Below the pieces are notes generated by a model, which saw nothing but the letters and a program-made list of their open reading frames with translations, had not been told where the DNA came from and did no database searches. Below are positions 1 through 64,000 of a stretch of DNA of 64,000 bases, one piece after another; within the stretch, counting starts at the first letter, position 1, and every line of letters begins with the position of its first letter. The position numbers were made by a program, and so were the translations under genes. Origin of the DNA: Promethearchaeota archaeon (lineage in GTDB: Archaea > Asgardarchaeota > Hermodarchaeia > Hermodarchaeales > Hermodarchaeaceae); the NCBI GenBank assembly GCA_048939595.1, contig JBHLPI010000001.1:16267-80266 (forward strand). Reading direction: 5' to 3'.

Positions 1-237
1 ACAGCGATTCAGATTAGAGGCAGCAACCTTTTCTGGGTCAACTAAGATGATTTTTCCAACTCCCAGTAGTCCAAGATTCTTACACACTTCATTGCCTACA
101 GCCCCAGCTCCAATTATAAGGACTTTTGATTGTTGGATTGTGTCCAAGTTAGTTTTGCCTAACCATCGGCGAGTGCGGTCATGTTGATCTTTTTCAAAGA
201 ATTGGAGACTAACAGGAGTTGGTTTCTTCGTTGTCAT
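1..237 (-). CDS. Ubiquitin-activating E1-like / ThiF-MoeB family protein, 5' part only (runs off the window start). Translation MTTKKPTPVSLQFFEKDQHDRTRRWLGKTNLDTIQQSKVLIIGAGAVGNEVCKNLGLLGVGKIILVDPEKVAASNLNRC.
   Basis: Manual reverse-strand translation gives the classic E1/ThiF Rossmann nucleotide-binding N-terminus (VLIIGAGAVGNEV...ILVDPEKV..SNLNR). The ATG at 237..235 gives the shortest overlap with the upstream JAB gene. This gene was not in the supplied ORF track. Confidence 0.75.
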   Translation of the reverse strand, partial: MTTKKPTPVSLQFFEKDQHDRTRRWLGKTNLDTIQQSKVLIIGAGAVGNEVCKNLGLLGVGKIILVDPEKVAASNLNRC

Positions 238-841
238 GAACTGGTTCCTCCTCATTGGCAGAATCGGCTTCGCTGGAGTGATTGGATTCATCAAGGGGAA
301 CTGAGGGGCGATAGGTACACCACTCAACTTGATCTAGTTGAAGCCCAGGTTCATCGGGGCGTTGGCGAAGCATATACACCTTGAAGACTCGACTAATTGG
401 ATCAATTAGAAAGAAGATGTTTCCTTCTGCACAGAATGGAGTATTAAAGAATGTGTGGAGGTCTGTTGACGAAAAGTGGGGATCTCCTCCAAAGGGGTGA
501 GAATGCCACAACCCAACGACTCGAGGAGAATGAGGATTATTTCCATAACGATCATATAAGGCCAATCGATATTCGAGGATTCCCTCAGGTGTAAACCTTG
601 CATGAGCGATGCTCGCTTCAACTCGCCCTGTCGCCCAATCGGTTACGCGGATATACTTTTGTCCGTTCCATATTCGTCGAAATCCAAGAATGACACCTAA
701 GGCCTCACGTCGTGAGTCTCCAGTCGCTTCCCTAAGGCAGTGATTGAAGATATCTCTGCAAACCCTTTCGAAAATATACACAGAGTACACATGTGGCGAT
801 GAAGGTATTATGTTCGAACCATCATTTTTGGGAGCGGCCAT
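209..841 (-). CDS. JAB/MPN (JAMM) metalloprotease domain protein, deubiquitinase-like
   Basis: The JAMM motif H-x-H-x7-S-x2-D is present as WHSHPFGGDPHFSSTD, with an upstream conserved Glu (IFERVC). It sits immediately upstream of, and overlapping, the E1-like gene on the same strand. Confidence 0.75.
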   Translation of the reverse strand: MAAPKNDGSNIIPSSPHVYSVYIFERVCRDIFNHCLREATGDSRREALGVILGFRRIWNGQKYIRVTDWATGRVEASIAHARFTPEGILEYRLALYDRYGNNPHSPRVVGLWHSHPFGGDPHFSSTDLHTFFNTPFCAEGNIFFLIDPISRVFKVYMLRQRPDEPGLQLDQVEWCTYRPSVPLDESNHSSEADSANEEEPVHDNEETNSC

Positions 842-935
842 TCTTACTTCACACTTTGAAACAATATCTCACACTGTTAAATCCTTGTAATACAAAGCAT
901 CAATCCGTAATTTTTCATATTATAGACTATATGCT

Positions 936-1634
936 TTGAACGAGGGAATATCTCTAAATTCAAGCATAGAAGTCGGGCAATGTCTGGGAGAGAACGAAAC
1001 TTGGCGACTTTTGTATATTCTATCAACTATTTTTGTGCTTTTTTGCTTCATTATCTCAATCGTAATACTTCTTCTCATTAACAATTATATCATTGGTATA
1101 TGGAATTTTATTTCTGTTCGACCCCCTCTAATTGGTCAAAGTATTAGTCAGTTATTAAATGCAACATTCTTTGTCTTTATAATTGGTTCAATTTTCTTTG
1201 GCATCTGGATTAGTCTTATACTAATCAGCGGCGTTTCTCACCCATTTGTAGTACCTAGACCATATCGATGGCTAGGATTAGTAGTAATAGGGATTTGGTT
1301 ATTGATTGGTTTCTGGCTTCGATTGGTCGTATTTTTCCCATTTATGAAGCCCTTTCTTTATTTTACCAGTGAATATTTTCGGTTCACTTGCGATGTCGAT
1401 CCTTATTGTTGTTATCAGCGCATTTACCTGGTATCGATATCTGAAATCCGTTTCGTAAGTAATTTCCATGTTGAGCAAAATTATTTCATAATTCCGTTAA
1501 TAGTTCCGAGCTTCGTTGACCATGGATACCGCTCCATAATATTGTCGAGGAGACGTCTGATTTTTGTAACTTCGGAGGTATCAGAATATACAAGGAAAAC
1601 CACTTGGCCACCGCGACTTCGTTTCATTTTCTGA
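936..1634 (+). CDS. Hypothetical polytopic membrane protein. The 3' boundary is uncertain because the ORF overlaps the convergent helicase gene by about 150 nt.
   Basis: Several hydrophobic helices (FVLFCFIISIVILLLINNYIIGIW, LGLVVIGIWLLIGFWLRLVVFF). No recognisable family. Confidence 0.35.
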   Translation: MNEGISLNSSIEVGQCLGENETWRLLYILSTIFVLFCFIISIVILLLINNYIIGIWNFISVRPPLIGQSISQLLNATFFVFIIGSIFFGIWISLILISGVSHPFVVPRPYRWLGLVVIGIWLLIGFWLRLVVFFPFMKPFLYFTSEYFRFTCDVDPYCCYQRIYLVSISEIRFVSNFHVEQNYFIIPLIVPSFVDHGYRSIILSRRRLIFVTSEVSEYTRKTTWPPRLRFIF

Positions 1635-2959
1635 TAAATTGTTTTAGTCGTATTGACCGTGTCGCAAATGATAAGTAAGTCAGCTTCAGGCAAATCGAGG
1701 TCCCGTTCTCCGACTGGGGAGAGAATAATCGCTGCAGGTGAAGAAGCCTGCTTGAATTCTGCAAGGACCTCCTGTTTGTCATGAGTACGGCCAGTGAGTT
1801 GGAAGGTTCGAATTCCTTTCATTTTAAGAAGCTCATCGATTTCACTGACCACGTTCAAGTAAGAGGAAAGGATGACCGTTTTATTTGCATTTGTGGCTAA
1901 CTCTTGAGCTTTGATAGATTTGGGAGTGATTTTCGGCCAATCTTTCATCATTCGGTCTACGTCAATCTGGGGTTTCAGGGTTGGATGATGCAAATATCGA
2001 CGGAAGCTCTTAGATGCCATTCCATAGAGATATTTGCGAGTCATTAGAAGTCCGCTGTATTGGCGGGCGAGCTCTTCGGGAATGGGGAGTTCATGGAGAA
2101 TTAGATGCAGTGTCCGAGTGGAGTCAGGGAGCTCGCCCAGGGCCCTACCTGATTCCTCTCGAACGATTTGGTAGATTTCTTCTCGTGTTGATTGGATAAG
2201 ATCATCAAGTATGAGAGCCATGGCTCGAATGACTGCATCCTGTACGGGAGCGACATCTAGAATGGTGGGCTGGATATATTGGTCTATATCGGTACCTACC
2301 AATTCGTTCATGCTGATGAGTTCTACATTGGGGAGAAACTCAGCAAGCGTTTGTAGTTCATCCCGAATGTGGAGTTGGGCTTGATCGAAGACCACATGGT
2401 CGTCACGGAGAGTTCCGCTGAGACCCAGAATCCAGTTCTCTTTGAAGAAGTCCAAAAGATATCCCCAGGGTTGGATGAGAATACGGTTGTGTCCCATACG
2501 CCGCAGGATTGTATCGACTTCATTGATTAAGAGTCCTTCAAAATCAGTTGGTTGCAGATTGCCTTTTTTGAGGATATTGGCGAGGACCCGTGGGGTGCAT
2601 AATACGACGCGGGATTCACGGAGCAGTTGTTCACGCCGAGGACCCTGAACACTAGGAGAAACCACACCTAATCCTTCAACACCGCCATATTCTTCTTTGA
2701 GGTATTGCGCAGTTTCTTGGAGAGAAGAAGACGAATTCACCGTTATGATAAATCGAGTGTCAGGAAATTGTTCTGTTATCAGTTTATAAGTTAGAACTCG
2801 TTTTCCCAGTCCACAGTCTAATTCGACCAGTATGTTTTGGCCATGATGTTCCCTAATGCGTCGAAGGATATGTTCTTGGTACTGTCGTGTATCAAAGCGG
2901 GGAGCATCTGAATTGCAATCCGATGCACTGGAAGAGCGCTGTTTTCGTGTCATATTCAT
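1481..2959 (-). CDS. Superfamily 2 DEAD/DEAH-box-like helicase
   Basis: Walker A-like LDCGLGKRVLTY, DExD-like LINEVDTIL, and a C-terminal helicase domain (AAIILSPVGERDLDLPEADLLIICD). Length about 490 aa. Confidence 0.6.
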   Translation of the reverse strand: MNMTRKQRSSSASDCNSDAPRFDTRQYQEHILRRIREHHGQNILVELDCGLGKRVLTYKLITEQFPDTRFIITVNSSSSLQETAQYLKEEYGGVEGLGVVSPSVQGPRREQLLRESRVVLCTPRVLANILKKGNLQPTDFEGLLINEVDTILRRMGHNRILIQPWGYLLDFFKENWILGLSGTLRDDHVVFDQAQLHIRDELQTLAEFLPNVELISMNELVGTDIDQYIQPTILDVAPVQDAVIRAMALILDDLIQSTREEIYQIVREESGRALGELPDSTRTLHLILHELPIPEELARQYSGLLMTRKYLYGMASKSFRRYLHHPTLKPQIDVDRMMKDWPKITPKSIKAQELATNANKTVILSSYLNVVSEIDELLKMKGIRTFQLTGRTHDKQEVLAEFKQASSPAAIILSPVGERDLDLPEADLLIICDTVNTTKTIYQKMKRSRGGQVVFLVYSDTSEVTKIRRLLDNIMERYPWSTKLGTINGIMK

Positions 2960-2977
2960 TTACCATATAACAGCAGA

Positions 2978-3661
2978 CTAGATAAGTTGCACAATTTCTG
3001 CAAATGAGTTGAGAACATGGTTAGCGAAGGGGGCTAAATCGTCAGGTGTTCCGAATCCTGTCAGAACTCCGATTGTTACACACCCTAGACCCTTTGCGGC
3101 TTCTAATTCACTCGCGGAGTCACCGACAACCCAGACCTCCCCTTCTGCTTTCACATCCTGCAATGCTAATTGAATGAGGGCACGTCGTTGCGGTAGATAG
3201 GGAAAAAGTGGGACTCGCTCTTTTCCTTGAGCCTGAGCAAGATCTCCGCGAGTGTAAATTGCTTCGAACCATTTGTAAAGACCGTGTAGTCTCATTTCTT
3301 GTTGGGTTAGCTGAATATCATGGCGCGATGTGACTACTCGCATGTGGTTTGTTCGGGATTGAAGTTGGGTGAGGACCTCAAGTGTGCCTGGAATGACGTA
3401 TGAGAGCTCGGGATGTGAAAAGAAATGTCCTCGGAAATTTGTAAGGTATTGGATGAAGTCTGAATCGGAAAGATGGACATTCAACCTATTGAGGAAATCG
3501 CGGGAATCAAAGGCATATCTGTACAGGTTTCGAATTTGATCTGGAGTTACTGAATACCCAAGGGGGCGAAGAGCTTGAGCATGAGCTTGGATCGCTCGTT
3601 CACGAGTATCAATTAGAGTGCCATCAAGGTCTGAGAGGAAGGCTTTCAACTTCATTATCAT
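2978..3661 (-). CDS. HAD-superfamily hydrolase (paralog 1)
   Basis: HAD motif I DxDGTL (LSDLDGTLID) and a C-terminal VWVVGDS motif. Start placed at ATG 3661 (MIMKLKAF), because the longer ORF overlaps the upstream paralog. Confidence 0.7.
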   Translation of the reverse strand: MIMKLKAFLSDLDGTLIDTRERAIQAHAQALRPLGYSVTPDQIRNLYRYAFDSRDFLNRLNVHLSDSDFIQYLTNFRGHFFSHPELSYVIPGTLEVLTQLQSRTNHMRVVTSRHDIQLTQQEMRLHGLYKWFEAIYTRGDLAQAQGKERVPLFPYLPQRRALIQLALQDVKAEGEVWVVGDSASELEAAKGLGCVTIGVLTGFGTPDDLAPFANHVLNSFAEIVQLI

Positions 3662-3717
3662 TGAAGAGAAGGAGATTGGTGCTATTATAAGCTTGACTGT
3701 CTTTCGGTAACTACAAA

Positions 3718-4407
3718 CTAAAGCAACGACCCTATCTCCGCCACTGAATCGATTATATGAGTACAATAGGGATAAAGGGCCTCAGGATTGATGAAGCCTG
3801 TTAAGACCCCAACTGTCGTGAAGCCAAGACTTTGTGCTACTTGCATTTCATTGGGAAAATCACCAATGACCCACACATCGTCTTTAGCCGTTAAATCAGC
3901 AATTGCTAATTGGATTAATCGTTGCCGATGATCAGCATAGGGATAAAATGGAACTTCGTCAATCCCCTCTTGACGGGCTAGGTCGCCACGGGTAAAGACA
4001 GGACGATCGAAGACCTGATCAAGTCCGAAATGTTGGACTTCGGTTCGGGTTTCCTCAACCCAAGCTCGTGAGGTAATGAGGCGGAGAGCATCGACCTGTG
4101 GACGGATAGATTTCAGGGCTTCAATAACGCCGGGAAACACGTAAGAATGTTGCCACCCTTTGTAAAATTCCTGTTCAATACTGAGGAGGTACTGGATGTA
4201 GTCTTTTTGAGAAAGGCTGACATCTAACTCGTCTAGAAATCGTTCATAATTCATTACGATCTCTATGAATGGTTCGACCTGTTCGAAGCTTATTGTGTAC
4301 CCAAAATTGGCCAGCGCGTTGATTTGTGAATAGAGGAATCGGTCGCGTATATCGATAAGTGTTCCATCTAAATCAGAGACAAGAATTGGCATGCGTTGTA
4401 CTCCCAA
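3718..4407 (-). CDS. HAD-superfamily hydrolase (paralog 2). An alternative start at 4392 gives MPILVSDLDGTL.
   Basis: VSDLDGTLIDIRD motif I and a VWVIGD motif. Same architecture as its downstream neighbour, so this is a tandem duplication. Confidence 0.7.
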   Translation of the reverse strand: MGVQRMPILVSDLDGTLIDIRDRFLYSQINALANFGYTISFEQVEPFIEIVMNYERFLDELDVSLSQKDYIQYLLSIEQEFYKGWQHSYVFPGVIEALKSIRPQVDALRLITSRAWVEETRTEVQHFGLDQVFDRPVFTRGDLARQEGIDEVPFYPYADHRQRLIQLAIADLTAKDDVWVIGDFPNEMQVAQSLGFTTVGVLTGFINPEALYPYCTHIIDSVAEIGSLL

Positions 4408-4488
4408 GTATTTTCAAACCGATTTTTGTGTTTGTTAGAGGTGAATCCTTCTACAAGGTAGTTTTTCTAATATAAACGCACGCCATGA

Positions 4489-5850
4489 TTAGATGGGTGC
4501 TTTGGGGATGAATCCGTTATCCATCAGGGATTGGGTGACATCAATAGAGCGTTTAATGATTTTGGTTGCATGAGCAAGGAGTTCTTGCTCTTCCCATTCT
4601 TTTCGAGCAACCTTCTGTTCAATCGCTTTCATCCCTACAGCAACAGCTTCCGCTGGATAAAGTTCCCACTCATCCATGCTTGGAATTACATAATCCTCAC
4701 GTAAACCTCGTTCTTCTGCGAGGTCAGCAAGCCGTGTGGCCGCCGCAATACACATTTCATCGGTAATTTCCATCGCTCGGACATCAAGGGCTCCACGGAA
4801 AATCGCTGGAAATCCAAGACTATTATTGATCTGGTTATCAAAGTCAGATCGCCCAGTTCCTACTACTTTCGCACCAGCTTCTTTAGCCTCCCAAGGCCAG
4901 ATTTCAGGAAGTGGATTAGCACAAGCAAAGACAATAGCATCCTTTGCCATCTTCTCGACCCATTCTTTCTTAATTAGACCAGGAATGGGGGCAGAAGCAC
5001 TGATACACACATCAGCACCTCGAAGTGCTTCACCAAAGTCCCCAGAGCGTTGTTCTTCGTTGGTGAGGATAGCCAAGTCATACTTCTCATGCTCATCATC
5101 TTTCATTGCTTTCAAATCTTCACGACCTTTGTAAAGAAGTCCATCACGGTCACAGAGGATAAGATTACTCGCCGGCACCCCTGCTTCGATGAGTAACTCA
5201 GCAGTACAAGTGTTCGCGGCTCCAACGCCAAGCATCGCGATCTGTACTTGATCCAAGGATTTCCCAACAAATCGTAGTGCACCCATTAAACCTGCAAGGA
5301 TAATTGTTGCAGTACCCTGCTGATCATCATGAAATACAGGAATTTTCATGTCCGTTTTCAGTCGATGCAAAATGTTGAAACATTTGGGCTTTGAAATATC
5401 TTCAAGGTTAATACCACCAAAGGCGGGTTCAAGGAGCTTGGTTGCCCGAATGAAGTTCTCAGGATCCTGAGTGTTAAGAGCAATGGGTACAGCATCAACC
5501 CCCCCAAGATACTTGAAAATCAAAGACTTCCCTTCCATCACTGGAAGCGACGCTTCGGGACCGATGTTTCCGAGTCCGAGAACGCGGCTGCCATCAGTGA
5601 CTACAGCGATCATGTTAGCTTTGTTGGTGTGGTCCCAGACTTTTTCGGGATTGGCTTCAATGTCACGGCAGGGAGCTGCAACGCCGGGAGTATACCAGAT
5701 GGCGAAATCGTCAAATCCCCGGATGGTGCATTTGGGGATGGTTTGGATTTTTCCTCTATAATAGGGGTGGAGTTGCATGGCTTCTTTAGCCGGTTGTTTG
5801 GCTTTTTCGAGGAGTTCTTCTTTGGTGGGTGGTCGTCCAGCTTGGGTCAT
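4489..5850 (-). CDS. NAD(P)-dependent malic enzyme (malate dehydrogenase, decarboxylating)
   Basis: Full-length match to the malic enzyme fold: AIWYTPGVAAPC, VVTDGSRVLGLGNIGP, and a Rossmann GVGAANTCTAELL segment. Confidence 0.9.
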   Translation of the reverse strand: MTQAGRPPTKEELLEKAKQPAKEAMQLHPYYRGKIQTIPKCTIRGFDDFAIWYTPGVAAPCRDIEANPEKVWDHTNKANMIAVVTDGSRVLGLGNIGPEASLPVMEGKSLIFKYLGGVDAVPIALNTQDPENFIRATKLLEPAFGGINLEDISKPKCFNILHRLKTDMKIPVFHDDQQGTATIILAGLMGALRFVGKSLDQVQIAMLGVGAANTCTAELLIEAGVPASNLILCDRDGLLYKGREDLKAMKDDEHEKYDLAILTNEEQRSGDFGEALRGADVCISASAPIPGLIKKEWVEKMAKDAIVFACANPLPEIWPWEAKEAGAKVVGTGRSDFDNQINNSLGFPAIFRGALDVRAMEITDEMCIAAATRLADLAEERGLREDYVIPSMDEWELYPAEAVAVGMKAIEQKVARKEWEEQELLAHATKIIKRSIDVTQSLMDNGFIPKAPI

Positions 5851-5998
5851 ATATGTGCATCTCGATGAAGTAATTCCCCTCCAGTTGGGGCTTGAACGGT
5901 TCGATGAGTCAGTTAAGTGTATTTCTCTTCTTCGAGATTATTGAATGCCTAAAATTAAGAAGTTTGACTTACGACTAATTTTTATGGATTTGGTGATA

Positions 5999-6586
5999 TC
6001 AGATCGCTTGGGAAATAGGCGATTCAGGTCTTGCAGTCGTAATCCGTAACCACATGAGATTCGCTATATTTTCAAAGACTTCAGAGACATTGAGACCTAT
6101 CTTAGAACTTGTTTCAAGATACCCGACGAGATTATTGAGTTTCGCATAGTCGTGAGCCATGTCACTGTTATTGTTTCCAACATCCCGTTTGGTGCCAACT
6201 AAGAGAATGGGTATATCATCTGTGTTGTTGCGAACCAGGTTGAGCCACTCATCAAGATGATAGAATGTTGGGGGACGAGCTAAGTCAAAGGCTAGGATAC
6301 AACCTAATGCACCTCGACAATAGCTGGGTAAGAGAAAACGGAAGCGCTCCTCACCCGCGAAATCCCATATGGTCAGAGTGACAAGGACACCTTCCATTTC
6401 AATATCTCGTGTCGCGAATCCGGAACCAACAGTCATTCGTTGATCCAGATAATTCCCTGTAAGGTAGCGGTGAATTAACGTGGTTTTTCCGACGCCCCCA
6501 TCCCCAACGACAATCATTTTCAAAACTGCTTTTCGGGGTAGGCTAGCGTCACCGGTTGATATCCATCCGACCGGACTTGGTTGCAC
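5999..6586 (-). CDS. Ras-superfamily small GTPase (Rab/Ras-like; Asgard-type eukaryotic signature protein)
   Basis: G1 GDGGVGKTTL, G3 WDFAGEE and G4 TKRD, all in canonical spacing. There is a roughly 25-aa N-terminal leader before G1 and no C-terminal prenylation cysteine. Confidence 0.85.
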   Translation of the reverse strand: MQPSPVGWISTGDASLPRKAVLKMIVVGDGGVGKTTLIHRYLTGNYLDQRMTVGSGFATRDIEMEGVLVTLTIWDFAGEERFRFLLPSYCRGALGCILAFDLARPPTFYHLDEWLNLVRNNTDDIPILLVGTKRDVGNNNSDMAHDYAKLNNLVGYLETSSKIGLNVSEVFENIANLMWLRITTARPESPISQAI

Positions 6587-6782
6587 ATCTTCTACCCCGC
6601 TAATATTCTTTGGAAGACTGTAGTGCCTTATCCTGCTGGTTCATGTCCCCATCGTTCCTCAAAGATGAGGGGGACCACTTACACAAGTACAGATAAATGC
6701 CGGATTGGTCCTTCTTAAAGCCTGTTTCATTGGAGAGCGGCGTGGAACTTTTTTTGCGATTTTCTGTATCTTCCACATAGTG

Positions 6783-7574
6783 TTACTCTTGTGCAATCCG
6801 ATTAGCAATCAGAGCAGCAATCGCCCCTGCTCCAACTCCATTATCAATGTTCACGACCGCTAACCCAAGCGAACAAGATTGCAGCATAGAAATCAGAGCG
6901 CCAAGCCCTTCTCCACCTAACCCATAACCTGTTGAGATAGGAAGCCCAATGACAGGGATATCAACCAGCCCCGTTACTAAAGAGGGTAAAGCGCCTTCCA
7001 TTCCAGCTGCAATAACAAGGACATCAATGCCTTGTTCAACCATCTCTTCAAGTTCTGGGAAAAGCCGATGAACCCCCGCGACCCCGACATCATATGTTGT
7101 AGAAACTTGACATCCCATTTGTTCAGCCATTACACGTGCAGCCTCTGCAACCCGCCGATCAGAGGTTCCAGCTGCAATGATACCAACCTTACCGCCTGTT
7201 TGCTGAGGTTGATAATCTTGTGTGTGGATGAGCGCTATCTCTCCTTCACCAAAGACCTCAAAAACCAAATCAGAGCCATAAGTTTCCTTTATCGCTCGCT
7301 GCTGCTCTTGGTTTATTTTACTTAAAATTATCACAGGCTTGGCCCCAATCCCAGCCGTGATAATTTTCGTAAGTTCGGTTATTGATTTGTTCTTAGCAAA
7401 AATTACTTCAGGTATTCCTTTTCGAACTTCCCGGTGAACATCTAGCTTTGCTAGTTTGGCGACCTCCACAATGTTGAAAATGCGGAGTTTTGTTTCTGCT
7501 TCTTCGATAGTACACTCGCCTTGTGCGACTTTTTTAAGGAGATCACGAAGCTCGCTCATTGCGGCTATCACCAA
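6783..7574 (-). CDS. larB: LarB, pyridinium-3,5-biscarboxylic acid mononucleotide synthase (PurE-like NPN cofactor biosynthesis)
   Basis: C-terminal PurE/NCAIR-mutase-like domain (GIIAAGTSDRRVAEAARV...VLVIAAGMEGALPSLVTGLVDIPVIGLPIS) plus a LarB-type N-terminal domain. It is clustered with larC and larE. Confidence 0.8.
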   Translation of the reverse strand: MVIAAMSELRDLLKKVAQGECTIEEAETKLRIFNIVEVAKLAKLDVHREVRKGIPEVIFAKNKSITELTKIITAGIGAKPVIILSKINQEQQRAIKETYGSDLVFEVFGEGEIALIHTQDYQPQQTGGKVGIIAAGTSDRRVAEAARVMAEQMGCQVSTTYDVGVAGVHRLFPELEEMVEQGIDVLVIAAGMEGALPSLVTGLVDIPVIGLPISTGYGLGGEGLGALISMLQSCSLGLAVVNIDNGVGAGAIAALIANRIAQE

Positions 7575-7637
7575 TTTCTCATAGACAGACCGAGCATATT
7601 AAAGCTTGAAGAATTGACAACTTAGTGGGAAATATAC

Positions 7638-8444
7638 GTGCTTGATTCTCAGATTCTAGTCATCGACCCCCAACTTGCCGGGATTGCAGGCGATATGTTT
7701 GTTGCGGCGCTACTGGATTTAGGAGCCAATGCAGAGGCGGTAATCAAGGCCATGGAAGCAGCCGTGGACTACGTTCCAAATTGTCGAAAGGTATCTGTAA
7801 CACCACAGCCAATCACACGCAGTCATATTGGCGGACTGTTCCTCGATATTCAAATAGATGAATCATATTCAACTCGCCCAGGTAAAATCCTCCTAAAAGC
7901 CGTTACATCGCTGACAAAGGATCTGAAACTTTCTCAACCCGCAAAAGCGTATGCGATTCGAGCGATTTACACCCTTATTGGAGCTGAAGCAAGTGTGCAC
8001 CAGCACACAGTAGAAGAAGTTCATCTTCACGCCGCAGGCTCTGTCGATACAGTTCTTGACATCATTGGAGCCGCTGTAGCACTAGAGAGTCTCGGAATAG
8101 TGAGTTCTAAAACTACGAAATATTTCACACTACCAATCGCTGTAGGCGGTGGAACCTTTCCCAGTGGGCATGGACGCTTAGCAGCACCAGGTCCAGCAGT
8201 AATGAACATTCTAACTGAAAATAATCTTGCCTTCAAAGGAGGACCACATCTCTGTGAAATGGCTACACCCACCGGAGTCTCCTTACTCGCTGCACTAAAG
8301 CCAATATCAACCCAGGTATATCCTGAACTCTACCCCCAAGCGGTAGGATATGGCGCTGGGACAGGAGAGATACCTGGGACTCCGAACCTACTTCGACTTG
8401 TGTTAGGAAAACCCAAAAAACCAACCAACAACGAGGAGGTCTAG
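7638..8444 (+). CDS. larC: LarC-family (DUF111) nickel-insertion protein, short N-terminal-domain-only form (268 aa)
   Basis: N-terminal DUF111 signature LVIDPQLAGIAGDMFVAALLDLGA. At 268 aa it is about 130 aa shorter than full-length LarC, so the CTP-binding C-terminal domain is absent. Confidence 0.7.
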   Translation: MLDSQILVIDPQLAGIAGDMFVAALLDLGANAEAVIKAMEAAVDYVPNCRKVSVTPQPITRSHIGGLFLDIQIDESYSTRPGKILLKAVTSLTKDLKLSQPAKAYAIRAIYTLIGAEASVHQHTVEEVHLHAAGSVDTVLDIIGAAVALESLGIVSSKTTKYFTLPIAVGGGTFPSGHGRLAAPGPAVMNILTENNLAFKGGPHLCEMATPTGVSLLAALKPISTQVYPELYPQAVGYGAGTGEIPGTPNLLRLVLGKPKKPTNNEEV

Positions 8445-8491
8445 CCACTATTCCAGCCAGTAAAAAGTCTCTACAACAAAAACGCAGCCAA

Positions 8492-9271
8492 GTGATTGAA
8501 CACCTTAAGGAATTAAGGAGTGTATTAGTGGCTTTGTCAGGTGGCGTAGATAGTGCAGTTATGGCAGCACTTGCCTATGAAGCATTGCAAGATAAAGCAG
8601 TTGCAGCGACTTTCGATTCACCCTTGATGATACCCGAAGAAGTTGAAGATGCACGACAAGTGGCGAAAACCATTGGAATTCGCCATCATGTGCAAACCTT
8701 GAATGAATTGGAAAAGGCGTCCATTGTTCCAAATCCCGTTGATCGCTGTTACCATTGCAAACTCCTTCGATTCCGTGAAGCTCAGGTCCTAGCAGTCAAA
8801 CTAGGATTAAATGTGGTCGTTGATGGTACCACGGCAAGTGATCTCGGTGAACACCGACCGGGACTGAAAGCAATACGTGAATTGGGAATCATTAGCCCCC
8901 TACTTGATGCAGGCATTACTAAAACGGAATCCCGACAGCTTGCAAGGGAGTTAGCACTCCTTGTAGCTAATAAGCCATCGAATAGTTGTCTAGCTACACG
9001 AATACCGTATGGTGAAACCCTCACAGAGGAACGACTTGCACGGATTGCAGCAGCTGAAAAAGCGATTCGGGAAATAGCAGATGTGGGTTTCATTCGAGTC
9101 CGTGATCATGGGCATTTAGCCCGGATTGAGGTTCCATCCGATAAAATCCAGATACTTCTTCGAAAACCAATATCAGACCAGATTATCAAGCAATTAAAAG
9201 CCTTTGGTTACGAGTTCGTTACGATCGATTTGAAAGGTTACCGTTTCGGGAGTTTTGACGAACCATCATAA
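8492..9271 (+). CDS. larE: LarE-type ATP-dependent sulfur transferase (PP-loop ATP pyrophosphatase)
   Basis: PP-loop SGGVDSAV and a conserved Cys in SNSCLATRIPYGE, where LarE carries its sacrificial cysteine. Confidence 0.8.
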   Translation: MIEHLKELRSVLVALSGGVDSAVMAALAYEALQDKAVAATFDSPLMIPEEVEDARQVAKTIGIRHHVQTLNELEKASIVPNPVDRCYHCKLLRFREAQVLAVKLGLNVVVDGTTASDLGEHRPGLKAIRELGIISPLLDAGITKTESRQLARELALLVANKPSNSCLATRIPYGETLTEERLARIAAAEKAIREIADVGFIRVRDHGHLARIEVPSDKIQILLRKPISDQIIKQLKAFGYEFVTIDLKGYRFGSFDEPS

Positions 9272-9837
9272 AGAATAAGCAAAAAAAATCGCTACTAGAT
9301 AATTGGTTACGAAGCGATGAACGTTTTTCCTTTCCTTTGTGCCTTCAAAATACGGTTCTACCTTTTTCAGAATCGTCTACTATTTCCAAGGCAATACATT
9401 GGTTAAGTTCTAAAAATGAAAAGATAGGAAAGAATTCGTCATTTTCCGTCAAATACATGTTAAGCCTATGAAGAATCAACCCAAAACACAAAAGGCGATT
9501 TTTCTGTGTAAGTTTTCAAGTCGAAAAAATGTCAGCGAGCCAAAATAAACAATTCTCTCGTTTTCCTCTGCTTTTTTTATTGGTTTGACCGGATTCTGCC
9601 CTAAGCTTTCGGTGACAAACGAGAAGACAAAACTCAATCAGGAGATTCATGAATGGGATACACAAGAAGCAGCAGAATTCTATGCCAACTCGTTTGCAAT
9701 GCAATTTATGAAGAATCGGTCAGTTCCTGGCTCCACTTCATATGAAATCCTTCCACAGTAAACCCAAGAACGAATGAAAGGCTTTTATCACAACGGGTCC
9801 ACGAGTAGCATACACTCAATATATCCGAGGGAAGTAT

Positions 9838-11166
9838 ATGCAAAAGCCCAAGGTTGGACTTATCACACTCTCACTTGCCCGGGAACGAATAGACATTGCT
9901 GAACAAGCCCATAAAGAACTGAAAGCCGCGTTGAAAAAACAGCCCCTTGAAATAATTCCTTATGATGAACTGGTCTTAACGATGGAAGATTCAGTCCGGA
10001 TCTCCGAAGACATGGTGCATGACCATATTCAGTGTATCATCTATAATATCGGCTCCTGGGTGTACGCGCCCATGGTTGTTTCTGCTGTTCAAGCTACAGG
10101 ATTACCAAGCATCGTGTATGGATATCGGAGCCCTGTAGCATTCAGTCTCGTTGGTGCGGCGATTACACATGGCAGTCTTGATGAATTGGATCTTCTGCAT
10201 CGGTTTGTCTATGGAGAACCCGATTCGCCAGATGTGTTGGATGCAATTACCAGTTATTGCCGAGCCGCGATGACCTTTGATAATCTCAGTCGTAGCAAAG
10301 CCGTTGTCATTGGTGGAAAAACCATGGGAATGGTGACCTCTGCAGTAGACTTTAGCCAGGTGAAAGATATCTTCGGTACAGAGATTGAACATGTTGATAT
10401 GCTGCGATTATATCTGGATGCCCAGAAAATACCTGAGAAGCAAGTAAAAGAGAAAATGGCCTGGGCAAAGAAGACTTACGGGTCAATCAATGTCTCTGAC
10501 GAGATTCTTGAGAAAAGTGTTCGTTTGTATTTCGCTATGAAAGAGATGATGCAGACAGAGGGGTATGCTTTTGGTGGTTTCAAATGTCAGCCTGAATTCA
10601 TTGACAATTATGTCAGTGGTTGTATGCCTATCTCCTGGCTAATTAATGAAGGCATCATGATGTCTTGCGAAGCCGATATGAACGCAGCATTCACAATGCG
10701 AATTCTCCATTTATTAAGTGGACAGCCAGTGCTCTTCGCTGATGTCAATGATTTGGATATGAATACAGGCACACTACGGTTAGTTAATTGTGGGACAATC
10801 GCGACGGATATGGCTATTTCGCCCAAAGATGTTGATTGGAATCCACAGTACGAATATATGGGCAAAGCCAGCGGAGCCTGTCCAACCTTTAGTTGCAAAG
10901 AAGGATACGTCACCTTAGCAAGACTGGCGCGAGTAGGTGGTGAGTATGTGATGCAAATCGCAAACGGTGAAGCTGTTGTTCAAGACAAAGAAACCTTTAA
11001 GGAAGCACGCGATCGCTGGCCACATGCCTTTATTCACCTAGAAGGTGATCCTGACCTCTTCGTCCAGCATTTGCGATCAAATCATTTACACATGGTGTAT
11101 GGCGATGTGGTAAATGAGCTATATGATCTATGCGAGATTTTAGGAATTGAACCAATTTACACTTAG
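9838..11166 (+). CDS. L-arabinose/L-fucose isomerase-family-like sugar isomerase (putative)
   Basis: Architecture and local motifs resemble AraA/FucI: N-terminal KVGLITLS, central MSCEADMNAAFTMRIL, and a C-terminal His-rich HAFIHLEG...NHLHMVYGD. Judged by eye only. Confidence 0.45.
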   Translation: MQKPKVGLITLSLARERIDIAEQAHKELKAALKKQPLEIIPYDELVLTMEDSVRISEDMVHDHIQCIIYNIGSWVYAPMVVSAVQATGLPSIVYGYRSPVAFSLVGAAITHGSLDELDLLHRFVYGEPDSPDVLDAITSYCRAAMTFDNLSRSKAVVIGGKTMGMVTSAVDFSQVKDIFGTEIEHVDMLRLYLDAQKIPEKQVKEKMAWAKKTYGSINVSDEILEKSVRLYFAMKEMMQTEGYAFGGFKCQPEFIDNYVSGCMPISWLINEGIMMSCEADMNAAFTMRILHLLSGQPVLFADVNDLDMNTGTLRLVNCGTIATDMAISPKDVDWNPQYEYMGKASGACPTFSCKEGYVTLARLARVGGEYVMQIANGEAVVQDKETFKEARDRWPHAFIHLEGDPDLFVQHLRSNHLHMVYGDVVNELYDLCEILGIEPIYT

Positions 11167-12224
11167 CTTGCTAGCATCTTGATTTGGGCCTGTTTATGAA
11201 GGCGACGAGAAAACAGACTTGTAAAAAGAAAGCTGATAACTCCAGTAATTAAAGCAGTTAGTAGAATTATCTGGGGTGAGAGAATTGAGCTTAGACCCAG
11301 ATAGAGGTATGCGAGCGATAGCGTGATACCTGTTAGAAGATGATTGAGGATTGTTGATACATTAGCAGGTATCATTGCTAGAGGTTGGTCAAAGAATCTA
11401 AGAGTGTAAAGCCCGCCAATGAAGCTCAGAGGAATGGTTGACAAGACGAGGAATGAATACCAGGATGTAATATTGAAAAGAACAGCAAAGACAACAACAA
11501 GGTAAATCAACAGCAAAAGGGCAACATAAAGAATGGCGGCATGATGTCGGCCCAAGCGAACAACAAGGGTATATTTTCCAGAGTCTCGATCAGCTTTGAA
11601 ATCAGCGAATTCGTTGATATAGAGGATCGCTGATACAAGGAAAGCGACAGGCAGTGCCATAATTACCGGTTCCCAAGAAAAAAGTTGGGTTTGAGTATAA
11701 AAGGCTCCTAGTGTGAGGAAGATTCCAAAGCAAATACCAATGACTATCTCACCTATTCCACGGCTAACGAATTTAATAGGCGGGGCCGTGTAGAAAAACC
11801 CAAAAAACACACCGAGAATACCTAATATCAACACAAGAAGACCACGTGTGATGGTTAGGTAGAGACCAATCACAGCGCCACTGCTAAACAACATAATTGA
11901 TCCAGCAAGGACTGCTCGAGGAGAAAGGAGAGTTTTTTGAATCATTCGGCTTCCACCAGTGAATGGCCTGATATATTCGACATTGATATTATCAGATCCT
12001 TGTCGAAAATCCCAGTAATCGTTAGCTACATTTGCCCCCAGATGTATGAATACACCACCAATGAGGGTGAGTAGGAACACGTCCCAAAGGAAGATGCCTG
12101 TGGTTCCCCAAGCAATCGCGGTTCCAAGAAGTATTGGGACGATCGAGGCTGTCACGAATGGGAGACGAAGTTCTTCTAGCCATATTTTGGCTTTACTCGG
12201 ATTTTCCTTTAGATCTTCAGACAT
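11163..12224 (-). CDS. UbiA-family prenyltransferase, probably digeranylgeranylglyceryl phosphate synthase
   Basis: Asp-rich motifs NDYWDFRQGSD and FADFKADRDSG in a polytopic membrane protein. It lies in an operon with GGPP synthase and geranylgeranyl reductase. Confidence 0.7.
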   Translation of the reverse strand: MSEDLKENPSKAKIWLEELRLPFVTASIVPILLGTAIAWGTTGIFLWDVFLLTLIGGVFIHLGANVANDYWDFRQGSDNINVEYIRPFTGGSRMIQKTLLSPRAVLAGSIMLFSSGAVIGLYLTITRGLLVLILGILGVFFGFFYTAPPIKFVSRGIGEIVIGICFGIFLTLGAFYTQTQLFSWEPVIMALPVAFLVSAILYINEFADFKADRDSGKYTLVVRLGRHHAAILYVALLLLIYLVVVFAVLFNITSWYSFLVLSTIPLSFIGGLYTLRFFDQPLAMIPANVSTILNHLLTGITLSLAYLYLGLSSILSPQIILLTALITGVISFLFTSLFSRRLHKQAQIKMLAS

Positions 12225-12255
12225 ATTTTATGCCCCTAATTGTGATTGTTAAGAA

Positions 12256-13314
12256 TTAAAAATCGCGTTGAATAGTAAAATCAGCAAGTTGTTCGAGAAC
12301 CGTCTGGTTGAGGAATTTGTGTTCTTTAAGGCATCCTTTAGCACATTCTACATAGCTTTGTGCTAGCTGCATAGTATATGAATAAGCATTGTTTTGATCA
12401 ATCAATGCGAGAACTGTATCCCATTGATGCTTTTCAAGTGCTTGAAGACAAATATTTCGATTATTTGCTGAACAGTTTTCGAGTGTATAAAGAAGTGGAT
12501 AGTTTCCACGTTTCATTCGAAAATCAGAGAACACAGATTTGTTCAGTTCATTCTGTGGAGCTTGAATATCGAGTACATCATCTCTGAGTTGAAACGAGAA
12601 TCCAATATAGGAACCAAATTGAGCTAAAGCCTCACGCTCCTCTTGAGTGGCTTGACCAACGATAGCCCCAGTGCGTGCAGCTTCCTCAAGAAACACAGCA
12701 GTTTTTCGCTCAATCATTTTTAGATATTCTTTTGTTGTGAAAACGGCTTCTTGCTCAGGGGTGATGAAAAGATCAAGAACTTCGCCCTCACACATACGAA
12801 CACCGCCAGCGCCAATATTTGCCATGAGTTCTGGAGAACCATGCGTACCAATAATTCTTAAAGCCTGGGCAATAAGGAAGTCTCCCGCCAGAAGTGCAAC
12901 GTCATGACCATATTTCTTATGGACCGTTGGAACGCCTCTACGCATATCATCTTTATCGATGATATCATCATGGATAAGACTCGCAGTTTGGAGAAGCTCA
13001 GCAGCAACAGTAATTGGAAGGACTTTTTCAATTGATCCACCAACAGCCTCACATGCAAGGAGGGTCACTAGAGACCTAAGCCGTTTGCCTCCTGCAACAA
13101 TGAGATGATGCGCAGCATTATACAGAACTGGTGGTTCTCCTTTTTGCTGTTGAAGATAATCTAATACAGCTGAATTGATGAGCACAATTCGTGTTCTGAT
13201 ATGTTCACTTTCTAGGTATGATGCAGGCTTACTTTTTGCTGAACTCATATTTGAAGCTGAAATAGGAGACATTGGTTGATGGTTATCAGCTGGTATTGAA
13301 TCACGATTAGGCAT
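12256..13314 (-). CDS. idsA: Polyprenyl (geranylgeranyl) diphosphate synthase
   Basis: First Asp-rich motif LIHDDIIDKDD and second Asp-rich motif FQLRDDVLD. The N-terminal 30-40 aa may be over-called. Confidence 0.85.
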   Translation of the reverse strand: MPNRDSIPADNHQPMSPISASNMSSAKSKPASYLESEHIRTRIVLINSAVLDYLQQQKGEPPVLYNAAHHLIVAGGKRLRSLVTLLACEAVGGSIEKVLPITVAAELLQTASLIHDDIIDKDDMRRGVPTVHKKYGHDVALLAGDFLIAQALRIIGTHGSPELMANIGAGGVRMCEGEVLDLFITPEQEAVFTTKEYLKMIERKTAVFLEEAARTGAIVGQATQEEREALAQFGSYIGFSFQLRDDVLDIQAPQNELNKSVFSDFRMKRGNYPLLYTLENCSANNRNICLQALEKHQWDTVLALIDQNNAYSYTMQLAQSYVECAKGCLKEHKFLNQTVLEQLADFTIQRDF

Positions 13315-13463
13315 TCACTGAAAACTCCTTTGTAATCGATTCCTATTATCGATTGGTGTTATTTGAAAGTACGTTTTAGATATTGAATGTAAACAATACA
13401 TACTAAAGAAGATATGGAACAACTTATGATGAGGTTTGGCAAATCTAGTTTTGCAGACAATCA

Positions 13464-14663
13464 TTACGATATCAACGCCAATATCTTCACAAGTGTTCGT
13501 GAGGCTAGCTTGACTGGGAAAGGAAGCCGACAACGAATTAGGTGCCGTAAGTATCGGGGACCAGCTAGCCGCATGCAACGATTCATTAAGGTATCTGAAG
13601 TCATTATAAGATCTGAAATCCGCAGAATTTCCAAAGCGGATTTTAGCTCCTGTCCGAATTCCTTTTTCCAAGCTTCCTCGTACCAGCTTAAAGGCTGGTT
13701 TTCCTGAAGATGTTGAGCAGCTGCAATCCCGGCCAGTTCTCCTCCACCCAGGGCAGTAGGAATTCCCCCTCCATTTGAAGCCATAACATGTCCAGCAGCA
13801 TCACCAACCAAGAGAACTGAATTTGAAAAAGTTCGAGATACAGGTCCACCAACGGGTACAATTGCACCAGTTCTTCGAATGATTTTCCCATTTTTCATTC
13901 GATCGGCGTTAGTTGGATGTGAAGTAATGAAACGACGAAGATAGGAAAGAGCTGTCTGAGAATTTGTTTTGAATGATTGTCGGAAGCCGAGCCCAATATT
14001 TGCTGTTGATTCATCTTTAGGGATGACCCAAGCATAACCACCAGGAGCAATTTGATTGCCAAAATACATCTCAGTTGTATTTGAATCACATTCAATATCC
14101 GATAGAACAAATTGAATTGTGGGAGACAAATCGCGAATCCTATTTGAATAGTGTACACCAATTGATCGTGCTATACGTGAATGTGTGCCATCAGCTCCGA
14201 TGACAATTTTTGCTTTAATCATTTGACGACCCATTTTATTTTTCACAAGTAGTTGATTTGCACTTGTTCGTTTTAGGACCGTTGTCTGTAATCGTATCTG
14301 GGCACCTGCAGCAATGGCTTGATTTGCGAGGTATTGATCAAACTTTGCGCGATCAATAATGTTGGATACTAGCCGGAATTCAAAAGTACGATTATTTGGT
14401 GAGGCAAGTAAAAGTCGCGAGCTTCGATTGGTAATTACCTCTGAGGGAGCATCTACGAGACGAGCAATACGAGGAGAATCTGGGAGAAGATTTTGCATTT
14501 CCTCAGGCACAGGAAGATATTCTCCACACTGCACAGGGACTCCTACACGTTTACGACTGTCAAATACAATGGTCTTTAGTCCAAGTTTAGCTGTAGTTTT
14601 TGCAGCTGTACAACCGGCAGGTCCTGCCCCCACTATCGCAACATCAAATGCGGATGCCGACAT
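13464..14663 (-). CDS. Geranylgeranyl reductase (FAD-dependent digeranylgeranylglycerophospholipid reductase)
   Basis: N-terminal FAD fold VAIVGAGPAGCTAAKTTAKLGLKTIVFD and a GGR-family layout of about 400 aa. Confidence 0.8.
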   Translation of the reverse strand: MSASAFDVAIVGAGPAGCTAAKTTAKLGLKTIVFDSRKRVGVPVQCGEYLPVPEEMQNLLPDSPRIARLVDAPSEVITNRSSRLLLASPNNRTFEFRLVSNIIDRAKFDQYLANQAIAAGAQIRLQTTVLKRTSANQLLVKNKMGRQMIKAKIVIGADGTHSRIARSIGVHYSNRIRDLSPTIQFVLSDIECDSNTTEMYFGNQIAPGGYAWVIPKDESTANIGLGFRQSFKTNSQTALSYLRRFITSHPTNADRMKNGKIIRRTGAIVPVGGPVSRTFSNSVLLVGDAAGHVMASNGGGIPTALGGGELAGIAAAQHLQENQPLSWYEEAWKKEFGQELKSALEILRISDLIMTSDTLMNRCMRLAGPRYLRHLIRCRLPFPVKLASRTLVKILALIS

Positions 14664-14771
14664 ATAGTTCAGTCCATATTACCTCTTATGGGAAAGAAGA
14701 ATACGCATATTTTCTACTTTAGGCTAGCGATATAATAGTTCATCAATTGAACGCGTTTTAGAGGATGACTA

Positions 14772-15989
14772 TTAGGTGGTTTCGATTGGTTCTTCATGGA
14801 AACAATCACGGGCATCTTCACCGAAGAACATGTCCATGAGCCATTCCATTGATCCTTTTACGGTACGCCAATACATCATCCCAAAGCCCTTCTTCATCAT
14901 CATATTGAAGCGTGAGGGTTGGACATCTTTTGCATTTCGACCATAGGCTGTGATTACGAAAAGGCCTTTCCCATATCCAACATCCATCGGGCAATGGGTG
15001 CGCCCTGTAAAGTGACAGAGTTCACCAGTCTTTTTGACATCAGCGATGATATTCTTCGCTACCACAACAGCTTCAAGGTGTGCAGTAACTCCTGATTTCG
15101 AGGTGGGTAAGTCTGCGACATCCCCTAAAGCGTAGACGCCTTGTTGATCTTTGACTAGCATGGTGTGTTTATCCACTGGAATCCAGCCTTCTTCATCGCC
15201 AATATTGGAATCAATGATTGCTTGTGGAGCCTTGTGCGGAGGAACAACAAACATCGCTTCAAAGTCTAGTTCTCCACCCTCCATTGAATAGAGGATCTTT
15301 TTCTTTGGATCAACTCGATCAATGTTGAAGAAAGGGTGAATTGTGATTCCTCGTTCTTTGAAGCGCTTCTCAACAGTCTTACTGATAGTTGCATCAGGAT
15401 AAGGGCGTGGCAGTGGTGTTACGAAATGAACTTCCACCTTATCTTTGAGTTTCTTCTTTTTCAAAAACTGCTCAACGAGAAATGCAGCCTCTACAGGCGA
15501 AGGAGGGCATTTGTGTGGGAGTGTACTTATTCCTACAACAATCTTTCCGCTCTTGATTCCATTGATACGCTCCCAGATTGCCCACGCATTTTCTTGAGTT
15601 GAATGGAAATCAAGATTCGCTTCATCAAACCCAGGAATTTCACCTCGGGCGATAGCGGCACCGGATGCAATAACTAGATCGTCATATTGGTAGATGTTGT
15701 TATTCGTTGTAGTGACCGTCTTCTTTTTGAAATCGATTATTGCAGCAGGATCAACATGAAAGTTGATACGCTTATGGAGTAGGTTATTTTCTTTACGTTC
15801 GAGCTTCTTTGGGCTCATGCCCTTGAAAGCAATATACAGAAAGTTCGGTTGGAAAAGATGCTTCCCATCTGCGTCTAAGAGTGTGATTTCAACCTCGCCT
15901 TTTTTAATTTCCTTTCCGAGCTCACGAGCCATCAGGTTAGCTGCAAGGGTACCTGCAGTACCACCACCAAGAACGAGAATTCGTCTCAT
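14772..15989 (-). CDS. FAD-dependent pyridine nucleotide-disulfide oxidoreductase, sulfide:quinone oxidoreductase (SQR)-like / NDH-2-like
   Basis: ILVLGGGTAGTLAAN FAD-binding N-terminus, a conserved Cys in PHKCPPSPVEAAF, and a second Cys-containing segment CHFTGRTHCP. Confidence 0.6.
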   Translation of the reverse strand: MRRILVLGGGTAGTLAANLMARELGKEIKKGEVEITLLDADGKHLFQPNFLYIAFKGMSPKKLERKENNLLHKRINFHVDPAAIIDFKKKTVTTTNNNIYQYDDLVIASGAAIARGEIPGFDEANLDFHSTQENAWAIWERINGIKSGKIVVGISTLPHKCPPSPVEAAFLVEQFLKKKKLKDKVEVHFVTPLPRPYPDATISKTVEKRFKERGITIHPFFNIDRVDPKKKILYSMEGGELDFEAMFVVPPHKAPQAIIDSNIGDEEGWIPVDKHTMLVKDQQGVYALGDVADLPTSKSGVTAHLEAVVVAKNIIADVKKTGELCHFTGRTHCPMDVGYGKGLFVITAYGRNAKDVQPSRFNMMMKKGFGMMYWRTVKGSMEWLMDMFFGEDARDCFHEEPIETT

Positions 15990-16002
15990 TATTCTATCCC
16001 AA

Positions 16003-16245
16003 CTAATGTTTTGCCGTGATTTTCACCAGTGCGCGGATGACACCATCGTTTTCCTCAACACTGATGAGTTCGTTGTTGGTTGCAGAAATCCAGCCTTTGA
16101 TATCCGGAGTAAAGCCAGGATCTGTTGCTAAAATTTCGAGAACGTCTCCATTCTGAGCTTTACGATAAGCCCGTGCCACTTCGGTAATTGGACCGGGGCA
16201 CGCCATACCGCGGCAGTCCACAATTGTTTTTGGTGTTTCAGCCAT
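16003..16245 (-). CDS. tusA: TusA-like sulfurtransferase (SirA/YedF/YeeD family)
   Basis: An 80-aa protein with the CPxP motif (CRGMACPGPI). Confidence 0.85.
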   Translation of the reverse strand: MAETPKTIVDCRGMACPGPITEVARAYRKAQNGDVLEILATDPGFTPDIKGWISATNNELISVEENDGVIRALVKITAKH

Positions 16246-16320
16246 GCTAACATCTCCGATTTTCAGTATTCATTATTCCTTGAGCATTTATTCCAGTATT
16301 CTTTGTTCTTTTGACAGTGA

Positions 16321-16749
16321 CTAAATGAATAGGGTGATATCTGCATCCTTTGCGAAGTTGAGGAATGCAGCAGCCCCAAGAACATCGTCGACTTCATCAA
16401 TCAAGTCTTCACGCTTAATGTTCATGACATCCATTGTCATCTGGCAAGCGTAAAGCTTAGCCCCTAGGTCTTTGGCATCACGAATCATTTCAGGAAGTGC
16501 TTTTGCTCCAGCCTTTTTCATTCGTCCCTTCATCATGCCAGTTCCTATTCGCATCAACCCACCTAGTTTGACGCTATCGGCTCCTCCCTTCTTTTTAAGA
16601 AGGTTCAGACCCGAGAAGGTGAAAAAGACGCTAACGTCCATATCCATGGAAGCGCCAGTCACACCAAGAATAAAGGGTGGGTAGGCCATGTCCATGGTGC
16701 TCTTTGAGACAATTATTGCCATACGTTTCTTACCATTTCTTTCAGTCAT
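16321..16749 (-). CDS. DsrE/DsrF-like family protein (sulfur relay / DsrE2-like)
   Basis: A DsrE-like roughly 140-aa core (RMAIIVSKST...KLYACQMTMDVM). Start placed at ATG 16749 (MTERNGKK), since the longer ORF runs into the promoter region. Confidence 0.55.
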   Translation of the reverse strand: MTERNGKKRMAIIVSKSTMDMAYPPFILGVTGASMDMDVSVFFTFSGLNLLKKKGGADSVKLGGLMRIGTGMMKGRMKKAGAKALPEMIRDAKDLGAKLYACQMTMDVMNIKREDLIDEVDDVLGAAAFLNFAKDADITLFI

Positions 16750-17021
16750 TTGATGCAACTCCGTGTTTCCATTAGTTGCGTATGTTAGAACATTCGACAA
16801 TTTGAATATGTTATACATAAAAGGTTTTCCTTTTTTACATACTCTAGATAAACACCTATGAAGAGTTGAAGAAATTGATTGAAAAGGCTTCTTTCTCAAA
16901 CAACCTAAAAGCCGATAGGTGTCCCATTCATCCGGTTTCCAAAAGCTTTTTGTATTAGAATATTTGAATACGTGCGAATAACAGATAGCACACCCTAAGC
17001 TATCTTGAGGACGGTTAGACA

Positions 17022-17387
17022 ATGCAACTGCTTGAATTTGGCCTTATCCTCATTTTCACAACTTTAATCTTTGCTTCATTTCTTGCATCCATTATCCTTT
17101 CAAAGCTTGTTAGCCCAAGAAACCCGTCAAAAGAGAAAACCAAAAGTTTTGAGTGTGGTGAGGAACCCAGCGGTGCAGGTCGTGGACAATTCGCATTTCG
17201 ATATTATCCGTATTTGTTGATGTTTTTAGTATTTGATGTTGCTGCGATGTTCCTTTTTGCTTGGGCAGGTGCATTCTCTTCATTAGGACTCGAGCTCCAT
17301 ATCACTGTTTTAGCATTTCTTTTGGTTGTACTACCTCCTGTTGCATATGCAGTAAATGCAGCAGGAAATGCGGAAAGGTGGAAATAG
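17022..17387 (+). CDS. nuoA: Complex I subunit A (NuoA/ND3-like)
   Basis: FECGEEPSG motif and three transmembrane helices. Confidence 0.85.
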
Positions 17388-17389
17388 CA

Positions 17390-17905
17390 ATGACGGGAAT
17401 GGGATCCGCGTTTGTTGGTTCACTTCGTAACGTTTTAAATCGCGTGGTCAACGTTAAGCCAATTCGATATTTTGTGAATTGGTCACGATTATATTCCTTA
17501 TGGCCCGTCCATTTAACCACAGCATGTTGTAGCGTAGAATTTGGAGCAACAATGGGTTCAGGATTTGATGCTGAACGACTCGGTCTTCTCCCCCTTGGTT
17601 CCTTACGGCAATGTGATCTTTTAATCATCGAGGGGACTGTGACAAAGAAAATGGCTGAGCGAGTCGTTCGCATTTACAACCAGATGGCTTCACCACGTTA
17701 CGTGATTGCAATGGGAGCGTGTGCAATTTCAGGTGGAGTCTTTCGCGATTCTTATAGCATAGTTCCTGGCGTTGACAAAATTCTTCCCGTGGATGTGTAT
17801 GTCCCCGGATGCCCTCCACGACCGGAGATGCTAATCGATGCCATTTTGGAACTTCAACAAAAAATCAGGGAATCGAAGGTGGCTTTAGTTGATGGTACAA
17901 AATGA
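17390..17905 (+). CDS. nuoB: Complex I subunit B (NuoB/PSST-like, with N2-type [4Fe-4S] ligands)
   Basis: [19 protein letters not shown] and [11 protein letters not shown], so all four Cys ligands are present. Start reassigned to ATG 17390. Confidence 0.85.
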
Positions 17906-18203
17906 TGTATTTGAATTACAGGCCGAGATCTGCAAAGTATTGGCAAACCCCAAACGAATTCGAATTATCCATGTACTGAAAGACGGAGATAAGTCCGTTA
18001 CGGAAATTTCCAAAGCACTTGGGATTAGCCAATCGAACACCTCTCAACATCTTAGATTAATGAAATCCAAAGGTGTGCTCAAGTCAAGGCGGGATGGCCG
18101 AGAAATTTTTTACAGTATTGCTGTGCCGGAGCTCTCTCTTGCTTGTGAATTCGTTGGGCGTGCTTTAGAAAAAATCGTTGGTATTCCGCGAGCAACAAAA
18201 TAG
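17889..18203 (+). CDS. ArsR/SmtB-family winged-helix transcriptional regulator, embedded between nuoB and nuoC
   Basis: HTH segment [29 protein letters not shown]. It overlaps the nuoB 3' end on the same strand. Confidence 0.75.
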
Positions 18204-18216
18204 CAGGTGAACGAAT

Positions 18217-18684
18217 TTGTCCAAGTATCTTAAAGACTTGAAATCAGCCTTTCACGAAACAGACCTGGAAATCATCGAGAGACATTCTAAACAGCCAGTT
18301 CTTCGGGTTCCCAGTGATCAATTAGTTCCAATCGCTCAATATCTGAAGGAGAATACGGGGTTTGATCATGCTGTATCAGTTTCTGTGATTGATGATTTGG
18401 CGAATAACCAGTTTCTCATCGCCTATCACCTCGCCTCTGTTAAAAAACCAGAGTTGCATGGCGTCGTCTTCACATTGGAAGTTGTGAGTCCTCGAGGAAC
18501 TCCCTCCACCCCCTCACTTACAGCAATCTGGCCAAGCGTTGAATTTCATGAACGGGAGGGTTGGGAGATGTTTGGAATTAAGTTTGAGGGGCATCCGAAA
18601 CTGGAACGCCTCCTTCTACCAGAAAGTTGGGAGGGAGGTTATCCACTTCGTAAGGATTTCAAGCAAAAGGAGGAGGCAAAATGA
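18217..18684 (+). CDS. nuoC: Complex I subunit C (NuoC, 30 kDa)
   Basis: EREGWEMFGIKFEGHPKLERLLL signature. Confidence 0.85.
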   Translation: MSKYLKDLKSAFHETDLEIIERHSKQPVLRVPSDQLVPIAQYLKENTGFDHAVSVSVIDDLANNQFLIAYHLASVKKPELHGVVFTLEVVSPRGTPSTPSLTAIWPSVEFHEREGWEMFGIKFEGHPKLERLLLPESWEGGYPLRKDFKQKEEAK

Positions 18685-19760
18685 CAGAAATAGAGTATAG
18701 CATGGGCCCTCAGCATGCTGGCACAGGTCATATGCGAATGAAAGTTCGCTTATCTGGAGACCGGGTTATTCAAGCATTACCTGATCCGGGTTACGTGCAT
18801 CGCGGTGCTGAAAAACTCTGCGAGTTAAAAGAATTCTTTTGGAATATTCCACTTCTTGAACGTGTTTGTCTTCCGGATACAACTCCAGCTGCTTGGGGAT
18901 ATGTTCTCGCTGTAGAACGGCTTATGGGACTAGTACCTACAGAACCAGCCCGCTATATCCGAGCCCTGTTTGCAGAAATGAATCGCATTGTGAGCCACCT
19001 ATATTGGCTAGCAATTTTTGGAATCTTTCTGGGTCACTCAACGATGTTCATGTGGCCCTTTGCTGAACGTGAACCCTTCATTGAACTTGCTGAAGCAATA
19101 TCGGGTTCAAGGCTTACTCATAGCGACATCTATCCGACCGGGGTTCGACAAGCCCTTCCAGACAACTTTGCCCCAAGGATGAAAAAAGTAATTAAGCATT
19201 TCCAAAAGCGCCTTGTCGATTATGAACGAATTTTTTTCACTACAGCCATTTTCAAACAGCGAACAAAAGAAATTGGTATCCTCACGAAGGAAGATGCCAT
19301 CCGACTAGGTACAACCGGACCAGTTCTACGTGGTTCTGGGGTGAATTACGATATACGGAAGATCGATCCCTATGGACCATATCCCAAATTAGATTTCGAG
19401 CCTGTTGTTAGGGATGAAGGCGATAGTTATTCCCGGGCAATGGTCCGATTAGAGGAAATGCGAGTAAGTGCAGCCTTAATTGAACAAATCTTAGATCAGA
19501 TTCCTCCGGGGGAAGTCCGTCTAAAAACCCCGAAAAAGGTTCCCGCGGGGGTAGCTTATACCCGGGTTGAATCCGCACGTGGAGAGTTAGGATATCTGGT
19601 TGTAAGCCATGGTGAGAAACAGCCTAGCCGAGTGAAAGTAAGTACACCATGCTTCCGACATCTTCCAGCTCTTGAGTTCCTCCTCAAGAATATTGACCTC
19701 GCAGACATTCCGAGTATCTATTGGAGTCTCGATTATTGGCCACCAAATGCGGACAGGTAG
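18681..19760 (+). CDS. nuoD: Complex I subunit D (NuoD, 49 kDa-like); not a [NiFe] hydrogenase large subunit
   Basis: MGPQHAGTGHMRM N-terminus. The N- and C-terminal CxxC NiFe-binding motifs are absent. ATGA overlap with nuoC. Confidence 0.8.
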   Translation: MTEIEYSMGPQHAGTGHMRMKVRLSGDRVIQALPDPGYVHRGAEKLCELKEFFWNIPLLERVCLPDTTPAAWGYVLAVERLMGLVPTEPARYIRALFAEMNRIVSHLYWLAIFGIFLGHSTMFMWPFAEREPFIELAEAISGSRLTHSDIYPTGVRQALPDNFAPRMKKVIKHFQKRLVDYERIFFTTAIFKQRTKEIGILTKEDAIRLGTTGPVLRGSGVNYDIRKIDPYGPYPKLDFEPVVRDEGDSYSRAMVRLEEMRVSAALIEQILDQIPPGEVRLKTPKKVPAGVAYTRVESARGELGYLVVSHGEKQPSRVKVSTPCFRHLPALEFLLKNIDLADIPSIYWSLDYWPPNADR

Positions 19761-19766
19761 TGATGA

Positions 19767-20816
19767 ATGTTGCAGATTCTCGAAACGATTAACATCTTAA
19801 TTCAGCAAATGATTACCTTTGTTTTAACAAACTTAACGACAATATTCCTCCTCACTGTGTTTCCTGGATTTCTCACCATCGTCCTTGCAGCTGCAGCAAT
19901 TATTTGGTTTGAACGAAAATTCCTTGCGAAAATGCAGTTACGTGTTGGTCCCCAATACGCAGGGCGTATCGGAGGAATCTTACAACCCGTCGCGGATTTC
20001 TTGAAGCTTATCTTCAAAGAAGGAATTGTCCCTAAACGTGCGGATAGTTTCTTTTATCAATTAGCACCAATTCTTATTGTCACCCTAGCAGCAGTCACCG
20101 CCACTGTAATTCCCGTCGGACCCACTGCCGTCATCGCCAATCTTGAATATGGATTATTATTCATTTTTGCTGCTGGTGCACTTTTTCCCGTTCTTGCTTT
20201 CTTAACTGCATGGGCGAGTAACAGTGCTTATCCGTTTCTGGGTGGTCTTCGTGCGCTTCTTCAGATGATGGCATATGAAGTACCTTTATGGCTGTCAGCG
20301 GTGGGTGTTGTTATTCTGGCTGGATCATTCAATCTCACAGCTATCGTATTGGCCCAAAATTGGCTTTGGTTTGCAATCCTCATGCCTTTAGGAGCGGTAG
20401 TCTTTTTCACCGCAATGCTTGTTGAGCTTGAACGCATTCCCTTCGATTTACCAGAAGCAGAACCAGAAATTGTGACAGGATACATGAGCGAATACTCGGG
20501 TATGAACTTTGGCTTAATGATGATGTCACAGTATCTGAAACTCTACCTTGGAGCCCTACTTTTCACTACCCTTTTCTTAGGTGGGTGGCTAATGCCACCA
20601 TTCATCACTACGATACTTCCCTTTATTCCGCCCTTCATATGGACCCTTCTCAAAACTGCTTTTGTGATTGTCCTCTTTCTACTCCCACGAGGAATCTATC
20701 CCCGTGTTAAAATCTCGAAACTCCTTAAACTGGGTTGGAACCGCCTCTTCTTCATTGCTGTTGTAAACCTGGTCTTGGTAGTTGGAATTATGTTTGTTCT
20801 TGGAGGTGTTCCCTAG
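19767..20816 (+). CDS. nuoH: Complex I subunit H (NuoH/ND1)
   Basis: FERKFLAKMQLRVGPQYAG...GILQPVADFLKLIFKE signature. Confidence 0.85.
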   Translation: MLQILETINILIQQMITFVLTNLTTIFLLTVFPGFLTIVLAAAAIIWFERKFLAKMQLRVGPQYAGRIGGILQPVADFLKLIFKEGIVPKRADSFFYQLAPILIVTLAAVTATVIPVGPTAVIANLEYGLLFIFAAGALFPVLAFLTAWASNSAYPFLGGLRALLQMMAYEVPLWLSAVGVVILAGSFNLTAIVLAQNWLWFAILMPLGAVVFFTAMLVELERIPFDLPEAEPEIVTGYMSEYSGMNFGLMMMSQYLKLYLGALLFTTLFLGGWLMPPFITTILPFIPPFIWTLLKTAFVIVLFLLPRGIYPRVKISKLLKLGWNRLFFIAVVNLVLVVGIMFVLGGVP

Positions 20817-21244
20817 TGCCGATCAAAGCGTCCTGGGCTGGACTAAAACAGATATTCAAACGTCGAGTCACCATTAAATACCCAAGTCAAGAATTAGAAC
20901 TGACAAAACGTGAACGTGGTCGCCACGTCTTTTACTTCGACCGATGTATTAGTTGTTCCTTATGCGCTCGGAGCTGCCCAACCTATGCGATTACTATGAT
21001 TGATTACCCAGGGAAAGAGAAGCCGAAGAGACACCCACAAATAGATTATGGTTTATGTATTTTCTGTGGGTATTGTGTCGATGCCTGTCCAAAGGATGCA
21101 CTAGTGCATTCTCGCTATTTTCATTTAGCAAACCGAGAAACTGCTCCGCTGGTTTTCAGTCCTGATCAGTTAGCAGAGATTCCCGAAGGAGAAGACCATC
21201 TTCTCCCATCTAATGAAGAATCTGAAAAGGAGGAAGACCAATGA
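20816..21244 (+). CDS. nuoI: Complex I subunit I (NuoI, 2x[4Fe-4S] ferredoxin-type)
   Basis: CISCSLCARSCP and CIFCGYCVDACP motifs. The GTG start overlaps the nuoH stop (TAGTG). Confidence 0.8.
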   Translation: MPIKASWAGLKQIFKRRVTIKYPSQELELTKRERGRHVFYFDRCISCSLCARSCPTYAITMIDYPGKEKPKRHPQIDYGLCIFCGYCVDACPKDALVHSRYFHLANRETAPLVFSPDQLAEIPEGEDHLLPSNEESEKEEDQ

Positions 21245-21759
21245 TTGATCCATTCTTCTTGCCAGATCTAGCGCTAATCGTAATTGGAGTTCTAACCATC
21301 GCGGCTGCTATAGCAGCCCTTGAGTCAAGAGAGATTGTTTACGGGGCAATTTCATTGGCTGGGATGTTCTTGGGTATTGCAGGGCTGTTCATCTTATTGG
21401 ACGCTTCATATGCAGCGATGTTTCAAATATCTGTGTATATTGGCGCTGTGGTCGTTCTGATCTTCTTTACCATTATGGTCGTTCCCTACGAACATTGGCG
21501 ATATCGGCTCAAACGACCGCGACGGGAATGGATTATTCCCCTGGTTATCAACGCACTCCTATTCAGTGTACTTCTCTACATCTTCTATTCACCCGCAATT
21601 GTTGAAGCCTTGCCAGACCCGGCATTTGGTTGGAACATAACAGATCTTGCCTTAGCTCTTCTGGAGGATTATGGTGTGGCACTATTGATTCTCGGGATCG
21701 TTCTTGCTTCAGCGCTCATAGGAGCCCTAACTTTGATAAAAAAGGAGGATGAAACCTAA
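21241..21759 (+). CDS. nuoJ: Complex I subunit J (NuoJ/ND6)
   Basis: Hydrophobic protein in the syntenic position, with a Gly-rich TM1. Confidence 0.7.
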   Translation: MIDPFFLPDLALIVIGVLTIAAAIAALESREIVYGAISLAGMFLGIAGLFILLDASYAAMFQISVYIGAVVVLIFFTIMVVPYEHWRYRLKRPRREWIIPLVINALLFSVLLYIFYSPAIVEALPDPAFGWNITDLALALLEDYGVALLILGIVLASALIGALTLIKKEDET

Positions 21760-22079
21760 TGGCGACGTTGGTCGTGTATCTGGTAATTGTAGGCTTCCTT
21801 GCGGCGATTGGGCTCTATGGATTGACTAGTAAGCGGAATGTCATGCGATTATTCTTTAGTATTGAAATCCTCATGAATGCAGCGAATTTGAGTTTCGTCG
21901 CTTTTGCCCGGTATGTACTATGGGGAGTTGCTGCGCTGGCTGTCATGGGCCATGCCATTGTGCTATTTGCTATAGCCCTTGAAGCCGCGGAGGCTGCCAT
22001 TGCGCTGGCAATTATTCTCCTCGTCTCACGAGTGCGAGGTTCAGTTGACATTCGTGAGCTTCGTGATCTGGAGGGTTAA
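21759..22079 (+). CDS. nuoK: Complex I subunit K (NuoK/ND4L)
   Basis: FFSIEILMNAANLSFVAF signature in a roughly 100-aa protein. Confidence 0.85.
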   Translation: MATLVVYLVIVGFLAAIGLYGLTSKRNVMRLFFSIEILMNAANLSFVAFARYVLWGVAALAVMGHAIVLFAIALEAAEAAIALAIILLVSRVRGSVDIRELRDLEG

Positions 22080-22084
22080 CCACT

Positions 22085-23617
22085 TTGCAGACGGTCATCG
22101 ATACTATCATAATCTTCCTGCTAACTCATCCGCTAACTTTGGGCATGTTCCTTCCACTCCTCTTTGCAGGCGCAATCTATCTCTTTGCACGACACCGGGA
22201 ACGTACAGCACAATGGGTAAGTATAATTGCAATAGTTCTCTCTATGGGTCTGGTATTGTTACGTGGATTAGAGCTATTCCCCTTTTCGACGTCTTCACCG
22301 CCCTATGTCTTAGAAACGTTTCTCTGGATTCCAACCCTTAATATTACCCTGAGCTTCATGCTCGATGGGCTTAATTTCCCTATAATAATTATCACAGCAA
22401 TTATTACTGCCCTAATAATTTCCTTTAGTCGCTATTACTTTGAAAATGTGAAAAATAATGGTACTTACTTTGCGACGATTCTCCTGATGTATGTTGGAAT
22501 GCTTGGCGTGTTTGTCGCGGCAGATCTTTTCTTATTCTATTTGTTCTGGGAAATCACAATCATACCAGCATATGTTTTTGTCATCTATTGGCGAGAAACA
22601 GGAGTTTCCAAAGTAGAGGCCCAAAAGACTGGTATGAAATTCTTCCTTTGGACACATGTAGGTTCCCTTGTTATGCTAATGGGTCTGATCCTTGTCTTCA
22701 CGTTAACGGGAACCACTAGAATGGTTGACATTCCAGCCGCATTGGCAACGGTGCCAATCGAATTTATGCATATTTTGCAATTTGCTGCGGCTGCAATGAT
22801 ATTCGGATTCATCGTCAAACTTGGCATTTTTCCTTTCCATAGTTGGCTCCCAGATACTTATGTTCAGGCTTCATCACCTGTCACTGCTCTAATTGGGGGA
22901 CTTCTTGCCAATATCGGAGCCTACGGATTGATACGGATTACAGCAAGTTGGTTTCCATCGATTATTGTCGCATGGTCAGTTCCACTGGGTCTACTCGCTA
23001 TATCCTCTATAATCTATGGTGGATATCTTGCCATTGGTCAGAGTGAATTCAAGCGGCGATGGGCCTATTCAAGCGTGAGTCAAGGTGGATACATCCTTCT
23101 TGGCGTTGCATCAGTTTCGGTCCTTGGACTTGCAGGCGCAGCCTTCCATATTATCAATTCGGCGATTATCAAATCCGCCTTATTTCTTACTGCTGGAGCT
23201 TATCTCATGATTGTTCGAACAACGAATATTGATTCCCTTCGTGGTATAGGCACTAAGATGCCGATAACTGGTATTTCCTTCTTACTAGCAGCTTTTGCTA
23301 TGGCCGGAATACCTCCATTAAGCGGGTTTATCAGTGAAATCCTCATCTTCCTGGGAATCTTCACGGTTTCGAATGCATTGATTGTGGCATTAATAGGAGC
23401 CGGTGCAATTTTGGTCACTTTCACTTACGTGCTTGGGCCTATTTACAAGCTCTTTGTGTCACCACCTGAATCAAAACTTACCAACAAGAAGGATCCATCT
23501 CACTGGCAATCAATTCCATTCATCCTCATGACACTCCTTGTAGTTGTCATAGGAATTTGGCCTGACCTAGTTCTAACGCCAATTGGACACTGGGTACTCA
23601 ATCTAGGAGGACTCTAA
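22085..23617 (+). CDS. Additional NuoM/ND4-like (Mrp antiporter-like) membrane subunit, copy 1
   Basis: FYLFWEITIIPAYVFVIYWRETG and HSWLPD motifs of the NuoL/M/N-MrpA/D family. It lies between nuoK and nuoL. Confidence 0.75.
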   Translation: MQTVIDTIIIFLLTHPLTLGMFLPLLFAGAIYLFARHRERTAQWVSIIAIVLSMGLVLLRGLELFPFSTSSPPYVLETFLWIPTLNITLSFMLDGLNFPIIIITAIITALIISFSRYYFENVKNNGTYFATILLMYVGMLGVFVAADLFLFYLFWEITIIPAYVFVIYWRETGVSKVEAQKTGMKFFLWTHVGSLVMLMGLILVFTLTGTTRMVDIPAALATVPIEFMHILQFAAAAMIFGFIVKLGIFPFHSWLPDTYVQASSPVTALIGGLLANIGAYGLIRITASWFPSIIVAWSVPLGLLAISSIIYGGYLAIGQSEFKRRWAYSSVSQGGYILLGVASVSVLGLAGAAFHIINSAIIKSALFLTAGAYLMIVRTTNIDSLRGIGTKMPITGISFLLAAFAMAGIPPLSGFISEILIFLGIFTVSNALIVALIGAGAILVTFTYVLGPIYKLFVSPPESKLTNKKDPSHWQSIPFILMTLLVVVIGIWPDLVLTPIGHWVLNLGGL

Positions 23618-23619
23618 AA

Positions 23620-25245
23620 ATGCTACCAGGAATTCCTCTGCCATATCCATTCTTGCTCCTTTCTCTTCTAATTCCTGTCATCGCTGCAATACTAATCCTT
23701 TTAACAATCCTCGTTGGGAAGCCCTTAGGCCGAAAGGGTGCTGGGCTAATTGCATCGATTGCCATGGCGAGCTCCTTCATCATATTACTCTACGTTCTCA
23801 GTATTGTCTTAGCCGTTGGGCAACCCGTCTATGAAGAATACTATTGGTTTTCAATTGGCCCGGTAATTGTTGAATTCTCCCTCCTTGCTGACTCCCTTAG
23901 CCTCCCGCTTTCATTGGCCATCATTGGTTTGTGTACTGCATCAGCAATCTACAGTATCGAATACATCAAAGACAAGCACGATTTTGCCATGTATTATGTT
24001 CTCCTCCTCTTCTTTGCTCTTGGTATGCTCGGAGTAACCATGGCAACCAACCTCATTGTCTTCTTCATCTTCTTCGAAGGAATGAACATTCCAGCCTACT
24101 TCCTCGTCTCCAACTGGGGAACAAAGAAAGCCAAAATCATCGGCATAAAATACATACTTTATATCTTCATCGGCGCTATCTGTATCCTCACGGCTATTTT
24201 TTGGGTATTTGGAATAACAAGTACCTTGGGAACACCCACACTGAATATCTACGAGCTCCCTGCAATACTCAATCCCCTAGCATCAACAAGTCTACTAATC
24301 ATGCAAAGCCTTGCCCTCCTATTCTCTATAGGATTCTTCGTAAAAATGGCAATCTTCCCTCTCCACTCATGGCTGCCAGACTTTCATGGCGAAGCTCCAG
24401 TACCAATTCACGCTTTACTTAGCGCCGTCATGATCAAAACAGGAGCCTATGGGTTTATTCGAATTACATTCTTTTTCTTCCCATCTGTGGTTCTTCACGC
24501 CTCACTGCTCCTTGCGGTCCTAGCCATCATTACAATGATTTGGGGAGCAGGTATGGCATTAGTTCAAACGGATTACAAACGTGTTCTAGCTTATAGTTCT
24601 GTAAACCAGATTGGTTACATCCTTCTTGGTCTTAGTACCATGAACATCTTTGGAATCACTGGTGCTCTCTTTCATATTCTAACCCATGGTCTTTCCAAAG
24701 GAGTTCTACTTTACACTGCAGGTTCACTGGTGCACTCCGCAGGAACAAAACTCATCAGTAAAATGGGAGGGCTAGCCTCTAAAATGCCATTAACCTCATC
24801 CCTGAGTACAATTGGAGCACTAGCCATTGCGGGAACACCGCCTCTTGCCACATTCGTCAGTGAAGTCTTAATCTTCATGGGCGTTTTCACTGTTGGCTTC
24901 ACCTATCCGATCTTTACAGTCATAGGAATTATCGGAGTTATTTCCACTGCACTCACTGCTGCCTATTATTTGTGGACAGTTCGAAGAATATTCTTCGGTC
25001 CACCATCTAGAAAAATGGACAAAATGTATGAGGACTATCTTGCTGGCGAGTACACCCCTCCAGAAGGAATTCCACGGCGTTTCAAAGATGTCCATGAATC
25101 ACCGCCCCTGATGACTATTCCAATGCTTATTGTTGCATTCCTTATTGTTAGCTTTGGAGTCTTCGCGGGCTTCATTCTCCCAATCCTCTATCCCGCTGCT
25201 GAAGCCATCGTAACAATGCTTACAGCGACCATAGGAGGACTCTAA
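23620..25245 (+). CDS. Additional NuoM/ND4-like (Mrp antiporter-like) membrane subunit, copy 2
   Basis: FFIFFEGMNIPAYFLVSNWG and HSWLPDFHGEAP motifs. Confidence 0.75.
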   Translation: MLPGIPLPYPFLLLSLLIPVIAAILILLTILVGKPLGRKGAGLIASIAMASSFIILLYVLSIVLAVGQPVYEEYYWFSIGPVIVEFSLLADSLSLPLSLAIIGLCTASAIYSIEYIKDKHDFAMYYVLLLFFALGMLGVTMATNLIVFFIFFEGMNIPAYFLVSNWGTKKAKIIGIKYILYIFIGAICILTAIFWVFGITSTLGTPTLNIYELPAILNPLASTSLLIMQSLALLFSIGFFVKMAIFPLHSWLPDFHGEAPVPIHALLSAVMIKTGAYGFIRITFFFFPSVVLHASLLLAVLAIITMIWGAGMALVQTDYKRVLAYSSVNQIGYILLGLSTMNIFGITGALFHILTHGLSKGVLLYTAGSLVHSAGTKLISKMGGLASKMPLTSSLSTIGALAIAGTPPLATFVSEVLIFMGVFTVGFTYPIFTVIGIIGVISTALTAAYYLWTVRRIFFGPPSRKMDKMYEDYLAGEYTPPEGIPRRFKDVHESPPLMTIPMLIVAFLIVSFGVFAGFILPILYPAAEAIVTMLTATIGGL

Positions 25246-25246
25246 T

Positions 25247-27280
25247 ATGCTTCTGTACGCACAATGGCTCGCATGGATCATTCCCGTCCTCGGTGCGATT
25301 CTTATCGCTACAGTTGGATGGTTCGATAAGCGGCTTCCCAAATACATTGCTGTTGTTGTTGGGGCTATTGCCGCTATATTCGCTGTTTCCATGATTCAAG
25401 ATATACTTGCCTTACCATCCTTAGGAGTAGCTTACCTTGAATTCAATTATCCATGGGTAGTGCTACCTGGAATCACAATCTATGTTGGAGTTCTCCTCGA
25501 TCCATTAAGTGTCTTCATGAGCAACATTGCCATCCTCATCGGCTTCCTGATCATCGTCTATTCCATGAGCTATATGGGTGAAGATAAAAGCCAAACCCGC
25601 TACTATGCGATGATTCTTCTCTTCATCGGTGCTATGACAGGCCTCGTACTTTCTAACAACTTTCTCCAATTATTCATCTTCTGGGAAATTGTGGGAATCT
25701 GCTCATACGCACTAATCGGATTCTGGTATGAAAAACCGGAGGCGGCGCGGGCTGGAATGAAAGCCTTTGTCGTGACTCGTGTGGGCGACGTGCTCCTTCT
25801 GATCGGTATCGTATTCCTTTTCACGCAGGTAGGATCTTTTAACTACATTATCATTCAAAACGCCGTACAACTTGGTATGGTTAGCCTTTTTGCACTCACC
25901 ATGGTTTCGCTCTTCACCTTTGGTGGTGCCATGGGTAAATCTGCGCAAGTTCCATTTCAAGTCTGGCTTCCAGATGCTATGCAGGGTCCAACACCCGTTA
26001 GCGCTCTGATCCACGCAGCGACAATGGTCAAAGCGGGCATCTATCTTGTGGGTCGAACCTTCTTTCTTTTTGGTTCTGTCACACTTTGGCTTAATACAGT
26101 CATCATTATCGGTTCAATCACTTCAATACTTGCAGCAACAATAGCTTTAGCTTCCACTGATCTCAAAGGTGTTCTCGCCTATTCAACGATAAGCCAACTT
26201 GGTCTTATCATGGCTGCACTCGGAGTCGGAACGGCAGTAGGATGGTTTGCAGGTCAAGCGCACGTGATGAGCCATGCCATCTTTAAAGCCTTACTCTTCC
26301 TTTGCGCAGGTTCAGTCCTTCATGCTGTCATGACTAATGATATCAACCAGATGGGAGGGCTCCGCCATAAAATGCCAATAACATTTGCAGCAAGCGTGAT
26401 TGGTGTTTTAGCGTTAGGCGGTATATTTCCCTTTAATGGATTCTGGAGTAAAGATCTCATATTTGCAGCTACCTTGAACTCTGGTGCACTCATACCCCTA
26501 GTTCTGCTTTGGGCGGCGTCTGTGTTTACTGTGGCGTATAGTTTCCGGTGGATAATTTTGATTTTCTTAGGTGAACCACGAAATGAGGAAGTCGTTTTGC
26601 ATGCCCATGAAAGTCCCAAGTTAATAACCATCCCACTAACCATCTTAGCCACGGCCGTTATCATTTCAGCAGTTCTCATTCCCACAGGATTACTGGCAAC
26701 CTATTTTGATGTTCATATCCATTTTGAAATCGAACTGATCCCACTCTTGCTTTCGCTCTCTACCCTTGCAATCGGAGGGATTCCAGCGATTTTAGTCTAC
26801 AAATATCGAAAGCCAGGACCAGAAACATTTGGGCGAAACCGCATAAGCGGTGTGATACAAAAGGTGTTAAGCAATGGATATTACTTTGACAAAGTCTATG
26901 ACTGGGTTTTTGTACGTGGTACACTTCGAATTTTTAATTTCATCCTATCACGAATTGAACTTGGCACCATTGACCGATTCCACTATGTTTTGGCACCCAA
27001 AGTAGAAGCTGGAAGCCTCAAGTTAGAACAGGTAGTCGAGCATCGAGGATTTGATAGTGCTAATAGCAAATTTTCGCAATTCATAGTCAAAACATCGAAT
27101 GCCAGCAACTATGTAGATGTGAATATAGTTGATGGAGTAGTCAACAGAATCGCCACTGCAGGAGAGAGAGCCTCCAAAGGTCTACGGCGAGTACAAACAG
27201 GTGTCACAATGAACTATATCCTCGCCTTTGTAATTGGGATAGTTCTACTGATTCTATTTCTGGTAATATTGGGTTGGTGA
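25247..27280 (+). CDS. nuoL: Complex I subunit L (NuoL/ND5) with the long C-terminal extension
   Basis: 677 aa, with the NuoL signature FIFWEIVGICSYALIGFWYEKPEAARAGMKAFVVTRVGDV. Confidence 0.85.
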   Translation: MLLYAQWLAWIIPVLGAILIATVGWFDKRLPKYIAVVVGAIAAIFAVSMIQDILALPSLGVAYLEFNYPWVVLPGITIYVGVLLDPLSVFMSNIAILIGFLIIVYSMSYMGEDKSQTRYYAMILLFIGAMTGLVLSNNFLQLFIFWEIVGICSYALIGFWYEKPEAARAGMKAFVVTRVGDVLLLIGIVFLFTQVGSFNYIIIQNAVQLGMVSLFALTMVSLFTFGGAMGKSAQVPFQVWLPDAMQGPTPVSALIHAATMVKAGIYLVGRTFFLFGSVTLWLNTVIIIGSITSILAATIALASTDLKGVLAYSTISQLGLIMAALGVGTAVGWFAGQAHVMSHAIFKALLFLCAGSVLHAVMTNDINQMGGLRHKMPITFAASVIGVLALGGIFPFNGFWSKDLIFAATLNSGALIPLVLLWAASVFTVAYSFRWIILIFLGEPRNEEVVLHAHESPKLITIPLTILATAVIISAVLIPTGLLATYFDVHIHFEIELIPLLLSLSTLAIGGIPAILVYKYRKPGPETFGRNRISGVIQKVLSNGYYFDKVYDWVFVRGTLRIFNFILSRIELGTIDRFHYVLAPKVEAGSLKLEQVVEHRGFDSANSKFSQFIVKTSNASNYVDVNIVDGVVNRIATAGERASKGLRRVQTGVTMNYILAFVIGIVLLILFLVILGW

Positions 27281-27286
27281 GTCATT

Positions 27287-28747
27287 ATGGTTCTTTGGGA
27301 AAATGCATTACTCATATTGATTGGCGGAGCATTACTAGGTTCAGTCATTTTGTACCTGTTGGGTCGATTTGGCGAAAGGATTGTCAAAGGCTTTGCTGTG
27401 ATCTGGACCGCCCTCTTGTTCCTTTTCACAGGACTAATATGGTTAGGATTCAACTCCAGTGCACCAGGATTTTCCTACCTCATCGAAATCCCTTGGATAC
27501 CAACCCTTGGTATTACCTTCAAACTGGGTGTTGATGGGATCAGCTTTCCATTGCTTTTAGCCACAACGCTTCTCACTTTAGCTGCAACGATTGGATCCCT
27601 TACATTAATCAAAGAACGAGTCGCTATGTACTTTGGCACACTCTTACTGCTTGAAGCTGCACTTATTGGAGTATTTGTTTCTCTGAACTTACTTGTCTTC
27701 TTCATCTTTTGGGAACTCGTTCTAATTCCCATGTTTATTCTAATCGGTATTTGGGGCTATGAAAACCGCCGATATGCGGCAATGAAATTCCTAATCTTTA
27801 CCCATGTTGGCAGCATCCTGATGCTCTTGGGATTCATCATACTCTTCCTCTTCGCTGGTACCTGGGATTTGACCTACTTCCTCACTTCACCAATTCCCTT
27901 CGCTGTTGCAGTACCAGTCATGATAATCACTTTCATTGGATTCGCCGTGAAACTACCCATTGTTCCCCTTCACACCTGGCTTCCCGATGCCCACGTTGAA
28001 GCCCCAGCCCCCATAAGCATCATCTTAGCAGGAGTCCTGTTGAAAATGGGAGGCTATGGCTTAATCCGTATTACTATTGGAGTGTTTCCTGAAGTTTCAG
28101 CGTGGCTGGCACCAATCATCATGACCCTAGGCATTATAACGATTTTTTACGGTGCACTGGTCGCATTAAATCAACGTGACATGAAACGTATGATTGCCCT
28201 AACAAGCATCAATCACATGGGACTAGTCCTCCTTGGTGCTTTTACGCTCACAACCATTGGAGTTGCAGGTGCCGTATTTATGATGTTCAATCATGCCTGT
28301 GCAATAGGTATGATGTTTCTGCTTACAGGCGTTATCCAAAAACGCACAGGAACTCGAAACATAGACGAACTATCAGGTATGGGCAAATTCATGCCTTGGA
28401 CAGCCTTTTTCTTCGTTTTAGGTTCACTTGCCTCTATGGGAATACCATTCTTTGCACCCTTCGTCAGCGAATTCATGATCTTTACTGGCGCTCTTTCAAT
28501 TCTACCGCTTCTGGTGTTTATTATTCTCGCACCAGGAATTGTCGCGGCCTATTTTCTATGGACAATTGATCGCATTGTAATTACTGACCCACGCCCAGGA
28601 ACCCGTATGCGACGTGCTCGTAATACAGAACTTATCGCGCTTACGTTGTTACTGATTCCAGTTATTCTCCTTGGACTCCTTCCTGCGATGATGGTTGACC
28701 GGATTATTCCAGCTGTACAAGTCTTACTAAGCTTTGGAGGTTCGTAG
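27287..28747 (+). CDS. nuoM: Complex I subunit M (NuoM/ND4)
   Basis: FKLGVDGISFPLLL and FFIFWELVLIPMF signatures. Confidence 0.85.
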   Translation: MVLWENALLILIGGALLGSVILYLLGRFGERIVKGFAVIWTALLFLFTGLIWLGFNSSAPGFSYLIEIPWIPTLGITFKLGVDGISFPLLLATTLLTLAATIGSLTLIKERVAMYFGTLLLLEAALIGVFVSLNLLVFFIFWELVLIPMFILIGIWGYENRRYAAMKFLIFTHVGSILMLLGFIILFLFAGTWDLTYFLTSPIPFAVAVPVMIITFIGFAVKLPIVPLHTWLPDAHVEAPAPISIILAGVLLKMGGYGLIRITIGVFPEVSAWLAPIIMTLGIITIFYGALVALNQRDMKRMIALTSINHMGLVLLGAFTLTTIGVAGAVFMMFNHACAIGMMFLLTGVIQKRTGTRNIDELSGMGKFMPWTAFFFVLGSLASMGIPFFAPFVSEFMIFTGALSILPLLVFIILAPGIVAAYFLWTIDRIVITDPRPGTRMRRARNTELIALTLLLIPVILLGLLPAMMVDRIIPAVQVLLSFGGS

Positions 28748-30217
28748 ATGCAATTTACTGAAATGATCATATGGTTCTTCAGCCTTGTTGCTAGCCCTTT
28801 CTTCCCCTTCATCATATTTGCGATTCTAGCGTTGCTTACACCTGTTATCGATCGAGTCTTTCGAGGGAAAGTCGCCCCTTTTTGGGCACTCCTCAATCTT
28901 GCTATATTCGCAATATTAGTGCTGCCTCAATGGACGACCATTATTACTTCACCATCCGTCTCCACAACCCTCCTCCTAGATGGCATTAGCCTATTTTTCG
29001 TGACTCTTTTCATCGTCGTTGGTGTTGCCGTCATCATTGCATCAATTAACTACTTCGAGGAAAATCCCAACAAAGAGATCTACTACACATTACTGCAACT
29101 AGCCCTTCTAGGAATGATGTTGTTATCCATGGCAGTTGATTTAATTGTCATGTTCGCCGGATGGATACTCGTTGCTGTTAGCAGCTACACACTTGTGGTA
29201 ATTCGTAAAGACAATGCACAAGGTGTTGAGGCTGGCGTAAAGTACCTCATCATGAGCGCTGCATCCTCAGCAGTAATGTTACTTGGCATCTCAGTAATCT
29301 TTGGACTCACAGGAAGTACTCGATTAGTAGAGATTTCTTCGGCATGGACTACCCTTGATCCAAACCTTGTTCCTATCGCCCTACTAGGCGTAATGTTGAT
29401 TCTAGTTGGATTTGGGTTCAAAATGGGCATCATCCCATTCCATATGTGGCTGCCTGACACGTATGAAGGCGCCCCACAGCCAGTTTCCGCCTTTCTAGGC
29501 GGAGGCTCAAATAAAGCCGCTTTTGCTGTGGCTATCCGTGTCTTCATTTTAGGATTCCTGATCTTCCGCTTCCAATGGACTGCTGCATTTGCTTTTCTCG
29601 CACTAATAACTATGACGTGGGGAAACATTGCAGCTCTCTCACAAAAAACTCTTCCAAGGTTGCTCGCATATTCAGCTATTGCACAAGCGGGGTACACAAT
29701 AATCGGTCTTGCCGTACCAACGGTCTTAGGATTATCAGGCTTAATGTTTCATGCCTTGAATGATGGATTAGCCAAAACAGGAGCATTCATTGCAGCAGCA
29801 GCTGTCGCTTTTACGCTTACGAAAACCAAACTTTCTGGATACAATGGCTTAAGCAAACGAATGCCAATCACTGCTCTTAGCTTAACAATTCTACTTTTAG
29901 CACTTGCAGGTGTCCCTCCTTTGAGTGGATTTTTCAGTAAACTGATTTTGTTTACAGCAGCAGTCGAAGTAGGATTACTCTGGTTAGCACTCGCAGGTGT
30001 CCTTAATAGCGCGTTTTCACTTGCTTATTACGGATGGATAATCAAACGAATGTTTATGGACGAGCCTGACGAGGCGGTCACAGATCAGCCCGTCAGAGAA
30101 TCACGTAAATTCCAGTTTGTGCTCATCACACTAGCAGTAGCCACAATTCTCATTGGAATTTTTAGTGGTATAATTCTCGGATACATCGAAGCCATAGTGA
30201 TTGGGTTCTTACCTTAA
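28748..30217 (+). CDS. nuoN: Complex I subunit N (NuoN/ND2)
   Basis: GVEAGVKYLIMSAASSAVMLLGISVIFGLTG signature. Confidence 0.8.
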   Translation: MQFTEMIIWFFSLVASPFFPFIIFAILALLTPVIDRVFRGKVAPFWALLNLAIFAILVLPQWTTIITSPSVSTTLLLDGISLFFVTLFIVVGVAVIIASINYFEENPNKEIYYTLLQLALLGMMLLSMAVDLIVMFAGWILVAVSSYTLVVIRKDNAQGVEAGVKYLIMSAASSAVMLLGISVIFGLTGSTRLVEISSAWTTLDPNLVPIALLGVMLILVGFGFKMGIIPFHMWLPDTYEGAPQPVSAFLGGGSNKAAFAVAIRVFILGFLIFRFQWTAAFAFLALITMTWGNIAALSQKTLPRLLAYSAIAQAGYTIIGLAVPTVLGLSGLMFHALNDGLAKTGAFIAAAAVAFTLTKTKLSGYNGLSKRMPITALSLTILLLALAGVPPLSGFFSKLILFTAAVEVGLLWLALAGVLNSAFSLAYYGWIIKRMFMDEPDEAVTDQPVRESRKFQFVLITLAVATILIGIFSGIILGYIEAIVIGFLP

Positions 30218-30235
30218 TAAGATGAAATGAAGTGG

Positions 30236-31591
30236 TCATTCATTGGGTGGAGTTATTCGTAAGAATTGTCCAACAAGTGTAACGATGTCAACCACCGGTA
30301 TGTCCAAGCCAAGCCGTTGCATCCCATGAGTAAGATTAAGAACACAGAAAGGACAGGCAGAGACAACCATGGTCGCCCCTGTTTCCATAATTTCACCAAC
30401 ACGTTCCCAGGCCATGCGCTCTTCTAAAGGCATTACCGCCTTTTCTTCTTCGGAAAGTTCATGATACTCTCTTGTTAGGTTTTTTGCCGCCTCCTTAACT
30501 TGAGCTGGGGAACTGGTAGGTTTGGCATCATGGATTCGTTTTGCGGCGATCTCTAAGGCAAGCTCTGGTATTCCAGCTTTTACTCCACCCCCAGCGCCAC
30601 AACACCGTGAGTATTCTCGGGTGCGCTTCATCTCGACAAGTGTTATGCCAGGCAAAAGCTCAAGGATTCGTCGAGGCTCATCATAGACGCCTACATGGCG
30701 ACCAAGATGACAGGGGTCGTGATATGCTACACGTTCCTCAACACCCGGGAGGGGGTCAATCTTAACGGTTTCTAATTTCTTAGCAAGCAATTGTGTAATA
30801 TGTTGAACTTTGAAAGGTAACTTCCCGTAGTATCTTGGCCAATCGAAGACAGAGGTTCGAAAACAACCAGAGCATGAATACACAACGAGGTTCACACCTT
30901 TTTCTCTGATAGTGTTTACATTGTGTTGAACGAGGTCTTTGACGACTTCAATCTGTCCAGTTCGAATAAGTGGAGAACCACAGCACCGTTCATCATTTCC
31001 GGGTAATACAAAATCGATATTTAGCTTGTTTAGAATCCGAGCTGTGGTAATGGCGAGGTGTTGCATCTTATAAGAAGATGTACATCCCACAAAATATGCT
31101 ATATCTGCGGTCTCAGCTACTTTGACATCAGAAGGCAACCAATTTGATCGTGCAAGATGATCTTCTCCATACGGGTTATACTTGGTTTTAACATTAGTTG
31201 GCCATTGGCGCTGTCGTTCGAGTGGTCCAAAACCTTGCTTCACCATATCAGCGCGAATTGTTTCCCATAGACTACAACTTTTAATTCGTGATTCACACAC
31301 CGTTTGACACTGTCCACAGACTGTGCAAAGGTAAAGATCTTCCACAAACTTGTCGATCTTATTCTTATCAATAAGACTTCCACCTCTAGCCCGTCCCATA
31401 ATTCCGTAGACGTGTTTGACCATTTCTCGCAGATTTCGAATCTTTCCACGAGCTGTTACACCTTCGCGCTGTAACTGGTCAAAGACTGGACAGAACTTAA
31501 CACATTCCCCACAATCGACACAAGCATCGAGTTCCATCGTTTGTTTTCGAGTTAATTGTGGGAAACTCATTTTTTCTTTATTAGTTGTCAT
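30236..31591 (-). CDS. HdrD-like / GlcF-like iron-sulfur oxidoreductase with two CCG domains. Start uncertain: 31651, 31591 or 31570.
   Basis: Two ferredoxin-like 4Fe-4S motifs (CVDCGECVKFCP, CTVCGQCQTVCES) and two CCG cysteine clusters (FVGCTSS, RCCGSPL, HDPCHLGRH, CCGAGGG, CPFC). Confidence 0.75.
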   Translation of the reverse strand: MTTNKEKMSFPQLTRKQTMELDACVDCGECVKFCPVFDQLQREGVTARGKIRNLREMVKHVYGIMGRARGGSLIDKNKIDKFVEDLYLCTVCGQCQTVCESRIKSCSLWETIRADMVKQGFGPLERQRQWPTNVKTKYNPYGEDHLARSNWLPSDVKVAETADIAYFVGCTSSYKMQHLAITTARILNKLNIDFVLPGNDERCCGSPLIRTGQIEVVKDLVQHNVNTIREKGVNLVVYSCSGCFRTSVFDWPRYYGKLPFKVQHITQLLAKKLETVKIDPLPGVEERVAYHDPCHLGRHVGVYDEPRRILELLPGITLVEMKRTREYSRCCGAGGGVKAGIPELALEIAAKRIHDAKPTSSPAQVKEAAKNLTREYHELSEEEKAVMPLEERMAWERVGEIMETGATMVVSACPFCVLNLTHGMQRLGLDIPVVDIVTLVGQFLRITPPNE

Positions 31592-32306
31592 TCTCATCAA
31601 CACCCGTGACTTCGCGAATATATTCCTCCTCCCACTTTTCTTCAATCGCACTACGAACCATGATTATTGGCGCCGCAATGATATGCTGAAATTTTGAATA
31701 AAATAAAACGGCAATCATCGTCCATATAATGAATCCGTGAATGATTCCATACCACCCGCGAATACCGATAACATATTCATAGGAAAACGCTAAATGCCCT
31801 GATACTGCAATAGACAGCAGTAGAATCAACGGTAAGTAGTTATGAAAGTTTGTTACCGCTCGCCCCTCTTTCGAACCAATGCGGCTCCCAAAAGCCAGTA
31901 TTACACCAATTACTAGCATTATAGTCAATACATCATGAGCAATGATTCGCATTTCCAGAGTAGCCCAAGGAAAGAGAATGGCTTCATTAAGTAAAATGAG
32001 CCGAGGGATCCCATGGAAGAAAAGGAGACCTGCAAATCCCACCAAAATAAATCCGTGTTTCACCCATCTAAACATGGACTGACGTCTTATCGTTCCACCA
32101 AAAGTCCAATCAGAGATTACCGTCTTAATAAAAGCCACAAATTTTGTTCGAAAAGGCACATCAATGAGCCAACCAGCTGTATGCTCAGCAGGTTCTTCGT
32201 GTGGTTTCGTCCAACGGACGAGAATCCGAATGAAACCGATCGTAAACAGGGCTAACGCGATCCAACGATAGAAAAACAAAATTTGATACGCTAGCTCTTG
32301 TTCCAT
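31581..32306 (-). CDS. Putative membrane cytochrome b-type subunit (HdrE/DsrM/NarI-like), partner of the HdrD-like protein
   Basis: About 5 transmembrane helices with several conserved-looking His residues. It is immediately upstream of, and overlapping, the HdrD-like gene. Family assignment rests on context and topology. Confidence 0.45.
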   Translation of the reverse strand: MEQELAYQILFFYRWIALALFTIGFIRILVRWTKPHEEPAEHTAGWLIDVPFRTKFVAFIKTVISDWTFGGTIRRQSMFRWVKHGFILVGFAGLLFFHGIPRLILLNEAILFPWATLEMRIIAHDVLTIMLVIGVILAFGSRIGSKEGRAVTNFHNYLPLILLLSIAVSGHLAFSYEYVIGIRGWYGIIHGFIIWTMIAVLFYSKFQHIIAAPIIMVRSAIEEKWEEEYIREVTGVDENDN

Positions 32307-32480
32307 AAAATCGCACCTTTAACCTCTATTCAAACGCCCCAGATTTTCATCATAAGGCTTCCCAATTTACTATTCGTACCTCTTTTCAGACAGAACAGAC
32401 CGTGAAAAAAGAAAAGGGGAAAATTGGAGGGCGTGACAACAAGGTCAATAGCCCTCCAATTTCGTTTTCGTCATGTAAAT

Positions 32481-33179
32481 CTATGTCCATAATCCTAAAA
32501 ATCGTAGGAATGCGGTCTTAGATTCCTCGAGCTTAGGACCGAGCCACTGGTCCACACCAAGGTATCGACCGGCTTGATACATTCCTGCGACGAAGAATGC
32601 AACTGAGCCAAGGAAGTTGACACCAAATGTGGAGACACTCAGCCACCCGAGCAAGAAGAGGAATGTCCATTGCATGAGTACACCACCGAATGAACCTAAT
32701 CGAGTAAAGAACCCGAAGGTTAAGGAAAGCCCGACCAGAAGTTCACCTGCAGCAATTAATATCAAAAAGAACGTTGGATTCAATAGAATTACTATATTGA
32801 AAAACCCTTGAATATATGGGCTGGGAGCTGAAGATGCAGCAAGCATCAGAAGCCCATAGTTTGTTGAATACGCAGGATTGAGAAGCTTTTCTAAACCGCC
32901 ATGAAGAAATTCATAGCCTAAGGCTAATCGCAATGGGAGTAAGATTGCTAGAATTGGAAATTTTTCAGGCCAAATCCATCGCAAGAAGAATATAGTTGGC
33001 ACTAGAATAATCGCTAGTATAATGAGAGGTGACAAGGCTAAGCTGAGCCAAGGAAAGAGAATTGCTGGATCTGGAACCATCCACTGTGGTCCTAAACTAA
33101 GTAGGATAATGGCTAGAAGAATCGCATCTACGATCACTAGAAAGATAAGACCGATCCACTGATTTCGATTTAATTCCAT
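32481..33179 (-). CDS. DoxX-family membrane protein (DoxD-like), with extra N-terminal helices
   Basis: The C-terminal roughly 140 aa carry the DoxX-like motif LRLALGYEFLHGGLEKL and 4 transmembrane helices. Confidence 0.45.
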   Translation of the reverse strand: MELNRNQWIGLIFLVIVDAILLAIILLSLGPQWMVPDPAILFPWLSLALSPLIILAIILVPTIFFLRWIWPEKFPILAILLPLRLALGYEFLHGGLEKLLNPAYSTNYGLLMLAASSAPSPYIQGFFNIVILLNPTFFLILIAAGELLVGLSLTFGFFTRLGSFGGVLMQWTFLFLLGWLSVSTFGVNFLGSVAFFVAGMYQAGRYLGVDQWLGPKLEESKTAFLRFLGLWT

Positions 33180-33329
33180 GGTTATCTCTCCTAATGAGAT
33201 GTTAGAAACGAGAATTCGGGATTCCTTTTTATATATTATACTATTGTATTTGTGTTAAATTGAATAAATAGATAATTTGCCATGCTCTACCATATTCTAG
33301 TTTTTATCGTCTTTTCCCGCTTATCTAGG

Positions 33330-34046
33330 TTAGAGTCGAATTTCGAGTTGACACCCTTCATCTCCATGCGATCTACAGCTCACGCGTTCGACACTTCGAA
33401 TTGGTTGTCCGCACATTATTGTAAAAAGTGTCGGGTAGTAGCTATTGTGAAAGTGGCACATTAACCCTTCATATTTGAAACTAACTTCTTGGAATAAGCA
33501 ATTATAGGTACGGATTACAAGTGTCTTATCCTGAAGATGAACACTAGCATTGTAGCCAAGCTGATTTAGGGATTCGCCAAGTTTTTTTCGAAAGGTAGCA
33601 GTGCTCATGGGAACTCGGTGACTTTGACGCCATACTTGTGCAGTATCTTTCGCCGCTTGTTTTCCCATGTCTTGGAATAGCTCAATTGTGGCTTCCCTTC
33701 CCAATTTTCTTAAAAAAGTAGAAATCAGCATATCCGCAAGTTGCCAATATCGACGGGGAGGTGTTGTGATGATTAACGCTTTTTGGAGACAGTATCGTTG
33801 GGCTGGTCTTCCTCGGGAACGGGGCGCATCTATGTCGATTTGGCTTTCAGCAATAACTTTCAAGGCGAGAAGATCAACGAGAGTGTATCGGATAGCTGAT
33901 TCACTGAGATTTGTTCCCTTGGCAATATCGCTAATTGTAGAATTTGGATGAGTGGAGATGAATTCGATAATCCGAGTAGCCGCTCGCTGACTATGTATAG
34001 GAATTCGTGAGAGTGTTTCATTATCTATAATTAATTGGTTTGTCAT
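33330..34046 (-). CDS. Winged-helix transcriptional regulator with a C-terminal Cys/His-rich, putatively metal- or ligand-binding domain
   Basis: N-terminal wHTH (ISDIAKGTNLSESAIRYTLVDLLALKVI) and a C-terminal CHFHNSYYPTLFTIMCGQPIRSVERVSCRSHGDEGC. Start placed at ATG 34046. Confidence 0.5.
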   Translation of the reverse strand: MTNQLIIDNETLSRIPIHSQRAATRIIEFISTHPNSTISDIAKGTNLSESAIRYTLVDLLALKVIAESQIDIDAPRSRGRPAQRYCLQKALIITTPPRRYWQLADMLISTFLRKLGREATIELFQDMGKQAAKDTAQVWRQSHRVPMSTATFRKKLGESLNQLGYNASVHLQDKTLVIRTYNCLFQEVSFKYEGLMCHFHNSYYPTLFTIMCGQPIRSVERVSCRSHGDEGCQLEIRL

Positions 34047-34106
34047 TATTGATTCCCTCTGTGCTTCTTTAGAAGGTTGCACCCAGTGAAGTTAGCATTC
34101 TCGAAT

Positions 34107-34376
34107 CTAGCCATATTGAAATGCGGCTCCGAAGGTTCCTCGTGGGTAATTCCATTCGATAACACGTTTAGGGCAGAGAATTTTGCAGGTTCCACATTCA
34201 ATACAGTCTTCGTATTGGAATTGGAATTTGCCTCCTTCGATTTCAAAACACCCTGCGGGGCAACCAGCGATGCAAGGTTTATTTTTACAACCTTCGCATT
34301 CTTCAGTTTGCACAATGATATGTGGTTCTTTGTCGATGTTATAGCGAATAAGCCCAAGTTTTTCTGCGAGTTTCAT
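34107..34376 (-). CDS. fixX: FixX-like ferredoxin
   Basis: An 89-aa protein with Cys arrangement CEGC...CIAGCPAGC...CIECGTCKILCP and a C-terminal W.YPRG typical of FixX. Confidence 0.75.
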   Translation of the reverse strand: MKLAEKLGLIRYNIDKEPHIIVQTEECEGCKNKPCIAGCPAGCFEIEGGKFQFQYEDCIECGTCKILCPKRVIEWNYPRGTFGAAFQYG

Positions 34377-35656
34377 AATCCTCTCACCACTTGTAGTCCA
34401 TCCCGAATAAGTGATGGAATTGTTACGTTTCCTAGAACATGCCGAATTAGGTGCTGAACGAGTTTCTGTCGAGGCACACCACGTGAAGTAAATAGTTCGC
34501 GTGCGAACGCATTTACTAGATTAGGATACGTTGTGTGCACACGTGGATTGTTGAACAGGTATCGGGCCCGTTTGAAGGTTTTCATGTCTTTAAGAACAAA
34601 GCTGTCTTGGAGTGATTTTTCGTAGTACTTTAAGCTTCGCTTAGTGAAGTCGCCCGATTTAGACGCAGCTATTACTGTTTCAGCAGCAGCTATGCCAGAT
34701 GCAATAGCGAAGTTCATTCCTTCAAGAGCATAACCAATATTAAAGGCAAGACCTGCTGCGTCGCCTATGACTAAAAGACCATCCGTGTAGAGCTTTGTGA
34801 TGCCTGAAAAGCCTCCTTCGGGGACTAGATGAGCGGAATACTCTTTGAGGTCTCCGTTGCGAATTAAACGTTGGATGAACGGATAGGATTTGTAGTGCTC
34901 TATAAGGTCAGGTGCTGTTTCGCTGGTTACTTCGAATGCGGGAAGGAAGATAACAAGACCTAATGAAAGGGTGTCATGGTTTGTATAAAGAAAACCACCA
35001 CCCGGATAGCCTTTGGTACACCCGATGAAATGGTATGCTGCGCCCTCATTGCCGATAAGATTGAACCGTTCTTCAATGACATCCCGTGGAAGCGCATAGA
35101 CTTCTTTGATACCCAGCCCCATTTGTTCGGGTGTGTGGTCTTTTCGAAGGTTGGCTTTCTTCGCTAATTGCGAGTTGACTCCGTCTGCTGCAATCACCAC
35201 ATTCGCAAAGACTTCATCTGTCCCTGCTTTTACTCCGATAATTTGATTATTTTCCCAAAGTAAATCGTCTACTCGAATGCCGGGGGCAAGGAGAGCTCCT
35301 GCTTTTTCGGCTTCCTTGGCAAACCATTGATCGAACTTATAGCGGTTCACCGAATAACCATCATTTGGAAAGGGGGTACGTTTTCCTGATGAGAAGTCTA
35401 AGGTGAACGCAGAACCATTGGAGAGTAACGAAAGTCTGTGAGTTGTTATTCGTCGTTCAACAGGAGCTTGTTCCCAGTATTTCGGAATCAAGTTATGGAG
35501 CACTTGCCCATATAGAACCCCGCCTGAAACATTCTTTTCACCGGGAGTTTTTGCTCGTTCAACTAGCATAACCTGTAATCCGGCTTTTGCTAGTGTATAG
35601 GCTGCGGCATTTCCAGCAGGACCAGCACCAACAACAATTGCACTAAGTGAGTCCAT
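34373..35656 (-). CDS. fixC: FixC-like FAD-dependent oxidoreductase (ETF:quinone oxidoreductase family)
   Basis: AIVVGAGPAGNAAAYTLAKAGLQVMLVER FAD fold. It is followed immediately by fixX. Start placed at ATG 35656. Confidence 0.7.
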   Translation of the reverse strand: MDSLSAIVVGAGPAGNAAAYTLAKAGLQVMLVERAKTPGEKNVSGGVLYGQVLHNLIPKYWEQAPVERRITTHRLSLLSNGSAFTLDFSSGKRTPFPNDGYSVNRYKFDQWFAKEAEKAGALLAPGIRVDDLLWENNQIIGVKAGTDEVFANVVIAADGVNSQLAKKANLRKDHTPEQMGLGIKEVYALPRDVIEERFNLIGNEGAAYHFIGCTKGYPGGGFLYTNHDTLSLGLVIFLPAFEVTSETAPDLIEHYKSYPFIQRLIRNGDLKEYSAHLVPEGGFSGITKLYTDGLLVIGDAAGLAFNIGYALEGMNFAIASGIAAAETVIAASKSGDFTKRSLKYYEKSLQDSFVLKDMKTFKRARYLFNNPRVHTTYPNLVNAFARELFTSRGVPRQKLVQHLIRHVLGNVTIPSLIRDGLQVVRGL

Positions 35657-35836
35657 ATTCTTCGCCTTTAATTTTTTTGACTTCTTTACAAATAAGTGCA
35701 TAAAAAATGACTATATTATAACAATTATCAACTTCTTTACTGAGATTTCATAAAAATGTTAATAGACAAGTACGAGAGAACATAGGCGTTTCTACAGCTA
35801 TTTATGCGCTGAACGGAGAATTGTAAATGTGATTAG

Positions 35837-36211
35837 ATGACCGTTGAACAATTCGATTCTAATTACAGGGATGAAGCTGCAAAAATGCGAACGTTACTAG
35901 CAGCTCTTCGAACACTTGAAGCTATTCGAAGAAGCAAGCTAGCCGTGCTACGAACCGGCATTAGTGTATTGGCGATTTCCCTAACGATTATAACTGTTCT
36001 TATATCCACCTCTTCATTTTGGGATCCTGCAACAGTACTTGTCTTATTATGGTTCGTCGCAATCCTCCTTACAACCCTCTTGATTATTGGAACTTTTCTA
36101 TTTTGGCGCGGATTACGAGGAATGCGTGAAATTGACCGAAAACGATACAAGCTAGCCTTGGAAGTTGAAACTCTAGATCACACCTATAAAGGAATCTTTC
36201 AAGAGCACTAG
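35837..36211 (+). CDS. Small membrane protein (2 TM), hypothetical
   Basis: Two hydrophobic helices and a charged C-terminus. Confidence 0.35.
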   Translation: MTVEQFDSNYRDEAAKMRTLLAALRTLEAIRRSKLAVLRTGISVLAISLTIITVLISTSSFWDPATVLVLLWFVAILLTTLLIIGTFLFWRGLRGMREIDRKRYKLALEVETLDHTYKGIFQEH

Positions 36212-36231
36212 GCACGAATCAATAAAGTGAA

Positions 36232-37518
36232 TTATATTGAATTGGCCCTGAAGGCAAGAAATGGAGTCAATAGTTCATCTTTTGTTATTGAGCCATGACT
36301 GCTAAACAGCCCTGGCCAAGGAAGAAGCCCCACAGATTCCGTGGTAAAGTCTTCTCGTTCCACGCGAAGACTCACCCCGTTCCGTCCAATAAGGAGAAGG
36401 TCACCAAGTCTTTGAATAACCTTTCGGGTTACAGGTTTTGGAAGTAATTTACTTTGATCGAGTTCCTTAGGATTAAGTAGAATGCCCTTATCTTGAATTC
36501 GCTCTTGAAGCCACTTAGCTAGTTGACGACGTTTAGACGCAGAACGACAGTAAAAATGAGTGACTCGACCAGAATGGCCAGGCGGAATCTTGATTGTTCC
36601 TCGAATATCATCAAGTTCTTCGTAGGATATGGTGATCGAGCGTCCTTCTTGAAGAGGGTTTTGTCCGTGGTCACTACAAAGAATAATCGTCGTTGTCTTT
36701 GCTACAGAGCTTGGAAGTTGTTCAGTGAAGGCACGAAGTTGTTGATAGAAAGCATTACACCCCGTTTTATACTCAGTTGAGTAAGCTCCATATTTGTGAG
36801 CAAGTGTATCGATGAGTGGGAAGTATAGAGTTGTAAAAAGAGGGGAGGAGGGGTATTCATTAAGGACACGGTTTACCATTCCAAAGGCATCAATGAACCC
36901 ATTATAGGTGAAGATATTCTCTTTAAGGATATAGAACCGCCCGAGACCCGTACCCGGTATTTCCCGAGGAAGGCCTTCAGCTTGCATAAGTTCAGGATGG
37001 ATTCTCGTTAACAGGTCTGGGATGCCTGGAGCCCAAAGTAAGGTCTTTACGTCAATTCCAGCGGCAGCAATAGCATCGCGCCAGCGTGTTTTGTCACCCG
37101 ACATCTTCAGGGTATCAATGAGGGTGTTATATTCTCTAAAATAGATAACGTGCCCAAGAATGCCATGTTCACTTGGAGGGAGCCCGAAGTTAATACTGGT
37201 GATTGCCGAAGAAGTAATTGAAGGAAAGGTACTGCTAAGTGTTATACCATCCAAGTCTTCGAAGAAGCCTGAAAGCTTGGTTCCTTGGAAGTTTTGTAGT
37301 CCTAGACTGTCGACTATGCAGATTATGACGCGATCAGCATTTAATGCATTATTGGATTTAAGATGTTTTGCAACACTGGGAACACCAAAGAGGTCATCAC
37401 GCGGAATTGGTGCTTTGATACAGCGGAGCGCAGTGGGTAACACCCTGTAAATGTTTTGCGTGTAATCGGGGACAAATAGGTCATCTGTATTGGTTAAATG
37501 CGCTAGATTTAGAGACAA
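36232..37518 (-). CDS. Alkaline-phosphatase-superfamily enzyme (type I phosphodiesterase / nucleotide pyrophosphatase-like)
   Basis: N-terminal metal-site segment RVIICIVDSLG and C-terminal IILCSDHGQNP, both typical of PF01663-like members. Confidence 0.55.
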   Translation of the reverse strand: MSLNLAHLTNTDDLFVPDYTQNIYRVLPTALRCIKAPIPRDDLFGVPSVAKHLKSNNALNADRVIICIVDSLGLQNFQGTKLSGFFEDLDGITLSSTFPSITSSAITSINFGLPPSEHGILGHVIYFREYNTLIDTLKMSGDKTRWRDAIAAAGIDVKTLLWAPGIPDLLTRIHPELMQAEGLPREIPGTGLGRFYILKENIFTYNGFIDAFGMVNRVLNEYPSSPLFTTLYFPLIDTLAHKYGAYSTEYKTGCNAFYQQLRAFTEQLPSSVAKTTTIILCSDHGQNPLQEGRSITISYEELDDIRGTIKIPPGHSGRVTHFYCRSASKRRQLAKWLQERIQDKGILLNPKELDQSKLLPKPVTRKVIQRLGDLLLIGRNGVSLRVEREDFTTESVGLLPWPGLFSSHGSITKDELLTPFLAFRANSI

Positions 37519-37716
37519 TGTAAATCCTCATCGAAAATGTGTAATGTTGTGAAGCAACAGTCTTGTGTGATTTAAATCTGTACTAAAACGCGAAATCTTA
37601 GAGATTAGCGGAAAAATGGGTATCAGCGCTTTTCGGGAGCAGGGGACGAAAGACTCTTTATTAGTTTGAGTATAAGTGTTTAGAATAGGAGTAAACGGCA
37701 CAGGGGACTACTAATC

Positions 37717-38616
37717 GTGATAAAAGGATTCGCAGTCTTTCGCATGGACCCTAAAATTGGACCCCAATACATGTATCAGAGTGATACAATCGAGACTATT
37801 TCACACCAAGAGGTCCTAGCGATTTTTGCGACACACAATTTATTCCGCGAAGGCTTTCGAGGTGTTCATGTCAGCAATCGAACCTGGGCAACCTATGTCT
37901 TCCCTCCGTGGATTATTGCTCTACTTTTAGGACCTGATGAACCTATCGGACCCCTTCGAGAACCCATGAAGAAAATCATGGGAACCAACAAATTAGATGA
38001 GGAGCCAAAACCGGAGGATTGGAAGAATTTGTACCATGAGCTGCTGGTTGAGATTCAAAGCTCACCGGTTGCGGACTTTCTCACCTCAAAGAAGACCACG
38101 AATTTTCTTAAGGAACTGATTGAACTCGATATTCAGTATTTTGATCCACACTTCAACTTTGAGATTGGTGCAACTTATCCCGCGGCTGACCATCTCACAG
38201 GACTCCATAGTTATGATACACGATTATTCTTGGAGAAACTTACCTTGGCAGGAATCTTTACCAGTGAACCCGTGATAGGCGTTACACATTGTCCCATCTG
38301 TCTGGGATTCAAAGTAGTGAGTCGGTTAGCCTGCCCCAAATGTAGTGTGACGGCATTAGATGTGGTTCGGTTTCCCGCTTCAAAGGATTCCGACACAAAA
38401 TCGTCAGGCGCCTCAGGCAAACCTATGGAACTTTTCTATTCATGCCTTACCTGCCAACACACTACCAGCGAACCAGTTGTCACTCTGTTATGCACTGAAT
38501 GCGGATCACAATTTCAACCCGATGAAGCAGCATACCGGAATATGGATCGCCTCGTTCTGAATCGACCTATTGCCGAGTCACTAATCAAGAAGGTTGAAGA
38601 GTCGGACTCAGAATAG
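37717..38616 (+). CDS. Hypothetical protein with an N-terminal alpha/beta domain (possibly longin/roadblock-like) and two C-terminal zinc ribbons
   Basis: CPICLGF...CPKC and CLTCQH...CTECG Cys4 pairs. N-terminal MIKGFAVFRMDPKIGPQYMYQ. Convergent with a Rab-like GTPase gene. Confidence 0.4.
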   Translation: MIKGFAVFRMDPKIGPQYMYQSDTIETISHQEVLAIFATHNLFREGFRGVHVSNRTWATYVFPPWIIALLLGPDEPIGPLREPMKKIMGTNKLDEEPKPEDWKNLYHELLVEIQSSPVADFLTSKKTTNFLKELIELDIQYFDPHFNFEIGATYPAADHLTGLHSYDTRLFLEKLTLAGIFTSEPVIGVTHCPICLGFKVVSRLACPKCSVTALDVVRFPASKDSDTKSSGASGKPMELFYSCLTCQHTTSEPVVTLLCTECGSQFQPDEAAYRNMDRLVLNRPIAESLIKKVEESDSE

Positions 38617-38630
38617 GACAAAACAAAGAA

Positions 38631-39182
38631 CTATATCTTATCCCAAGGTTTTCCAGATTTTTCATACGAGGAGTAGATTTTCTTGGCAAGTGATTCAAAA
38701 ACATCACTTACATGAAAATCGTCTTTCGCACTGCTTTCAATAAATTCCATTTTCAACTGCTTCGCAGTACTTATGCCATCCTCTTCTGAAATTGCGCGTT
38801 GATCTTTCAAATCAGCTTTACAACCTACGAGCACTAACGGGATTCCTTCACACCGTTGATAGACTTGCTGGATCCAATGGTCAACTCGGTCAAAGGACTG
38901 TTGATCTGTAACATCGTAGGCAACAATTGCGCCAGCAGCACCTTCGAAGTATAAGCCCCGGATGAAATCAAAGCGTTCTTGTCCTCCTGTGTCGTAGATA
39001 ACTAATTTGATGTTTGTGTCATCCCTCAATTTGATTTGCTTGGTAAAGAAGTCGACACCTAAGGTGAAGAGGTAACTTTCATCAAATTGACCCGTTGTGT
39101 AACGGCGTGCAAGGGAGGTTTTACCGACCCCGGCATCGCCAACAACTATGACTTTGTAGACAACTTCGGCGAGTTCTTCCAT
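38631..39182 (-). CDS. Rab-family-like small GTPase (Asgard-type eukaryotic signature protein)
   Basis: G1 GDAGVGKTSL, switch I TLGVDF, G3 YDTGGQERF, G4 GCKADL and G5 SSAKD. No C-terminal Cys prenylation motif. Confidence 0.9.
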   Translation of the reverse strand: MEELAEVVYKVIVVGDAGVGKTSLARRYTTGQFDESYLFTLGVDFFTKQIKLRDDTNIKLVIYDTGGQERFDFIRGLYFEGAAGAIVAYDVTDQQSFDRVDHWIQQVYQRCEGIPLVLVGCKADLKDQRAISEEDGISTAKQLKMEFIESSAKDDFHVSDVFESLAKKIYSSYEKSGKPWDKI

Positions 39183-39402
39183 TCAATGTTCACCCGCGGG
39201 ATTCCTATTTTACCACTTTACCGACGTGCCTTTAAGTGCTTTGTGTTAAAAACTGAGTGTAGGTTGAAGTTTAGGGTATCTACAACAATCTGAGCTTATC
39301 TTCGAGGTCAGAGTGTGTTTTCTTATTGGAAGCGAAAGCCATTTTGGGTGAAAGAATGAAGTAAGGGCGTCTACAACTGACTAGTTTGCGTAGGCGTTTA
39401 TT

Positions 39403-40713
39403 ATGCCCGAAAAGAATAACCAATTCAATTTACCAGTTGACCAATTACCCCGCCAATGGTATAATCTAGCCGCGGATTTACCTGAGCCATTGCCTCCGCC
39501 AAAGGACCCAGAGGAAGGCCAATCACGTTTAGAGATGCTCCCAAAATTCTTACTCAAATCAGTCTTGGAACAAGAAAATGCCACTGAACGATGGATTGAC
39601 ATTCCTGGAGGAATTCGAGAACTCTTTATTCAAGCTGGTCGTCCACGCCCCTTAATGCGTGCCTTGCGATTAGAAAAGGCTCTGAAATTACCAGACTCCA
39701 TTCGCCTTTATTACAAGCGTGAAGACCTTTCACCAACAGGATCGCATAAGGTGAATACAGCTTTAGCCCAAACCTATTATGCAGCAAAGGAAGGATTTGA
39801 AGAAGTCACCACTGAGACGGGAGCGGGGCAATGGGGTTCGGCGCTCTCTTATGCGGCGTCACTTAACGGCCTTAACTGCCGAGTCTTTTGGGTACGGGCT
39901 GCATATCGCTGGAAACCAGGACGACGAACCCTCATGAACCTCTTTGGGGCAGACGTCTTCGCCTCACCGAGCAAAGAGACGGAGTTTGGTCAAAAACTCC
40001 TCAGAGACAACCCTCAACATGTTGGGAGTCTTGGAATAGCAATTAGCGAAGGAATTGAAGACGCTCTCAATCGTGATGGCAGCATCTATTGCCTGGGCAG
40101 TGTGCTTAGCCACGTTTTACTGCACCAGACTGTGATTGGTCTTGAAACCATTGAGCAGTTTAAAATTGCTGAAGATAATCCAACCCTCCTCGTGGGGTGT
40201 TTCGGAGGCGGGAGTAACTTTGGTGGTTTTAGCTTACCTTTTATTGGTGAAGTCTTACAGGGTAAACGCGAATGTGGCTTCTTAGCCGCACAAAGTGAAG
40301 CTGCTCCGAACCTCGTGAAGGGTGAATATATCTATGATCATGGAGATCACGCTGGACTTACTCCGTTGCTGAAAATGTATTCGCTTGGTCATGATGTTGA
40401 ATTGCCACAAATTTGGGCGGAAGGGATTCGCTATTCCGCCGCAGCACCAATCATGAGTGCAGTACGAAAACTTGGTTTACTTGATGCAGTAGCATACCCG
40501 GTTGATGAAGTTCATGTCTATTCCCAAGCTCGCCGGTTCATACAAACGGAAGGGTTCATACCAGCACCAGAATCTTCCTATGGCGTCTGTGCTGCAATCG
40601 ATAAAGCTCTTGAATACAAGGAGAAGAAAAAAGATGCTGTGATAGCGTTTAACGTATCAGGACATGGCTTCTTAGATATGCAGGCATTCGCAAAACCACT
40701 TAAACTCGAATGA
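39403..40713 (+). CDS. trpB2: TrpB2-type tryptophan synthase beta-like PLP enzyme
   Basis: PLP-lysine motif TGSHKVNTAL, a TrpB2-type N-terminal extension, and a 436-aa length. Confidence 0.8.
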   Translation: MPEKNNQFNLPVDQLPRQWYNLAADLPEPLPPPKDPEEGQSRLEMLPKFLLKSVLEQENATERWIDIPGGIRELFIQAGRPRPLMRALRLEKALKLPDSIRLYYKREDLSPTGSHKVNTALAQTYYAAKEGFEEVTTETGAGQWGSALSYAASLNGLNCRVFWVRAAYRWKPGRRTLMNLFGADVFASPSKETEFGQKLLRDNPQHVGSLGIAISEGIEDALNRDGSIYCLGSVLSHVLLHQTVIGLETIEQFKIAEDNPTLLVGCFGGGSNFGGFSLPFIGEVLQGKRECGFLAAQSEAAPNLVKGEYIYDHGDHAGLTPLLKMYSLGHDVELPQIWAEGIRYSAAAPIMSAVRKLGLLDAVAYPVDEVHVYSQARRFIQTEGFIPAPESSYGVCAAIDKALEYKEKKKDAVIAFNVSGHGFLDMQAFAKPLKLE

Positions 40714-40746
40714 ATCAAAAGGTAACTATCGCATTCAAAATTCAGT

Positions 40747-41154
40747 TCAGGAACTGGATTCGGTCTTTTCCAGTTCTTGGATGAATTCTTTAATGCTAAT
40801 CCCATACTGTTCAATTTGTTCGCCCATATATCGTGCACGTTGAGGAAGATCGATGAGTTGTTCACCCATTTCCCTTAAATCAAGCGAATTCAACATGTTA
40901 ATACGATCAAATAGCGGATGGCTTCGCTTGCGTAGTGTTTGCACCATATCATCCATCCGCGCCTGGACATCTAGCATGATTGCCGAAGCTTCTTTAGCTG
41001 ATGTCTTTTGACCCTGAAACTCACCATAAGGAAATAGGAGCCGCCATGCTACATTTCGGCTTTTTGGTCGCGTGATTTCATCTAATTTCTCAAGTGTCTT
41101 ATTTAGTAGATTTATGATGTGGCGTAGTTGCTTCAGGATTAACTCATAGCCCAA
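40747..41154 (-). CDS. Hypothetical alpha-helical protein
   Basis: ORF only; no recognisable family. Confidence 0.3.
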   Translation of the reverse strand: MGYELILKQLRHIINLLNKTLEKLDEITRPKSRNVAWRLLFPYGEFQGQKTSAKEASAIMLDVQARMDDMVQTLRKRSHPLFDRINMLNSLDLREMGEQLIDLPQRARYMGEQIEQYGISIKEFIQELEKTESSS

Positions 41155-41188
41155 TGTTGATACACAACCAATGCTACGTTGTCAGTGG

Positions 41189-42241
41189 TTAGGATTTAGC
41201 CTTTTCCTTTAATTTAGAGGCAGGATCAAAGTCTAAGTGAAGTGGAGGTCGCGGGAACCAACATGCCACCCAGTGACCTGGTTCAAGTTCTTCTAGAAGG
41301 GGTTCATCTTGGCGACATTTCTTTTGGGCAAATTCACATCGTGGCGCAAACAAGCACCCAGGAGGAGTATTAATCGGACTTCCAGGTTCTCCAGGGAGCA
41401 CTTTTCGTTTTCGCTGACTGGTGGGGTCAGGGGAAGGCACCGCGGAAATGAGTGCTTGGCTATAAGGGTGAACTGACCCGCGAATGACTTGATCAATGCT
41501 TCCCTTTTCCATGATTTTACCTAGATACATGATTGCGATCTTATCTCCGATATAACTGGCGACGGAGAGGTCATGGGTAACATAGATATACGCGATATGG
41601 AATTCGCGTCGGATTTTTTCAAGTAGATTTAGAATTTCAGACCGAATAGAAACATCGAGCATGGAGACTGGTTCGTCAGCAACAATGAATTCGGGGTTCA
41701 CAACGATTGCGCGTGCAATGGCGACTCGTTGACGTTGTCCGCCACTGAGTTCGTGAGGATAACGGAAGGTGAACTCCTCGGCGGGAACAAGTTGAACAGC
41801 TTCAAGTGCTCGCACTACCCGTTGTTCTTCGTCTGCACCGTCTTCTGCTATTTTGTTCAACCGAAGTGGTTCTGCAATAGTATCATAAAGACTCAGCCTA
41901 GGATTCAGCGAGGAATAGGGATCCTGGAAAATCGTTTGCATCTTCGCTCTGAGTTTTCGAAGACGACGTCGACTGATTTTATTGAGGTCCTCTCCTTCAA
42001 AAATAACTGTACCATCAGTGGGTTCAATTAATCCGACCAGTAATTTCCCGGTAGTTGTTTTCCCACATCCGGATTCGCCTGCAAGGCAGTAGAGTTCCTC
42101 GGGAAAAACATCTAAATCAACTCCGTCAACAGCCTTAAGATATGTTTCTCCACCAATGAGTTGAGAGAAGAAGCCTGAACTGACTTGGAACCATTTTCGA
42201 AGTCCACGGCAAGAGATAACGGGTTCTTGTGCTTTAGCCAT
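41189..42241 (-). CDS. oppF: Oligopeptide/dipeptide ABC transporter ATP-binding protein (OppF/DppF-type)
   Basis: Walker A GESGCGKTT, signature LSGGQRQRVAIARA, Walker B IVADEP, and a C-terminal oligopeptide-transporter domain. Confidence 0.9.
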   Translation of the reverse strand: MAKAQEPVISCRGLRKWFQVSSGFFSQLIGGETYLKAVDGVDLDVFPEELYCLAGESGCGKTTTGKLLVGLIEPTDGTVIFEGEDLNKISRRRLRKLRAKMQTIFQDPYSSLNPRLSLYDTIAEPLRLNKIAEDGADEEQRVVRALEAVQLVPAEEFTFRYPHELSGGQRQRVAIARAIVVNPEFIVADEPVSMLDVSIRSEILNLLEKIRREFHIAYIYVTHDLSVASYIGDKIAIMYLGKIMEKGSIDQVIRGSVHPYSQALISAVPSPDPTSQRKRKVLPGEPGSPINTPPGCLFAPRCEFAQKKCRQDEPLLEELEPGHWVACWFPRPPLHLDFDPASKLKEKAKS

Positions 42242-43245
42242 TATTTGACCTCCTGTTTACCTGGGGACCATTTGTCATCTTTGATTTTTCCGCTCGCGAG
42301 GTGACACGCGGCTTTGTGTCCCGGACTTACCTGTTGTAATAGGGGATCCTCTATTTTGCACAGGTCCTGGGCATACATACATCGAGGATGGAAGCGACAC
42401 CCGGGAGGAGGGTCTAAGAGATTCGGAGGGGACCCAGGAATTGATGCGAGGGTTTGGTCACTGGATTTTTCGATTGAGGGAATAGAAGCAATTAATCCCT
42501 GAGCGTAGGGATGCCAAGGCTTTTGGAAGATTTCTAAAACTGAACCTGTTTCGACAATTTTACCTGCATACATGATAATGACATTATTGCAGGTTTCTGC
42601 AACTACAGAAAGGTCATGTGTAATCAGCATAAGAGTGATGCCTAATTCTTTGACCAGTTTCTTGAGTAATTGCATAATTTGTGCTTGAACAGTAACATCG
42701 AGGGCTGTTGTAGGTTCATCGGCTATGAGAAACTTTGGATCACAAGCTAAAGCCATGACAATCATCGCACGTTGTTTCATTCCGCCACTAAATTCAAAGG
42801 GATAATGGTCAACTCGGTCAGGATCCATACCCACTAGTCTGAAGAGGTCTTTGGTTTTTTCATGAGCAGCCTCTTTTCCGAGTTCTGGATCATGCTTCAG
42901 CATAGCTTCGGTTACTTGGTCGCTAACGCGGAGAATAGGATTGAGCGCATTCATTGCACCTTGGAAGACCATAGCGATTTGGGTCCAGCGAAAGTTCCGC
43001 ATCTCCTCAGCATCTAAAGTAGCAATATCTACATCATTAAAATAGATGTGTCCACCAATGATCTCTCCTGGATCAGGTAACATGCGAAGAATGGCAAAAG
43101 CGACAGTACTTTTCCCACAGCCGGACTCGCCTACAAGCCCAACGGAATCACCTGCTTCAATTTTAAATGTGACATCTTCGACTGCTTTACAGTCTCCACG
43201 TTGCATACAATAGTATACTACAAGATTTTCTACGCGCAATGACAT
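42241..43245 (-). CDS. oppD: Oligopeptide/dipeptide ABC transporter ATP-binding protein (OppD/DppD-type)
   Basis: GESGCGKST, FSGGMKQRAMIVMAL and LIADEPTTALD motifs. Confidence 0.9.
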   Translation of the reverse strand: MSLRVENLVVYYCMQRGDCKAVEDVTFKIEAGDSVGLVGESGCGKSTVAFAILRMLPDPGEIIGGHIYFNDVDIATLDAEEMRNFRWTQIAMVFQGAMNALNPILRVSDQVTEAMLKHDPELGKEAAHEKTKDLFRLVGMDPDRVDHYPFEFSGGMKQRAMIVMALACDPKFLIADEPTTALDVTVQAQIMQLLKKLVKELGITLMLITHDLSVVAETCNNVIIMYAGKIVETGSVLEIFQKPWHPYAQGLIASIPSIEKSSDQTLASIPGSPPNLLDPPPGCRFHPRCMYAQDLCKIEDPLLQQVSPGHKAACHLASGKIKDDKWSPGKQEVK

Positions 43246-43256
43246 CGTGTTCTCAC

Positions 43257-44768
43257 CTATAATTTCCTGAGTCGTGGATTGAGCGCTTTATCTACGGCAT
43301 ACCCTATAAAGATGAACCCCATAGAGAGCAGTGCAATACAAAGTCCAGGAGGCATGAAGAACCACCAAGCAGGTGGAATCTGTGTCAAGGCAGCTTGATT
43401 ATAGGCAGCCTGTAACATTCGACCCCAAGATACAAGATTTTGGGGTGTCAATCCGAGAAAGCTTAGTCCAGCTTCGGAAAGTATCGCTCCAGAAACACCT
43501 GTAGCCAATTGAACGAAGACAATTGTCAACACATTCGGGAATACATGGCGAAAGACTAAGTAGACATCACCTGCACCGGCAGCTTTAGCTGCTTCTACAT
43601 AGGCTTTTTCTTTTTCAACAAGTACTTGCGAACGAATTACTCGGGCAGGTCCAGGCCACGCGAATAAAGCAATTACAAAAACTGTGATTGGTAGACTTGG
43701 CCTCAGAATGGCAGATAAGATCATCATGACTGGTAATGTTGGCATGATGATAAAGAAATCCGTTACTCGCATTGCAGCCTCATCGACAGAGCCTCCAAAG
43801 TATCCAGCTGCGAGACCAAGGATTAGCCCAACTGCTACGCCAATAAATGTAGCGACAATGCCTATAAAGAGTGAAACTTGGGCCCCCCAGAATAGTTGTG
43901 CCATGACATCCTGCCCTCGATCAGTTGTGCCTAATGGCCCCCAAAAATCGCTATAACCCCAGAGCTGTATATCATCAGACCATAGATTCACTGTCCCAAC
44001 CTGGTCTTTATTGACTTCACTCTGCTGGAATTCCATAAAAACACGAATGGTAATTTCCTGATTTGGTTGTAATGCCCTAGTCATTACTTGACTAGTGAGA
44101 ATGTTTGTAAATGTCTGCCAGTTTCGAGGATAGGCTGGTTGAAGCCGAAAGGTGTATTGGCCCGGCGTAATGATAGGATCATCAAGGTTTTCATTTCTAA
44201 TTTGATAATAAATCAATACTGCATTATCTGTCAGATTCCCAGATATTTCGGCTTTGGATGTAAAATAAAGATAGGCCAATGCCGGAGGTATATGTTCCCA
44301 AGAAAAAGTAATGTCAGCATATATGCGTTGTCCGTTATATGTTTCATTATTTGAAGCATCTGTAAGCTGCAGAACTAATGATCGATTTGTACCTGATATG
44401 CTGCCAGTAAAATCGGTAGTATCGTAATACCAAGAAGCTTGCGGAGATGAGGCATTCACTGTCCAAGATGTATCAAAATCGAAGAATGGATCGGGAACAA
44501 AGTTTTGGCCAGGAGGATAATCGACCCGGTTTCCTAAATCACCTGGAGAGGTCCATGACATCCACTGGGGAGCAGCATAGTCTGGCCCCACCCGAACTAA
44601 CACTCCTGGATATAATGGAAATAAGGTGGGGGCAAGTAAAGCCATGAAAAAAAACAAGATTACAACAAGAAGCCCAAAAAGACCTTGTTTCACTTCCCGA
44701 TACCGCTTCCAAACACCTTGTGCACGTTCAAGCATTGAAAGCCGATGTTTGAGTTGTGTTCCACTCAT
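43257..44768 (-). CDS. oppC: Opp/Dpp ABC transporter permease (OppC-type) with a roughly 270-aa N-terminal extracytoplasmic Asn/Ser/Thr-rich domain
   Basis: C-terminal BPD-transporter core (IMPTLPVMMILSAILRPSLP...PGPARVIRSQVL). The N-terminal insert carries several N-x-S/T sequons. Confidence 0.8.
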   Translation of the reverse strand: MSGTQLKHRLSMLERAQGVWKRYREVKQGLFGLLVVILFFFMALLAPTLFPLYPGVLVRVGPDYAAPQWMSWTSPGDLGNRVDYPPGQNFVPDPFFDFDTSWTVNASSPQASWYYDTTDFTGSISGTNRSLVLQLTDASNNETYNGQRIYADITFSWEHIPPALAYLYFTSKAEISGNLTDNAVLIYYQIRNENLDDPIITPGQYTFRLQPAYPRNWQTFTNILTSQVMTRALQPNQEITIRVFMEFQQSEVNKDQVGTVNLWSDDIQLWGYSDFWGPLGTTDRGQDVMAQLFWGAQVSLFIGIVATFIGVAVGLILGLAAGYFGGSVDEAAMRVTDFFIIMPTLPVMMILSAILRPSLPITVFVIALFAWPGPARVIRSQVLVEKEKAYVEAAKAAGAGDVYLVFRHVFPNVLTIVFVQLATGVSGAILSEAGLSFLGLTPQNLVSWGRMLQAAYNQAALTQIPPAWWFFMPPGLCIALLSMGFIFIGYAVDKALNPRLRKL

Positions 44769-44989
44769 ACAGTGATCACCTAAAGGGATATCTTTTGCTT
44801 ATGCTTTTTTCAGTATAGACAGTCCGAACCTGTTTAAAAGTTATATTAAGTTGACGGTAAGTGCACCAAATATATAGCTCCCATAACGACGAATGGAAAA
44901 CACTATCAGCCCAGGCTACTGAAACTTAATCCAATTGAAATATTTTATATGAACACCATATTTTCAAAAATTACGAGATATTCTCCGGT

Positions 44990-45247
44990 TTAAGAAGAAA
45001 CAGGGTCCATACGTGGTTGGAGAAGATATCTTTCGGTCAACCAGAGATATAGTAGGCTAATCAATGAAAAAGCAATAAGAATGAGACCAATCCAAATAAC
45101 CACAATTCCACCGAAGCTTATGAAAGACAATAGTATTCCGGCAATAATTATGATAATGCCAATTACAATAAACCATTTCAATGTCGGTTTTGTTTCCATC
45201 AGTGAACGAAAACTCAATTGTTCAGGCATTATCTTTTTGCCCCACAT
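44990..45247 (-). CDS. Small hydrophobic membrane protein, hypothetical
   Basis: Two transmembrane helices; ORF only. Confidence 0.3.
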   Translation of the reverse strand: MWGKKIMPEQLSFRSLMETKPTLKWFIVIGIIIIIAGILLSFISFGGIVVIWIGLILIAFSLISLLYLWLTERYLLQPRMDPVSS

Positions 45248-45352
45248 TTTTTCTTATTGAATGTTCTAATCTATAGAACAGCGTAGCTATAATACCTCTT
45301 CAGTTAATTTTATTAGTATTAGCATTTCAGGTCTTTCTCAATCAGAAGTGAA

Positions 45353-46384
45353 GTGAGAATTATGGGACTACGTAGCTATCTAATCAAGCGTATCATTATT
45401 GCCATAGTCCTTTTTATTGCGGTCATCATATTCAACTTCTTTCTTTTCCGATTGCCTGTTTTTATCTTCGGAATTGATCCCGCATACCTCTATATTACTC
45501 CGGGTATGGACCCAAGAGCCATTGAAGGGATTCGTCGATTATACCAACTTCCGCCAGCTAATGCGACTTGGTATGATTGGTTTCTCCATTTCGTGTCATA
45601 TATGCGAAATATGTTTACTCTTCAGTTTGGTATTAGTTTCAGCTCCGGAAGACCTGTTGCCGCTGACATAATGGAACGCCTTCCTAACACACTACTTCTA
45701 ATGGGTACTTCCACACTCTTTGCTGTAATACTAGGTGTAGTAATAGGGATTATTGCAGCAAGTCGGCATGGTGGAGCTTTAGACACAGGACTAATTACAT
45801 TTAGTTTGACCATGTATAGCCTACCCGTATTTTGGTTAGGCATGTCTTTTCTACTAGCCTTCTCTGTTCTTCCACAAATTTATCTTGGATTCCCCTTATT
45901 CCCACTTGGACATACAACAAGTCCCCCTGGCTCAATTCCCAATGACCCGATATCCTATTCTCTTGACGTGGCGTGGCATCTAGTACTACCTGCATTGACC
46001 TTGACATTAGCATTTTTTGGAGGATACATGCTGCTTATGCGCAATACATTAGTTGACGTATTGACAGAAGACTATATTCTAACAGCTCGTGCAAAAGGTC
46101 TAGAAGAACGCACCGTTCTATACAAGCACGGAGTACGTAACGCGTTTCTACCCCTAATCTCTCTAATCGCGATTAACTTCGCATTTATCATAAGTGGAGC
46201 AATTCTCACTGAAACCGTGTTCATATGGCTGGGGATGGGCCGTCTACTATATGCGTCATTAACCGCAAATGATTGGCCAGTGGCACAAGGCATATTCTTC
46301 ATGATAGCAGCTACAGTCATTATCGCTAATATCATCGCTGATATCCTTTACGGGGTTCTTGATCCACGAATAAAATATGGATGA
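45353..46384 (+). CDS. oppB: Opp/Dpp ABC transporter permease (OppB-type)
   Basis: ARAKGLEERTVLYKHGVRNAFLPLIS permease signature and a C-terminal YGVLDPRI. Confidence 0.85.
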   Translation: MRIMGLRSYLIKRIIIAIVLFIAVIIFNFFLFRLPVFIFGIDPAYLYITPGMDPRAIEGIRRLYQLPPANATWYDWFLHFVSYMRNMFTLQFGISFSSGRPVAADIMERLPNTLLLMGTSTLFAVILGVVIGIIAASRHGGALDTGLITFSLTMYSLPVFWLGMSFLLAFSVLPQIYLGFPLFPLGHTTSPPGSIPNDPISYSLDVAWHLVLPALTLTLAFFGGYMLLMRNTLVDVLTEDYILTARAKGLEERTVLYKHGVRNAFLPLISLIAINFAFIISGAILTETVFIWLGMGRLLYASLTANDWPVAQGIFFMIAATVIIANIIADILYGVLDPRIKYG

Positions 46385-46415
46385 TCTAGCGTCAATAATT
46401 AATTGAGGACAAACA

Positions 46416-46835
46416 ATGTCGTATTTAAAAAGACGCATTGTTTTTACCGGATATGCGATAGTCGGAGCTGTAGTTATAACTACTTCAATTCTTCACGCTT
46501 CCTATACAAACATCATCCCAGGTTTAAATCAACTTGCATTTATTTTACTCTTCATTCCATCGCTCTTCCTTGGAATTATATGCATTGAATTCAAGGACAC
46601 AATGATTGCTATGCTAGCTACAATTATTATTTCCGTTTTTCTTATAGCTCTCGCACGATCAGCTCCAGTGTTTTTTGGGATTATTACTGAAACCGCCCCA
46701 TTTTTCATAATCTCTCAATTTGCATTAACCCTTCCCCTATTCTTCCCTCTTGTGCTCATCTTTACCTTAGGCACTGTGGCAGGCTTACTCTTCAATGAAT
46801 TTATAATAGAGCCACGAACTGAGGATTTGATATAA
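46416..46835 (+). CDS. Small membrane protein, hypothetical
   Basis: Four hydrophobic helices; ORF only. Confidence 0.3.
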   Translation: MSYLKRRIVFTGYAIVGAVVITTSILHASYTNIIPGLNQLAFILLFIPSLFLGIICIEFKDTMIAMLATIIISVFLIALARSAPVFFGIITETAPFFIISQFALTLPLFFPLVLIFTLGTVAGLLFNEFIIEPRTEDLI

Positions 46836-46878
46836 CAAAGATGAAGAATTCCATGAAATACATGAATGTGATAAAGCA

Positions 46879-47181
46879 ATGTCGAAAAAGCGCGAAGTAA
46901 AAGTTGTTTACCGTCGGTGGACCTTAATAATTCCAGTTCTCTTATTGATACTTGGAAGCATCCTGATGTTTGTTTTCTGGTCGATTAACACAATAATTTC
47001 ACTCTTTGGAGGTATGTTAATCCTAATCGGACTACTTTCGTTTGGTCTTCTATTGGTCATGGTTATATCCCTTGAACTCAGCACGCGCAGCCTGCAACAT
47101 AAAAGACCAATACCTCCGCCTCTAAGTGAGGACTTTAAAAAAGCAGAACGCGAAAAGGATGCTCACAAGCAAAAAGAATAA
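46879..47181 (+). CDS. Small membrane protein, hypothetical
   Basis: Two transmembrane helices and a charged C-terminal tail. Confidence 0.3.
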   Translation: MSKKREVKVVYRRWTLIIPVLLLILGSILMFVFWSINTIISLFGGMLILIGLLSFGLLLVMVISLELSTRSLQHKRPIPPPLSEDFKKAEREKDAHKQKE

Positions 47182-47357
47182 TTCAACTTGACACCCTGCA
47201 ATAATGGCGTATCAGAGCGTCTCTTGCCATTAGAAAAAAGGAAATTCATGGTGTACTCGCCTATACCATAGCGTATATATATCTCTTAATAGGATGAAAA
47301 CTGACCTTTAGCGGCAGTGCTAAATCTGCATGGCCGCAAGGGCAATTAACGGAAGGA

Positions 47358-49280
47358 ATGAATTCCGAATTGACAAATTTTAAAAAAATCTCTTTAGTGA
47401 CTGCTATTGCACTAGTGGGCCTCTTCCTATCTCTTGCGTACCTTACTCCACAGAGTGCCTCTGTTAGCGCTTCGTGGACATATCCAAGTGGATACGATCC
47501 TCACGGTGGTTACGTTGATCGAATTACCTTCGTCGTGTATCCATCTGAGGATATAGCTCAAGCACTGCTTGCTCTTCAGGCTGGTACTGTTTATTCATAC
47601 GATGAACGGATCCCGCACCAATCAGTGGAGGAGCTTGAGGCGAACCCAGCAATCGAAGTTACCTCCATTGAAGGAGCTATCTATCGACAATTTACTTTGC
47701 AATGCCAACGATTCCCCACCAATATCACCGGGTATCGGTATGCATTGAACCAAGCACTCGACAAAGCAGCAGTAGTTGCCAACGCCCGTGGTGGATATGC
47801 TACTCCCATGGACAGCGCTATTCCGCTACCCTATGAATATTGGGAATATGAATCCCAAATGGCATCACACTTCTACACAGAAGACATTGCTGCAGCTAAT
47901 GCCACATTGGATGCGGCACAGATCATCGACACTTCTGACTCACCTCACCCTGGTTATCGGTACTACGACGCTGATGACAGCGGAACCTGGACTGCAGGCG
48001 ATAAACGTGGTGATGTGTGGGCTCCGGATGGGCTTAAAATTGAATTATGGGCGTCAACAGGCTATGACCCCGCTATCCAAGCTGTTACCGTCATGGTTGA
48101 TAGCATGGCGAAATGCGGTCTCCTTGGAGAAGTCGTAGAAGTTGACTTTAACGCCTTAATTGCTGGTCTTATCACTGGTGAATTTAGTCTTGGCTGTTTC
48201 AGCTGGAACATCAATCCACCGGGTGAGCCGTTCCTACTCTACGACTTCTTCCACACCCAAGGCAGCTCCAACGGTCTCTTCTACCGATTCAACAACACGG
48301 AATACGACTACAACGCAACTCATTTCGTTGAAGCTCCGACTCGATTAGAGGCAAGAAACTGGGCATGGAATTGTACTGCGATTCTCATAAAAGAGATGCC
48401 AATGATTGTCTGTTATAACGACGAATACACCCATGCTTACCGAACTGACATCTGGGAAGGCTATGTGCCCCAAGTCGCCATTAACCGTATGGGTGGAAAC
48501 CCATATACCTACATTCAAATGCGCCTGAAAGAGGATGCTGGTGGTCCCTTCGGTTGTATCCCAACGGATTACGTCACTGTACTCTCTGAGGGTATGGACT
48601 ACACCAACTACATCCAAAGCGATTCGGGTTACACATTAACCGTCCTCGGACTCATCTACGAAACCCTTTGGAATGTTGATCCTCTCGATCCAGACCAAGG
48701 TATAGGACCTGGACTCGCATATAATTGGACCATTGAAGACACAGTCGCGTCAGGCGATATTGAAGATGGAAAGAAATTCACCTTCTATCTGTATGACAAT
48801 GTTACCTGGCACGATGGACAACCCTTCACCTCAGAAGATGTTCAATACAGCTTCATGAATATCCATCCATGGTCTCCCCCACGATCTGTCAACCTGCTAG
48901 AGATTTACCGAGTTGATACACCAAACGATACAACTGTTGAAGTATATTCAAACAGTAGTGGCTACGTAGAATTTACCCGAGCAACAAGCTTGCCAATTCT
49001 TCCCAAACACATCTGGCAACCATACGAATCTGGCAACTTCACCTGGAGCCCTGAAACTCCGACCGAAATGTCGGGAACAGGTCCCTACAAGTGGGTGACT
49101 CGGGTTACCGGACAATACATTATCTTAGAACGCAATGAGGACTGGCACTTCGGTATTGAACACCCAGATCGACCTCCGTGTCCACCTCCATTCAATCCTC
49201 TGATTTATGTAGGCATTGCTGTTGTGGTGATAGTCATTATCATCATCGCTGGTGTCTACTTCTTCAGAATTCGAAAGTAG
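47358..49280 (+). CDS. oppA: ABC transporter substrate-binding protein, family 5 (OppA-like), with a C-terminal transmembrane anchor
   Basis: N-terminal signal/TM segment, an SBP_bac_5-like core (GGYVDRITFVVYPSEDIAQALLALQAGTVY), and a C-terminal hydrophobic anchor followed by basic residues (IAVVVIVIIIIAGVYFFRIRK). Confidence 0.65.
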   Translation: MNSELTNFKKISLVTAIALVGLFLSLAYLTPQSASVSASWTYPSGYDPHGGYVDRITFVVYPSEDIAQALLALQAGTVYSYDERIPHQSVEELEANPAIEVTSIEGAIYRQFTLQCQRFPTNITGYRYALNQALDKAAVVANARGGYATPMDSAIPLPYEYWEYESQMASHFYTEDIAAANATLDAAQIIDTSDSPHPGYRYYDADDSGTWTAGDKRGDVWAPDGLKIELWASTGYDPAIQAVTVMVDSMAKCGLLGEVVEVDFNALIAGLITGEFSLGCFSWNINPPGEPFLLYDFFHTQGSSNGLFYRFNNTEYDYNATHFVEAPTRLEARNWAWNCTAILIKEMPMIVCYNDEYTHAYRTDIWEGYVPQVAINRMGGNPYTYIQMRLKEDAGGPFGCIPTDYVTVLSEGMDYTNYIQSDSGYTLTVLGLIYETLWNVDPLDPDQGIGPGLAYNWTIEDTVASGDIEDGKKFTFYLYDNVTWHDGQPFTSEDVQYSFMNIHPWSPPRSVNLLEIYRVDTPNDTTVEVYSNSSGYVEFTRATSLPILPKHIWQPYESGNFTWSPETPTEMSGTGPYKWVTRVTGQYIILERNEDWHFGIEHPDRPPCPPPFNPLIYVGIAVVVIVIIIIAGVYFFRIRK

Positions 49281-49325
49281 TCTAGATCAAAGTAGGGCTT
49301 CGGCCCTACAACCCTCTTTTTTTGG

Positions 49326-50195
49326 GTGAAAATATTGAACAGTGAATTTGATAAAAGGCGATTTGGAACCATTGCGGCACAAGTAGTGATTGCCGCAGTT
49401 TACGGCGGTATTTTAGCGTATATTTTACTAACAACAACTGATCTCACATATATTTCACTGGGAACCGCCTATCCTTTTCCACTTAATATTTACATGGTCT
49501 TAATCTACGCAGGAATTGGGCTTGGCATCGTCTTCATCCTCAACCTTTTTTTTCGGTTCTCCAATCTCCGTCCAGATCGACTATTCGTTTCGGTTCTTCT
49601 TTCCCCACTACTTTTTCTAGCAACTTTACTTGTGGGCCATATTATCCTTCTGTTCTTTCTTCAGGGAGTCGAGAATCTTTTTCTCTATACAATTGTCGCT
49701 TTCGCTTCGATATACTTCTCTATGTTTGCCATCCTCTTTATCATACTTGATATGCTTCCTACCTGGGGAAAACAAGTGATGGTTATTTGGTATGGAGGAA
49801 GTATCGGTGCTTTTCTTGGCGTGGCGATTCCCACACTGCCACTCTTTGTTTTATTCATCGCTTTAGCTGCTCTTGATATCTTCACCGCCCAGGCTGTTCA
49901 ACCTGATTGGCATAAGCGTGTTGACGGCATGGATTTCTTAGGTACGATGCTTGGTGGCACTTTTATGGGCGTTGGCGATATTGTCTCCTATTCTGCCATC
50001 GTGGCTCATACCCTTGTCTACTTTGGAATCTGGTTTGCCCTCGCCTCCGCTTTAATGCTCCTTCTTGGAGTTGCCGTGTTGGTTGCCGTATTTCAACGAC
50101 GAATTGATAAACCAATACCCGGACTGATTGTTGTTATATTCGGAGTCCTTCCATGGATTCCAGCAATAATACTCGAAATTTTAACTAGCATTTGA
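49326..50195 (+). CDS. Polytopic membrane protein, putative GxGD-type intramembrane aspartyl protease (presenilin/SPP- or prepilin-peptidase-like)
   Basis: About 9 transmembrane helices. A candidate first Asp in LAALDIFT, a GxGD motif in FMGVGDIVSY, and a PAL-like LPWIPAI near the C-terminus. Confidence 0.35.
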   Translation: MKILNSEFDKRRFGTIAAQVVIAAVYGGILAYILLTTTDLTYISLGTAYPFPLNIYMVLIYAGIGLGIVFILNLFFRFSNLRPDRLFVSVLLSPLLFLATLLVGHIILLFFLQGVENLFLYTIVAFASIYFSMFAILFIILDMLPTWGKQVMVIWYGGSIGAFLGVAIPTLPLFVLFIALAALDIFTAQAVQPDWHKRVDGMDFLGTMLGGTFMGVGDIVSYSAIVAHTLVYFGIWFALASALMLLLGVAVLVAVFQRRIDKPIPGLIVVIFGVLPWIPAIILEILTSI

Positions 50196-50382
50196 TCGAT
50201 ATACCCAATAATGGGTGTAATCAACGTACCCAAACCTCCACTTATGCCAAGAGCCAATGATGGTACACGCAGAGTTATGGTAAAGACTTGCAACTTCAGA
50301 CTGTTTTAGCACAAATTAATCAAGGATCATACCGATTCTTGATGTTGTTAAGACGAAGGAATCTTTGCTGGAAAGTGAAAGG

Positions 50383-51615
50383 CTAGGTAGTCGACCAATG
50401 TTTCAAGGCTTCAGCTAATTCTGGGTGTGATGCCGCGAATTCTTCAAGAGAAAACCCAGCTATGGTCGCATCCACCGCTTGCCGCATTGCAGTTGCACCC
50501 ACCCGAGTTCCCTTAGGGTGCCCATGAATTCCGCCACCCGCCTGGATAACCAAGTCTGTTCCAAAAATGTCAATGAGACTGGGGACATGCCTTGGGTGCA
50601 ACCCCCCAGATGCCACGGGTAAAGTGGGTTTCAAATCTGCAAGCGGTTCTTTGCATTTACGAATGTTGGTTTCAACTTCTTCTCGGTCTTCAGACATTTT
50701 CCCGACGGCTGTGCCAACATGTAATTGGTCTATTCCAAGCAACCGTGAAGCTGTGGCAATGACTGGCATGGCAATCCCATGTTCGTGAAGTTTGGTGAAA
50801 GCTGCATGCATAGCTCGATGTCCATGTAGAATCAGCTTGAACCCCTGATTTCGTAGAGTGGATACGGCCGAGTAACCACAGGTGAGGATATCAATCATTG
50901 CTACTCGTCCACCATGATCTTCGATAAATTGAGCGCGCCGGAGCATTTCTTGAGTCTCGGCGGTGACATTGATTAAGTAAACTTTCTCTTCTCCCGTTTC
51001 TTCTTCAGCGCGATCGCGTTGATCCAATGTGGCGATGACGCGATCTTCAAAAGGATTAAACGCTTGGCTCGAAAGATTTTCATCATCTTTCACCACGTCA
51101 CAACCTCCTGCCCAAGCTTCATAAGCAACAGCCGCATGATCTTTAGTACGGAGCCCAAGTTTAGGTTTCACAATGGTTCCAACCAGAGGACGTTCTGGCA
51201 CTTTGATGGTGGCTCGGATTCCGGGAATGCCAAACGCAGGTCCAGGGAAACTTTTCACTAGCTTTTTGGGAAATTCAATATCGAGTAATCGAAGGTATTT
51301 GAGATCACCCAATCCAAACACATTCCCCGCCACAGAACTCATGATGTTTGGCAAGTTTCCGGGTTCAAAGAGCTCAATAGGATAAGCGATACGAGCAACA
51401 TTTCCGACTAATTCGAAGACAGTTGCAGCAAGCTTTTTCATATAAGGTTTCTCGGTCGTTAATTCAGTCCACGTCCCAATCGAACTTTCCGCTGCGACAC
51501 CACCTGCCGCCCACTCTATGCTTCGTTTTGGATTCCTTGTTTCAATCCGAAAAGTACAGATGGTATCTGTGGGAGCTGGTTTGTATTTGGGATTGTAAAA
51601 GTCCTGATATTTCAT
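50383..51615 (-). CDS. rbcL: Ribulose-1,5-bisphosphate carboxylase/oxygenase large subunit, form III-like
   Basis: GGCDVVKDDENL (carbamylated-Lys motif), VKPKLGL, LHGHRAMHAAF and GGGIHGHP motifs. Confidence 0.9.
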   Translation of the reverse strand: MKYQDFYNPKYKPAPTDTICTFRIETRNPKRSIEWAAGGVAAESSIGTWTELTTEKPYMKKLAATVFELVGNVARIAYPIELFEPGNLPNIMSSVAGNVFGLGDLKYLRLLDIEFPKKLVKSFPGPAFGIPGIRATIKVPERPLVGTIVKPKLGLRTKDHAAVAYEAWAGGCDVVKDDENLSSQAFNPFEDRVIATLDQRDRAEEETGEEKVYLINVTAETQEMLRRAQFIEDHGGRVAMIDILTCGYSAVSTLRNQGFKLILHGHRAMHAAFTKLHEHGIAMPVIATASRLLGIDQLHVGTAVGKMSEDREEVETNIRKCKEPLADLKPTLPVASGGLHPRHVPSLIDIFGTDLVIQAGGGIHGHPKGTRVGATAMRQAVDATIAGFSLEEFAASHPELAEALKHWSTT

Positions 51616-51858
51616 TAAGTGCCACCTAGGAGAACTGAGTATGATATCGATGAATTACTAGAAGTTGACCTAAAATTATTCGCTTTAATAGGTTTTGAGG
51701 TTACACAAGGCTGGAAAAAGCCGCGATTAATGCGGCAGCAACTCCAATAATCAGCATACAAGATCGGCTTCTCTCTCGTTTTCTTCCCTTTTATCTTTCC
51801 GTTGCAACACACAGCGTTTTTATCAAGGCACTGTTTCAACTGAGTCAGAAGTGGTATT

Positions 51859-52281
51859 ATGACAATCTATACCGGTGAAGTGAAAGTCAAAACCAACGGT
51901 GAACCCGACATCATCGATGTCACAGAGCAGGTCACCTTGCATCTTAAAAAAAGCAGTATCCAATCGGGACTTGTGACGGTCTTCTGTACCGGGTCCACTG
52001 CGGCAGTAACAACCATTGAATACGAGCCCGGACTGCTCAAAGACCTTCCCGTAGCAATGGAGCGCTTTGCCCCGCGTGATGCCCTGTATGAACACCAGCT
52101 CCGTTGGCAGGATGGAAATGGTCACAGCCACGTCAGGGCCGCCATAATTGGTCCCAGTATTACAATCCCAATAATCGAAGGAAAAATGCCATTAGGGACC
52201 TGGCAACAAATCGTTCTACTCGAATTAGATGTCAAACCTCGAACCCGTCAACTTGTAATACAAGTCATTGGGGACCAGTAG
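51859..52281 (+). CDS. yjbQ: YjbQ/UPF0047-family protein (secondary thiamine-phosphate synthase-like)
   Basis: A 140-aa protein with family-typical VTVFCTGSTAAVTTIEYEPGL...NGHSHVRAA. Confidence 0.8.
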   Translation: MTIYTGEVKVKTNGEPDIIDVTEQVTLHLKKSSIQSGLVTVFCTGSTAAVTTIEYEPGLLKDLPVAMERFAPRDALYEHQLRWQDGNGHSHVRAAIIGPSITIPIIEGKMPLGTWQQIVLLELDVKPRTRQLVIQVIGDQ

Positions 52282-52288
52282 AGAAGTA

Positions 52289-53071
52289 CTACCTCTGACC
52301 CTTTCCAAGATAGATACCATGCGGATCAAGTCCACGAAGTTGTTTTAATTCATATTCAGTTGGTTCAGCCGTTGTAGGGACCGATTTCGGAACAATTAGA
52401 TCGAACATCACATTTTTCTTCACCCAGTCAACGGTTATGTCCGGATGAACCGATTTTAGCCGAATCCGCTTGGTTTGGGGATCAAAATCCATCTGACACT
52501 TATCTGTGACAACAAGTGCGGGTCCTCCTCCAATTAATCCCATTTTCTCACGGCTTCCAGGGCCGGAAAGGTGACCAGGGCTAGTCAGGTAATCAAGTTT
52601 CTTAACGAATTTTCGGGAATCGTGTGTAAACATAAGGATTATTCGACCAGCTGAACTGGCAATATCATTACCTCCGCCACTTCCTGGTAGTCGGACTTTA
52701 GGTGCATCAAAGTCACCAATATAGGATGTGTTGATGTTTCCGTATTCATCGATCTGAGCAGCACCCAAGAAGCCAACATCGACCCGGCCGCGCATCATCA
52801 AGAACCCCAGGGTTTCAATAAGTCCAATTGATGCTGCAGCCCGGTAACCTAAACGGGAATCTGCAACGGAAAGAGCCAAGTCTTTGTTTTGAGTGTCAAC
52901 ATTTCCTCCTTCATAGATGATGATTGCATTCGGAGCGTGGGTCACTTTCGCAAGCATGGCACCAAGTACGGGTAGCCCTGTTCCTGCAAAGACGCGTTCA
53001 CCATCTTGTACTGCATGAGCTCCACAAACAGCCATCATTTCCGTTGATGTATAATCAGCCACATTCATCAC
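52289..53071 (-). CDS. CoA-transferase subunit B (glutaconate/3-oxoacid CoA-transferase family)
   Basis: The subunit-B core, including ADSRLGYRAAASIGLIETLGFLMMRG, in its family-typical arrangement. Confidence 0.75.
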   Translation of the reverse strand: MMNVADYTSTEMMAVCGAHAVQDGERVFAGTGLPVLGAMLAKVTHAPNAIIIYEGGNVDTQNKDLALSVADSRLGYRAAASIGLIETLGFLMMRGRVDVGFLGAAQIDEYGNINTSYIGDFDAPKVRLPGSGGGNDIASSAGRIILMFTHDSRKFVKKLDYLTSPGHLSGPGSREKMGLIGGGPALVVTDKCQMDFDPQTKRIRLKSVHPDITVDWVKKNVMFDLIVPKSVPTTAEPTEYELKQLRGLDPHGIYLGKGQR

Positions 53072-53077
53072 TTCCTC

Positions 53078-53794
53078 CTAGTATCCATATCGTGGATCTG
53101 CGCGCAACTCCTTCAATCGCTTCTCGCCAATCTTCTTTAGGAGTCCATCATGACTCCTTACGCCAAGAATCCAATCCTCCAAATACTCCTCCCAGCCCTC
53201 TTCGGTCTTACATTGCTGGACATAATACTGCAAGTGGGGAAGGTCATAGTCGTACATACCGAATACTTGCATCGGCCAGCTTCCGAAAGGAAGTTCAACA
53301 ACATAATCAACGTAGAGACTGGGAATCATCGTCTTATCCGGGTTCTGACGAATTTCCTCATTGGTAATAATTTTCTCAACGAACACAATTGACTTCTTTG
53401 CGCAACGAGTAATCTCGTTATCTTCCCCTTTGATACCAAAGATTTGCACATTGCCAGCCTGATCCGCTTTCTGAGCACAAATAACGCCAAAGTCGGCCTG
53501 AATTGAGGGAAGCAGAGCGACTGGCGTTCCAGTGAATGGACACTCCATCATCTTAGCCTTGTTTTTCCGCAGCTTCGTCTTTTCCATCATATCAGAACCA
53601 ATCATATGCCGAATGGGCATAAATGGTACATTCAAAGCCCCACCCAAAAACCGGAGTGCCATAGCTAGATTCGAATAGTCTTCGAATTTCACTTTCCCTT
53701 CTTTCGACCGGCGACGAAGATTAGGAGCCAGCCCCAAGGCCTCTATGGCAAAGAATGCTACCTCAAATTCCAAACACACCTCAGCCCCGACCAA
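53078..53794 (-). CDS. CoA-transferase subunit A, C-terminal about 240 aa. It has no in-frame ATG, and the ORF track's M at 53794 is a TTG codon; this fragment is probably continuous with the 53820..54023 fragment.
   Basis: Family-I CoA-transferase A-subunit body. Upstream in frame there is a TGA, and stops occur in all three frames in the roughly 15 nt that separate it from the N-terminal fragment. Confidence 0.55.
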   Translation of the reverse strand: MVGAEVCLEFEVAFFAIEALGLAPNLRRRSKEGKVKFEDYSNLAMALRFLGGALNVPFMPIRHMIGSDMMEKTKLRKNKAKMMECPFTGTPVALLPSIQADFGVICAQKADQAGNVQIFGIKGEDNEITRCAKKSIVFVEKIITNEEIRQNPDKTMIPSLYVDYVVELPFGSWPMQVFGMYDYDLPHLQYYVQQCKTEEGWEEYLEDWILGVRSHDGLLKKIGEKRLKELRADPRYGY

Positions 53795-53819
53795 GATTTC
53801 TAGTTGGGTTAGAATTCAT

Positions 53820-54023
53820 CTAGCGCCCAAAATCCAGATCGTGTTCGGAGCCACACGTATATATACGTAAATGGCGCTTTTTTTGGCGGATGAGTTCCAT
53901 GGCGAAGGCTTCGGGTGGTCGTTGGTAGCCAAATCCGCCCCAAGCAATGTGTGCACCATCTTGGACTTTTTTAGTAACTTCTTCAAGAGTGATTCTTTTG
54001 TCTTCGATTGCTGCTTCTGTCAA
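53820..54023 (-). CDS. CoA-transferase subunit A, N-terminal 67-aa fragment
   Basis: KRITLEEVTKKVQDGAHIAWGGFG is the canonical subunit-A N-terminus. It ends in TAG just before the next fragment. Confidence 0.55.
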   Translation of the reverse strand: MTEAAIEDKRITLEEVTKKVQDGAHIAWGGFGYQRPPEAFAMELIRQKKRHLRIYTCGSEHDLDFGR

Positions 54024-54181
54024 TGGTGTTCACCAGTAATTAGTTTCATACTCAAAGATTACTAGATGTGATAAAAGGCTTACCGCCGTTTGGGCAAATG
54101 AGATGGAACCGACTTAAAATGTCATAGGAAATAAAGCTGAACCATACCAGTAAGAGATGATTACCCAGCGGAGTTAACATT

Positions 54182-54460
54182 TTGGAGCAAAACGAAAAGC
54201 CCCCAGGTCCGTTGATGCCACGAGACACCAAGCCCCCACCACCACGATCTGGACGAGTGGAACGGCATCTCAAAGCACTCCGAAGTCAAATCACAGGTAA
54301 GGGTCGGCAAGCTGCACTAACCTTGGGTAAATTAGATGATGCACGAGCTGTTGAACCGCTCATAAAGGCATTACAGGATTCTTATCCAAAGTCCCGTAAT
54401 CGAATCATTCTAGCACTCCAAATGCTTGGAAAATACAAAGATACGCTAACTCATTCTTAA
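54182..54460 (+). CDS. Small HEAT/PBS-lyase-like repeat protein
   Basis: AALTLGKLDDARAVEPLIKALQDS...RIILALQMLG matches the HEAT_PBS repeat pattern. Confidence 0.5.
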   Translation: MEQNEKPPGPLMPRDTKPPPPRSGRVERHLKALRSQITGKGRQAALTLGKLDDARAVEPLIKALQDSYPKSRNRIILALQMLGKYKDTLTHS

Positions 54461-54517
54461 GAAGAAGTTGTATCCAAAGAAGCAGATTTGGCACTTACCA
54501 TTCCATGTTTACATTAG

Positions 54518-55951
54518 CTAGACTATTTGGGCTTTGAGCACATCTTTAGCTGTAAACACTTCAAGTACATTAGTGCGCCCAGGTACTAAGGCAGAGGCAC
54601 GAACTACAACCACTCTTTCTTCGGGTTTGATAATACCATCATTGTGAAGTTTCTTGAAAGCTAGTTGGAGAAGTTCGTCCATGTTGTTGCAATGCTTTAT
54701 CAGCAGACTTTCTGTGCCCCAGAGTAATTTCATCTGCCGTTGCACTCGGATATGCGGCGTACTGGCAATAATCCGAACGAAAGGTCGATATTTTGAAACC
54801 ATGCGAGCCGAATAGCCAGCCATGGTAAAAACGAGCACGGTTTGGACATCGAGATTCTTTGCCATGGTGACGACCGATCGACCAAGTTCTTCGGCAATAA
54901 GATGTTGACCTGAATCGTAGTAGGTTAGATTGCGTTGGGGGAATGAAGGTATCACTTGTCGCCCAATCGTTTCCATGACTTGAACTGCAGCAACCGGATG
55001 CCGCCCAACGGCTGTCTCCGCTGAAAGCATCACTGCATCAGAACCATCGAGTATGGCATTTGCTACATCGCTAGTTTCAGCCCGAGTAGGACGAGAGTTT
55101 CGGACCATGGATTCAAGCATCTGCGTTGCTACTATGACTGGTTTGCCAACCTGGTTGCATTTGTGAACAATTTCTTTTTGGAGGAGGGGTACTTGCTCAG
55201 GGGGGATCTCGACACCAAGATCACCTCGCGCGACCATGATGCCATAACTCGCATCTAAGATATCATCGAAATTTTTGATAGCAAAGATATGCTCGATTTT
55301 TGAGATGATGGGAATATCTGTACCTTCGTTGCGCAAAAAACTTTGAACTTTTTCAATTTCACTCCGTCGTTTCACTGCAGAAATCGCCACAAATTCGGGA
55401 CCGAGTTCAATGATAAACTTGAGATGTTCAATATCTTGGGGTGTGGGAACAGTCATTCCTAAATCAACACCGGGGACATTCACACCCTTATTTGTGCTAA
55501 TTTCTCCACCAGTTACCACAGAACAGTGGATTTCCGATCCTTGAATCTTATCGACCCGAAGTTCAACTATCCCATCATTAACAAATATGCTTTGGCGAGC
55601 TTTGATTAATTTGGGGAGTGTCTTTAATGAGACACTAATCCGGGTAGCATCTCCTTCGATATCGTCCGTAGTTAGAGTAATGTGGTCTCCTTCATTTAAT
55701 TCAAAAGCGGATTTAACGACACCAATTCGCACCCGAGGTCCTTCAAGATCCATGAGAATAGGATGATTGGGAAGGTGTTGACGAATCCGATTAAAGCGGA
55801 TTCGATGTTCTTCCAACGTCCCATGTGAGAGGTTGAGTCTTAACACATCCATACCAGCTTTTGCCATTGCCAATAACTTCTCTTTGTTTTGACATGCCGG
55901 ACCGATTGTGCAGACGATTTTTGAACGTGTGGGAATCTTTCGTTGTGTCAC
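54518..55951 (-). CDS. pyk: Pyruvate kinase
   Basis: KIVCTIGPA, MDVLRLNLSHG, MVARGDLGVEIP and VIVATQMLESM motifs. Confidence 0.9.
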   Translation of the reverse strand: MTQRKIPTRSKIVCTIGPACQNKEKLLAMAKAGMDVLRLNLSHGTLEEHRIRFNRIRQHLPNHPILMDLEGPRVRIGVVKSAFELNEGDHITLTTDDIEGDATRISVSLKTLPKLIKARQSIFVNDGIVELRVDKIQGSEIHCSVVTGGEISTNKGVNVPGVDLGMTVPTPQDIEHLKFIIELGPEFVAISAVKRRSEIEKVQSFLRNEGTDIPIISKIEHIFAIKNFDDILDASYGIMVARGDLGVEIPPEQVPLLQKEIVHKCNQVGKPVIVATQMLESMVRNSRPTRAETSDVANAILDGSDAVMLSAETAVGRHPVAAVQVMETIGRQVIPSFPQRNLTYYDSGQHLIAEELGRSVVTMAKNLDVQTVLVFTMAGYSARMVSKYRPFVRIIASTPHIRVQRQMKLLWGTESLLIKHCNNMDELLQLAFKKLHNDGIIKPEERVVVVRASALVPGRTNVLEVFTAKDVLKAQIV

Positions 55952-56108
55952 CTTTCCACCACACCTCTGGGTATAGAAAAAACCATTTCAGCGAGCCTAA
56001 TTAGTGTTACTACCCGACCTGTTGTCAACGATATTGGATTAGAAATAAACCCTAGAATCATCGTGACTTTTATAACGCGGATAACCACACAGAGACAGCT
56101 GAGCCACT

Positions 56109-56393
56109 ATGTACGTGACTGTTCGGTACTTGAGTGTTATTCGAGAGATCACCGGCACCCGAGAAGAGGTGATAGAGGTTGATAATGGTTCGACAGTTGA
56201 AGACCTTTTGAGAATCCTTTCGAAGAAATATGGGAAAGCGTTTGATCGGATGATTCGTTCTGGGCGGGATATTCGAGGATTACAAATCATCTATTTTATT
56301 AACGGAAAAAATATCGCGAACCTCAAAGGATTCAAAACTGCAGTTCAACACCAAAGTGAACTTGTAATTATTCCACCTGTCGCTGGTGGATGA
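56109..56393 (+). CDS. MoaD/ThiS/SAMP-like ubiquitin-fold protein with a C-terminal diglycine
   Basis: A 94-aa protein with beta-grasp MoaD-like layout that ends ...ELVIIPPVAGG followed by the stop codon. Confidence 0.8.
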   Translation: MYVTVRYLSVIREITGTREEVIEVDNGSTVEDLLRILSKKYGKAFDRMIRSGRDIRGLQIIYFINGKNIANLKGFKTAVQHQSELVIIPPVAGG

Positions 56394-56399
56394 TGCCCA

Positions 56400-57344
56400 T
56401 TATACTAGATACCCAGGATCATTGTAATGATGTGGATCAGGATGCACCTTTTCAATGATGCTGGGTTCAAACACATCAGCAGCAGTGAGCCTTTGCTGAA
56501 TATAGCCCATTTCTTGCAATACTGGGATGAAAGCCAAAGTGGATTCAATGTATTCGGGTGGAAGGCTTGCACAATATTTGGGTGAGACCCGAAACACTTG
56601 CTTGAGAAATGCCTCATCAACAATTCCGATTTCTTTTACTGCTAGAGAAGCCGCTTTGTCTGGGTTTTCTCGCATGAGGTTACAGGCGGCTTCATGAATT
56701 TCCAAGAACCCTTGGATGTCATTAGGTTGTTCGAATATCATAGAGGAGGTAGCTACAATTCCATAACTAGGATTGTAAGGCCAAATAGCACTTGGAGGAA
56801 GCACTAAAGGGGCATCCAAATATCTTGTTGCTAAAACAGCTAACGGAGGGGTTCCACAGCCACCAGCAACTTTCTTATCTTCCATCGCCTCCAATATGAA
56901 ATCGGCCCAGGCAAAATTCTCAATCATAATGGTCTCAGCTAGCCCAGCATCAGCAACAAGTTTGCGAATAATGACGTCATGAATTGAGCCTTTTGAAGGA
57001 GTACCTAGTTTCTTACCTTTGAATTGCTGTAAAACGGCTTCAACAGAACCAGTTTCTTGGAATGTTTTGTATCCTGTAAGGCCAGTAACCACGGTTCCCT
57101 CAACATGTCCACCGCCCACACAGTGGATATCCAATCCTTGTTCCATGCCAATCATTGCAGGGGGAAGCCCGATATAGCCAAGATCTAAGTCTCCTTTCTT
57201 GAAAGCTTGGACCATAGCAGGTCCAGTGGGAAATAGCGTCCATTCAGCTTTCTTTTTCATTTTCTCTTCAACCCACCCAGCTCCCATCAGAATGAAAGCG
57301 GTATGGTAGGCTGTTGAGAGATGACCAATCCGCAGTCGTGTCAT
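56400..57344 (-). CDS. NMT1/THI5-like (SsuA/TauA-type substrate-binding fold) protein without an obvious signal peptide
   Basis: RIGHLSTAYHTAFILMGAGW opening and a periplasmic-binding-protein type II layout. Confidence 0.45.
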   Translation of the reverse strand: MTRLRIGHLSTAYHTAFILMGAGWVEEKMKKKAEWTLFPTGPAMVQAFKKGDLDLGYIGLPPAMIGMEQGLDIHCVGGGHVEGTVVTGLTGYKTFQETGSVEAVLQQFKGKKLGTPSKGSIHDVIIRKLVADAGLAETIMIENFAWADFILEAMEDKKVAGGCGTPPLAVLATRYLDAPLVLPPSAIWPYNPSYGIVATSSMIFEQPNDIQGFLEIHEAACNLMRENPDKAASLAVKEIGIVDEAFLKQVFRVSPKYCASLPPEYIESTLAFIPVLQEMGYIQQRLTAADVFEPSIIEKVHPDPHHYNDPGYLV

Positions 57345-57415
57345 AGCAGTGAGTCCTCTTATGCTTGCACCACTTAATTATTATCCACGAATGATTATCC
57401 CTGATGGTATCGGTT

Positions 57416-58585
57416 TTAAAATGCCCAGAAGCCATTAAGTGCCAGAATCCAGCGCATACCTAATGCAATCATAAGGATGAGATAGGTGGCAGCGATATCC
57501 CAATAGACGGATCGCTTCGAGCGGAATGGTAGCCAGAAATTGGCGGAGGGTAGCGAGAGTCCGAAGTAGCTTACGGTAATCAAAATCCAGCCTAGCACTC
57601 CAATGGTTCTATAGAACCCAAGAATCACTCCAAAGAGGATGATACCATAAAGGTGGTGGGTAATATAGGATATTAAAGCTACCCGACCATTCATTTCAAA
57701 AAACAGACTAACAGGGTTCCACCATTTCCAAACATCCACTGTCAATAAGACACTCGCAACAGCCAGAAGTGCCATGCCAGATGAGAGCAGAAAGAAGCCA
57801 TTCGTAAGGGGATATTGGGTCAGAGGATCACCAAGAAGAAAGAAAGGCACAACCATAAGGCAGAAGAGGCCACCAATGACAAGGATATCGTGTACAATTC
57901 GTCTGGGATTTGAGGGAGTTTCGAGAATTGCTTCCCCGATGAATGTGCCGATGATTGGACACGCCAGCCAAGGAAAGAGAGGAGCTTTTCCAGTTGCAAT
58001 GATTGCAGAGAGATGGTCGAACCAAGTTTGGGGAGGCACATATTGAATATTGCCAACTGTTCCAACGATTGCATCATAGTTCAGCCATACCCGAAAGATG
58101 GGGGCAAGGACGATTATCAGGACTGGGAGAAATATTCGATAACGCTTGGGAAGATAGAGGGTAAGTTGAGCGATAATAAGAGAGAACCCGATGAGTTGGA
58201 GAATACTCCAATCCAGAATCCATACAGTGCCAAACATCACAACGGAAAACAAATACCCTAATCCCACAATGAGAAGCCCTCGAGATAGCACCCATTTCAA
58301 TATGGTTTTTCCTGAGTCTCCTCTTTGTTGGAAGCGTGAGTTGGCTAGGACAACGCCTATCCCTGCAACGACGTAAAAAAGGGGTGCGGGGATTATTCCA
58401 AAGAAGAGAATCGACATCGCAATAGGCGAATGGTATCCACCACCAACGAAGGTTTGTCCAAAATGGTTGATAATCATAAAAACCAATGCAACGCCACGGA
58501 GCACATCAACAGAGGCAATCCGACCATTATGCTCTACAAGGGCCTGGGATTCTACCATGATTACCGAACCACATCTACAGTTCAT
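57416..58585 (-). CDS. Polytopic membrane protein, acyltransferase-3 / DUF1624 (HGSNAT-like) family candidate
   Basis: N-terminal R-x-x-S-V-D-x-L-R-G-x-A-x-x-x-M-x-x-x-H motif (RIASVDVLRGVALVFMIINH) and 10 or more transmembrane helices. Confidence 0.45.
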   Translation of the reverse strand: MNCRCGSVIMVESQALVEHNGRIASVDVLRGVALVFMIINHFGQTFVGGGYHSPIAMSILFFGIIPAPLFYVVAGIGVVLANSRFQQRGDSGKTILKWVLSRGLLIVGLGYLFSVVMFGTVWILDWSILQLIGFSLIIAQLTLYLPKRYRIFLPVLIIVLAPIFRVWLNYDAIVGTVGNIQYVPPQTWFDHLSAIIATGKAPLFPWLACPIIGTFIGEAILETPSNPRRIVHDILVIGGLFCLMVVPFFLLGDPLTQYPLTNGFFLLSSGMALLAVASVLLTVDVWKWWNPVSLFFEMNGRVALISYITHHLYGIILFGVILGFYRTIGVLGWILITVSYFGLSLPSANFWLPFRSKRSVYWDIAATYLILMIALGMRWILALNGFWAF

Positions 58586-59195
58586 CTAATGATAGAAAGG
58601 TAGCGTCGGTTAACTCCTATAAGAGATAGTCGGTGAAACTCAAGAATTCCGATTTAACATCAATGTCCCTGACAATCGCCCAAAGCCATATAACTGGACA
58701 ACTTAAGAGTGATTTACCAGTGTGGAAGACACCCGATTCCGAACGACACCCTAGCTCTCCCTGAGGGGATCCATTCTTGTCCGTACCACCCGCTATATGT
58801 ACTTACGTATATCGTCTTGAAAGCCCCTGCCATAAACGGGTGAACGCTGTACCCACCCAGTTGTACCAGGCAGCCCATACTGTCGATGGCACCAAGTTCT
58901 CCCAGACAAGGATTTACGTGGTGTTGATTTCAGCAACGTAGAAGAAGAGCCCAAACACCTCTGTGAAGCACATCTGGTCGATGCACGCGTAGATGAGGCA
59001 ATCCTGCTTGATGTACTCTTACTCGATGCCAATCTTCATGGCGCTTCGTTAACAAAAGCAAACTTACAAGGAGCGAATCTATCCCAAGCAAACTTATTTG
59101 AGGTAGATCTTTGGGGAGCCAACCTTCAGGGAGCTCAACTAATTCTCACCCAATTAAAATTCTCAGATTTTGTCCGAGCTAACCTGGAAAACGCC

Positions 59196-59975
59196 ATGTT
59201 TGATGGTGCCACACTGGAATTCACTGATCTTCGTGGTGCGGATTTACAACTCGCTCATTTCGAAGGAGCCCATATTAAGAGCTGTTATTTTGCCAGTGAA
59301 TTCGGTTCAGCACGGTTAATGTTATGTACCTTGAAAAACGCATCATCGATTGATGATCTTGTAGCTAAAAAGGCTCGAATCAGCCTAAACTCTGAGCTGA
59401 GTGCAGGAGATAAACTCCGAGTGTATACCATCGAGGATTATAGCGTCCAACCTAGGGATCATCGAGATATTGTGCGAGACCACCGGGTCCTAAAAATCTA
59501 TTGCAAACAAGAAGGGCGATTAGACCGGAGTAGCAAACACTACTTGAGTGAAATGCGGTCGATGCGGAAAAATTACTGGAAGCAGGCGTCTGTCGAAAAC
59601 AATGAGAAACCGGACGAAGAAAAACCATCGACTTCGAAACGGTTTCAGTTTGCTATTCGAGGTTTTAATAATAAATTGCTGGATACCCTTTTTGGTTATG
59701 GCAAGGAATCCGGAAAACTTATCGCGTGGACTTTTTTCACTGTTTTTCTGACTGCAATTGCTCTGTTCCTAATGAGTCTTCCAGCTCTTCCCCTTGAAAG
59801 TCTATTTACTGCGTTTATTACGAGCCTAGCAACAGCACTTGTTTCCTTTGCTGTTGCCCCACCCATCCCGGTTGGACAAATTCCTCAATTCTGGTTGGCG
59901 AATGTAACTGCATTTGTAGGCAAATTCTTCCTTGTGCTGTTTGTGTTTATTTTTGGTCGAAAGGTCGAACGCTAA
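59196..59975 (+). CDS. Pentapeptide-repeat protein with a C-terminal 3-TM membrane anchor. In-frame repeat-coding sequence extends upstream to about 58836 without a canonical start codon.
   Basis: FDGATLEFTDLRGADLQLAHFEGAHI repeats. The upstream in-frame translation is also repeat-like (LHGASLTKANLQGANLSQANLFEVDLWGANLQGAQL). The C-terminal hydrophobic segments run LIAWTFFTVFLTAIALFLM onward. Confidence 0.6.
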   Translation: MFDGATLEFTDLRGADLQLAHFEGAHIKSCYFASEFGSARLMLCTLKNASSIDDLVAKKARISLNSELSAGDKLRVYTIEDYSVQPRDHRDIVRDHRVLKIYCKQEGRLDRSSKHYLSEMRSMRKNYWKQASVENNEKPDEEKPSTSKRFQFAIRGFNNKLLDTLFGYGKESGKLIAWTFFTVFLTAIALFLMSLPALPLESLFTAFITSLATALVSFAVAPPIPVGQIPQFWLANVTAFVGKFFLVLFVFIFGRKVER

Positions 59976-61099
59976 GGATTCAGTTCAGGATAGATTTCCT
60001 CTGCTAGAATTCGGGAAACATCAAAATACGTGTAAGGAGCGTTCCGCTTGCTTACACCATTAATGATTTCGAAACAGAATTTCCTCGCACCAACATCTAC
60101 AAAAGCCTGAATTTTCTTTCGAACTTCTTCTGGTGACCCTGCTAGGGTTATTGATTTGATTGCTTCCTCAGGAATATCAGTGACAATTGGGAGCATTTTA
60201 CTCATATCCAGTTTGGCAACATCGTCGGCGTCATATGTTAGCAAGCTGATATTGCTCGGACGAAGACCCTGCTCCTGATAAATTGCCGAATAGTCTTCAT
60301 TCCAAAATCCCAAAGCATCTAATACATGGGGTTGTAACACAAGCTGTCCACGGAGACCACCAAGATACTGGGAAACTGCCCCAGGATCATCATGCATGAA
60401 CACTCGCCCCCAAAACCCAGCTGCTAAACCGGATGGATCCCGACCTAATTTTTTCATTTGCCGATGAATATCTTTCAATCCTTCCCTATACAACGCTGGT
60501 AAAGCAGGAAAGGGAAACCAGCCATCGGCGAGTTCAGCAGTTAATTTCCGGGTCCGCGGACCATTTCCTGCAATCCAAACTGGTGGATGAGGTTGTGAAA
60601 GCGGTTTAGGCTCTAAAACAGCACGGTCCAGCTTGAAGAATCGTCCTTGATGAGTAACTGGTCCCAATTGGGTCCACAACAGCTTCATCACTTCAATGCA
60701 CTCTTTCAATCGACTTACAGCATTTTTCGAGTCAAATCCGTAGACCGCTAGATTCATTTTTTCACCCGCACCTATTCCCAAAATAAAGCGCCCACCAGAT
60801 TGATGATCTAGGGAAACAGCGTTTTGAGCCAAAATAGCTGGATGAAGACGAATAGCATCGGTAACAGCAACGCCCAATGACATTCTAGGTGCAAGCTCGG
60901 CAAAAGCAGCTAGCATCGTCCAAGGAGACAAAAAAGCATCAATGGCGAAAGGGGGTAATCCTCGAAGATGATCGGGGACCCAGCAGGTAGTCCAATTTTT
61001 CTGTTCAATCATTTTAGTAACTTTGGTTTTGACCAAATCCCAAGACCGAGAATAGAACAGTTGCTGTCCAAATTCAATCATTGCTATCACAGAACTCAA
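59972..61099 (-). CDS. Luciferase-like monooxygenase (LLM) family, F420/flavin-dependent oxidoreductase
   Basis: LLM TIM-barrel signature GVAVTDAIRLHPAILAQNAVSLDHQSGGRFILGIGAGE. Confidence 0.7.
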   Translation of the reverse strand: MSSVIAMIEFGQQLFYSRSWDLVKTKVTKMIEQKNWTTCWVPDHLRGLPPFAIDAFLSPWTMLAAFAELAPRMSLGVAVTDAIRLHPAILAQNAVSLDHQSGGRFILGIGAGEKMNLAVYGFDSKNAVSRLKECIEVMKLLWTQLGPVTHQGRFFKLDRAVLEPKPLSQPHPPVWIAGNGPRTRKLTAELADGWFPFPALPALYREGLKDIHRQMKKLGRDPSGLAAGFWGRVFMHDDPGAVSQYLGGLRGQLVLQPHVLDALGFWNEDYSAIYQEQGLRPSNISLLTYDADDVAKLDMSKMLPIVTDIPEEAIKSITLAGSPEEVRKKIQAFVDVGARKFCFEIINGVSKRNAPYTYFDVSRILAEEIYPELNP

Positions 61100-61118
61100 G
61101 AGTGTATTGGTCTATCTT

Positions 61119-61361
61119 TCACTCCTGGGGATTCTTATATGTACTTTCAGATTCGTCGATGTTGCGTCTAGACGTCATGATAATGATGAGTAATGAAGCA
61201 ATAACAACTGCAAAGATGACCCACCACACCCAACCCATCCAAATCAGCATCCCATCAACGAGTGCCCACCCTCCGAATAGGGCCAAATATCCAGAAATTG
61301 TCAACACAATTACGGTCATGAAACCTAAACAAACAACATCAAGTTTCCCGAGTTCTGTCAT
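61119..61361 (-). CDS. Small 2-TM membrane protein, hypothetical
   Basis: Hydrophobic helices and a charged tail. Preferred over the overlapping plus-strand ORF 61081..61455, which has no features. Confidence 0.35.
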   Translation of the reverse strand: MTELGKLDVVCLGFMTVIVLTISGYLALFGGWALVDGMLIWMGWVWWVIFAVVIASLLIIIMTSRRNIDESESTYKNPQE

Positions 61362-61573
61362 AAGGTCTTTCTCCTTACTTCATCTCAGTTGTATAATTTT
61401 GGTTGTAGCCACTTCCTCGATCAGATTAGGCCAATTTGCCCAGATTATTCTTTGAATACAGTACTATAAGGTTGACGATTTCAGTGGATTGGGTAACAAC
61501 ACGCAAATTTAAAGTACCCCAGCTGCCAATGAAAACAAAAAATCCTATCCGCAATTCGACTCCTCCGCGTTAG

Positions 61574-62641
61574 GTGAAACCTATGATTAAAACGAAATTC
61601 ACCGAAATGGTCGGCTGCAAACACCCCATTATCCAAGCGGCAATGGGTCCTTTCTATACAACCAAACTATGTGCAGCTGTCAGCAACGCCGGTGCCTTCG
61701 GTATTGTTTCTCACACGAATCTACGTAATATTGATCCCATCAAGGAAATGGAGAAAAACATCCTCGATGTGGTCGAAAATACTGATGGTCCTTTCGGCGT
61801 CAACATTCGAACAGCTAGACTCCAAATCGACTACCCAGAACTCATCAAACTGATTCCCCGGATTCGCAAAGAAAACAAAAAAGTCAGGGAGCAACTTCGA
61901 GTTGTCATCACCTCAGCTGGTGACCCTCGCCCAGGAGCACATCACTTCAAGGATGTAGACCCCGAGTTGAAAGTCTTTCACGTCATTCCTGCGAAATGGC
62001 TTGCGGTCAAAGCTCTGAATCCCGACTGGTTCCAAAAGAAGTTTCCAGGCACCAAAGGTGTACTCGACGGAATCGTCGCAACTGGTTACGAAGGCGGTGG
62101 GCATAACTCATATGAAAAAGTCGCCACTACAGTGCTAACCGCCGAAATGGTGGAAATGGCAGGTGACATCCCTGTAATTTCCTGTGGTGGATGGTTCGAT
62201 GGTAAAGGACTTGCGGGTGCCCTCGCCATGGGCGCTTCAGGCATCCAAATGGGAACCCGATTCATCGCCACAAAGGAAAGCGAATTCCACGACGATTACA
62301 AGGCCCTTATATTACCTGCAACCGACGAAGACACTGTTGTCACCACTGGAGCCTTCGGACCCATCCGGTTACTCAAAAACGAATACTCTAAGACTCATGG
62401 TTCACCCGTTCCCGACCGTGAAGCCCGAATGGCTGAAGAATCGTCCATGACAGCCGATGACCTTCTCGACGAAATGGAACGCTACGAACTCGTCTACAAG
62501 GGTAACGTCCAGAAAGGTCCCATCCTCGTCGGTCAAACCATCGGTGGCATTGACAGCATTCCGACGGTTAAAGAAGTCGTTGACAGCATTATCAAAGAAG
62601 CTGAGATGCGTCTAAAAGCGGTATCGAAACTAGTCAGTTAG
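61574..62641 (+). CDS. Nitronate monooxygenase / FabK-like FMN-dependent TIM-barrel oxidoreductase
   Basis: HPIIQAAMGPFYT, a Gly-rich FMN-phosphate loop SCGGWFDGKG, and GASGIQMGTRF. Confidence 0.7.
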   Translation: MKPMIKTKFTEMVGCKHPIIQAAMGPFYTTKLCAAVSNAGAFGIVSHTNLRNIDPIKEMEKNILDVVENTDGPFGVNIRTARLQIDYPELIKLIPRIRKENKKVREQLRVVITSAGDPRPGAHHFKDVDPELKVFHVIPAKWLAVKALNPDWFQKKFPGTKGVLDGIVATGYEGGGHNSYEKVATTVLTAEMVEMAGDIPVISCGGWFDGKGLAGALAMGASGIQMGTRFIATKESEFHDDYKALILPATDEDTVVTTGAFGPIRLLKNEYSKTHGSPVPDREARMAEESSMTADDLLDEMERYELVYKGNVQKGPILVGQTIGGIDSIPTVKEVVDSIIKEAEMRLKAVSKLVS

Positions 62642-62659
62642 TATATCTGTGTGCACCTA

Positions 62660-62682
62660 GAGGAGCAAAGCAGTTGCTCCTC
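62660..62682. terminator. Perfect 9-bp stem / 5-nt loop hairpin (GAGGAGCAA-AGCAG-TTGCTCCTC) followed by a T-rich tract, lying between convergent genes
   Basis: The inverted repeat is read directly from the sequence. The downstream ACATTTACTTTTTAAATTT is T-rich on the plus strand. Confidence 0.45.
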
Positions 62683-62740
62683 ACATTTACTTTTTAAATT
62701 TCTAACATTCAGATCTGAATTGAGAATGGCTTCGAATGAC

Positions 62741-63211
62741 TTAAGGCTCGAAGAGTTCAAAGGCTCGTCGTTCTTCTAATGAACTACTTGTCCACAGAAT
62801 GTCGCGATCTGAGGAATATATGGCGATTGGAGAGTGAAGATTGTGCCAGAGTTGGATATTCTCGCGTTCCTGTAATAAAGAGCTGATGTATGATGTGACG
62901 TAGATTAGTTCTGTGCCAATTTTCAGGAAAAAGTTTGAAAATCCAGGAGAATGATAATATGAGGATTGCCAATAGATTTCTCTACCTGAATAAGATGAAG
63001 TATAGATGAAGGGATATTTGACTTGTCCTACATAGCTTGTTACTTGAATTCGATTAACGGTCTCAGTCCATCCAGGAATTTGATTTACAGTTAGAGGAAG
63101 GACCCATTGATTCTTCTTTCCTTTCTGAATATGCTTACGGGAGGTAATGATGAGTTTCCGAGAGAATTCTTGTATTGGTACCTTTTTTCGTTCAACAACT
63201 AGAAGCGACAT
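62741..63211 (-). CDS. Hypothetical protein. The reading frame continues upstream to ATG 63493 through a single in-frame TGA at 63407..63409.
   Basis: ORF in the supplied track. My manual upstream translation gives MARFEALVGCPVLDKGGKPFGFVDPNTP-TGA-KSLETEAGLAAEIFIHVDPKSTQPLYELTALEDVIYKHYKTEKRILAKASDYFGEGDLSLRPEIF-MSLLVV.... Confidence 0.4.
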   Translation of the reverse strand: MSLLVVERKKVPIQEFSRKLIITSRKHIQKGKKNQWVLPLTVNQIPGWTETVNRIQVTSYVGQVKYPFIYTSSYSGREIYWQSSYYHSPGFSNFFLKIGTELIYVTSYISSLLQERENIQLWHNLHSPIAIYSSDRDILWTSSSLEERRAFELFEP

Positions 63212-63610
63212 GAAGATTTCAGGGCGAAGACTAAGATCCCCTTCACCAAAATAGTCTGAAGCTTTGGCTAAGATCCGCTTTTCTGTTTTGTAGTGTTTGT
63301 AGATAACGTCTTCAAGCGCAGTAAGCTCGTAGAGAGGTTGTGTTGATTTTGGATCAACATGGATGAATATCTCAGCGGCGAGTCCAGCTTCAGTTTCAAG
63401 CGATTTTCACGGGGTATTAGGATCAACGAAACCAAATGGTTTTCCTCCCTTATCTAGGACAGGACAACCAACTAGAGCTTCGAATCTCGCCATAGTAACC
63501 AATCCTTCTGAGAGATTATATGAAGAATCTGAATATATGTTTTTACAGAATGACAGGGGATATCAGAAGGATTAAGTGTCTTAGCGAATAGGAAATCAGG
63601 GGTAATTCGA

Positions 63611-64000
63611 ATGGCGTCTGATACAATGGTCGTGACCGACGCTATTGTGGAAGAGGTACTTGGGGTTACAATTACCACCGTAGTTGACAATCAGTCTGCC
63701 CAACCCGGATTGAACCATGTCTGGGGATTATCCTTACATGTGAATATTCAGTTTCCAGGCCGGACTGAGGCACTTCTCATGGATACCAGTGGTAGTGCCC
63801 AAGTCTTTCGACATAATACACAGGCATTGAATCTGGATTTTACCAATCTTCGGGCACTAGTTATTACTCATTTTCATCATGATCATTTTGGGGCTATTCA
63901 GCCAGCTTTGGAGTTGATTCATCATACGGATCTAGTTGCCTATCTTCCTGCCAGTCATGATGCGTTGGAGCTCACGTTGAGTCAAAGTAATATTCGCTGC
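63611..64000 (+). CDS. MBL-fold metallo-hydrolase, 5' part only (runs off the window end)
   Basis: My manual translation is MASDTMVVTDAIVEEVLGVTITTVVDNQS...LVITHFHHDHFGA, which contains the HxHxDH zinc motif. Confidence 0.6.
   Translation, partial: MASDTMVVTDAIVEEVLGVTITTVVDNQSAQPGLNHVWGLSLHVNIQFPGRTEALLMDTSGSAQVFRHNTQALNLDFTNLRALVITHFHHDHFGAIQPALELIHHTDLVAYLPASHDALELTLSQSNIRC

Follow-up and report, generated by a model that had tools for sequence, protein, structure and literature searches.

The window, meaning the entire 64,000-nt stretch of DNA from a Promethearchaeota archaeon that was analyzed here, contains on its minus strand three genes coding for a DsrE-family sulfur carrier, the sulfur carrier TusA and a probable type III SQR flavoprotein, which are transcribed divergently from an operon for a complex-I-like enzyme (Table 1). 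The initial annotation had described these genes as a sulfur-trafficking module, and this description was borne out: all three genes lie on the minus strand at the positions first given, and the catalytic cysteines are present in the SQR-type flavoprotein as well as in TusA and the DsrE-family protein. It had further proposed a shared promoter region of '270 bp', and indeed the dsrE ATG (position 16749) and the nuoA ATG (position 17022) are separated by 272 nt of non-coding DNA. A 233-aa ORF in the dsrE frame reaches 17022 only because a TTG farther upstream was taken as its start. The true start of dsrE is the ATG at 16749, which is preceded by a conserved GGAG, and 5′ of this ATG the conservation among the three relatives compared falls to two short islands.

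Table 1. Genes and putative regulatory elements discussed in the text, with positions counted from the first nucleotide of the window.
Feature	Position	Strand	Remarks
MenA-type 1,4-dihydroxy-2-naphthoate polyprenyltransferase (menaquinone synthesis)	11163-12224	minus	TIGR00751 menA, 124.8 bits (cut-off 102)
Polyprenyl diphosphate synthase	12256-13314	minus	Pfam polyprenyl_synt, 1.7e-63
Geranylgeranyl-reductase family gene, probable prenyl side-chain reductase	13464-14663	minus	TIGR02032, 229.6 bits (cut-off 158.8)
Probable type III SQR flavoprotein	14772-15989	minus	405 aa
TusA sulfur carrier	16003-16245	minus	80 aa, active cysteine Cys16 in Cys-Pro-Gly-Pro
DsrE-family sulfur carrier	16321-16749	minus	142 aa, soluble, lone cysteine Cys102 in 'LYACQMT'
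Operator-like palindrome O1, ATTCGACAATTTGAAT	16792-16807		centre 50 nt 5′ of the dsrE ATG
BRE/TATA-like element of the dsrE promoter, GGAAAACCTTTTATGTA	16814-16830	minus	conserved footprint island in four relatives; assigned by eye
BRE/TATA-like element of the nuoA promoter, CCAAAAGCTTTTTGT	16937-16953	plus	conserved island; assigned by eye
Operator-like palindrome O2, ATTAGAATATTTGAAT	16954-16969		centre 60 nt upstream of the nuoA ATG
Complex-I-like operon (nuoA, nuoB, arsR, nuoC, D, H, I, J, K and five antiporter-like subunits)	17022-30217	plus	
Two-cysteine ArsR/SmtB-family repressor (arsR)	17892-18203	plus	NCBIfam HTH_metalloreg, 86.8 bits (cut-off 55)
HdrD-like CCG protein	30236-31651	opposite to nuo	convergent with nuo, 13 kb from the cassette
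QmoC/HdrE-like membrane protein	31581-32306		just past nuoN
DoxD	32481-33179		just past nuoN

The flavoprotein, its sulfur carriers and the divergent operon

The flavoprotein has no signal peptide, its Rossmann fold starts at residue 3 and its N terminus carries the FAD-binding GxGxxG motif in the form 'VLGGGTAGT'. It matches Pfam Pyr_redox_2 over residues 3-298 (2.5e-21, 76.8 bits) and shares the two-dinucleotide-binding-domain superfamily with NDH-2 and CoA-disulfide reductase. This kinship, together with weak matches to CoA-disulfide reductase (36.7 bits) and NDH-2 (E = 5e-4), would fit an NDH-2 or a CoA-disulfide/persulfide reductase instead of an SQR; we nevertheless regard such an assignment as highly improbable. 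With the NCBIfam type III SQR model, which represents a selenoprotein subtype with a cut-off of 525, the protein scores 294.7 bits (9.8e-88), whereas the next family reaches 61 bits and no other family exceeds this value. Among the PDB matches, human SQOR (1.9e-27) and FCSD (1e-17) are followed by bacterial SQRs, with NDH-2 far behind. Furthermore, the redox cysteine pair of SQRs is retained, with Cys161 and Cys333 matching Cys201 and Cys379 of human SQOR in the alignment; the two residues are invariant in 16 diverse homologs, Caldivirga sp. included, and occur in 79/79 and 78/79 of the homologs from the related loci, respectively. The protein is 37-38% identical to its Caldivirga and Thermoproteus homologs; homologs are annotated as SQR, one of them from Caldivirga sp., a genus with a characterized type III enzyme. 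Both the NCBIfam and the PDB matches hence group the flavoprotein with SQRs and not with NDH-2, and a type III SQR catalyzing sulfide-dependent quinone reduction is predicted by homology.

For TusA, the CPGP motif reported in the initial annotation is present as 'MACPGP', and the protein matches Pfam TusA (2e-21, 76.1 bits; cut-off 28.6). The C16-P-G-P sequence was found in 76/76 homologs, and the score lies below the equivalog cut-off for E. coli TusA (41.8 versus 78). The DsrE-like protein matches Pfam DrsE_2 (9e-42, 143.1 bits; cut-off 25) and Pfam DsrE (6.8e-11). Its anticipated active-site cysteine is present as Cys102, which aligns with the cysteine of the solved structures 2qs7, 3pnx and 3mc3 and occurs in 74/74 homologs. 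The best solved relative is the DsrE2B protein SSO1126 (PDB 2QS7; 1.4e-17), whereas the score with NCBIfam DsrE2 (NF047629), 115.1 bits from a match split in two stretches, remains beneath the cut-off of 210. Unlike DsrE3A, the protein does not contain the Cys-X7-Cys motif (PMC4175335), as it has a single cysteine and an Asn eight residues past Cys102. It resembles the DsrE4 group, the prototype of which, Mcup_1724, is 'encoded downstream of SQR' (Liu et al. 2014, PMC4175335), in being a soluble, single-cysteine DsrE-family protein with genetic linkage to SQR (75/80 loci). Compared with this prototype, as far as its description goes, dsrE of the window differs in lying upstream of TusA and SQR and not downstream. 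[quoted passage not shown]

The complex-I-like operon combines the Nuo-type 11-subunit core (NuoA-D and NuoH-N) with two extra antiporter-like subunits, and nuoEFG are absent from it. nuoA is genuine (Pfam Oxidored_q4, 7.9e-24), and NuoD reaches 400.8 bits with NF004739 (cut-off 360), as for a quinone-type, Nuo-type complex. The NCBIfam cut-offs are likewise exceeded by NuoB (209.5/116 bits), NuoL (527/407) and NuoM (468/264), and NuoC and NuoN match as well. The same operon layout is present in two related loci (L088 and L089). A quinol oxidase or terminal reductase is not evident in the window.

Distribution of the cassette and its quinone-related neighbors

The full trio DsrE-TusA-SQR was found in the same order in 75 of 80 genome loci, which are phylogenetically related, so that this count as well as the further counts and p-values given here overstate independence. 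These loci stem from Nitrososphaerota, Bathyarchaeia, Caldarchaeales, Thermoplasmatota, Micrarchaeota and Asgard archaea, and an identical order is seen in loci from Caldivirga and Meiothermus. The trio is not peculiar to the Asgard lineage; it is the gene context in which type III SQR is normally found. Adjacency to nuo is, among the loci compared, confined to the window and the Asgard loci closely related to it (L006, L007, L088/L089 and L095), where the layout is maintained at 67-90% SQR identity.

A methanotroph in culture provides a precedent for the trio, and Heimdallarchaeia provide one for SQR by itself. In Methylacidiphilum fumariolicum SolV, genes of the same three families and with the same SQR type (MFUM_v2_0219-21; type III SQR, TusA and DsrE2) are upregulated in sulfide-adapted cells, by just 1.7-fold, and were proposed to oxidize H2S to zero-valent sulfur, with the electrons being transferred to quinone (PMC10205796). 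For Caldivirga maquilingensis, a characterized type III SQR is referred to in the literature (Lencina 2013, as cited in PMC10205796). As a type, the module is not poorly known, since the same operon has been described as sulfide-induced in Methylacidiphilum (PMC10205796) and the SQR-linked DsrE has received a name, DsrE4 (PMC4175335). The cassette of the window differs from the Methylacidiphilum operon in that menaquinone prenylation genes follow it, a complex-I-like operon diverges from it and a cognate ArsR regulator and operator are recognizable; its host is an Asgard archaeon for which a terminal oxidase is not in sight.

The prenylation genes begin with the geranylgeranyl-reductase family gene, which is located 108 nt after SQR on the same strand. 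Together with the genes for the polyprenyl synthase and MenA, it is syntenic with SQR in L001, L006-L010, L088, L089 and L095.

The ArsR-family regulator and the operator-like palindromes

The arsR gene is placed between nuoB and nuoC; its first 14 nt are shared with the end of nuoB, and a gap of 13 nt separates it from nuoC. Its product matches HTH_5 (3.2e-13), and homologs with 30-50% identity flank the trio in 54/80 loci, with Cys86 being conserved in 53/53 and Cys15 in 42/53 of them. In an AlphaFold2 model (pLDDT 92.5), Cys15 is positioned in helix α1 and Cys86 in helix α5. Foldseek comparisons of this model gave TM-scores of ~0.8 to SmtB and CzrA and of 0.70 to SqrR, and the best match among solved structures is Rv0081 (2.5e-16, or 3.9e-25 with a profile).

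SqrR from Rhodobacter capsulatus, BigR from Xylella and YgaV from E. coli are persulfide-sensing ArsR-family repressors that have the ArsR/SmtB fold in common with the window protein. Alike are also the genetic linkage to sqr and the presence of two cysteines, one of them in helix α5, and for SqrR the similarity extends to the recognition helix ('QAAVSQQL' versus 'QxNxSQHL' in the window ArsR). However, the NCBIfam BigR model yields only 50.5 bits at a cut-off of 155, and according to the alignment the SqrR pair Cys41 (α2)/Cys107 (α5) is not found at matching sites in the window protein. The cysteine of the SqrR motif 'IMCYL' aligns with residue 28, a His, and not with Cys15, so that a pair from α1 (Cys15) and the N-terminal part of α5 (Cys86) stands against one from α2 and the C-terminal part of α5. 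Because the cysteines are off the SqrR/BigR positions, they might also bind a metal as thiolates or act as a simple redox switch. As an archaeal protein, the window ArsR would, unlike SqrR, BigR and YgaV, act at a TATA/BRE promoter.

Two other regulators are comparable with respect to the genes under their control. Rv0081 of Mycobacterium tuberculosis is encoded by the first gene of the formate-hydrogenlyase (complex-I-like) operon Rv0081-Rv0088, and is thereby also an ArsR-type regulator co-transcribed with genes of a complex-I-like membrane enzyme; unlike the window ArsR, it is devoid of both cysteines (in the alignment, Phe and Leu take the places of Cys15 and Cys86) and has no linkage to sulfide metabolism. 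SurR of the Thermococcales is a sulfur-responsive, cysteine-based winged-helix regulator of the complex-I-related Mbh and Mbs (Mbx) complexes, which uses a CxxC switch and its own distinct DNA motif. It thus represents a similar archaeal, sulfur-responsive control of complex-I-related complexes, the targets of SurR being of the hydrogenase or sulfane-reductase type, whereas that of the window is of the Nuo type. No archaeal counterpart of SqrR or BigR was described in the literature searched.

The 272-nt intergenic region holds two of the three best matrix scores among the 63,975 window positions. The palindrome O1, located just downstream of the BRE/TATA-like element of dsrE, ranks at the top with 19.2 bits (using a matrix derived from other phyla only); its sequence does not vary in L006, L088 and L089, and conservation extends to L007, L090 and L095. 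O2, which together with its flanks reads GTATTA-N8-GAATAC, is third-best with 14.0 bits and conserved in L006, L007, L088 and L089. Both palindromes fall within footprint islands that are conserved in L006, L007, L088, L089 and L095. The palindrome upstream of the cassette, ATATTC-N8-GAATAT, has the same core as the site deduced for bacterial SqrR, ATTC-N8-GAAT (PMC9774250). While this motif was first noticed in the window itself, it is found with at most one mismatch in 54/88 cassette-upstream regions, compared with 0.099 sites expected per 240 nt; the remaining intergenic regions of the same loci contain merely 0.046 sites per 115 nt. A de novo enumeration of palindromes, from which the window, L006 and L007 were left out and in which the more distant Asgard loci L003, L009 and L010 were kept, ranked TATT-N10-AATA first (21/71 loci, none in controls), to which O2 is an exact match, and ATAT-N12-ATAT second (20/71 loci). 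Operator sites were recognized in 40/52 ArsR-bearing loci versus 9/21 loci without ArsR (p = 0.012 for these related loci), which leaves 12 of the 52 ArsR-linked loci without a recognizable site and nine of the 21 ArsR-less loci as exceptions. An ATTC-N8-GAAT operator at promoters, combined with sqr linkage, is hence a feature that the window shares, in silico, with the SqrR/BigR repressors.

A hint at the origin of the nuoA promoter is provided by locus L090, where arsR is divergent from a decayed dsrE and nuo genes are missing. The arsR promoter and start codon of this locus align with the nuoA promoter and start codon of the window; O2 is homologous to this arsR promoter, and the BRE/TATA-like element of nuoA aligns with 'GCGAAACCTTTTTGT' upstream of arsR in L090. 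The nuoA promoter thus appears to derive from an ancestral arsR promoter in the Asgard clade.

Predicted sulfide-responsive control and competing readings

The cassette is the widespread one of type III SQR, and its most likely role is to oxidize and detoxify sulfide in the cytoplasm. Judging from homology, the membrane-associated flavoprotein would oxidize H2S at its Cys161/Cys333-FAD site and transfer two electrons to menaquinone, the quinone prenylation genes (reductase, polyprenyl synthase and MenA) following SQR on the same strand. The invariant cysteines and the strict synteny suggest that the sulfane sulfur would be taken over as persulfide by Cys16 of TusA and Cys102 of DsrE. Gene linkage, the conserved operator and the analogy to SqrR/BigR point to a dimeric ArsR-family repressor as the regulator of expression, which would occupy ATATTC-N8-GAATAT just downstream of the TATA box and would be released once Cys15/Cys86 are modified by sulfane sulfur. 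In the Asgard clade, the putative repressor is encoded between nuoB and nuoC, with one putative operator for each of the two divergent promoters. Since there is such an operator at each promoter and arsR resides inside nuo, repression of the SQR cassette, of arsR and of the entire complex-I-like operon should be relieved jointly by sulfide or persulfide. The common control region between the module and the divergent operon, which the initial annotation had suggested, thus resembles a true one, as the gene for a probable sulfide-sensing repressor within the complex-I-like operon makes it appear that cassette and nuo share it, and sulfide probably co-induces SQR and this operon. As an overall explanation, we consider a type III SQR cassette under ArsR/palindrome control with clade-specific co-derepression of the complex-I-like operon to be reasonably probable. 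The more specific proposal of an archaeal persulfide-sensing ArsR that uses an operator with the SqrR core but a Cys15/Cys86 pair, and whose promoter was co-opted for a 13-subunit complex-I-like operon so that sulfide induces both, is put forward only tentatively.

Alternatively, the cassette might be an ordinary sulfide-detoxification unit whose adjacency to nuo is without function, with complex I being under other signals or internal promoters and the nuoA-proximal operator merely autoregulating the embedded arsR. The trio indeed moves independently of nuo, as nuoA is close to it in only 2/80 genome loci, the Hermodarchaeota relatives and one Asgardarchaeia relative keep TusA-SQR or the full trio beside carotenoid or hypothetical genes, and L090 demonstrates that arsR exists without nuo. 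The operator at nuoA may matter only for arsR autoregulation. Nevertheless, the 14-nt overlap with nuoB and the 13-nt gap to nuoC leave no room for a separate arsR promoter between the genes, so that repression at the nuoA promoter must affect nuoA, nuoB and probably the genes downstream, and the arrangement persists over the range of SQR identities given above (L006, L007, L088, L089 and L095); a functionless neighborhood therefore seems rather unlikely to us. We consider it improbable that ArsR senses a metal or general oxidative stress and that it is linked to the cassette through a different stress response common to both. The sequence profile places Rv0081, and the fold search SmtB, CzrA and Rv0081, above SqrR, the cysteines are off the SqrR/BigR positions, and thiolate pairs at the α1/α5 dimer interface of ArsR/SmtB-family proteins could bind soft metals. 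On the other hand, arsR directly adjoins the SQR cassette in 54/80 loci across phyla, the operator and the site of the sulfide sensor SqrR have an identical core, helix α5 is, according to the alignment, without the His/Asp/Glu ligands of the CzrA/SmtB α5 metal site, and no metal efflux or metal-binding genes adjoin arsR.

The initial annotation had favored a sulfur or polysulfide respiration in which TusA and DsrE pass sulfane sulfur to an Hdr-like system, in conjunction with the HdrD-like, cytochrome b and DoxX genes and the complex-I-like enzyme. In agreement with this, genes for an HdrD-like CCG protein, a QmoC/HdrE-like protein and DoxD lie just beyond nuoN; a DoxD ortholog (58% identity) occurs inside the SQR-MenA gene row of L095, which is a weak argument, and in Heimdallarchaeum aukensis TusA, DsrE and an SQR-like gene are found beside FlpD/HdrA-like genes. 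A coupling of TusA/DsrE to Hdr was also proposed for another Asgard archaeon (bioRxiv 10.1101/2025.07.22.663070). However, HdrD and DoxD are both missing from the 6 kb around the cassette in all loci (0/80), and searches with Pfam and NCBIfam models detected no sHdr genes (HdrA/B1/B2/C1/C2, LbpA) among the scanned ORFs of the window (most ORFs of at least 100 aa), which argues against TusA and DsrE feeding an Hdr-like system. The HdrD-like protein scores best against TfrB (244 bits, a TfrB/GlpC-type CCG protein; DsrK just 50 bits), and its gene is on the opposite strand, convergent with nuo. The trio travels alone through many phyla, and there is little support for a sulfur/polysulfide unit that includes the HdrD-like, cytochrome b and DoxX genes. 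Since the transfer of electrons from sulfide to menaquinone is the thermodynamically favored direction according to established redox potentials, SQR points to oxidation and not to sulfur respiration. An Hdr-linked respiration thus appears quite improbable.

With the trio itself being ordinary, the new aspect of the locus would be a regulatory one. With neither a quinol oxidase nor a terminal reductase to be seen in the window, a physiological rationale for co-inducing two quinone reducers is not apparent; if the co-induction is real, it could support a reverse flow of electrons, driven by the pmf, from menaquinone that sulfide has reduced to a low-potential carrier, and relatives of the ancestor of eukaryotes would then regulate their lithotrophic use of sulfide. 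The locus would also provide a candidate archaeal sulfide/persulfide sensor together with a defined operator and two defined cysteines, as well as an example of regulatory rewiring, by which a whole respiratory-complex operon came to lie behind a predicted sulfide-responsive promoter in an Asgard lineage.

The neighborhood in the window is centered on menaquinone, with MenA, SQR, the complex-I-like enzyme, HdrD/cytochrome b, DoxD and FixC. Asgard archaea are usually described as fermentative, and such a neighborhood in this group bears on the hydrogen-sulfur syntrophy scenarios for eukaryogenesis.

Identity of the SQR, TusA and DsrE genes

The row of three minus-strand genes described in the initial annotation was confirmed by Pfam matches over 14772-16749, and the region of about 270 bp which it was said to share with nuoA of the complex-I-like nuo operon measures 272 nt between the two start codons (dsrE at 16749, nuoA at 17022 on the plus strand). 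The genuine start codon of dsrE, ATG at 16749, is preceded by a conserved GGAG; 5′ of it, conservation is poor apart from two short islands. A 233-aa ORF (16321-17022) was considered as the true DsrE gene and dismissed as an artefact, its N-terminal extension being unconserved and the homologues beginning with MxE... or MAIIV. By the content of the window, which includes Ras-family small GTPases and a TackOD1 domain, both signatures of Asgard archaea, the host is an Asgard archaeon, and the best homologue matches were found in Promethearchaeota and Hermodarchaeota MAGs.

Features of the window and their coordinates
Feature	Position	Strand	Remarks
Ras-family small GTPase	5999-6586		
LarB, LarC, LarE	6783-9271		nickel-pincer cofactor biosynthesis
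SQR	14772-15989	-	pyridine-nucleotide-disulfide-oxidoreductase-family flavoprotein, 405 aa
TusA	16003-16245	-	80 aa; Pfam TusA, 2e-21; motif MACPGP
DsrE-family protein	16321-16749	-	142 aa; Pfam DrsE_2, 9e-42
O1, dsrE-proximal palindrome	16792-16807		ATTCGACAATTTGAAT; intergenic region
O2, nuoA-proximal palindrome	16954-16969		ATTAGAATATTTGAAT; intergenic region
ArsR/SmtB gene	17892-18203		103-104 aa; within nuo operon
End of nuo operon	22085-30217		antiporter-like subunits
Extra NuoM-like protein	22085-23617		
Extra NuoM-like protein	23620-25245		
TfrB/HdrD-like, QmoC/HdrE-like, DoxD	30236-33179		convergent with nuo end
250-aa protein	33330-34082		adjoins DoxD
FixC-type oxidoreductase	34373-35701		407 bits
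TackOD1-domain protein	37717-38616		
Ras-family small GTPase	38631-39182		
Type III RuBisCO	50383-51615		529.5 bits (cut-off 497)
SsuA-family coding sequence	56400-57344	-	100 bits, below cut-off
Operator-like match	56716-56741		ATTAGGTTGTTCGAAT

[quoted passage not shown] Ranked against solved structures, human SQOR came first (1.9e-27), followed by flavocytochrome c sulfide dehydrogenase and bacterial and archaeal SQRs, with NDH-2 not appearing before 5e-4. Judged by both rankings, the flavoprotein is an SQR and not an NDH-2. Its Cys161 and Cys333 align with Cys201 and Cys379 of SQOR, are invariant among 16 diverse homologues, including one from Caldivirga sp., and occur in 79/79 and 78/79 of the SQR locus homologues, respectively. 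As the protein has no signal peptide, its active site is expected on the cytoplasmic side, in the same compartment as TusA and DsrE. The four Asgard SQRs of the 16-sequence alignment also share two cysteines that are rare elsewhere (14/79 and 8/79 homologues): Cys325, located eight residues N-terminal of the catalytic Cys333, and Cys396, which belongs to the C-terminal tail. Both may be additional persulfide-relay residues.

The CPGP motif ascribed to TusA (Cys16-Pro-Gly-Pro) is kept in 76/76 homologues. DsrE contains a single cysteine, Cys102, which is kept in 74/74 homologues and which the alignment with 2QS7, 3PNX, and 3MC3 pairs with their active-site cysteine, so that the catalytic residue expected of a DsrE-like protein is present. 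By sequence the protein is nearest to DsrE2B; its score against the NCBIfam DsrE2 model is 115 (cut-off 210), it does not have the Cys-X7-Cys motif of DsrE3A, and its homologue search returned matches with generic names only. 2QS7 corresponds to SSO1126 (PMC4175335; also a bioRxiv paper), and the M. cuprina DsrE2B proved unreactive in vitro (PMC4175335). By its gene linkage to SQR, the window DsrE is a candidate member of the SQR-linked DsrE4 group (prototype Mcup_1724; Liu et al., PMC4175335).

Distribution and surroundings of the cassette

A survey scanning one genome per species yielded 80 loci, 78 with TusA, 75 with DsrE and 75 with the full trio, always in the order DsrE-TusA-SQR. They span Nitrososphaerota (including Conexivisphaerales and Caldarchaeales), Bathyarchaeia, Thermoplasmatota, Micrarchaeota, and Asgard archaea, and the same order was found in a Caldivirga locus and a bacterial Meiothermus locus. 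In Methylacidiphilum fumariolicum, sulfide-adapted cells show 1.7-fold upregulation of an operon made up of type III SQR, TusA, and DsrE2, for which H2S oxidation to elemental sulfur has been proposed (PMC10205796). Since the trio is widespread and has been published for Methylacidiphilum, the module is real and not new as a kind: its core is a member of a known, widespread cassette. Type III SQRs have also been reported from Heimdallarchaeia MAGs (PMC11193907), and the literature holds a TusA/DsrE-Hdr model for Nerearchaeum; our literature search found no description of an Asgard SQR-TusA-DsrE cassette or of an archaeal SqrR-type regulator.

The initial annotation had further pointed to TusA-DsrE2 modules as carriers feeding Hdr-like systems and had taken the trio, together with the HdrD-like, cyt-b, and DoxX genes beyond the nuo operon, to suggest a sulfur- or polysulfide-linked energy-conserving system. 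When the surroundings of the cassette in the 80 loci were searched for HdrD, DoxD, Nuo, and Men genes, HdrD and DoxD homologues were found in none (0/80) and nuoA in two, L006 and L007, the closest relatives of the window, so that an SQR-Hdr or SQR-Nuo unit conserved outside this clade was rejected. Past nuoN, the HdrD-like protein scored best as TfrB (244 bits) and weakly as DsrK, and no sHdr core or LbpA genes were present among the window ORFs scanned. On these grounds the Hdr and polysulfide part of the interpretation is unsupported, and the interpretation as a whole is left partly supported beside the confirmed observation of the three genes. A weak counterpoint is given by the related Asgard locus L095, in which a DoxD orthologue (58% identity) lies between reductase and polyprenyl synthase, inside the SQR-MenA gene row.

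In the window and in its close relatives, SQR is followed on its own strand by genes for a GGR-family protein, a polyprenyl synthase, and MenA, which fits menaquinone as the likely electron acceptor of SQR. In Hermodarchaeota relatives, the row is TusA-SQR-reductase-polyprenyl synthase-MenA, and both DsrE and nuo are lacking; in an Asgardarchaeia relative the trio adjoins hyp genes. Convergent with the nuo end are a TfrB/HdrD-like protein with two CCG domains, a QmoC/HdrE-like membrane protein without Pfam match, and DoxD; these three genes look like a quinol-interacting module. A larger sulfur-carrier cluster is present in Candidatus Heimdallarchaeum aukensis (CP084166, 969824-982297). Its gene row reads TusA, SQR-like flavoprotein (380 aa), TusA, DsrE, DsrE, TrmB/MarR-like regulator, TusA, opposite-strand DsrE, and FlpD and HdrA-like genes come immediately after it; the ArsR operator matrix gave no match in this cluster.

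A candidate ArsR regulator and its putative operators

The ArsR/SmtB gene lies between nuoB and nuoC within the nuo operon; it shares 14 nt with the nuoB end and is separated from nuoC by 13 nt. In 54 of the 80 loci, a homologue with 30-50% identity is an immediate neighbour of the trio, placed downstream of SQR in Nitrososphaerota and Caldarchaeales and upstream of DsrE in Bathyarchaeia. Cys86 is invariant in 53 non-identical sequences and Cys15 is found in 42 of them, several of the remaining ones having another cysteine instead. In the AlphaFold2 monomer model (pLDDT 92.5), Cys15 falls in alpha-1 and Cys86 in alpha-5, the two helices that form the dimer interface in ArsR/SmtB proteins. Compared with solved structures, the family profile matched Rv0081 best (3.9e-25), then SqrR (9.5e-22) and BigR (2.2e-20). 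The alpha-2 cysteine of SqrR aligns with window residue 28, so the cysteine pair is placed differently and, by cysteine position, the window ArsR falls outside the SqrR/BigR group.

Regions upstream of the first cassette gene contain ATTC-N8-GAAT with at most one mismatch in 54/88 cases (0.099 expected per 240 nt), typically 36-66 nt before the start codon. A de novo enumeration of palindromes from all 4-mers, leaving out the window and its two closest relatives, ranked TATT-N10-AATA first (21/71 loci, 0 in controls) and ATAT-N12-ATAT second (20/71), both of which share the register ATATTC-N8-GAATAT. The palindrome is not a general archaeal promoter element, as its frequency elsewhere in the intergenic DNA of these loci does not exceed background (36 sites in 90.8 kb, 0.046 per 115 nt). 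Sites were present in 40/52 loci with an adjacent ArsR vs. 9/21 without (odds ratio 4.4, p = 0.012; loci non-independent). The core equals the deduced recognition site of SqrR, ATTC-N8-GAAT (PMC9774250).

With a weight matrix built from other lineages only, O1 scored best of 63,975 window positions (19.2 bits) and O2 third (14.0 bits), with only three positions exceeding 12 bits. The second-best score (14.8 bits) belongs to a position within the gene for an SsuA-family sulfonate-binding protein and may be a chance match or a real site in a sulfur-related gene. In comparison with L006, L007, L088, and L089, O1 and O2 fall within the only two conserved intergenic islands, and each adjoins a AAAGCTTTT(A/T)TGTA element resembling BRE plus TATA (assigned by eye). 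In L095 (67% SQR identity), too, the stretch between nuoA and dsrE carries two sites arranged in this way. A scan of 11000-18300 for bacterial promoters and terminators gave counts below shuffle expectation and was set aside, bacterial models being inapplicable to archaea. A 13-nt direct repeat (ATGCAACTCCGTG and ATGCAACTGCTTG) flanks the intergenic region (16753-16765 and 17022-17034), one copy being the reverse complement of the dsrE ribosome-binding/start region and the other forming the initial codons of nuoA. The repeat may have arisen by chance or be a rearrangement trace.

Loci L088/L089 (ArsR 84% identical) share the window's order nuoA-nuoB-arsR-nuoC. L090 and L091 (ArsR 77% identical) have neither nuo nor SQR genes, and their arsR is transcribed away from a decayed 72-aa dsrE remnant, with an operator of 20.9 bits in between. 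This decayed cassette (L090 7496-8309, and L091), from another Asgard MAG, has an intact arsR and no TusA, and its DsrE fragment ends with 'MKKAGV'. Promoter and start codon of arsR in L090 align column for column with those of nuoA in the window, which implies that the present nuoA promoter is homologous to an arsR promoter. Either nuoA-nuoB would have been inserted between promoter and arsR, or they would have been lost in L090; under both origins, nuoA, nuoB, and arsR, and probably the remaining nuo operon as well, are preceded in this clade by a promoter that bears an operator.

Gene identities, catalytic residues, synteny, motif enrichment, and promoter homology are read from sequence, and building on them we infer that SQR would oxidize H2S and pass the electrons to menaquinone, with sulfane sulfur being handed to TusA and DsrE. 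ArsR would keep both promoters occluded, and modification of Cys15 and Cys86 by sulfane sulfur would relieve this block; expression of the SQR cassette would then rise along with that of ArsR itself and of the complex-I-like enzyme. Alternatively, ArsR may respond to a metal or redox signal; a fold search with its model returned generic ArsR/SmtB matches and did not separate SqrR-like from metal-sensing members. For the joint induction of two quinone reducers, one possibility is reverse electron flow from sulfide-reduced quinol; another is simple autoregulation of arsR, with nuo as a passenger. New with respect to the known cassette would be a candidate regulator with an SqrR-like operator yet a different cysteine pair, and its apparent capture of the complex-I-like operon in an Asgard clade.

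Further features of the window

The nuo operon contains no NuoEFG and ends with five antiporter-like subunits vs. the usual three, the two extra NuoM-like proteins being followed by NuoL (677 aa), NuoM, and NuoN. As far as their sequence reaches (two NuoM-like proteins and the start of a 677-aa NuoL), L088/L089 have the same layout. From about 11 to 36 kb the neighbourhood is centred on quinones, comprising MenA, SQR, Nuo, HdrD/cytochrome b, DoxD, and FixC, the latter being an electron-transfer-flavoprotein:quinone oxidoreductase. The 250-aa protein, without Pfam or NCBIfam match, has by eye an N-terminal winged-helix-like segment and a cysteine/histidine-rich C-terminus and may be a further sensor-regulator. 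LarB, LarC, and LarE, the last of which is a sacrificial sulfur transferase, all score above their NCBIfam cut-offs, and in the related locus L001 the same Lar Pfam families are again found beside the cluster, at its MenA end.

Follow-up and report, generated by a model that had tools for sequence, protein, structure and literature searches.

A complex-I-type operon of an Asgard archaeon with five antiporter-like subunit genes and a doubled NuoL helix insertion, predicted to link a ferredoxin-type donor to menaquinone

The operon described here, located in a 64-kb stretch of DNA (the window), probably encodes a complex-I-type ferredoxin-type-donor:menaquinone oxidoreductase that lacks the N-module and possesses a membrane arm of five antiporter-like modules, able to move up to 6 H+ per 2 e-. 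That complex I of Asgard archaea is without an N-module had been pointed out in 2021. No account of an archaeal arm with five pumps and a doubled helix insertion was found, the only earlier description found of a five-pump layout with a lengthened helix being that of one bacterial family.

The host of the window is an Asgard MAG (Promethearchaeota, Thorarchaeota-like). All 14 ORFs of the operon lie on the + strand (17022-30217), with Pfam and NCBIfam matches far beyond chance, in the order nuoA-B-(arsR)-C-D-H-I-J-K, X1, X2, nuoL-M-N, where X1 and X2 are two extra NuoM-type genes. Intergenic gaps never exceed 13 nt and the other genes overlap, so that the colinear, tightly packed organization recognized in the original prediction holds. 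The coordinates given there also hold in general, except that nuoI starts at 20816 (the ORF starts at 20735) and arsR at 17892. The nuoA gene (17022..17387, 121 aa; PF00507, 8e-24) ends with a TAG stop 2 nt ahead of the ATG of nuoB (17390..17905, 171 aa; PF01058, 6e-30; NCBIfam NuoB, 209 bits, cutoff 116), whose product is the carrier of cluster N2. The 3' end of nuoB is overlapped by the ATG of a gene encoding an ArsR/SmtB-family wHTH regulator (17892..18203, about 103 aa; HTH_5, 3e-13; NF033788, 86.8 bits, cutoff 55), with a weak BigR-like match (50 bits). This embedded arsR is kept in the related loci L001, L002 and L005, is weaker in L003 and is absent from the Borr/Sif loci.

Downstream, nuoC (18217..18684, 155 aa; PF00329, 6e-36) is joined by an ATGA overlap to nuoD (18681..19760, 359 aa; PF00346, 1e-77; NF004739, 401 bits, cutoff 360), which encodes a short archaeal form devoid of a NiFe site. 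Then come nuoH (19767..20816, 349 aa; PF00146, 5e-98), whose TAG overlaps the GTG start of nuoI at 20816 ('TAGTG'), nuoI itself (20816..21244, 142 aa; two Fer4 domains in Pfam), nuoJ (21241..21759, 172 aa; PF00499, 3e-26; 4-nt overlap with nuoI) and nuoK (21759..22079, 106 aa; PF00420, 1e-21; 1-nt overlap with nuoJ). The acidic loop 'PFDLPEAEPE' of NuoH is conserved relative to E. coli, as are both membrane Glu of NuoK (E. coli E36 and E72). The junctions from nuoK through X1, X2, nuoL, nuoM and nuoN show gaps of 0-6 nt. The presence of all core subunits, of the tandem cysteines of NuoB and of a NuoL with lateral helix and TM16 anchor bears out the assignment to the 11-subunit complex-I type.

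The five large proteins X1, X2, NuoL, NuoM and NuoN all match Proton_antipo_M (Pfam, 6e-60 to 3e-77). Three of them are the usual NuoL, NuoM and NuoN. NuoL (25247..27280, 677 aa; TIGR01974, 527 bits, cutoff 407) falls in the NuoL clade with 100% bootstrap. NuoM (27287..28747, 486 aa; TIGR01972, 468 bits, cutoff 264) is of the canonical type, groups with E. coli and Bryobacter NuoM (100% support) and keeps E143, K222, K253, H336 and E395. NuoN (28748..30217, 489 aa) belongs to the NuoN clade (100%), although its best match, TIGR01770, reaches 320 bits, just below the cutoff of 333; it keeps the Lys of TM7, TM8 and TM12, and its TM5 Glu is replaced by Ile140 in the lineage of the window.

The two others, X1 (22085..23617, 510 aa; TIGR01972, 321 bits, cutoff 264) and X2 (23620..25245, 541 aa; TIGR01972, 306 bits), were initially described as NuoM-like subunits and as Mrp-like modules. 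The addition of two antiporter-like subunits is retained but the Mrp label is not: sequence comparison assigns both to the NuoM type, since they branch with the NuoM/NdhD-type group (56% bootstrap), apart from E. coli Hyf and the bacterial Mrp/Mbx-like loci sampled, and their scores on solved NuoM/NdhD chains exceed those on solved MrpD chains by 45-60 bits. Being NuoM paralogues, they are described only imprecisely as Mrp-like, and among the sequences sampled they do not group with a separate Mrp antiporter. The best PDB matches are NdhD/NuoM for X1 and NuoM (8qby_M) for X2. Both keep the M-type TM12 Glu, a hallmark of NuoM (PMC9271201). X1 and its Asgard and Geothermarchaeota orthologues make up a separate clade (100% bootstrap), while X2 falls with Asgard and L027 orthologues (88%) within a Bathyarchaeia/Caldarchaeales NuoM group; the closest relative of X2 is the single M subunit of the Bathyarchaeia Hfo loci (42-44% identity). 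More generally, the five antiporter genes are one-to-one orthologous across Thor-like, Borr-/Sifarchaeia and Geothermarchaeota loci (clade support 88-100%), the five-gene module being found in one MAG of the latter. All of E153, K242, K273, H356 and E415 are conserved in X2. X1 keeps the TM5 Glu, TM7 Lys and TM12 Glu, whereas in the lineage of the window its TM8 Lys is replaced by Asn276 and its His by Ser359. Together with the loss of the TM5 Glu in NuoN, this suggests that fewer than five modules may pump.

The lateral helix HL of NuoL carries a 53-aa insertion (aa 570-622; 26954..27112, + strand), made of about two units of 26-27 aa, which has no counterpart in solved NuoL/NdhF chains. The AF2 model of NuoL (mean pLDDT 78) displays a long C-terminal helix and a terminal TM helix; the insertion is predicted to be helical with low confidence (pLDDT <50 in the lengthened helix), and the hydrophobic moment of this helix is not above that of shuffled controls. 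Between two conserved anchors, the HL spacer is 45-50 aa long in E. coli and in clusters with a complete K-L-M-N set, versus 101-102 aa in the window and in L001, L003, L005, L006, L027 and L085, all of which have five antiporter genes. Three-antiporter relatives lack the insertion, whereas every locus with five antiporter genes has it (7 loci including the window): in Asgard-type operons, it co-occurs with the two extra M-type genes. Outside this operon type, a rule equating insertion length with the number of extra subunits is imperfect. For example, L083 and L084 combine the 53-aa insertion with four antiporter genes in the cluster, and three such genes accompany insertions of 27 aa in L058 and L066 from Bathyarchaeia and of 80 aa in L087. 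A published precedent exists in the 2M complex I of Nitrospira and in Manganitrophaceae, where one extra NuoM is paired with an HL insertion of 26 aa (PMC9040806). The NuoL insertion provides support for two extra antiporter modules beyond the evidence initially put forward.

The cofactor sites are those of a complex I. The four N2 cysteines of NuoB, tandem CC included, align with those of E. coli ('ACCSVEF', 'GACAISGG', 'PGCPPRP'), as first proposed, and the two CxxCxxCxxxCP motifs of NuoI provide 8 Cys with aligned counterparts in E. coli NuoI. NuoD has neither of the NiFe CxxC motifs and reads 'ERVCLPDTT' at L1 and 'DYWPPNADR' at L2; the original prediction was right on this point, apart from a single first cysteine (C63) retained at L1. 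An Mbh/Ech/Hfo-type hydrogenase is thus ruled out by a NuoD without NiFe ligands, the complex-I tandem-Cys N2 site of NuoB and the 8 Cys of NuoI, in agreement with the earlier reading; these NiFe ligands are present in Bathyarchaeia relatives, whose D subunits carry RICGIC...DPCxxC.

The partner quinone is likely menaquinone, as predicted from neighbouring genes. Directly upstream of the operon and divergent from it lies a trio on the - strand (11163..14663): menA (11163-12224; TIGR00751, 125 bits, cutoff 102), a polyprenyl diphosphate synthase gene (PPS, 12256-13314; Pfam) and a geranylgeranyl-reductase family gene (GGR, 13464-14663; TIGR02032, 230 bits). L003 and L083 have the whole trio ahead of nuoA as well, and L085 has PPS and GGR there. 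These relatives are divergent (about 40-66% identity in NuoD and NuoL), and it is this upstream conservation of menaquinone-synthesis genes that points to menaquinone.

In the proposed mechanism, electrons would be delivered at NuoI by a soluble donor of low potential, for which reduced ferredoxin is the most likely candidate. Through the two [4Fe-4S] clusters of NuoI and cluster N2 of NuoB they would reach the NuoB/D/H pocket, where a prenylquinone would be reduced, menaquinone being the most likely one. NuoN, NuoM, NuoL and the two NuoM-type modules X1 and X2 would form an extended membrane arm. If helical, the 53 extra residues of NuoL would span about 80 A, i.e., two subunit widths, which would let the helix keep the entire arm clamped. 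The enzyme could then translocate as many as 6 H+ (or cations) per 2 e-, in a possibly reversible reaction, as against 4 H+ per 2 e- for canonical complex I. With standard potentials of -450 to -500 mV for ferredoxin and -74 mV for menaquinone, the reaction would yield 73-82 kJ per 2 e-, which would cover the transport of about 5-6 H+ at 125-150 mV. A higher H+/2e- ratio would enable an anaerobe with a low membrane potential to harvest more of the ferredoxin-to-menaquinone energy gap, and would also make the reaction easier to reverse.

This reversal could be the physiological direction, which appears rather unlikely: about 6 H+ flowing inward would drive electrons uphill from menaquinol to ferredoxin, the latter feeding H2 or formate release or CO2 fixation. 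The same argument has been put forward for the 2M and five-pump complexes of bacteria (PMC9040806). From standard potentials, n = 6 would need about 125-142 mV, versus 188-213 mV at n = 4. Predicted menaquinol producers, encoded by type III SQR-like, DsrE2 and FixC-like (FixC/ETF-QO-like) genes, adjoin the operon, but so does an HdrD/HdrE-like pair, a candidate menaquinol oxidiser. Furthermore, the SQR, DsrE2 and HdrDE genes are confined to close relatives, no source of membrane potential was identified, and the heme A synthase and COX4 genes adjoining the five-pump orthologue L085 suggest a forward respiratory use. The same neighbourhood, with a DoxD gene, could also belong to an MBS/MBX-like reductase of sulfane sulfur (polysulfide) acting near the proximal cluster instead of reducing quinone. 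The best solved match of NuoD is indeed P. furiosus MbsL (6u8y_L; 258.6 bits over the full length), ahead of Nqo4 (241 bits), NuoD and MbsL having in common an L1 motif 'R[IV]C[VL]P[ED]' and a C-terminal motif 'D..PP..DR'. In addition, the position of the quinone-ligand Tyr is occupied by Leu in the Q-site of NuoD and the His is shifted, and MBS likewise lacks equivalents of Nqo4 H38 and Y87 (PMC7684303). However, this Tyr loss is common to the whole archaeal short-NuoD clade, Nitrosocaldus included, and 'ERVCLPD' also occurs in a Hodarchaeota-labelled NuoD. As NuoB has the tandem CC and four ligands instead of the shortened three-Cys site of MBS, the membrane subunits (A, J, K, N, M and L with HL) form a Nuo-type and not an Mrp-type arm, and the neighbours that recur from lineage to lineage are genes for menaquinone synthesis and not sulfur genes, such a reductase is very unlikely.

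No match to NuoE/F/G or FrhB/FpoF was found among ORFs of at least 150 aa within the window, which agrees with the absence of these subunits initially reported for the operon, nor any input module in the flanks of L001, L005, L083 and L085. The window is only 64 kb of the genome and an FrhB_FdhB (FrhB-like) gene adjoins the operon of L087, so that an F420H2- or NADH-dependent enzyme, with an FpoF/FrhB-like or NuoEFG/HoxEFU-like module encoded elsewhere, could be envisaged. It is nevertheless improbable, the Fpo-specific NCBIfam models remaining far under their cutoffs (FpoD, 313 versus 600; FpoL, 404 versus 1050). Moreover, Sun et al. 2021 (PMC9723677) reported complex I of Sif- and Jordarchaeia genomes without NuoEFG and proposed that it takes electrons from ferredoxin and passes them to menaquinone. 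A low-potential soluble donor of the ferredoxin type is most likely. It is slightly less probable still that X1 and X2 do not sit with NuoM in one complex, but are alternative or accessory subunits or a separate antiporter. Cyanobacterial NdhD/NdhF paralogues build different NDH-1 versions, X1 of the window lineage lacks the central TM8 Lys and His, and L083 and L084 have one extra gene despite the same NuoL insertion. Against this stand the location of X1 and X2 between nuoK and nuoL in one operon (gaps of 2-5 nt), the lack of a second NuoL or of small Mrp subunits in the operon (Pfam/NCBIfam), the co-occurrence of the helix insertion with the X1/X2 pair and the maintenance of both orthologues across phylum-level distances.

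Several known systems share some of these features. In the 2M complex I of the Nitrospira type (Chadwick et al. 2018, summarised in PMC9040806 and PMC7117926), the nuo operon likewise contains one or more additional NuoM-type genes and HL carries about 26 aa of insertion per extra subunit, a higher H+/2e- ratio having been proposed as the consequence. The Asgard operon differs by two extra M-type subunits with a doubled 53-aa insertion, the location of the extra genes between nuoK and nuoL, its archaeal host and the lack of NuoEFG. The 11-subunit archaeal Nuo/Fpo-like complexes (Methanothrix Fpo without FpoF; Sif-/Jordarchaeia Nuo, PMC9723677) likewise consist of the core A, B, C, D, H, I, J, K, L, M and N only, and are proposed to pass electrons from ferredoxin to menaquinone or another membrane carrier, but they are described with three antiporter-like subunits instead of five, and the Asgard proteins stay below the cutoffs of the Fpo-specific NCBIfam models. 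The Fpo-like [NiFe] hydrogenase Hfo of Bathyarchaeia (10.1101/2020.12.10.419648) shares the Nuo-like gene order, whereas its D subunits keep the RICGIC/DPCxxC NiFe ligands that the Asgard D subunit lacks. P. furiosus MBS (PDB 6u8y, PMC7684303) has in common one NiFe-site Cys kept in 'RxCxP[ED]' and the absence of the quinone Tyr; its Mrp-type membrane arm, three-Cys proximal cluster and second retained Cys have no equivalent in the Asgard enzyme. Lastly, Complex_I_3 of Manganitrophaceae, a five-pump complex termed unique in known biology in 2022 (PMC9040806), shares five ion-pumping subunits and a lengthened lateral helix. This bacterial hybrid combines 2 MrpD-like subunits, 2 NuoM and NuoN, without NuoL, whereas the Asgard enzyme would combine NuoL, 3 NuoM-type subunits and NuoN; with these differing pump sets, the Asgard arm would be an independent solution.

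The operon consists of 14 closely packed genes on the forward strand (17022-30217), each with a strong Pfam and NCBIfam match: nuoA (17022-17387), nuoB (17390-17905), a gene for an ArsR-family regulator (17892-18203), nuoC (18217-18684), nuoD (18681-19760), nuoH (19767-20816), nuoI (20816-21244), nuoJ (21241-21759), nuoK (21759-22079), the two extra antiporter-like genes X1 (22085-23617) and X2 (23620-25245), nuoL (25247-27280), nuoM (27287-28747) and nuoN (28748-30217). Throughout the operon, neighbouring genes overlap or are separated by at most 13 nt. For example, the TAG of nuoH overlaps the GTG of nuoI at 20816, and the ATG of arsR lies inside the last codons of nuoB. The family assignments and the junctions read confirm the colinear, tightly packed operon of the original prediction, and the core complement is complete (A, B, C, D, H, I, J, K, L, M and N; 11/11 with Pfam and NCBIfam). 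The NCBI annotation of these proteins is generic only (NuoL and "NuoM family protein"). Scans for Rfam families and for tRNAs found nothing in the window.

The ArsR-family regulator carries two cysteines, one ahead of the "ANPKR" helix (C15) and one in the final helix (C86), and scores 50 bits against the sulfite/persulfide sensor BigR, below the cutoff of 155. It could be a persulfide-responsive repressor, since genes for SQR-like and DsrE2-like proteins are its neighbours.

The redox arm has the cofactor ligands of a complex I. NuoB aligns all four N2-cluster ligands with E. coli ("ACCSVEF", "GACAISGG", "PGCPPRP"), including the tandem CC typical for complex I, and NuoI has two CxxCxxCxxxCP motifs. 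Both NiFe CxxC motifs are missing from NuoD, which reads "ERVCLPDTT" at L1 (one Cys) and "DYWPPNADR" at L2 (no Cys), whereas its Bathyarchaeia relatives, found in the same search and alignment, retain RICGIC...DPCxxC; these relatives are published Fpo-like hydrogenases (10.1101/2020.12.10.419648). As NuoD lacks the L1 and L2 motifs, the enzyme is, by its sequence, not a hydrogenase and falls outside the group 4 [NiFe] enzymes (Mbh/Ech/Hyf/Hfo), as had been predicted. The expected absence of NuoE, NuoF, NuoG and an FpoF-like input subunit is also borne out: none of NuoE/F/G occurs in the operon or, like FrhB/FpoF, among the ORFs of at least 150 aa in the 64-kb window. The window gives no support to an F420H2 dehydrogenase (Fpo), with no FrhB/FpoF gene in it and Fpo-specific NCBIfam scores far short of their cutoffs (FpoD 313 vs 600, FpoL 404 vs 1050, FpoC 95 vs 220 and FpoI 86 vs 180 bits).

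Complex I normally has a fixed set of three antiporter-like pumps and translocates 4 H+/2e-. X1 and X2, between nuoK and nuoL, would bring this set to five. Both exceed the cutoff of the NCBIfam NuoM model TIGR01972 (264 bits) with 321 and 306 bits, the canonical NuoM reaching 468 bits. In a neighbour-joining tree built from 134 antiporter-like sequences over 470 columns, with 50 bootstraps and with E. coli NuoL/M/N and HyfB/D/F for reference, the L, N and M proteins of the window sit in the NuoL, NuoN and NuoM clades with 100% support each. X1, its Asgard orthologues and the product of the first M-like gene at a Geothermarchaeota locus make up a clade of their own (100%). X2 clusters with orthologues from Asgard archaea and Geothermarchaeota (88%), and this clade is nested within that of the one NuoM that Bathyarchaeia and Caldarchaeales have (60%). 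The node uniting all M-type sequences has 56% support only. None of the window's antiporter-like proteins joins Hyf or the bacterial Mrp/Mbx-like loci sampled. Against solved chains, X1 and X2 score 178-192 bits with NuoM/NdhD vs 107-134 bits with MrpD. The two additional modules of the original prediction thus stand as NuoM-type genes, but not as Mrp-like ones. A true Mrp antiporter finds no support either; X1 and X2 are closer to NuoM/NdhD than to MrpD, and the search for a Mrp (CPA3) set yielded no MrpA with a C-terminal MrpB-like domain and no MrpC, E, F or G.

The TM12 glutamate that is a hallmark of NuoM (PMC9271201) is retained in both X1 and X2. The key residues of X2 are complete (E153, K242, K273, H356, E415). 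X1 keeps the TM5 Glu and the TM7 Lys, its TM8 Lys is replaced by Asn276 and its His by Ser359, and the TM5 Glu of NuoN is replaced by Ile140. These losses are common to the related loci L001 and L005, and the TM8 Asn of X1 is also found in L027. Distant orthologues with sequence there (L003, L004, L006, L007, L060) have the canonical residues. By this distribution, NuoN I140 and X1 N276/S359 are lineage-specific losses of canonical proton-path residues.

The second trait of the membrane arm is the lengthened lateral (clamp) helix of NuoL, hereafter HL. The C-terminal anchor TM helix and HL are both present, according to the alignment to solved NuoL and to AF2 helices of low pLDDT. Residues ~568-622 are unmatched in solved NuoL/NdhF chains, while both flanks align; the 53-aa insertion covers aa 570-622 (26954-27112, forward strand). 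When HL length is measured as the spacer between conserved anchors at aa 548 and 650 of the window NuoL, E. coli and complete K-L-M-N clusters have 45-50 aa, and the window, L001, L003, L005, L006, L027 and L085, each with five antiporter genes, have 101-102 aa. Spacers of 99-102 aa occur in 21 of the best 120 NuoL clusters in the protein database, and a few proteins have 124-135 aa, one of them with perfect tandem 27-aa repeats. Among 48 NuoL homologues from related loci, every five-antiporter locus has the 53-aa insertion and no three-antiporter locus does. The insertion reads like a 26-27-aa unit added twice, its first residue hydrophobic and its second Asp; 53 helical residues would span ~80 A, roughly the width of two antiporter modules. 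The AF2 model of NuoL, usable for secondary structure alone and not for a length in A, has a confident core and helices at 547-599 and 603-649, followed by the terminal TM helix at 654-676, with pLDDT <50 for the lengthened helix. As for amphipathicity, the mean hydrophobic moment of the insertion (0.256) does not stand out from that of shuffles (0.213 +/- 0.054; reached by 20% of them).

Exceptions are L083/L084, with the 53-aa insertion and only four antiporter genes in the cluster, and two cases with three antiporter genes, the Bathyarchaeia loci L058/L066 (+27 aa) and L087 (+80 aa). A strict rule equating insertion length with gene number was abandoned, as it fails at the Bathyarchaeia +27 loci and at L087; among complete operons of the Asgard type, it is valid for the classes 0 and +53. 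Furthermore, in some NuoL homologues, from Bathyarchaeia or unassigned, HL contains near-perfect tandem repeats of ~27-28 aa, one to three in number, such as NYIVANQTTRLSRVLLSYAELKGIDKL, present twice in protein P0138, YRYLDMSLDVLYHKIVYGTIRFSK, in three copies in L032 (6230-8479, reverse strand), or the repeats of L013 (5248-7350, reverse strand). From these sequences, HL appears to grow by tandem duplication, and there may be arms longer than five modules.

The order A-B-(R)-C-D-H-I-J-K-X1-X2-L-M-N is found in Promethearchaeota/Thorarchaeota MAGs at ~85% identity, in an uncultured archaeon at ~60% and, without arsR, in Borrarchaeum, Borrarchaeota and Sifarchaeum at ~50-60%. X2 is identical to an NCBI protein from a "Promethearchaeota archaeon" MAG, and its nearest named relative, at 86%, comes from a Thorarchaeota MAG. 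The order recurs as Mlike-X2-L-M-N in a Geothermarchaeota MAG, and also in L085, where genes for heme A synthase and COX4 adjoin the operon. The genes of the five-pump arm are kept in several lineages of Asgard archaea and in one or more of the TACK group.

Other loci depart from this pattern. In L083 (22-21084), from a MAG labelled Hodarchaeota, the flanking genes (LarB, LarC, LarE, fucose-isomerase-like, MenA, polyprenyl synthase, GGR) are colinear with the window at 62-83% identity, whereas the nuo genes are far more divergent (NuoD 51%, NuoL 39%), with one extra M-type gene and a NuoL of 766 aa; the operon may have been replaced, or may have evolved fast while its locus stayed fixed. In many Caldarchaeales/Aigarchaeota MAGs (L020-L063), NuoL and an X2-type NuoM are the sole matches to the window's nuo genes within 10-kb flanks, the remaining nuo genes apparently being located elsewhere. 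One region of the JGI contig Ga0315308_1000001, at ~1.13-1.17 Mb (L086/L087), carries two Nuo-like clusters with long NuoL (673 and 695 aa). Duplicated genes of a V/A-type ATPase are interspersed with these clusters, one of which is adjoined by an FrhB_FdhB (FpoF-like) gene.

The flanks of the operon (14772-17022 and 30236-35701, both reverse strand) hold a sulfur- and quinone-linked gene set. Divergent from nuoA are genes for a DsrE2-like sulfur carrier (true start probably near 16722) and an SQR-like flavoprotein of type III (295 bits vs a cutoff of 525, which it does not reach) and, at 11163-14663, genes for a GGR-family protein, a polyprenyl synthase and MenA (125 bits vs a cutoff of 102). 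Convergent downstream lie genes for an HdrD/DsrK-like CCG protein, a His-rich five-helix membrane protein with weak similarity to QmoC/HdrE, DoxD/DoxX, a wHTH regulator and a FixC/ETF-QO-like protein; the CCG protein and its His-rich partner form an HdrDE/DsrMK-like pair. The sulfur and Hdr genes accompany the operon in its closest relatives only (L001, L002, L005). L003 and L083 likewise have MenA, polyprenyl synthase and GGR upstream of nuoA, and L085 has part of this trio; this linkage, kept across lineages, points to menaquinone as the partner. Elsewhere in the window, the reverse-strand regions 5999-6586, 38631-39182 and 50383-51615 encode two Ras-family small GTPases and a form III-like RuBisCO large subunit, and a LarB/LarC/LarE-like set for nickel-pincer cofactor synthesis lies at 6783-9271. 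Ras-family small GTPases are an Asgard signature, and their presence fits an Asgard origin of the window.

In the alignment, NuoD has Leu at the position of Nqo4 Tyr87, and its counterpart of Nqo4 His38 is a His displaced by 1-2 positions, as throughout the clade of archaeal short NuoD. The missing Tyr was dropped as an argument against a quinone acceptor, since it is likewise missing at the aligned position in 120/120 nearest NuoD clusters, including Nitrosocaldus and a Hodarchaeota-labelled protein in which the exact Asgard motif recurs; judged from this alignment, it is a trait of the archaeal short-NuoD clade and not evidence on the acceptor. Among solved structures, P. furiosus MbsL matches NuoD best and has a common L1 context with it, "R[IV]C[VL]P[ED]", so that an MBS-like sulfane-sulfur reductase has to be considered, as a minor alternative, in place of a quinone reductase. 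MBS and MBX have a membrane module of the Mrp type (MbsA, B, C, D, E, G) and a three-Cys proximal cluster, and MbsL retains two Cys (PMC7684303). In contrast, the ORFs of the operon all belong to Nuo families, the four Cys of its NuoB include the tandem CC, and its NuoD retains one Cys; both NuoB and the membrane arm are thus of complex-I type.

The enzyme would then be a complex-I-type oxidoreductase that passes electrons from a ferredoxin-type donor to menaquinone, with five antiporter-like modules likely ordered N-M-(X2/X1)-L along the arm and clamped by the lengthened HL. We infer this donor and acceptor, as well as the stoichiometry and direction. A ferredoxin donor and a menaquinone acceptor were proposed for the NuoEFG-less complex I of Sif-/Jordarchaeia by Sun et al. 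2021, in passages that make no mention of extra NuoM subunits (PMC9723677). From standard potentials, electron transfer from ferredoxin to menaquinone would yield 73-82 kJ per 2 e-, and translocation of 6 H+ would be feasible only at ~125-142 mV or below. Reversal would be possible at ~125-142 mV with n = 6, whereas n = 4 would need 188-213 mV. It is conceivable, though rather unlikely, that the five-pump arm serves such reverse running in a syntrophic anaerobe whose membrane potential is low, ~6 H+ flowing inward to drive electrons from menaquinol to ferredoxin, in which case the menaquinol pool would be filled by the adjacent sulfide:quinone and ETF:quinone oxidoreductases. If true, Asgard archaea would possess an engine of their own for "reverse electron transport", to be used in H2/formate syntrophy or in CO2 fixation, a trait bearing directly on metabolic models of eukaryogenesis.

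Asgard anaerobes are the closest known relatives of the eukaryotic host, and the locus sharpens the question of their membrane energy conservation and of the reversibility of ferredoxin/menaquinone chemistry. The concrete targets that it yields are the operon, which is defined, and predictions of subunit order and stoichiometry. Enzymes in nature that have four or five pumps probe how long a chain of them a single redox reaction can drive, and a second, independently built five-pump arm would give a clean comparison for work on mechanism and structure.

A literature search, in which Chadwick et al. 2018 was covered via later papers, found no description of a complex I from archaea that has two additional NuoM subunits or an HL insertion of double length. 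In bacteria, the 2M complex I of Nitrospira combines one extra NuoM with a 26-aa HL insertion, and Manganitrophaceae have a five-pump hybrid, called unique by its authors (PMC9040806) and to date the sole five-pump case on record. The Asgard operon has the 2M-type traits, i.e., extra NuoM-type genes (X1, X2) and ~26 aa of HL per extra subunit (53 aa), and it belongs among the multi-M complexes I rather than embodying a new principle. Whereas the five-pump complex of Manganitrophaceae is a bacterial hybrid, the arm described here would consist of NuoL, three NuoM-type subunits and NuoN with a doubled HL insertion, an independent five-pump architecture that is conserved widely and belongs to the lineage nearest to eukaryotes.

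Follow-up and report, generated by a model that had tools for sequence, protein, structure and literature searches.

Two antiporter-like proteins encoded between nuoK and nuoL of an Asgard archaeon, named X1 and X2 here, are probably two added integral modules of a complex I-like enzyme without NuoEFG, built from the 11-subunit core plus these two. Their genes lie in the 64,000-nt stretch of DNA that we analyzed (GCA_048939595.1, JBHLPI010000001.1:16267-80266; hereafter the window), whose host is a Promethearchaeota/Thorarchaeota-type Asgard archaeon.

A conserved nuo operon contains two additional antiporter-like genes

The operon reads nuoABCDHIJK-X1-X2-LMN and encodes the complete core (A, B, C, D, H, I, J, K, L, M, and N), with no NuoEFG or FpoF gene found in the window. 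Its features are as follows.

17022..17387, plus strand: nuoA; ORF matched by orthologues (64-88% identity) in L001-L003 and L008, PF00507 found on the L008 orthologue
17394..17905, plus strand: nuoB; N2 cluster cysteines including GCPP; ATG 6 nt past the nuoA stop
17889..18203, plus strand: ArsR-family HTH ORF between nuoB and nuoC; PF01022 HTH_5, E 3.2e-13
18217..18684, plus strand: nuoC; ORF and orthologue comparison
18681..19760, plus strand: nuoD; NF004739 NuoD at 400.8 bits (cut-off, 360)
19767..20816, plus strand: nuoH; ORF and orthologue comparison
20735..21244, plus strand: nuoI; two CxxCxxCxxxCP motifs in the translation
21241..21759, plus strand: nuoJ; ORF and orthologue comparison
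21759..22079, plus strand: nuoK; both membrane Glu retained (SIEIL, ALEAAEA)
22085..23617, plus strand: X1, first extra M-type antiporter-like subunit, 510 aa; TTG start; PF00361, TIGR01972
23620..25245, plus strand: X2, second extra M-type antiporter-like subunit, 541 aa; ATG start; PF00361, TIGR01972
25247..27280, plus strand: nuoL, 677 aa; NF005141 549 bits, TIGR01974 527 bits; TM12 Lys-Asp pair
26885..27202, plus strand: lateral helix (HL) of NuoL, residues 547-652, 106 aa; four ~26.5-aa modules
26966..27127, plus strand: two inserted HL modules, residues ~574-627; from HMMER alignments and module split
27287..28747, plus strand: canonical nuoM, 486 aa; TIGR01972 468 bits; clusters with E. 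coli NuoM by phylogeny
28748..30217, plus strand: nuoN, 489 aa; TIGR01770 320 bits, under its cut-off of 332.6; groups with E. coli NuoN

The two intact antiporter-like genes that the preliminary description had placed between nuoK and nuoL were both recovered as ORFs of the expected lengths (510 and 541 aa). Spacers measure 5 nt between nuoK and X1, 2 nt between X1 and X2, 1 nt between X2 and nuoL, 6 nt between nuoL and nuoM, and 0 nt between nuoM and nuoN, and this spacing from nuoK to nuoN points to a single operon. A GGAGG sequence lies 10 nt 5' of the TTG start of X1. The NCBI record (P0001) annotates X1 as a 490-aa protein starting at an internal ATG, and the X1 orthologues, at 510-512 aa, span the 20 N-terminal residues omitted by that annotation. 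The mechanical ORF of nuoI overlaps nuoH by 82 nt, its real start probably being near 20815. Orthologues of X1 and X2 occur in other metagenome-assembled genomes at 47-100% identity with unchanged synteny, and both are thus genuine genes. At least four Asgard lineages share the gene order K-X1-X2-L-M-N, and the X1-X2 locus is present in Thor-, Borr-, and Ranarchaeia-type metagenome-assembled genomes. The sole ORF of the operon outside the nuo and X assignments is the ArsR-like one, whose position is kept, with 82-84% identity in L001-L003 and a weak 37% in L008. Flanking the operon are MenA, which scored 124.8 bits (cut-off, 102), a polyprenyl synthase, one SQR-like gene, and DoxD-like and FixC-like genes.

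X1 and X2 are M-type paralogues distinct from canonical NuoM

Both proteins matched PF00361 (Proton_antipo_M) over nearly the whole 294-position profile (X1, E 5.5e-60, positions 1-288; X2, E 1.8e-65, positions 1-286) and passed the 263.8-bit cut-off of TIGR01972 (NDH_I_M) with 321 and 306 bits, respectively, against 468 bits for canonical NuoM. The preliminary description had credited both with the FxxWE...PxY and HSWLPD motifs of the family, which is correct for X1 (LFWEITIIPAY and HSWLPD) and for the HSWLPD of X2, whose first motif reads IFFEGMNIPAY, with FFE and not FWE. The N-terminus of X2 carries an L-like beta-hairpin domain (PF00662, 29 bits). Structural modelling, previously suggested as a check, yielded a complete NuoM-like fold for X1: the AF2 model (pLDDT 92, pTM 0.92) displays 14 TM helices with two inverted 5-helix repeats and broken TM7 and TM12, the helices being interrupted around residues 246-264 and 406-413, and its best Foldseek matches were NuoM/NdhD chains (TM 0.86-0.90, rmsd 2.1-2.8 A). 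X2 aligned end to end at the sequence level.

Identity is 35% between X1 and X2, 33% between X1 and NuoM, and 34% between X2 and NuoM. In the tree, canonical NuoM grouped with E. coli NuoM (bootstrap 88-100), and X1 and X2 each formed a clade with a bootstrap of 100 comprising three lineages, both clades sitting in a broad, unresolved M-like group together with M subunits of hydrogenase-like complexes. The tree did not place X1 or X2 as orthologues of canonical NuoM, and the two proteins display traits foreign to NuoM (TM11 Lys and PF00662 features). Hence, the earlier view that they differ from the bona fide NuoM encoded downstream is upheld, and the separate, fully supported orthologue clades indicate that X1 and X2 are older than the split of the three lineages and have been retained since. 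A recent tandem duplication of nuoM was ruled out by the 33-35% identities and by these separate clades.

Channel residues are intact in X2 and partly replaced in X1

Loss of the conserved TM7/TM12 charges had been proposed as the mark of degenerate, non-pumping paralogues; no charge was lost in X2, and X1 has lost TM8 Lys and TM11 His in the window's clade. The TM5 Glu/TM7 Lys pair is kept in all orthologues of both proteins (LFW[E] and FIV[K] in X1, IFF[E] and FFV[K] in X2), and both possess the TM12 Glu (FIS[E]ILI in X1, FVS[E]VLI in X2). The central TM8 residue of such subunits is Lys, or His in the L type. X2 retains the charged residues at TM5, TM7, TM8, TM11, and TM12, with Lys at TM8, and judging from these residues it very probably pumps protons. 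X1 retains TM5 Glu, TM7 Lys, TM11 Lys, and TM12 Glu. Its TM8 Lys is replaced by Asn in the window and L001-L003, the orthologues in L008, L016, and L024-L026 having Lys, and its TM11 His is replaced by Ser in the window's clade, orthologues of other lineages retaining His. The channel of X1 in this clade may be weakened or altered.

X1 and X2 could also belong to the arm as partly or wholly non-pumping spacers, X1 above all, in which case 4-5 H+ rather than 6 would be moved per 2 e-. We consider this unlikely. The Asn and Ser of X1 would fit such a role, as would its rapid evolution, the fastest among the five antiporter-like subunits (identity to L001, 76% for X1 and 82-89% for the others; identity to L008, 47% for X1 and 58-65% for X2, L, and M), and the state of NuoN, in which TM12 Lys is retained and TM5 Glu is replaced by Ile in the window's clade. 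However, X1 keeps the four charged residues listed above, folds as a complete NuoM-like protein, and has orthologues elsewhere with both Lys and His, while X2 is fully intact. Moreover, a water wire can still be lined by Asn and Ser.

The lateral helix of NuoL contains two inserted modules

At 106 aa, the HL of the window's NuoL is twice the canonical length, compared with 49 aa in E. coli, 53 aa in FpoL, and 52-53 aa in most archaeal relatives. The difference stems from an insertion of 54-55 aa at one point within the HL, corresponding to two modules of ~26.3 aa that canonical NuoL, NdhF, and FpoL lack. HMMER alignments left query residues 568-622 unmatched against 6hum_F (chain residues 602 to 604) and 559-621 unmatched against 8e9g_L (chain residues 563 to 573). 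Each HL module opens with a [FIV]D..(N)Y-like motif, to which the D563-P564-L565-N566 kink of E. coli, a contact of the HL with NuoM (PMC3274701), corresponds. The four motifs of the window's HL read FDKVYD, IDRFHY, FDSANSKF, and VDGVVN. In the AF2 model of NuoL, helices span residues 547-598 and 603-650 and are followed by TM16 (654-676), the HL having a low pLDDT of 40-66. An HL insertion of 26 aa per added subunit has been described for 2M complex I and for the enzyme of 'Candidatus Manganitrophaceae' (PMC9040806), and the insertion in the window agrees with this value of ~26 aa for two extra subunits. Extra NuoL length outside the HL, as in FpoL, plant ND5/NdhF, and Paracoccus NuoL, was rejected as an explanation given that the unmatched stretch falls inside the HL; FpoL is 671 aa long, yet its HL is ordinary.

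That X1 and X2 lengthen the membrane arm, as first proposed in the preliminary description, is supported by the co-occurrence of the HL insertion with X1-X2 in every complete related locus. All complete X1-X2-L-M-N loci (the window, L001, L002, L016, and L025) combine a 106-aa HL with five antiporter genes, and three loci interrupted by contig ends (L008, L022, and L023) are consistent with the same arrangement. Among 166 NuoL-type proteins, the HL fell only into classes of 26, 51-54, 77-80, 103-107, and 128-133 aa, with a best period of 26.3 aa and an rms residual of 0.8 aa, against 7.6 aa expected for unstructured lengths. We then compared HL length with gene content in ~50 loci, using the rule that a locus has one more antiporter gene than it has HL modules. 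An HL of 26 aa was found with two genes (L018), 53 aa with three genes in 13 of 17 loci (E. coli and Fpo among them), 80 aa with four genes (L027 and L069), and 105 aa with five genes (L019). The X1-X2 family and most 2-module loci obey this rule. In its strict form, it is broken by Bathyarchaeota-type L-M-N loci, in which two, three, or four modules accompany a constant three antiporter genes, by Fpo-like loci with an FrhB-like gene (L014 and L021; five modules, three genes), and by L043 and L050 (four genes, 2-module HL). Given these exceptions, a long HL by itself does not prove added subunits, and we take the rule as support rather than proof. When the HL-TM16 tail was compared with 1.84 billion representative proteins, ~10-15 clusters aligned over all four modules, most matches covering the last module and TM16 alone; as far as so short a query permits inference, the exact four-module architecture is rare.

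A broader scheme, rather doubtful when taken as a whole, would make the HL of NuoL/MrpA-type proteins a ruler of one to five tandem ~26.3-aa docking repeats arising by tandem duplication. In the Asgard X1-X2-L-M-N loci, modules and subunits would have co-diverged into a fixed five-module machine moving ~6 H+ per 2 e-. Other archaeal lineages display two to five near-identical HL repeats with an unchanged gene count, and there the HL might set the number of copies of one identical antiporter subunit per arm. Were the ruler to exist, a change of repeat number within one gene could tune the pump stoichiometry. As a simple sequence marker, the quantised HL repeat of 26 aa could also serve to screen genomes for non-canonical arms.

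Gene order and HL length argue against a separate or alternating module

The preliminary description had also considered a distinct Na+/H+ module. In such a case, X1 and X2, perhaps with NuoL, would act as a separate Mrp-like cation/proton antiporter that is merely co-transcribed and not redox driven. X1 and X2 do share their protein family with MrpA and MrpD, and a relative of X2 (54% identity) is encoded together with MrpE, F, G, B, C, and D in one operon of L027, which establishes an evolutionary link to Mrp-type modules. That Mrp-like operon has four antiporter-like genes and a 3-module HL. In contrast, homologues of MrpB, E, F, and G are absent from the window, the best tblastn hit of the L027 MrpE/F/G/B/C proteins having an E value of 0.18, and the operon offers no unassigned ORF apart from the ArsR-like one. 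X1 and X2 sit inside the operon of a redox enzyme whose single L-type subunit is placed between X2 and M, the K-X1-X2-L-M-N order is constant in four lineages, and the HL has gained exactly two modules, as if L spanned X1, X2, M, and N. A separate Mrp-like module is thus very improbable, and this part of the preliminary description was not sustained.

Least probable of all is that X1 and X2 are alternative isoforms replacing M and/or N under some conditions, with three modules per complex: cyanobacterial NDH-1 does alternate NdhD/NdhF paralogue pairs, and multiple J-K-L-M-N-like sets occur on certain related archaeal contigs, but here the five genes are tightly coupled in one operon with a single L, the HL is of double canonical length in every member, and both X1 and X2 are M-type (TM12 Glu) and thus cannot replace N (TM12 Lys).

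A proposed membrane arm with five antiporter-like modules

If X1 and X2 are integral modules of the enzyme, its membrane arm would contain five antiporter-like subunits (N, M, X1, X2, and L) instead of three. X1 and X2 may lie between M and N or beside L; a fused L-M read-through, considered in this connection, was dropped as unreliable. Solved structures of complex I (3RKO, 4HEA) have N next to K/J and L at the distal end, never beside K. The earlier statement that L would no longer adjoin K was therefore mistaken, since gene order differs from structural order and it is N, not L, that adjoins K. NuoL would remain distal in the extended arm, its HL, grown from two to four ~26-aa docking modules, running back over the other four subunits to reach the TM16 anchor and clamping N, M, X1, and X2 together.

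The redox core is intact, with the Fe-S motifs of NuoB and NuoI and the NuoK glutamates present and with a NuoD devoid of NiFe-ligand cysteines. Electrons would enter at NuoI/NuoB and pass to a membrane carrier. With no module encoded for input from NADH or F420, reduced ferredoxin is the most likely donor. Menaquinone is the most likely carrier, although the acceptor is uncertain because NuoD has Leu at the position aligned with Tyr273 of E. coli NuoCD, the canonical quinone-binding Tyr. Complex I is usually pictured as a fixed machine translocating 4 H+ per 2 e-, the charge wave running through three antiporter modules and the E-channel. Here, the wave could run through up to five modules plus one channel, for a nominal stoichiometry of 6 H+ per 2 e-, which would be near the thermodynamic limit for the ferredoxin/menaquinone couple. 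So close to the limit, the enzyme should be readily reversible, and a reverse mode in which membrane potential drives ferredoxin reduction from menaquinol is equally conceivable. The true stoichiometry may fall below 6 as a result of the loss of TM8 Lys and TM11 His in X1 and of TM5 Glu in NuoN.

Relationship to known complex I-like enzymes

The enzyme likely represents a second, independently built five-module complex I, distributed across several Asgard lineages, the first being that of one bacterial family. A 2M complex I with one extra NuoM-type gene, hence four modules, was reportedly described in Nitrospira and others by Chadwick, Hemp, Fischer and Orphan in 2018 (ISME J 12:2668), who are said to have inferred that each electron pair moves more protons and that reverse electron transport is eased. 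The likeness lies in the extra NuoM-type gene within the nuo cluster and in the NuoL HL gain of ~26 aa per extra subunit. In contrast to 2M complex I, the window encodes two extra subunits, thus five modules, and its HL has gained 54-55 aa, a double insertion; both added genes are placed between nuoK and nuoL and are old paralogues rather than close NuoM copies, and the enzyme belongs to an Asgard host and is devoid of NuoEFG.

Complex_I_3 of 'Candidatus Manganitrophaceae' (Yu et al. 2022, mBio), termed unique among known life, possesses five ion-pumping subunits encoded in one cluster, with ~6 ions per 2 e- proposed, possibly in reverse (PMC9040806). It was described as a hybrid in which two MrpD-like subunits take the place of NuoL and are combined with two NuoM and with NuoN, and its one 26-aa insertion lies in MrpD2 (PMC9040806). 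The window's enzyme resembles it in the number of ion-pumping subunits in one cluster and in having an HL insertion. However, it has a single, true NuoL, whose insertion comprises two modules, accompanied by NuoM, NuoN, and a separate pair of M-type paralogues, and it is archaeal and of independent origin. Our search of the literature on '3M', two added NuoM, or Thorarchaeota NuoM returned no description of this architecture.

Other enzymes lacking EFG, namely, Methanothrix Fpo-like, cyanobacterial NDH-1, and Asgard Nuo (PMC9723677, PMC3144371), share the 11-subunit core without NADH module, a presumed ferredoxin donor, and the presence of menaquinone biosynthesis genes, the Asgard ones having already been interpreted as ferredoxin:menaquinone enzymes (PMC9723677). 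They differ in having three antiporter-like subunits and a 2-module HL, against five subunits and four modules in the window.

Given a second five-module enzyme, extension of the arm may be a general evolutionary route by which pump stoichiometry is matched to driving force, and a natural series of two, three, four, five, and perhaps six modules would provide a testbed for models of long-range coupling by an 'electrostatic wave'. For Asgard physiology, a ferredoxin-menaquinone coupling site close to equilibrium is predicted, which bears on energy conservation or on the supply of low-potential reductant in slow-growing relatives of eukaryotes.

Group-4 hydrogenase/complex I-like clusters of Freyarchaeia and Atabeyarchaeia contain up to eight Nuo-like antiporter genes (PMC11291895). 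Like the window, they belong to Asgard hosts and combine many antiporter-like genes with an L-type subunit bearing a full HL. They are [NiFe]-hydrogenases, whereas the window's NuoD lacks NiFe ligands and scores as NuoD, and they differ from the window in gene order and in having orthologue groups other than X1 and X2. Three of the loci that we collected (L013, L015, and L019) resemble these clusters, with V-ATPase genes interleaved.

Two additional M-type subunits are encoded in the nuo operon

The nuo genes of the window form a single operon in which two large antiporter-like ORFs, termed X1 and X2, lie between nuoK and nuoL:

17022-30217, + strand: nuo operon, tightly packed, in the order nuoA, nuoB, ArsR-like ORF, nuoC, D, H, I, J, K, X1, X2, nuoL, nuoM, nuoN
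22085-23617, + strand: X1, 510 aa, large ORF after nuoK
23620-25245, + strand: X2, 541 aa, large ORF before nuoL

From nuoK to nuoN, the gaps amount to 5 nt (K-X1), 2 nt (X1-X2), 1 nt (X2-L), 6 nt (L-M) and 0 nt (M-N), and the TTG start codon of X1 has GGAGG upstream. A full Proton_antipo_M domain was found in both X1 (E 5.5e-60) and X2 (E 1.8e-65), and both proteins (321 and 306 bits, respectively) exceeded the curated NuoM cut-off of 263.8 bits. The canonical subunits downstream scored 549 bits (L) and 468 bits (M); N, at 320 bits under the TIGR01770 cut-off of 332.6, was assigned from the tree and its residues. X1 and X2 share 35% identity, and each is 33-34% identical to M, 31-32% to N and 30% to L. 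The preliminary description of two antiporter-like genes at this position thus holds as it stands. The AF2 model of X1 (pLDDT 92) best matched NuoM/NdhD chains, with TM values of 0.86-0.90.

Channel residues were checked by alignment with E. coli NuoL, NuoM and NuoN (NC_000913), as their loss had been proposed to mark degenerate, non-pumping paralogues. In X2 none is lost: TM5 Glu, TM6 Lys, TM7 Lys, TM8 Lys, TM11 His and Lys, and TM12 Glu are present in essentially all orthologues. X1 retains TM5 Glu, TM7 Lys, TM11 Lys and TM12 Glu, whereas TM8 Lys is replaced by Asn and TM11 His by Ser in the window and three related genomes (L001-L003); both residues are still there in the orthologues of L008, L016 and L024-L026. 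X2 is thus a fully equipped module, and X1, with its confident model, a complete fold whose central relay is probably softened in this clade. NuoN (28748-30217 in the window) of the same clade carries Ile for TM5 Glu and Asp for TM11 His, and all four changes are confined to the Thor clade, the residues being canonical in other lineages with the same operon. The NuoN and X1 changes may be correlated and, if so, might point to X1 and N as neighbours in the arm.

X1 and X2 are old paralogues

The closest relatives of the three query proteins come from metagenome-assembled genomes labelled Promethearchaeota or Candidatus Thorarchaeota; some X2 orthologues are named Candidatus Borrarchaeum, and one NuoL with a long lateral helix (HL, preceding the C-terminal TM16) is named Ranarchaeia. 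The source of the window is an Asgard archaeon. The K-X1-X2-L-M-N order was found in the three Thor/Promethearchaeota genomes L001-L003 (75-89% identity), in a more distant lineage (L008, L009 and L023; 47-50% for X1 and 63-65% for X2) and in marine-sediment contigs (L024-L026; 61-62% for X2). Further loci with this order are L022, whose X2 is truncated at the contig end ahead of L, M and N, and L016, a 729-kb contig that also bears a heme-copper oxidase and encodes X1-like (508 aa), X2-like (532 aa) and L (702 aa) proteins.

A neighbour-joining tree (480 columns, 100 bootstraps) placed L, M and N with E. coli NuoL, NuoM and NuoN, respectively. X1 formed a clade with 100% bootstrap (Thor and L008 lineages), which the X1-like protein of L016 joined at 55%, and X2 formed another at 100% taking in all three lineages. 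Both clades fall inside a poorly resolved M-like supergroup with 'M' subunits of archaeal hydrogenase-like complexes. Accordingly, X1 and X2 are old paralogues that have been maintained separately rather than recent copies of nuoM.

The distinct Na+/H+ module that had also been considered finds no support in the window, from which the Mrp-specific small subunits are missing. Such subunits do occur in L027, which is an expanded Mrp antiporter and the closest outside relative of X2:

L027, 8523-17729: Mrp-like operon in the order 481-aa antiporter-like gene, X2 relative (54% identity), L-like gene with three-module HL, MrpE, F, G, MnhB, MrpC, MrpD

The lateral helix of NuoL carries a two-module insertion

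The decisive feature for a longer arm is an insertion in the HL of NuoL. HMMER alignments to solved structures left query residues 568-622 unmatched inside HL against T. elongatus NdhF (chain 602 to 604) and 559-621 against M. smegmatis NuoL (chain 563 to 573). Measured from the conserved FDxxY start to the QTG motif ahead of TM16, HL spans 106 aa in the window, 49 aa in E. coli and 53 aa in Methanomethylovorans FpoL. The AF2 model places helices at 547-598 and 603-650, then TM16, with low confidence for HL, as can be expected when a helix is modelled in the absence of its partners. HL splits into four units of ~26.5 aa, each starting with an [FIV]D motif (FDKVYD, IDRFHY, FDSANSKF and VDGVVN). 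The two middle units constitute the insertion, because the first resembles the first canonical unit and the last matches the last canonical one, VDGVVN being identical in NdhF. The motif that opens each unit corresponds in E. coli to the D563-P564-L565-N566 kink, through which HL contacts NuoM (PMC3274701).

Among 120 NuoL homologues and 46 more L-type proteins from fetched loci, setting aside a small, poorly anchored L-like group (57-71 aa), HL fell only into classes of 26, 51-54, 77-80, 103-107 and 128-133 aa, with a best period of 26.3 aa (rms residual 0.8 aa versus 7.6 expected if unstructured). Duplication is directly visible in some proteins, such as P0138 with its exact repeat of GIDKLNYIVANQTTRLSRVLLSYAELK. 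The module is the same ~26-aa unit as the insertion reported per extra subunit in the Nitrospira 2M complex I and the Manganitrophaceae enzyme (PMC9040806). When the HL-TM16 tail was searched against 1.84 billion representative proteins, only ~10-15 clusters aligned over all four modules.

HL length and number of antiporter-like genes in the cluster
26 aa: L018; 2 genes
49-54 aa: E. coli, Fpo, L017 and others; 3 genes in 13/17 loci
79-80 aa: L069, L027; 4 genes
105-106 aa: window, L001, L002, L016, L025, L019; 5 genes
106 aa: L008, L022, L023; 4 genes, cut by contig ends, consistent with 5

HL length is strong supporting evidence inside the X1-X2 family, in which added genes and added helix go together without exception, but it is not a universal law, because clear exceptions exist elsewhere. 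Bathyarchaeota-type L-M-N loci have an HL of 51, 78, 80, 105 or 107 aa and invariably three genes; three genes accompany an HL of 130 aa in two FrhB-linked Fpo-like loci (L014 and L021); in L013 the HL reaches 133 aa and the adjacent genes number three; and L043 and L050 combine four antiporter-like genes with an HL of 53 aa.

In the Bathyarchaeota-type set (L010/L011/L054, L046, L047, L049, L057 and L060), near-identical tandem modules number 2, 3 or 4 (51, 78-80 and 105-107 aa) among closely related L subunits while local antiporter-like genes stay at three, L060 being cut by the contig end and the third gene of L049 lying ~6 kb off. Repeat number thus varies independently of gene count there, so that an arm may contain several copies of one subunit. 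L014 and L021 encode L subunits of 700 and 714 aa with a five-module HL, only three antiporter-like genes within 10 kb, a NiFe-hydrogenase-like NuoC-NuoD fusion and then an FrhB/FpoF-like gene with a CBS domain. L043 and L050, counter-examples in the other direction, have the order N-like, two X2-like, then L with a canonical two-module HL. L013 and L015 (one 1.25-Mb JGI contig) and L019 combine a single nuoABCDHI set with several J-K-L-M-N-like sets and V-type ATPase genes between, with L subunits including HLs of 105, 128 and 133 aa, an arrangement resembling Freyarchaeia/Atabeyarchaeia clusters (PMC11291895).

A candidate five-module arm

A five-module arm is the most economical reading, and we infer for this enzyme the following layout, donor, acceptor, stoichiometry and reversibility. 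In solved structures NuoN abuts NuoK/J and NuoL is distal, and the genes, in the order K-L-M-N, already run opposite to the structural arrangement, so that insertion between nuoK and nuoL is uninformative on the L-K contact, which the preliminary description had taken to be lost. The arm would have N proximal and L distal, with M, X1 and X2 between, clamped by the four-module HL.

The redox core is intact (NuoB N2 cysteines, two 4Fe-4S motifs in NuoI, NuoK glutamates), and nuoE, nuoF, nuoG and fpoF are absent from the 64-kb window. Because no NADH or F420 input module is present, the donor is likely reduced ferredoxin, as already proposed for EFG-less Asgard Nuo (PMC9723677). Menaquinone as acceptor is suggested by flanking genes:

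11163-16990 and 30236-35701: quinone/sulfur gene island, either side of the nuo operon

The island encodes MenA (above cut-off), a polyprenyl synthase, a geranylgeranyl reductase, a type-III SQR-like flavoprotein, DsrE-like, HdrD/TfrB-like CCG and DoxD-like membrane proteins, and a FixC-like flavoprotein; MenA, polyprenyl synthase and reductase keep their synteny in L008, as do the synthase and reductase in L016. Taking potentials of about -450 to -500 mV for ferredoxin and about -75 mV for menaquinone, we estimate that 72-82 kJ would be available per 2 e-. At a membrane potential of 120-150 mV this energy covers ~5-6 H+, so that an enzyme nominally moving 6 H+/2e- would work near equilibrium and be readily reversible, echoing the reverse-electron-transport idea for 2M and Manganitrophaceae enzymes (PMC9040806).

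Our literature search found no description of the K-X1-X2-L-M-N architecture, the two-module HL insertion or the quantised HL repeat series. Four-module 2M complexes are known, and archaeal fosmid examples were reportedly described by Chadwick et al. in 2018. A bacterial hybrid with five modules is on record and was called unique (PMC9040806), and Asgard clusters with many Nuo-like antiporter genes were noted for hydrogenase complexes (PMC11291895). The X1-X2 operon is of solid interest for bioenergetics and Asgard biology.

Two further features of the operon were observed. In NuoD (18681-19760, + strand), Leu aligns with the quinone-headgroup Tyr (E. coli NuoCD Tyr273; motif ERVC[L]PD), as in L008, while FpoD retains Tyr, and the His of the HxG motif is displaced by one residue, so that this acceptor site may depart from canonical quinone sites. 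Finally, a 104-aa ArsR-family helix-turn-helix ORF (17889-18203, + strand) lies between nuoB and nuoC, overlapping the nuoB end by 17 nt. A transcription regulator within a complex I operon is out of the ordinary, and this ORF keeps its position in L001-L003 at 82-84% identity, with weak conservation (37%) in L008.
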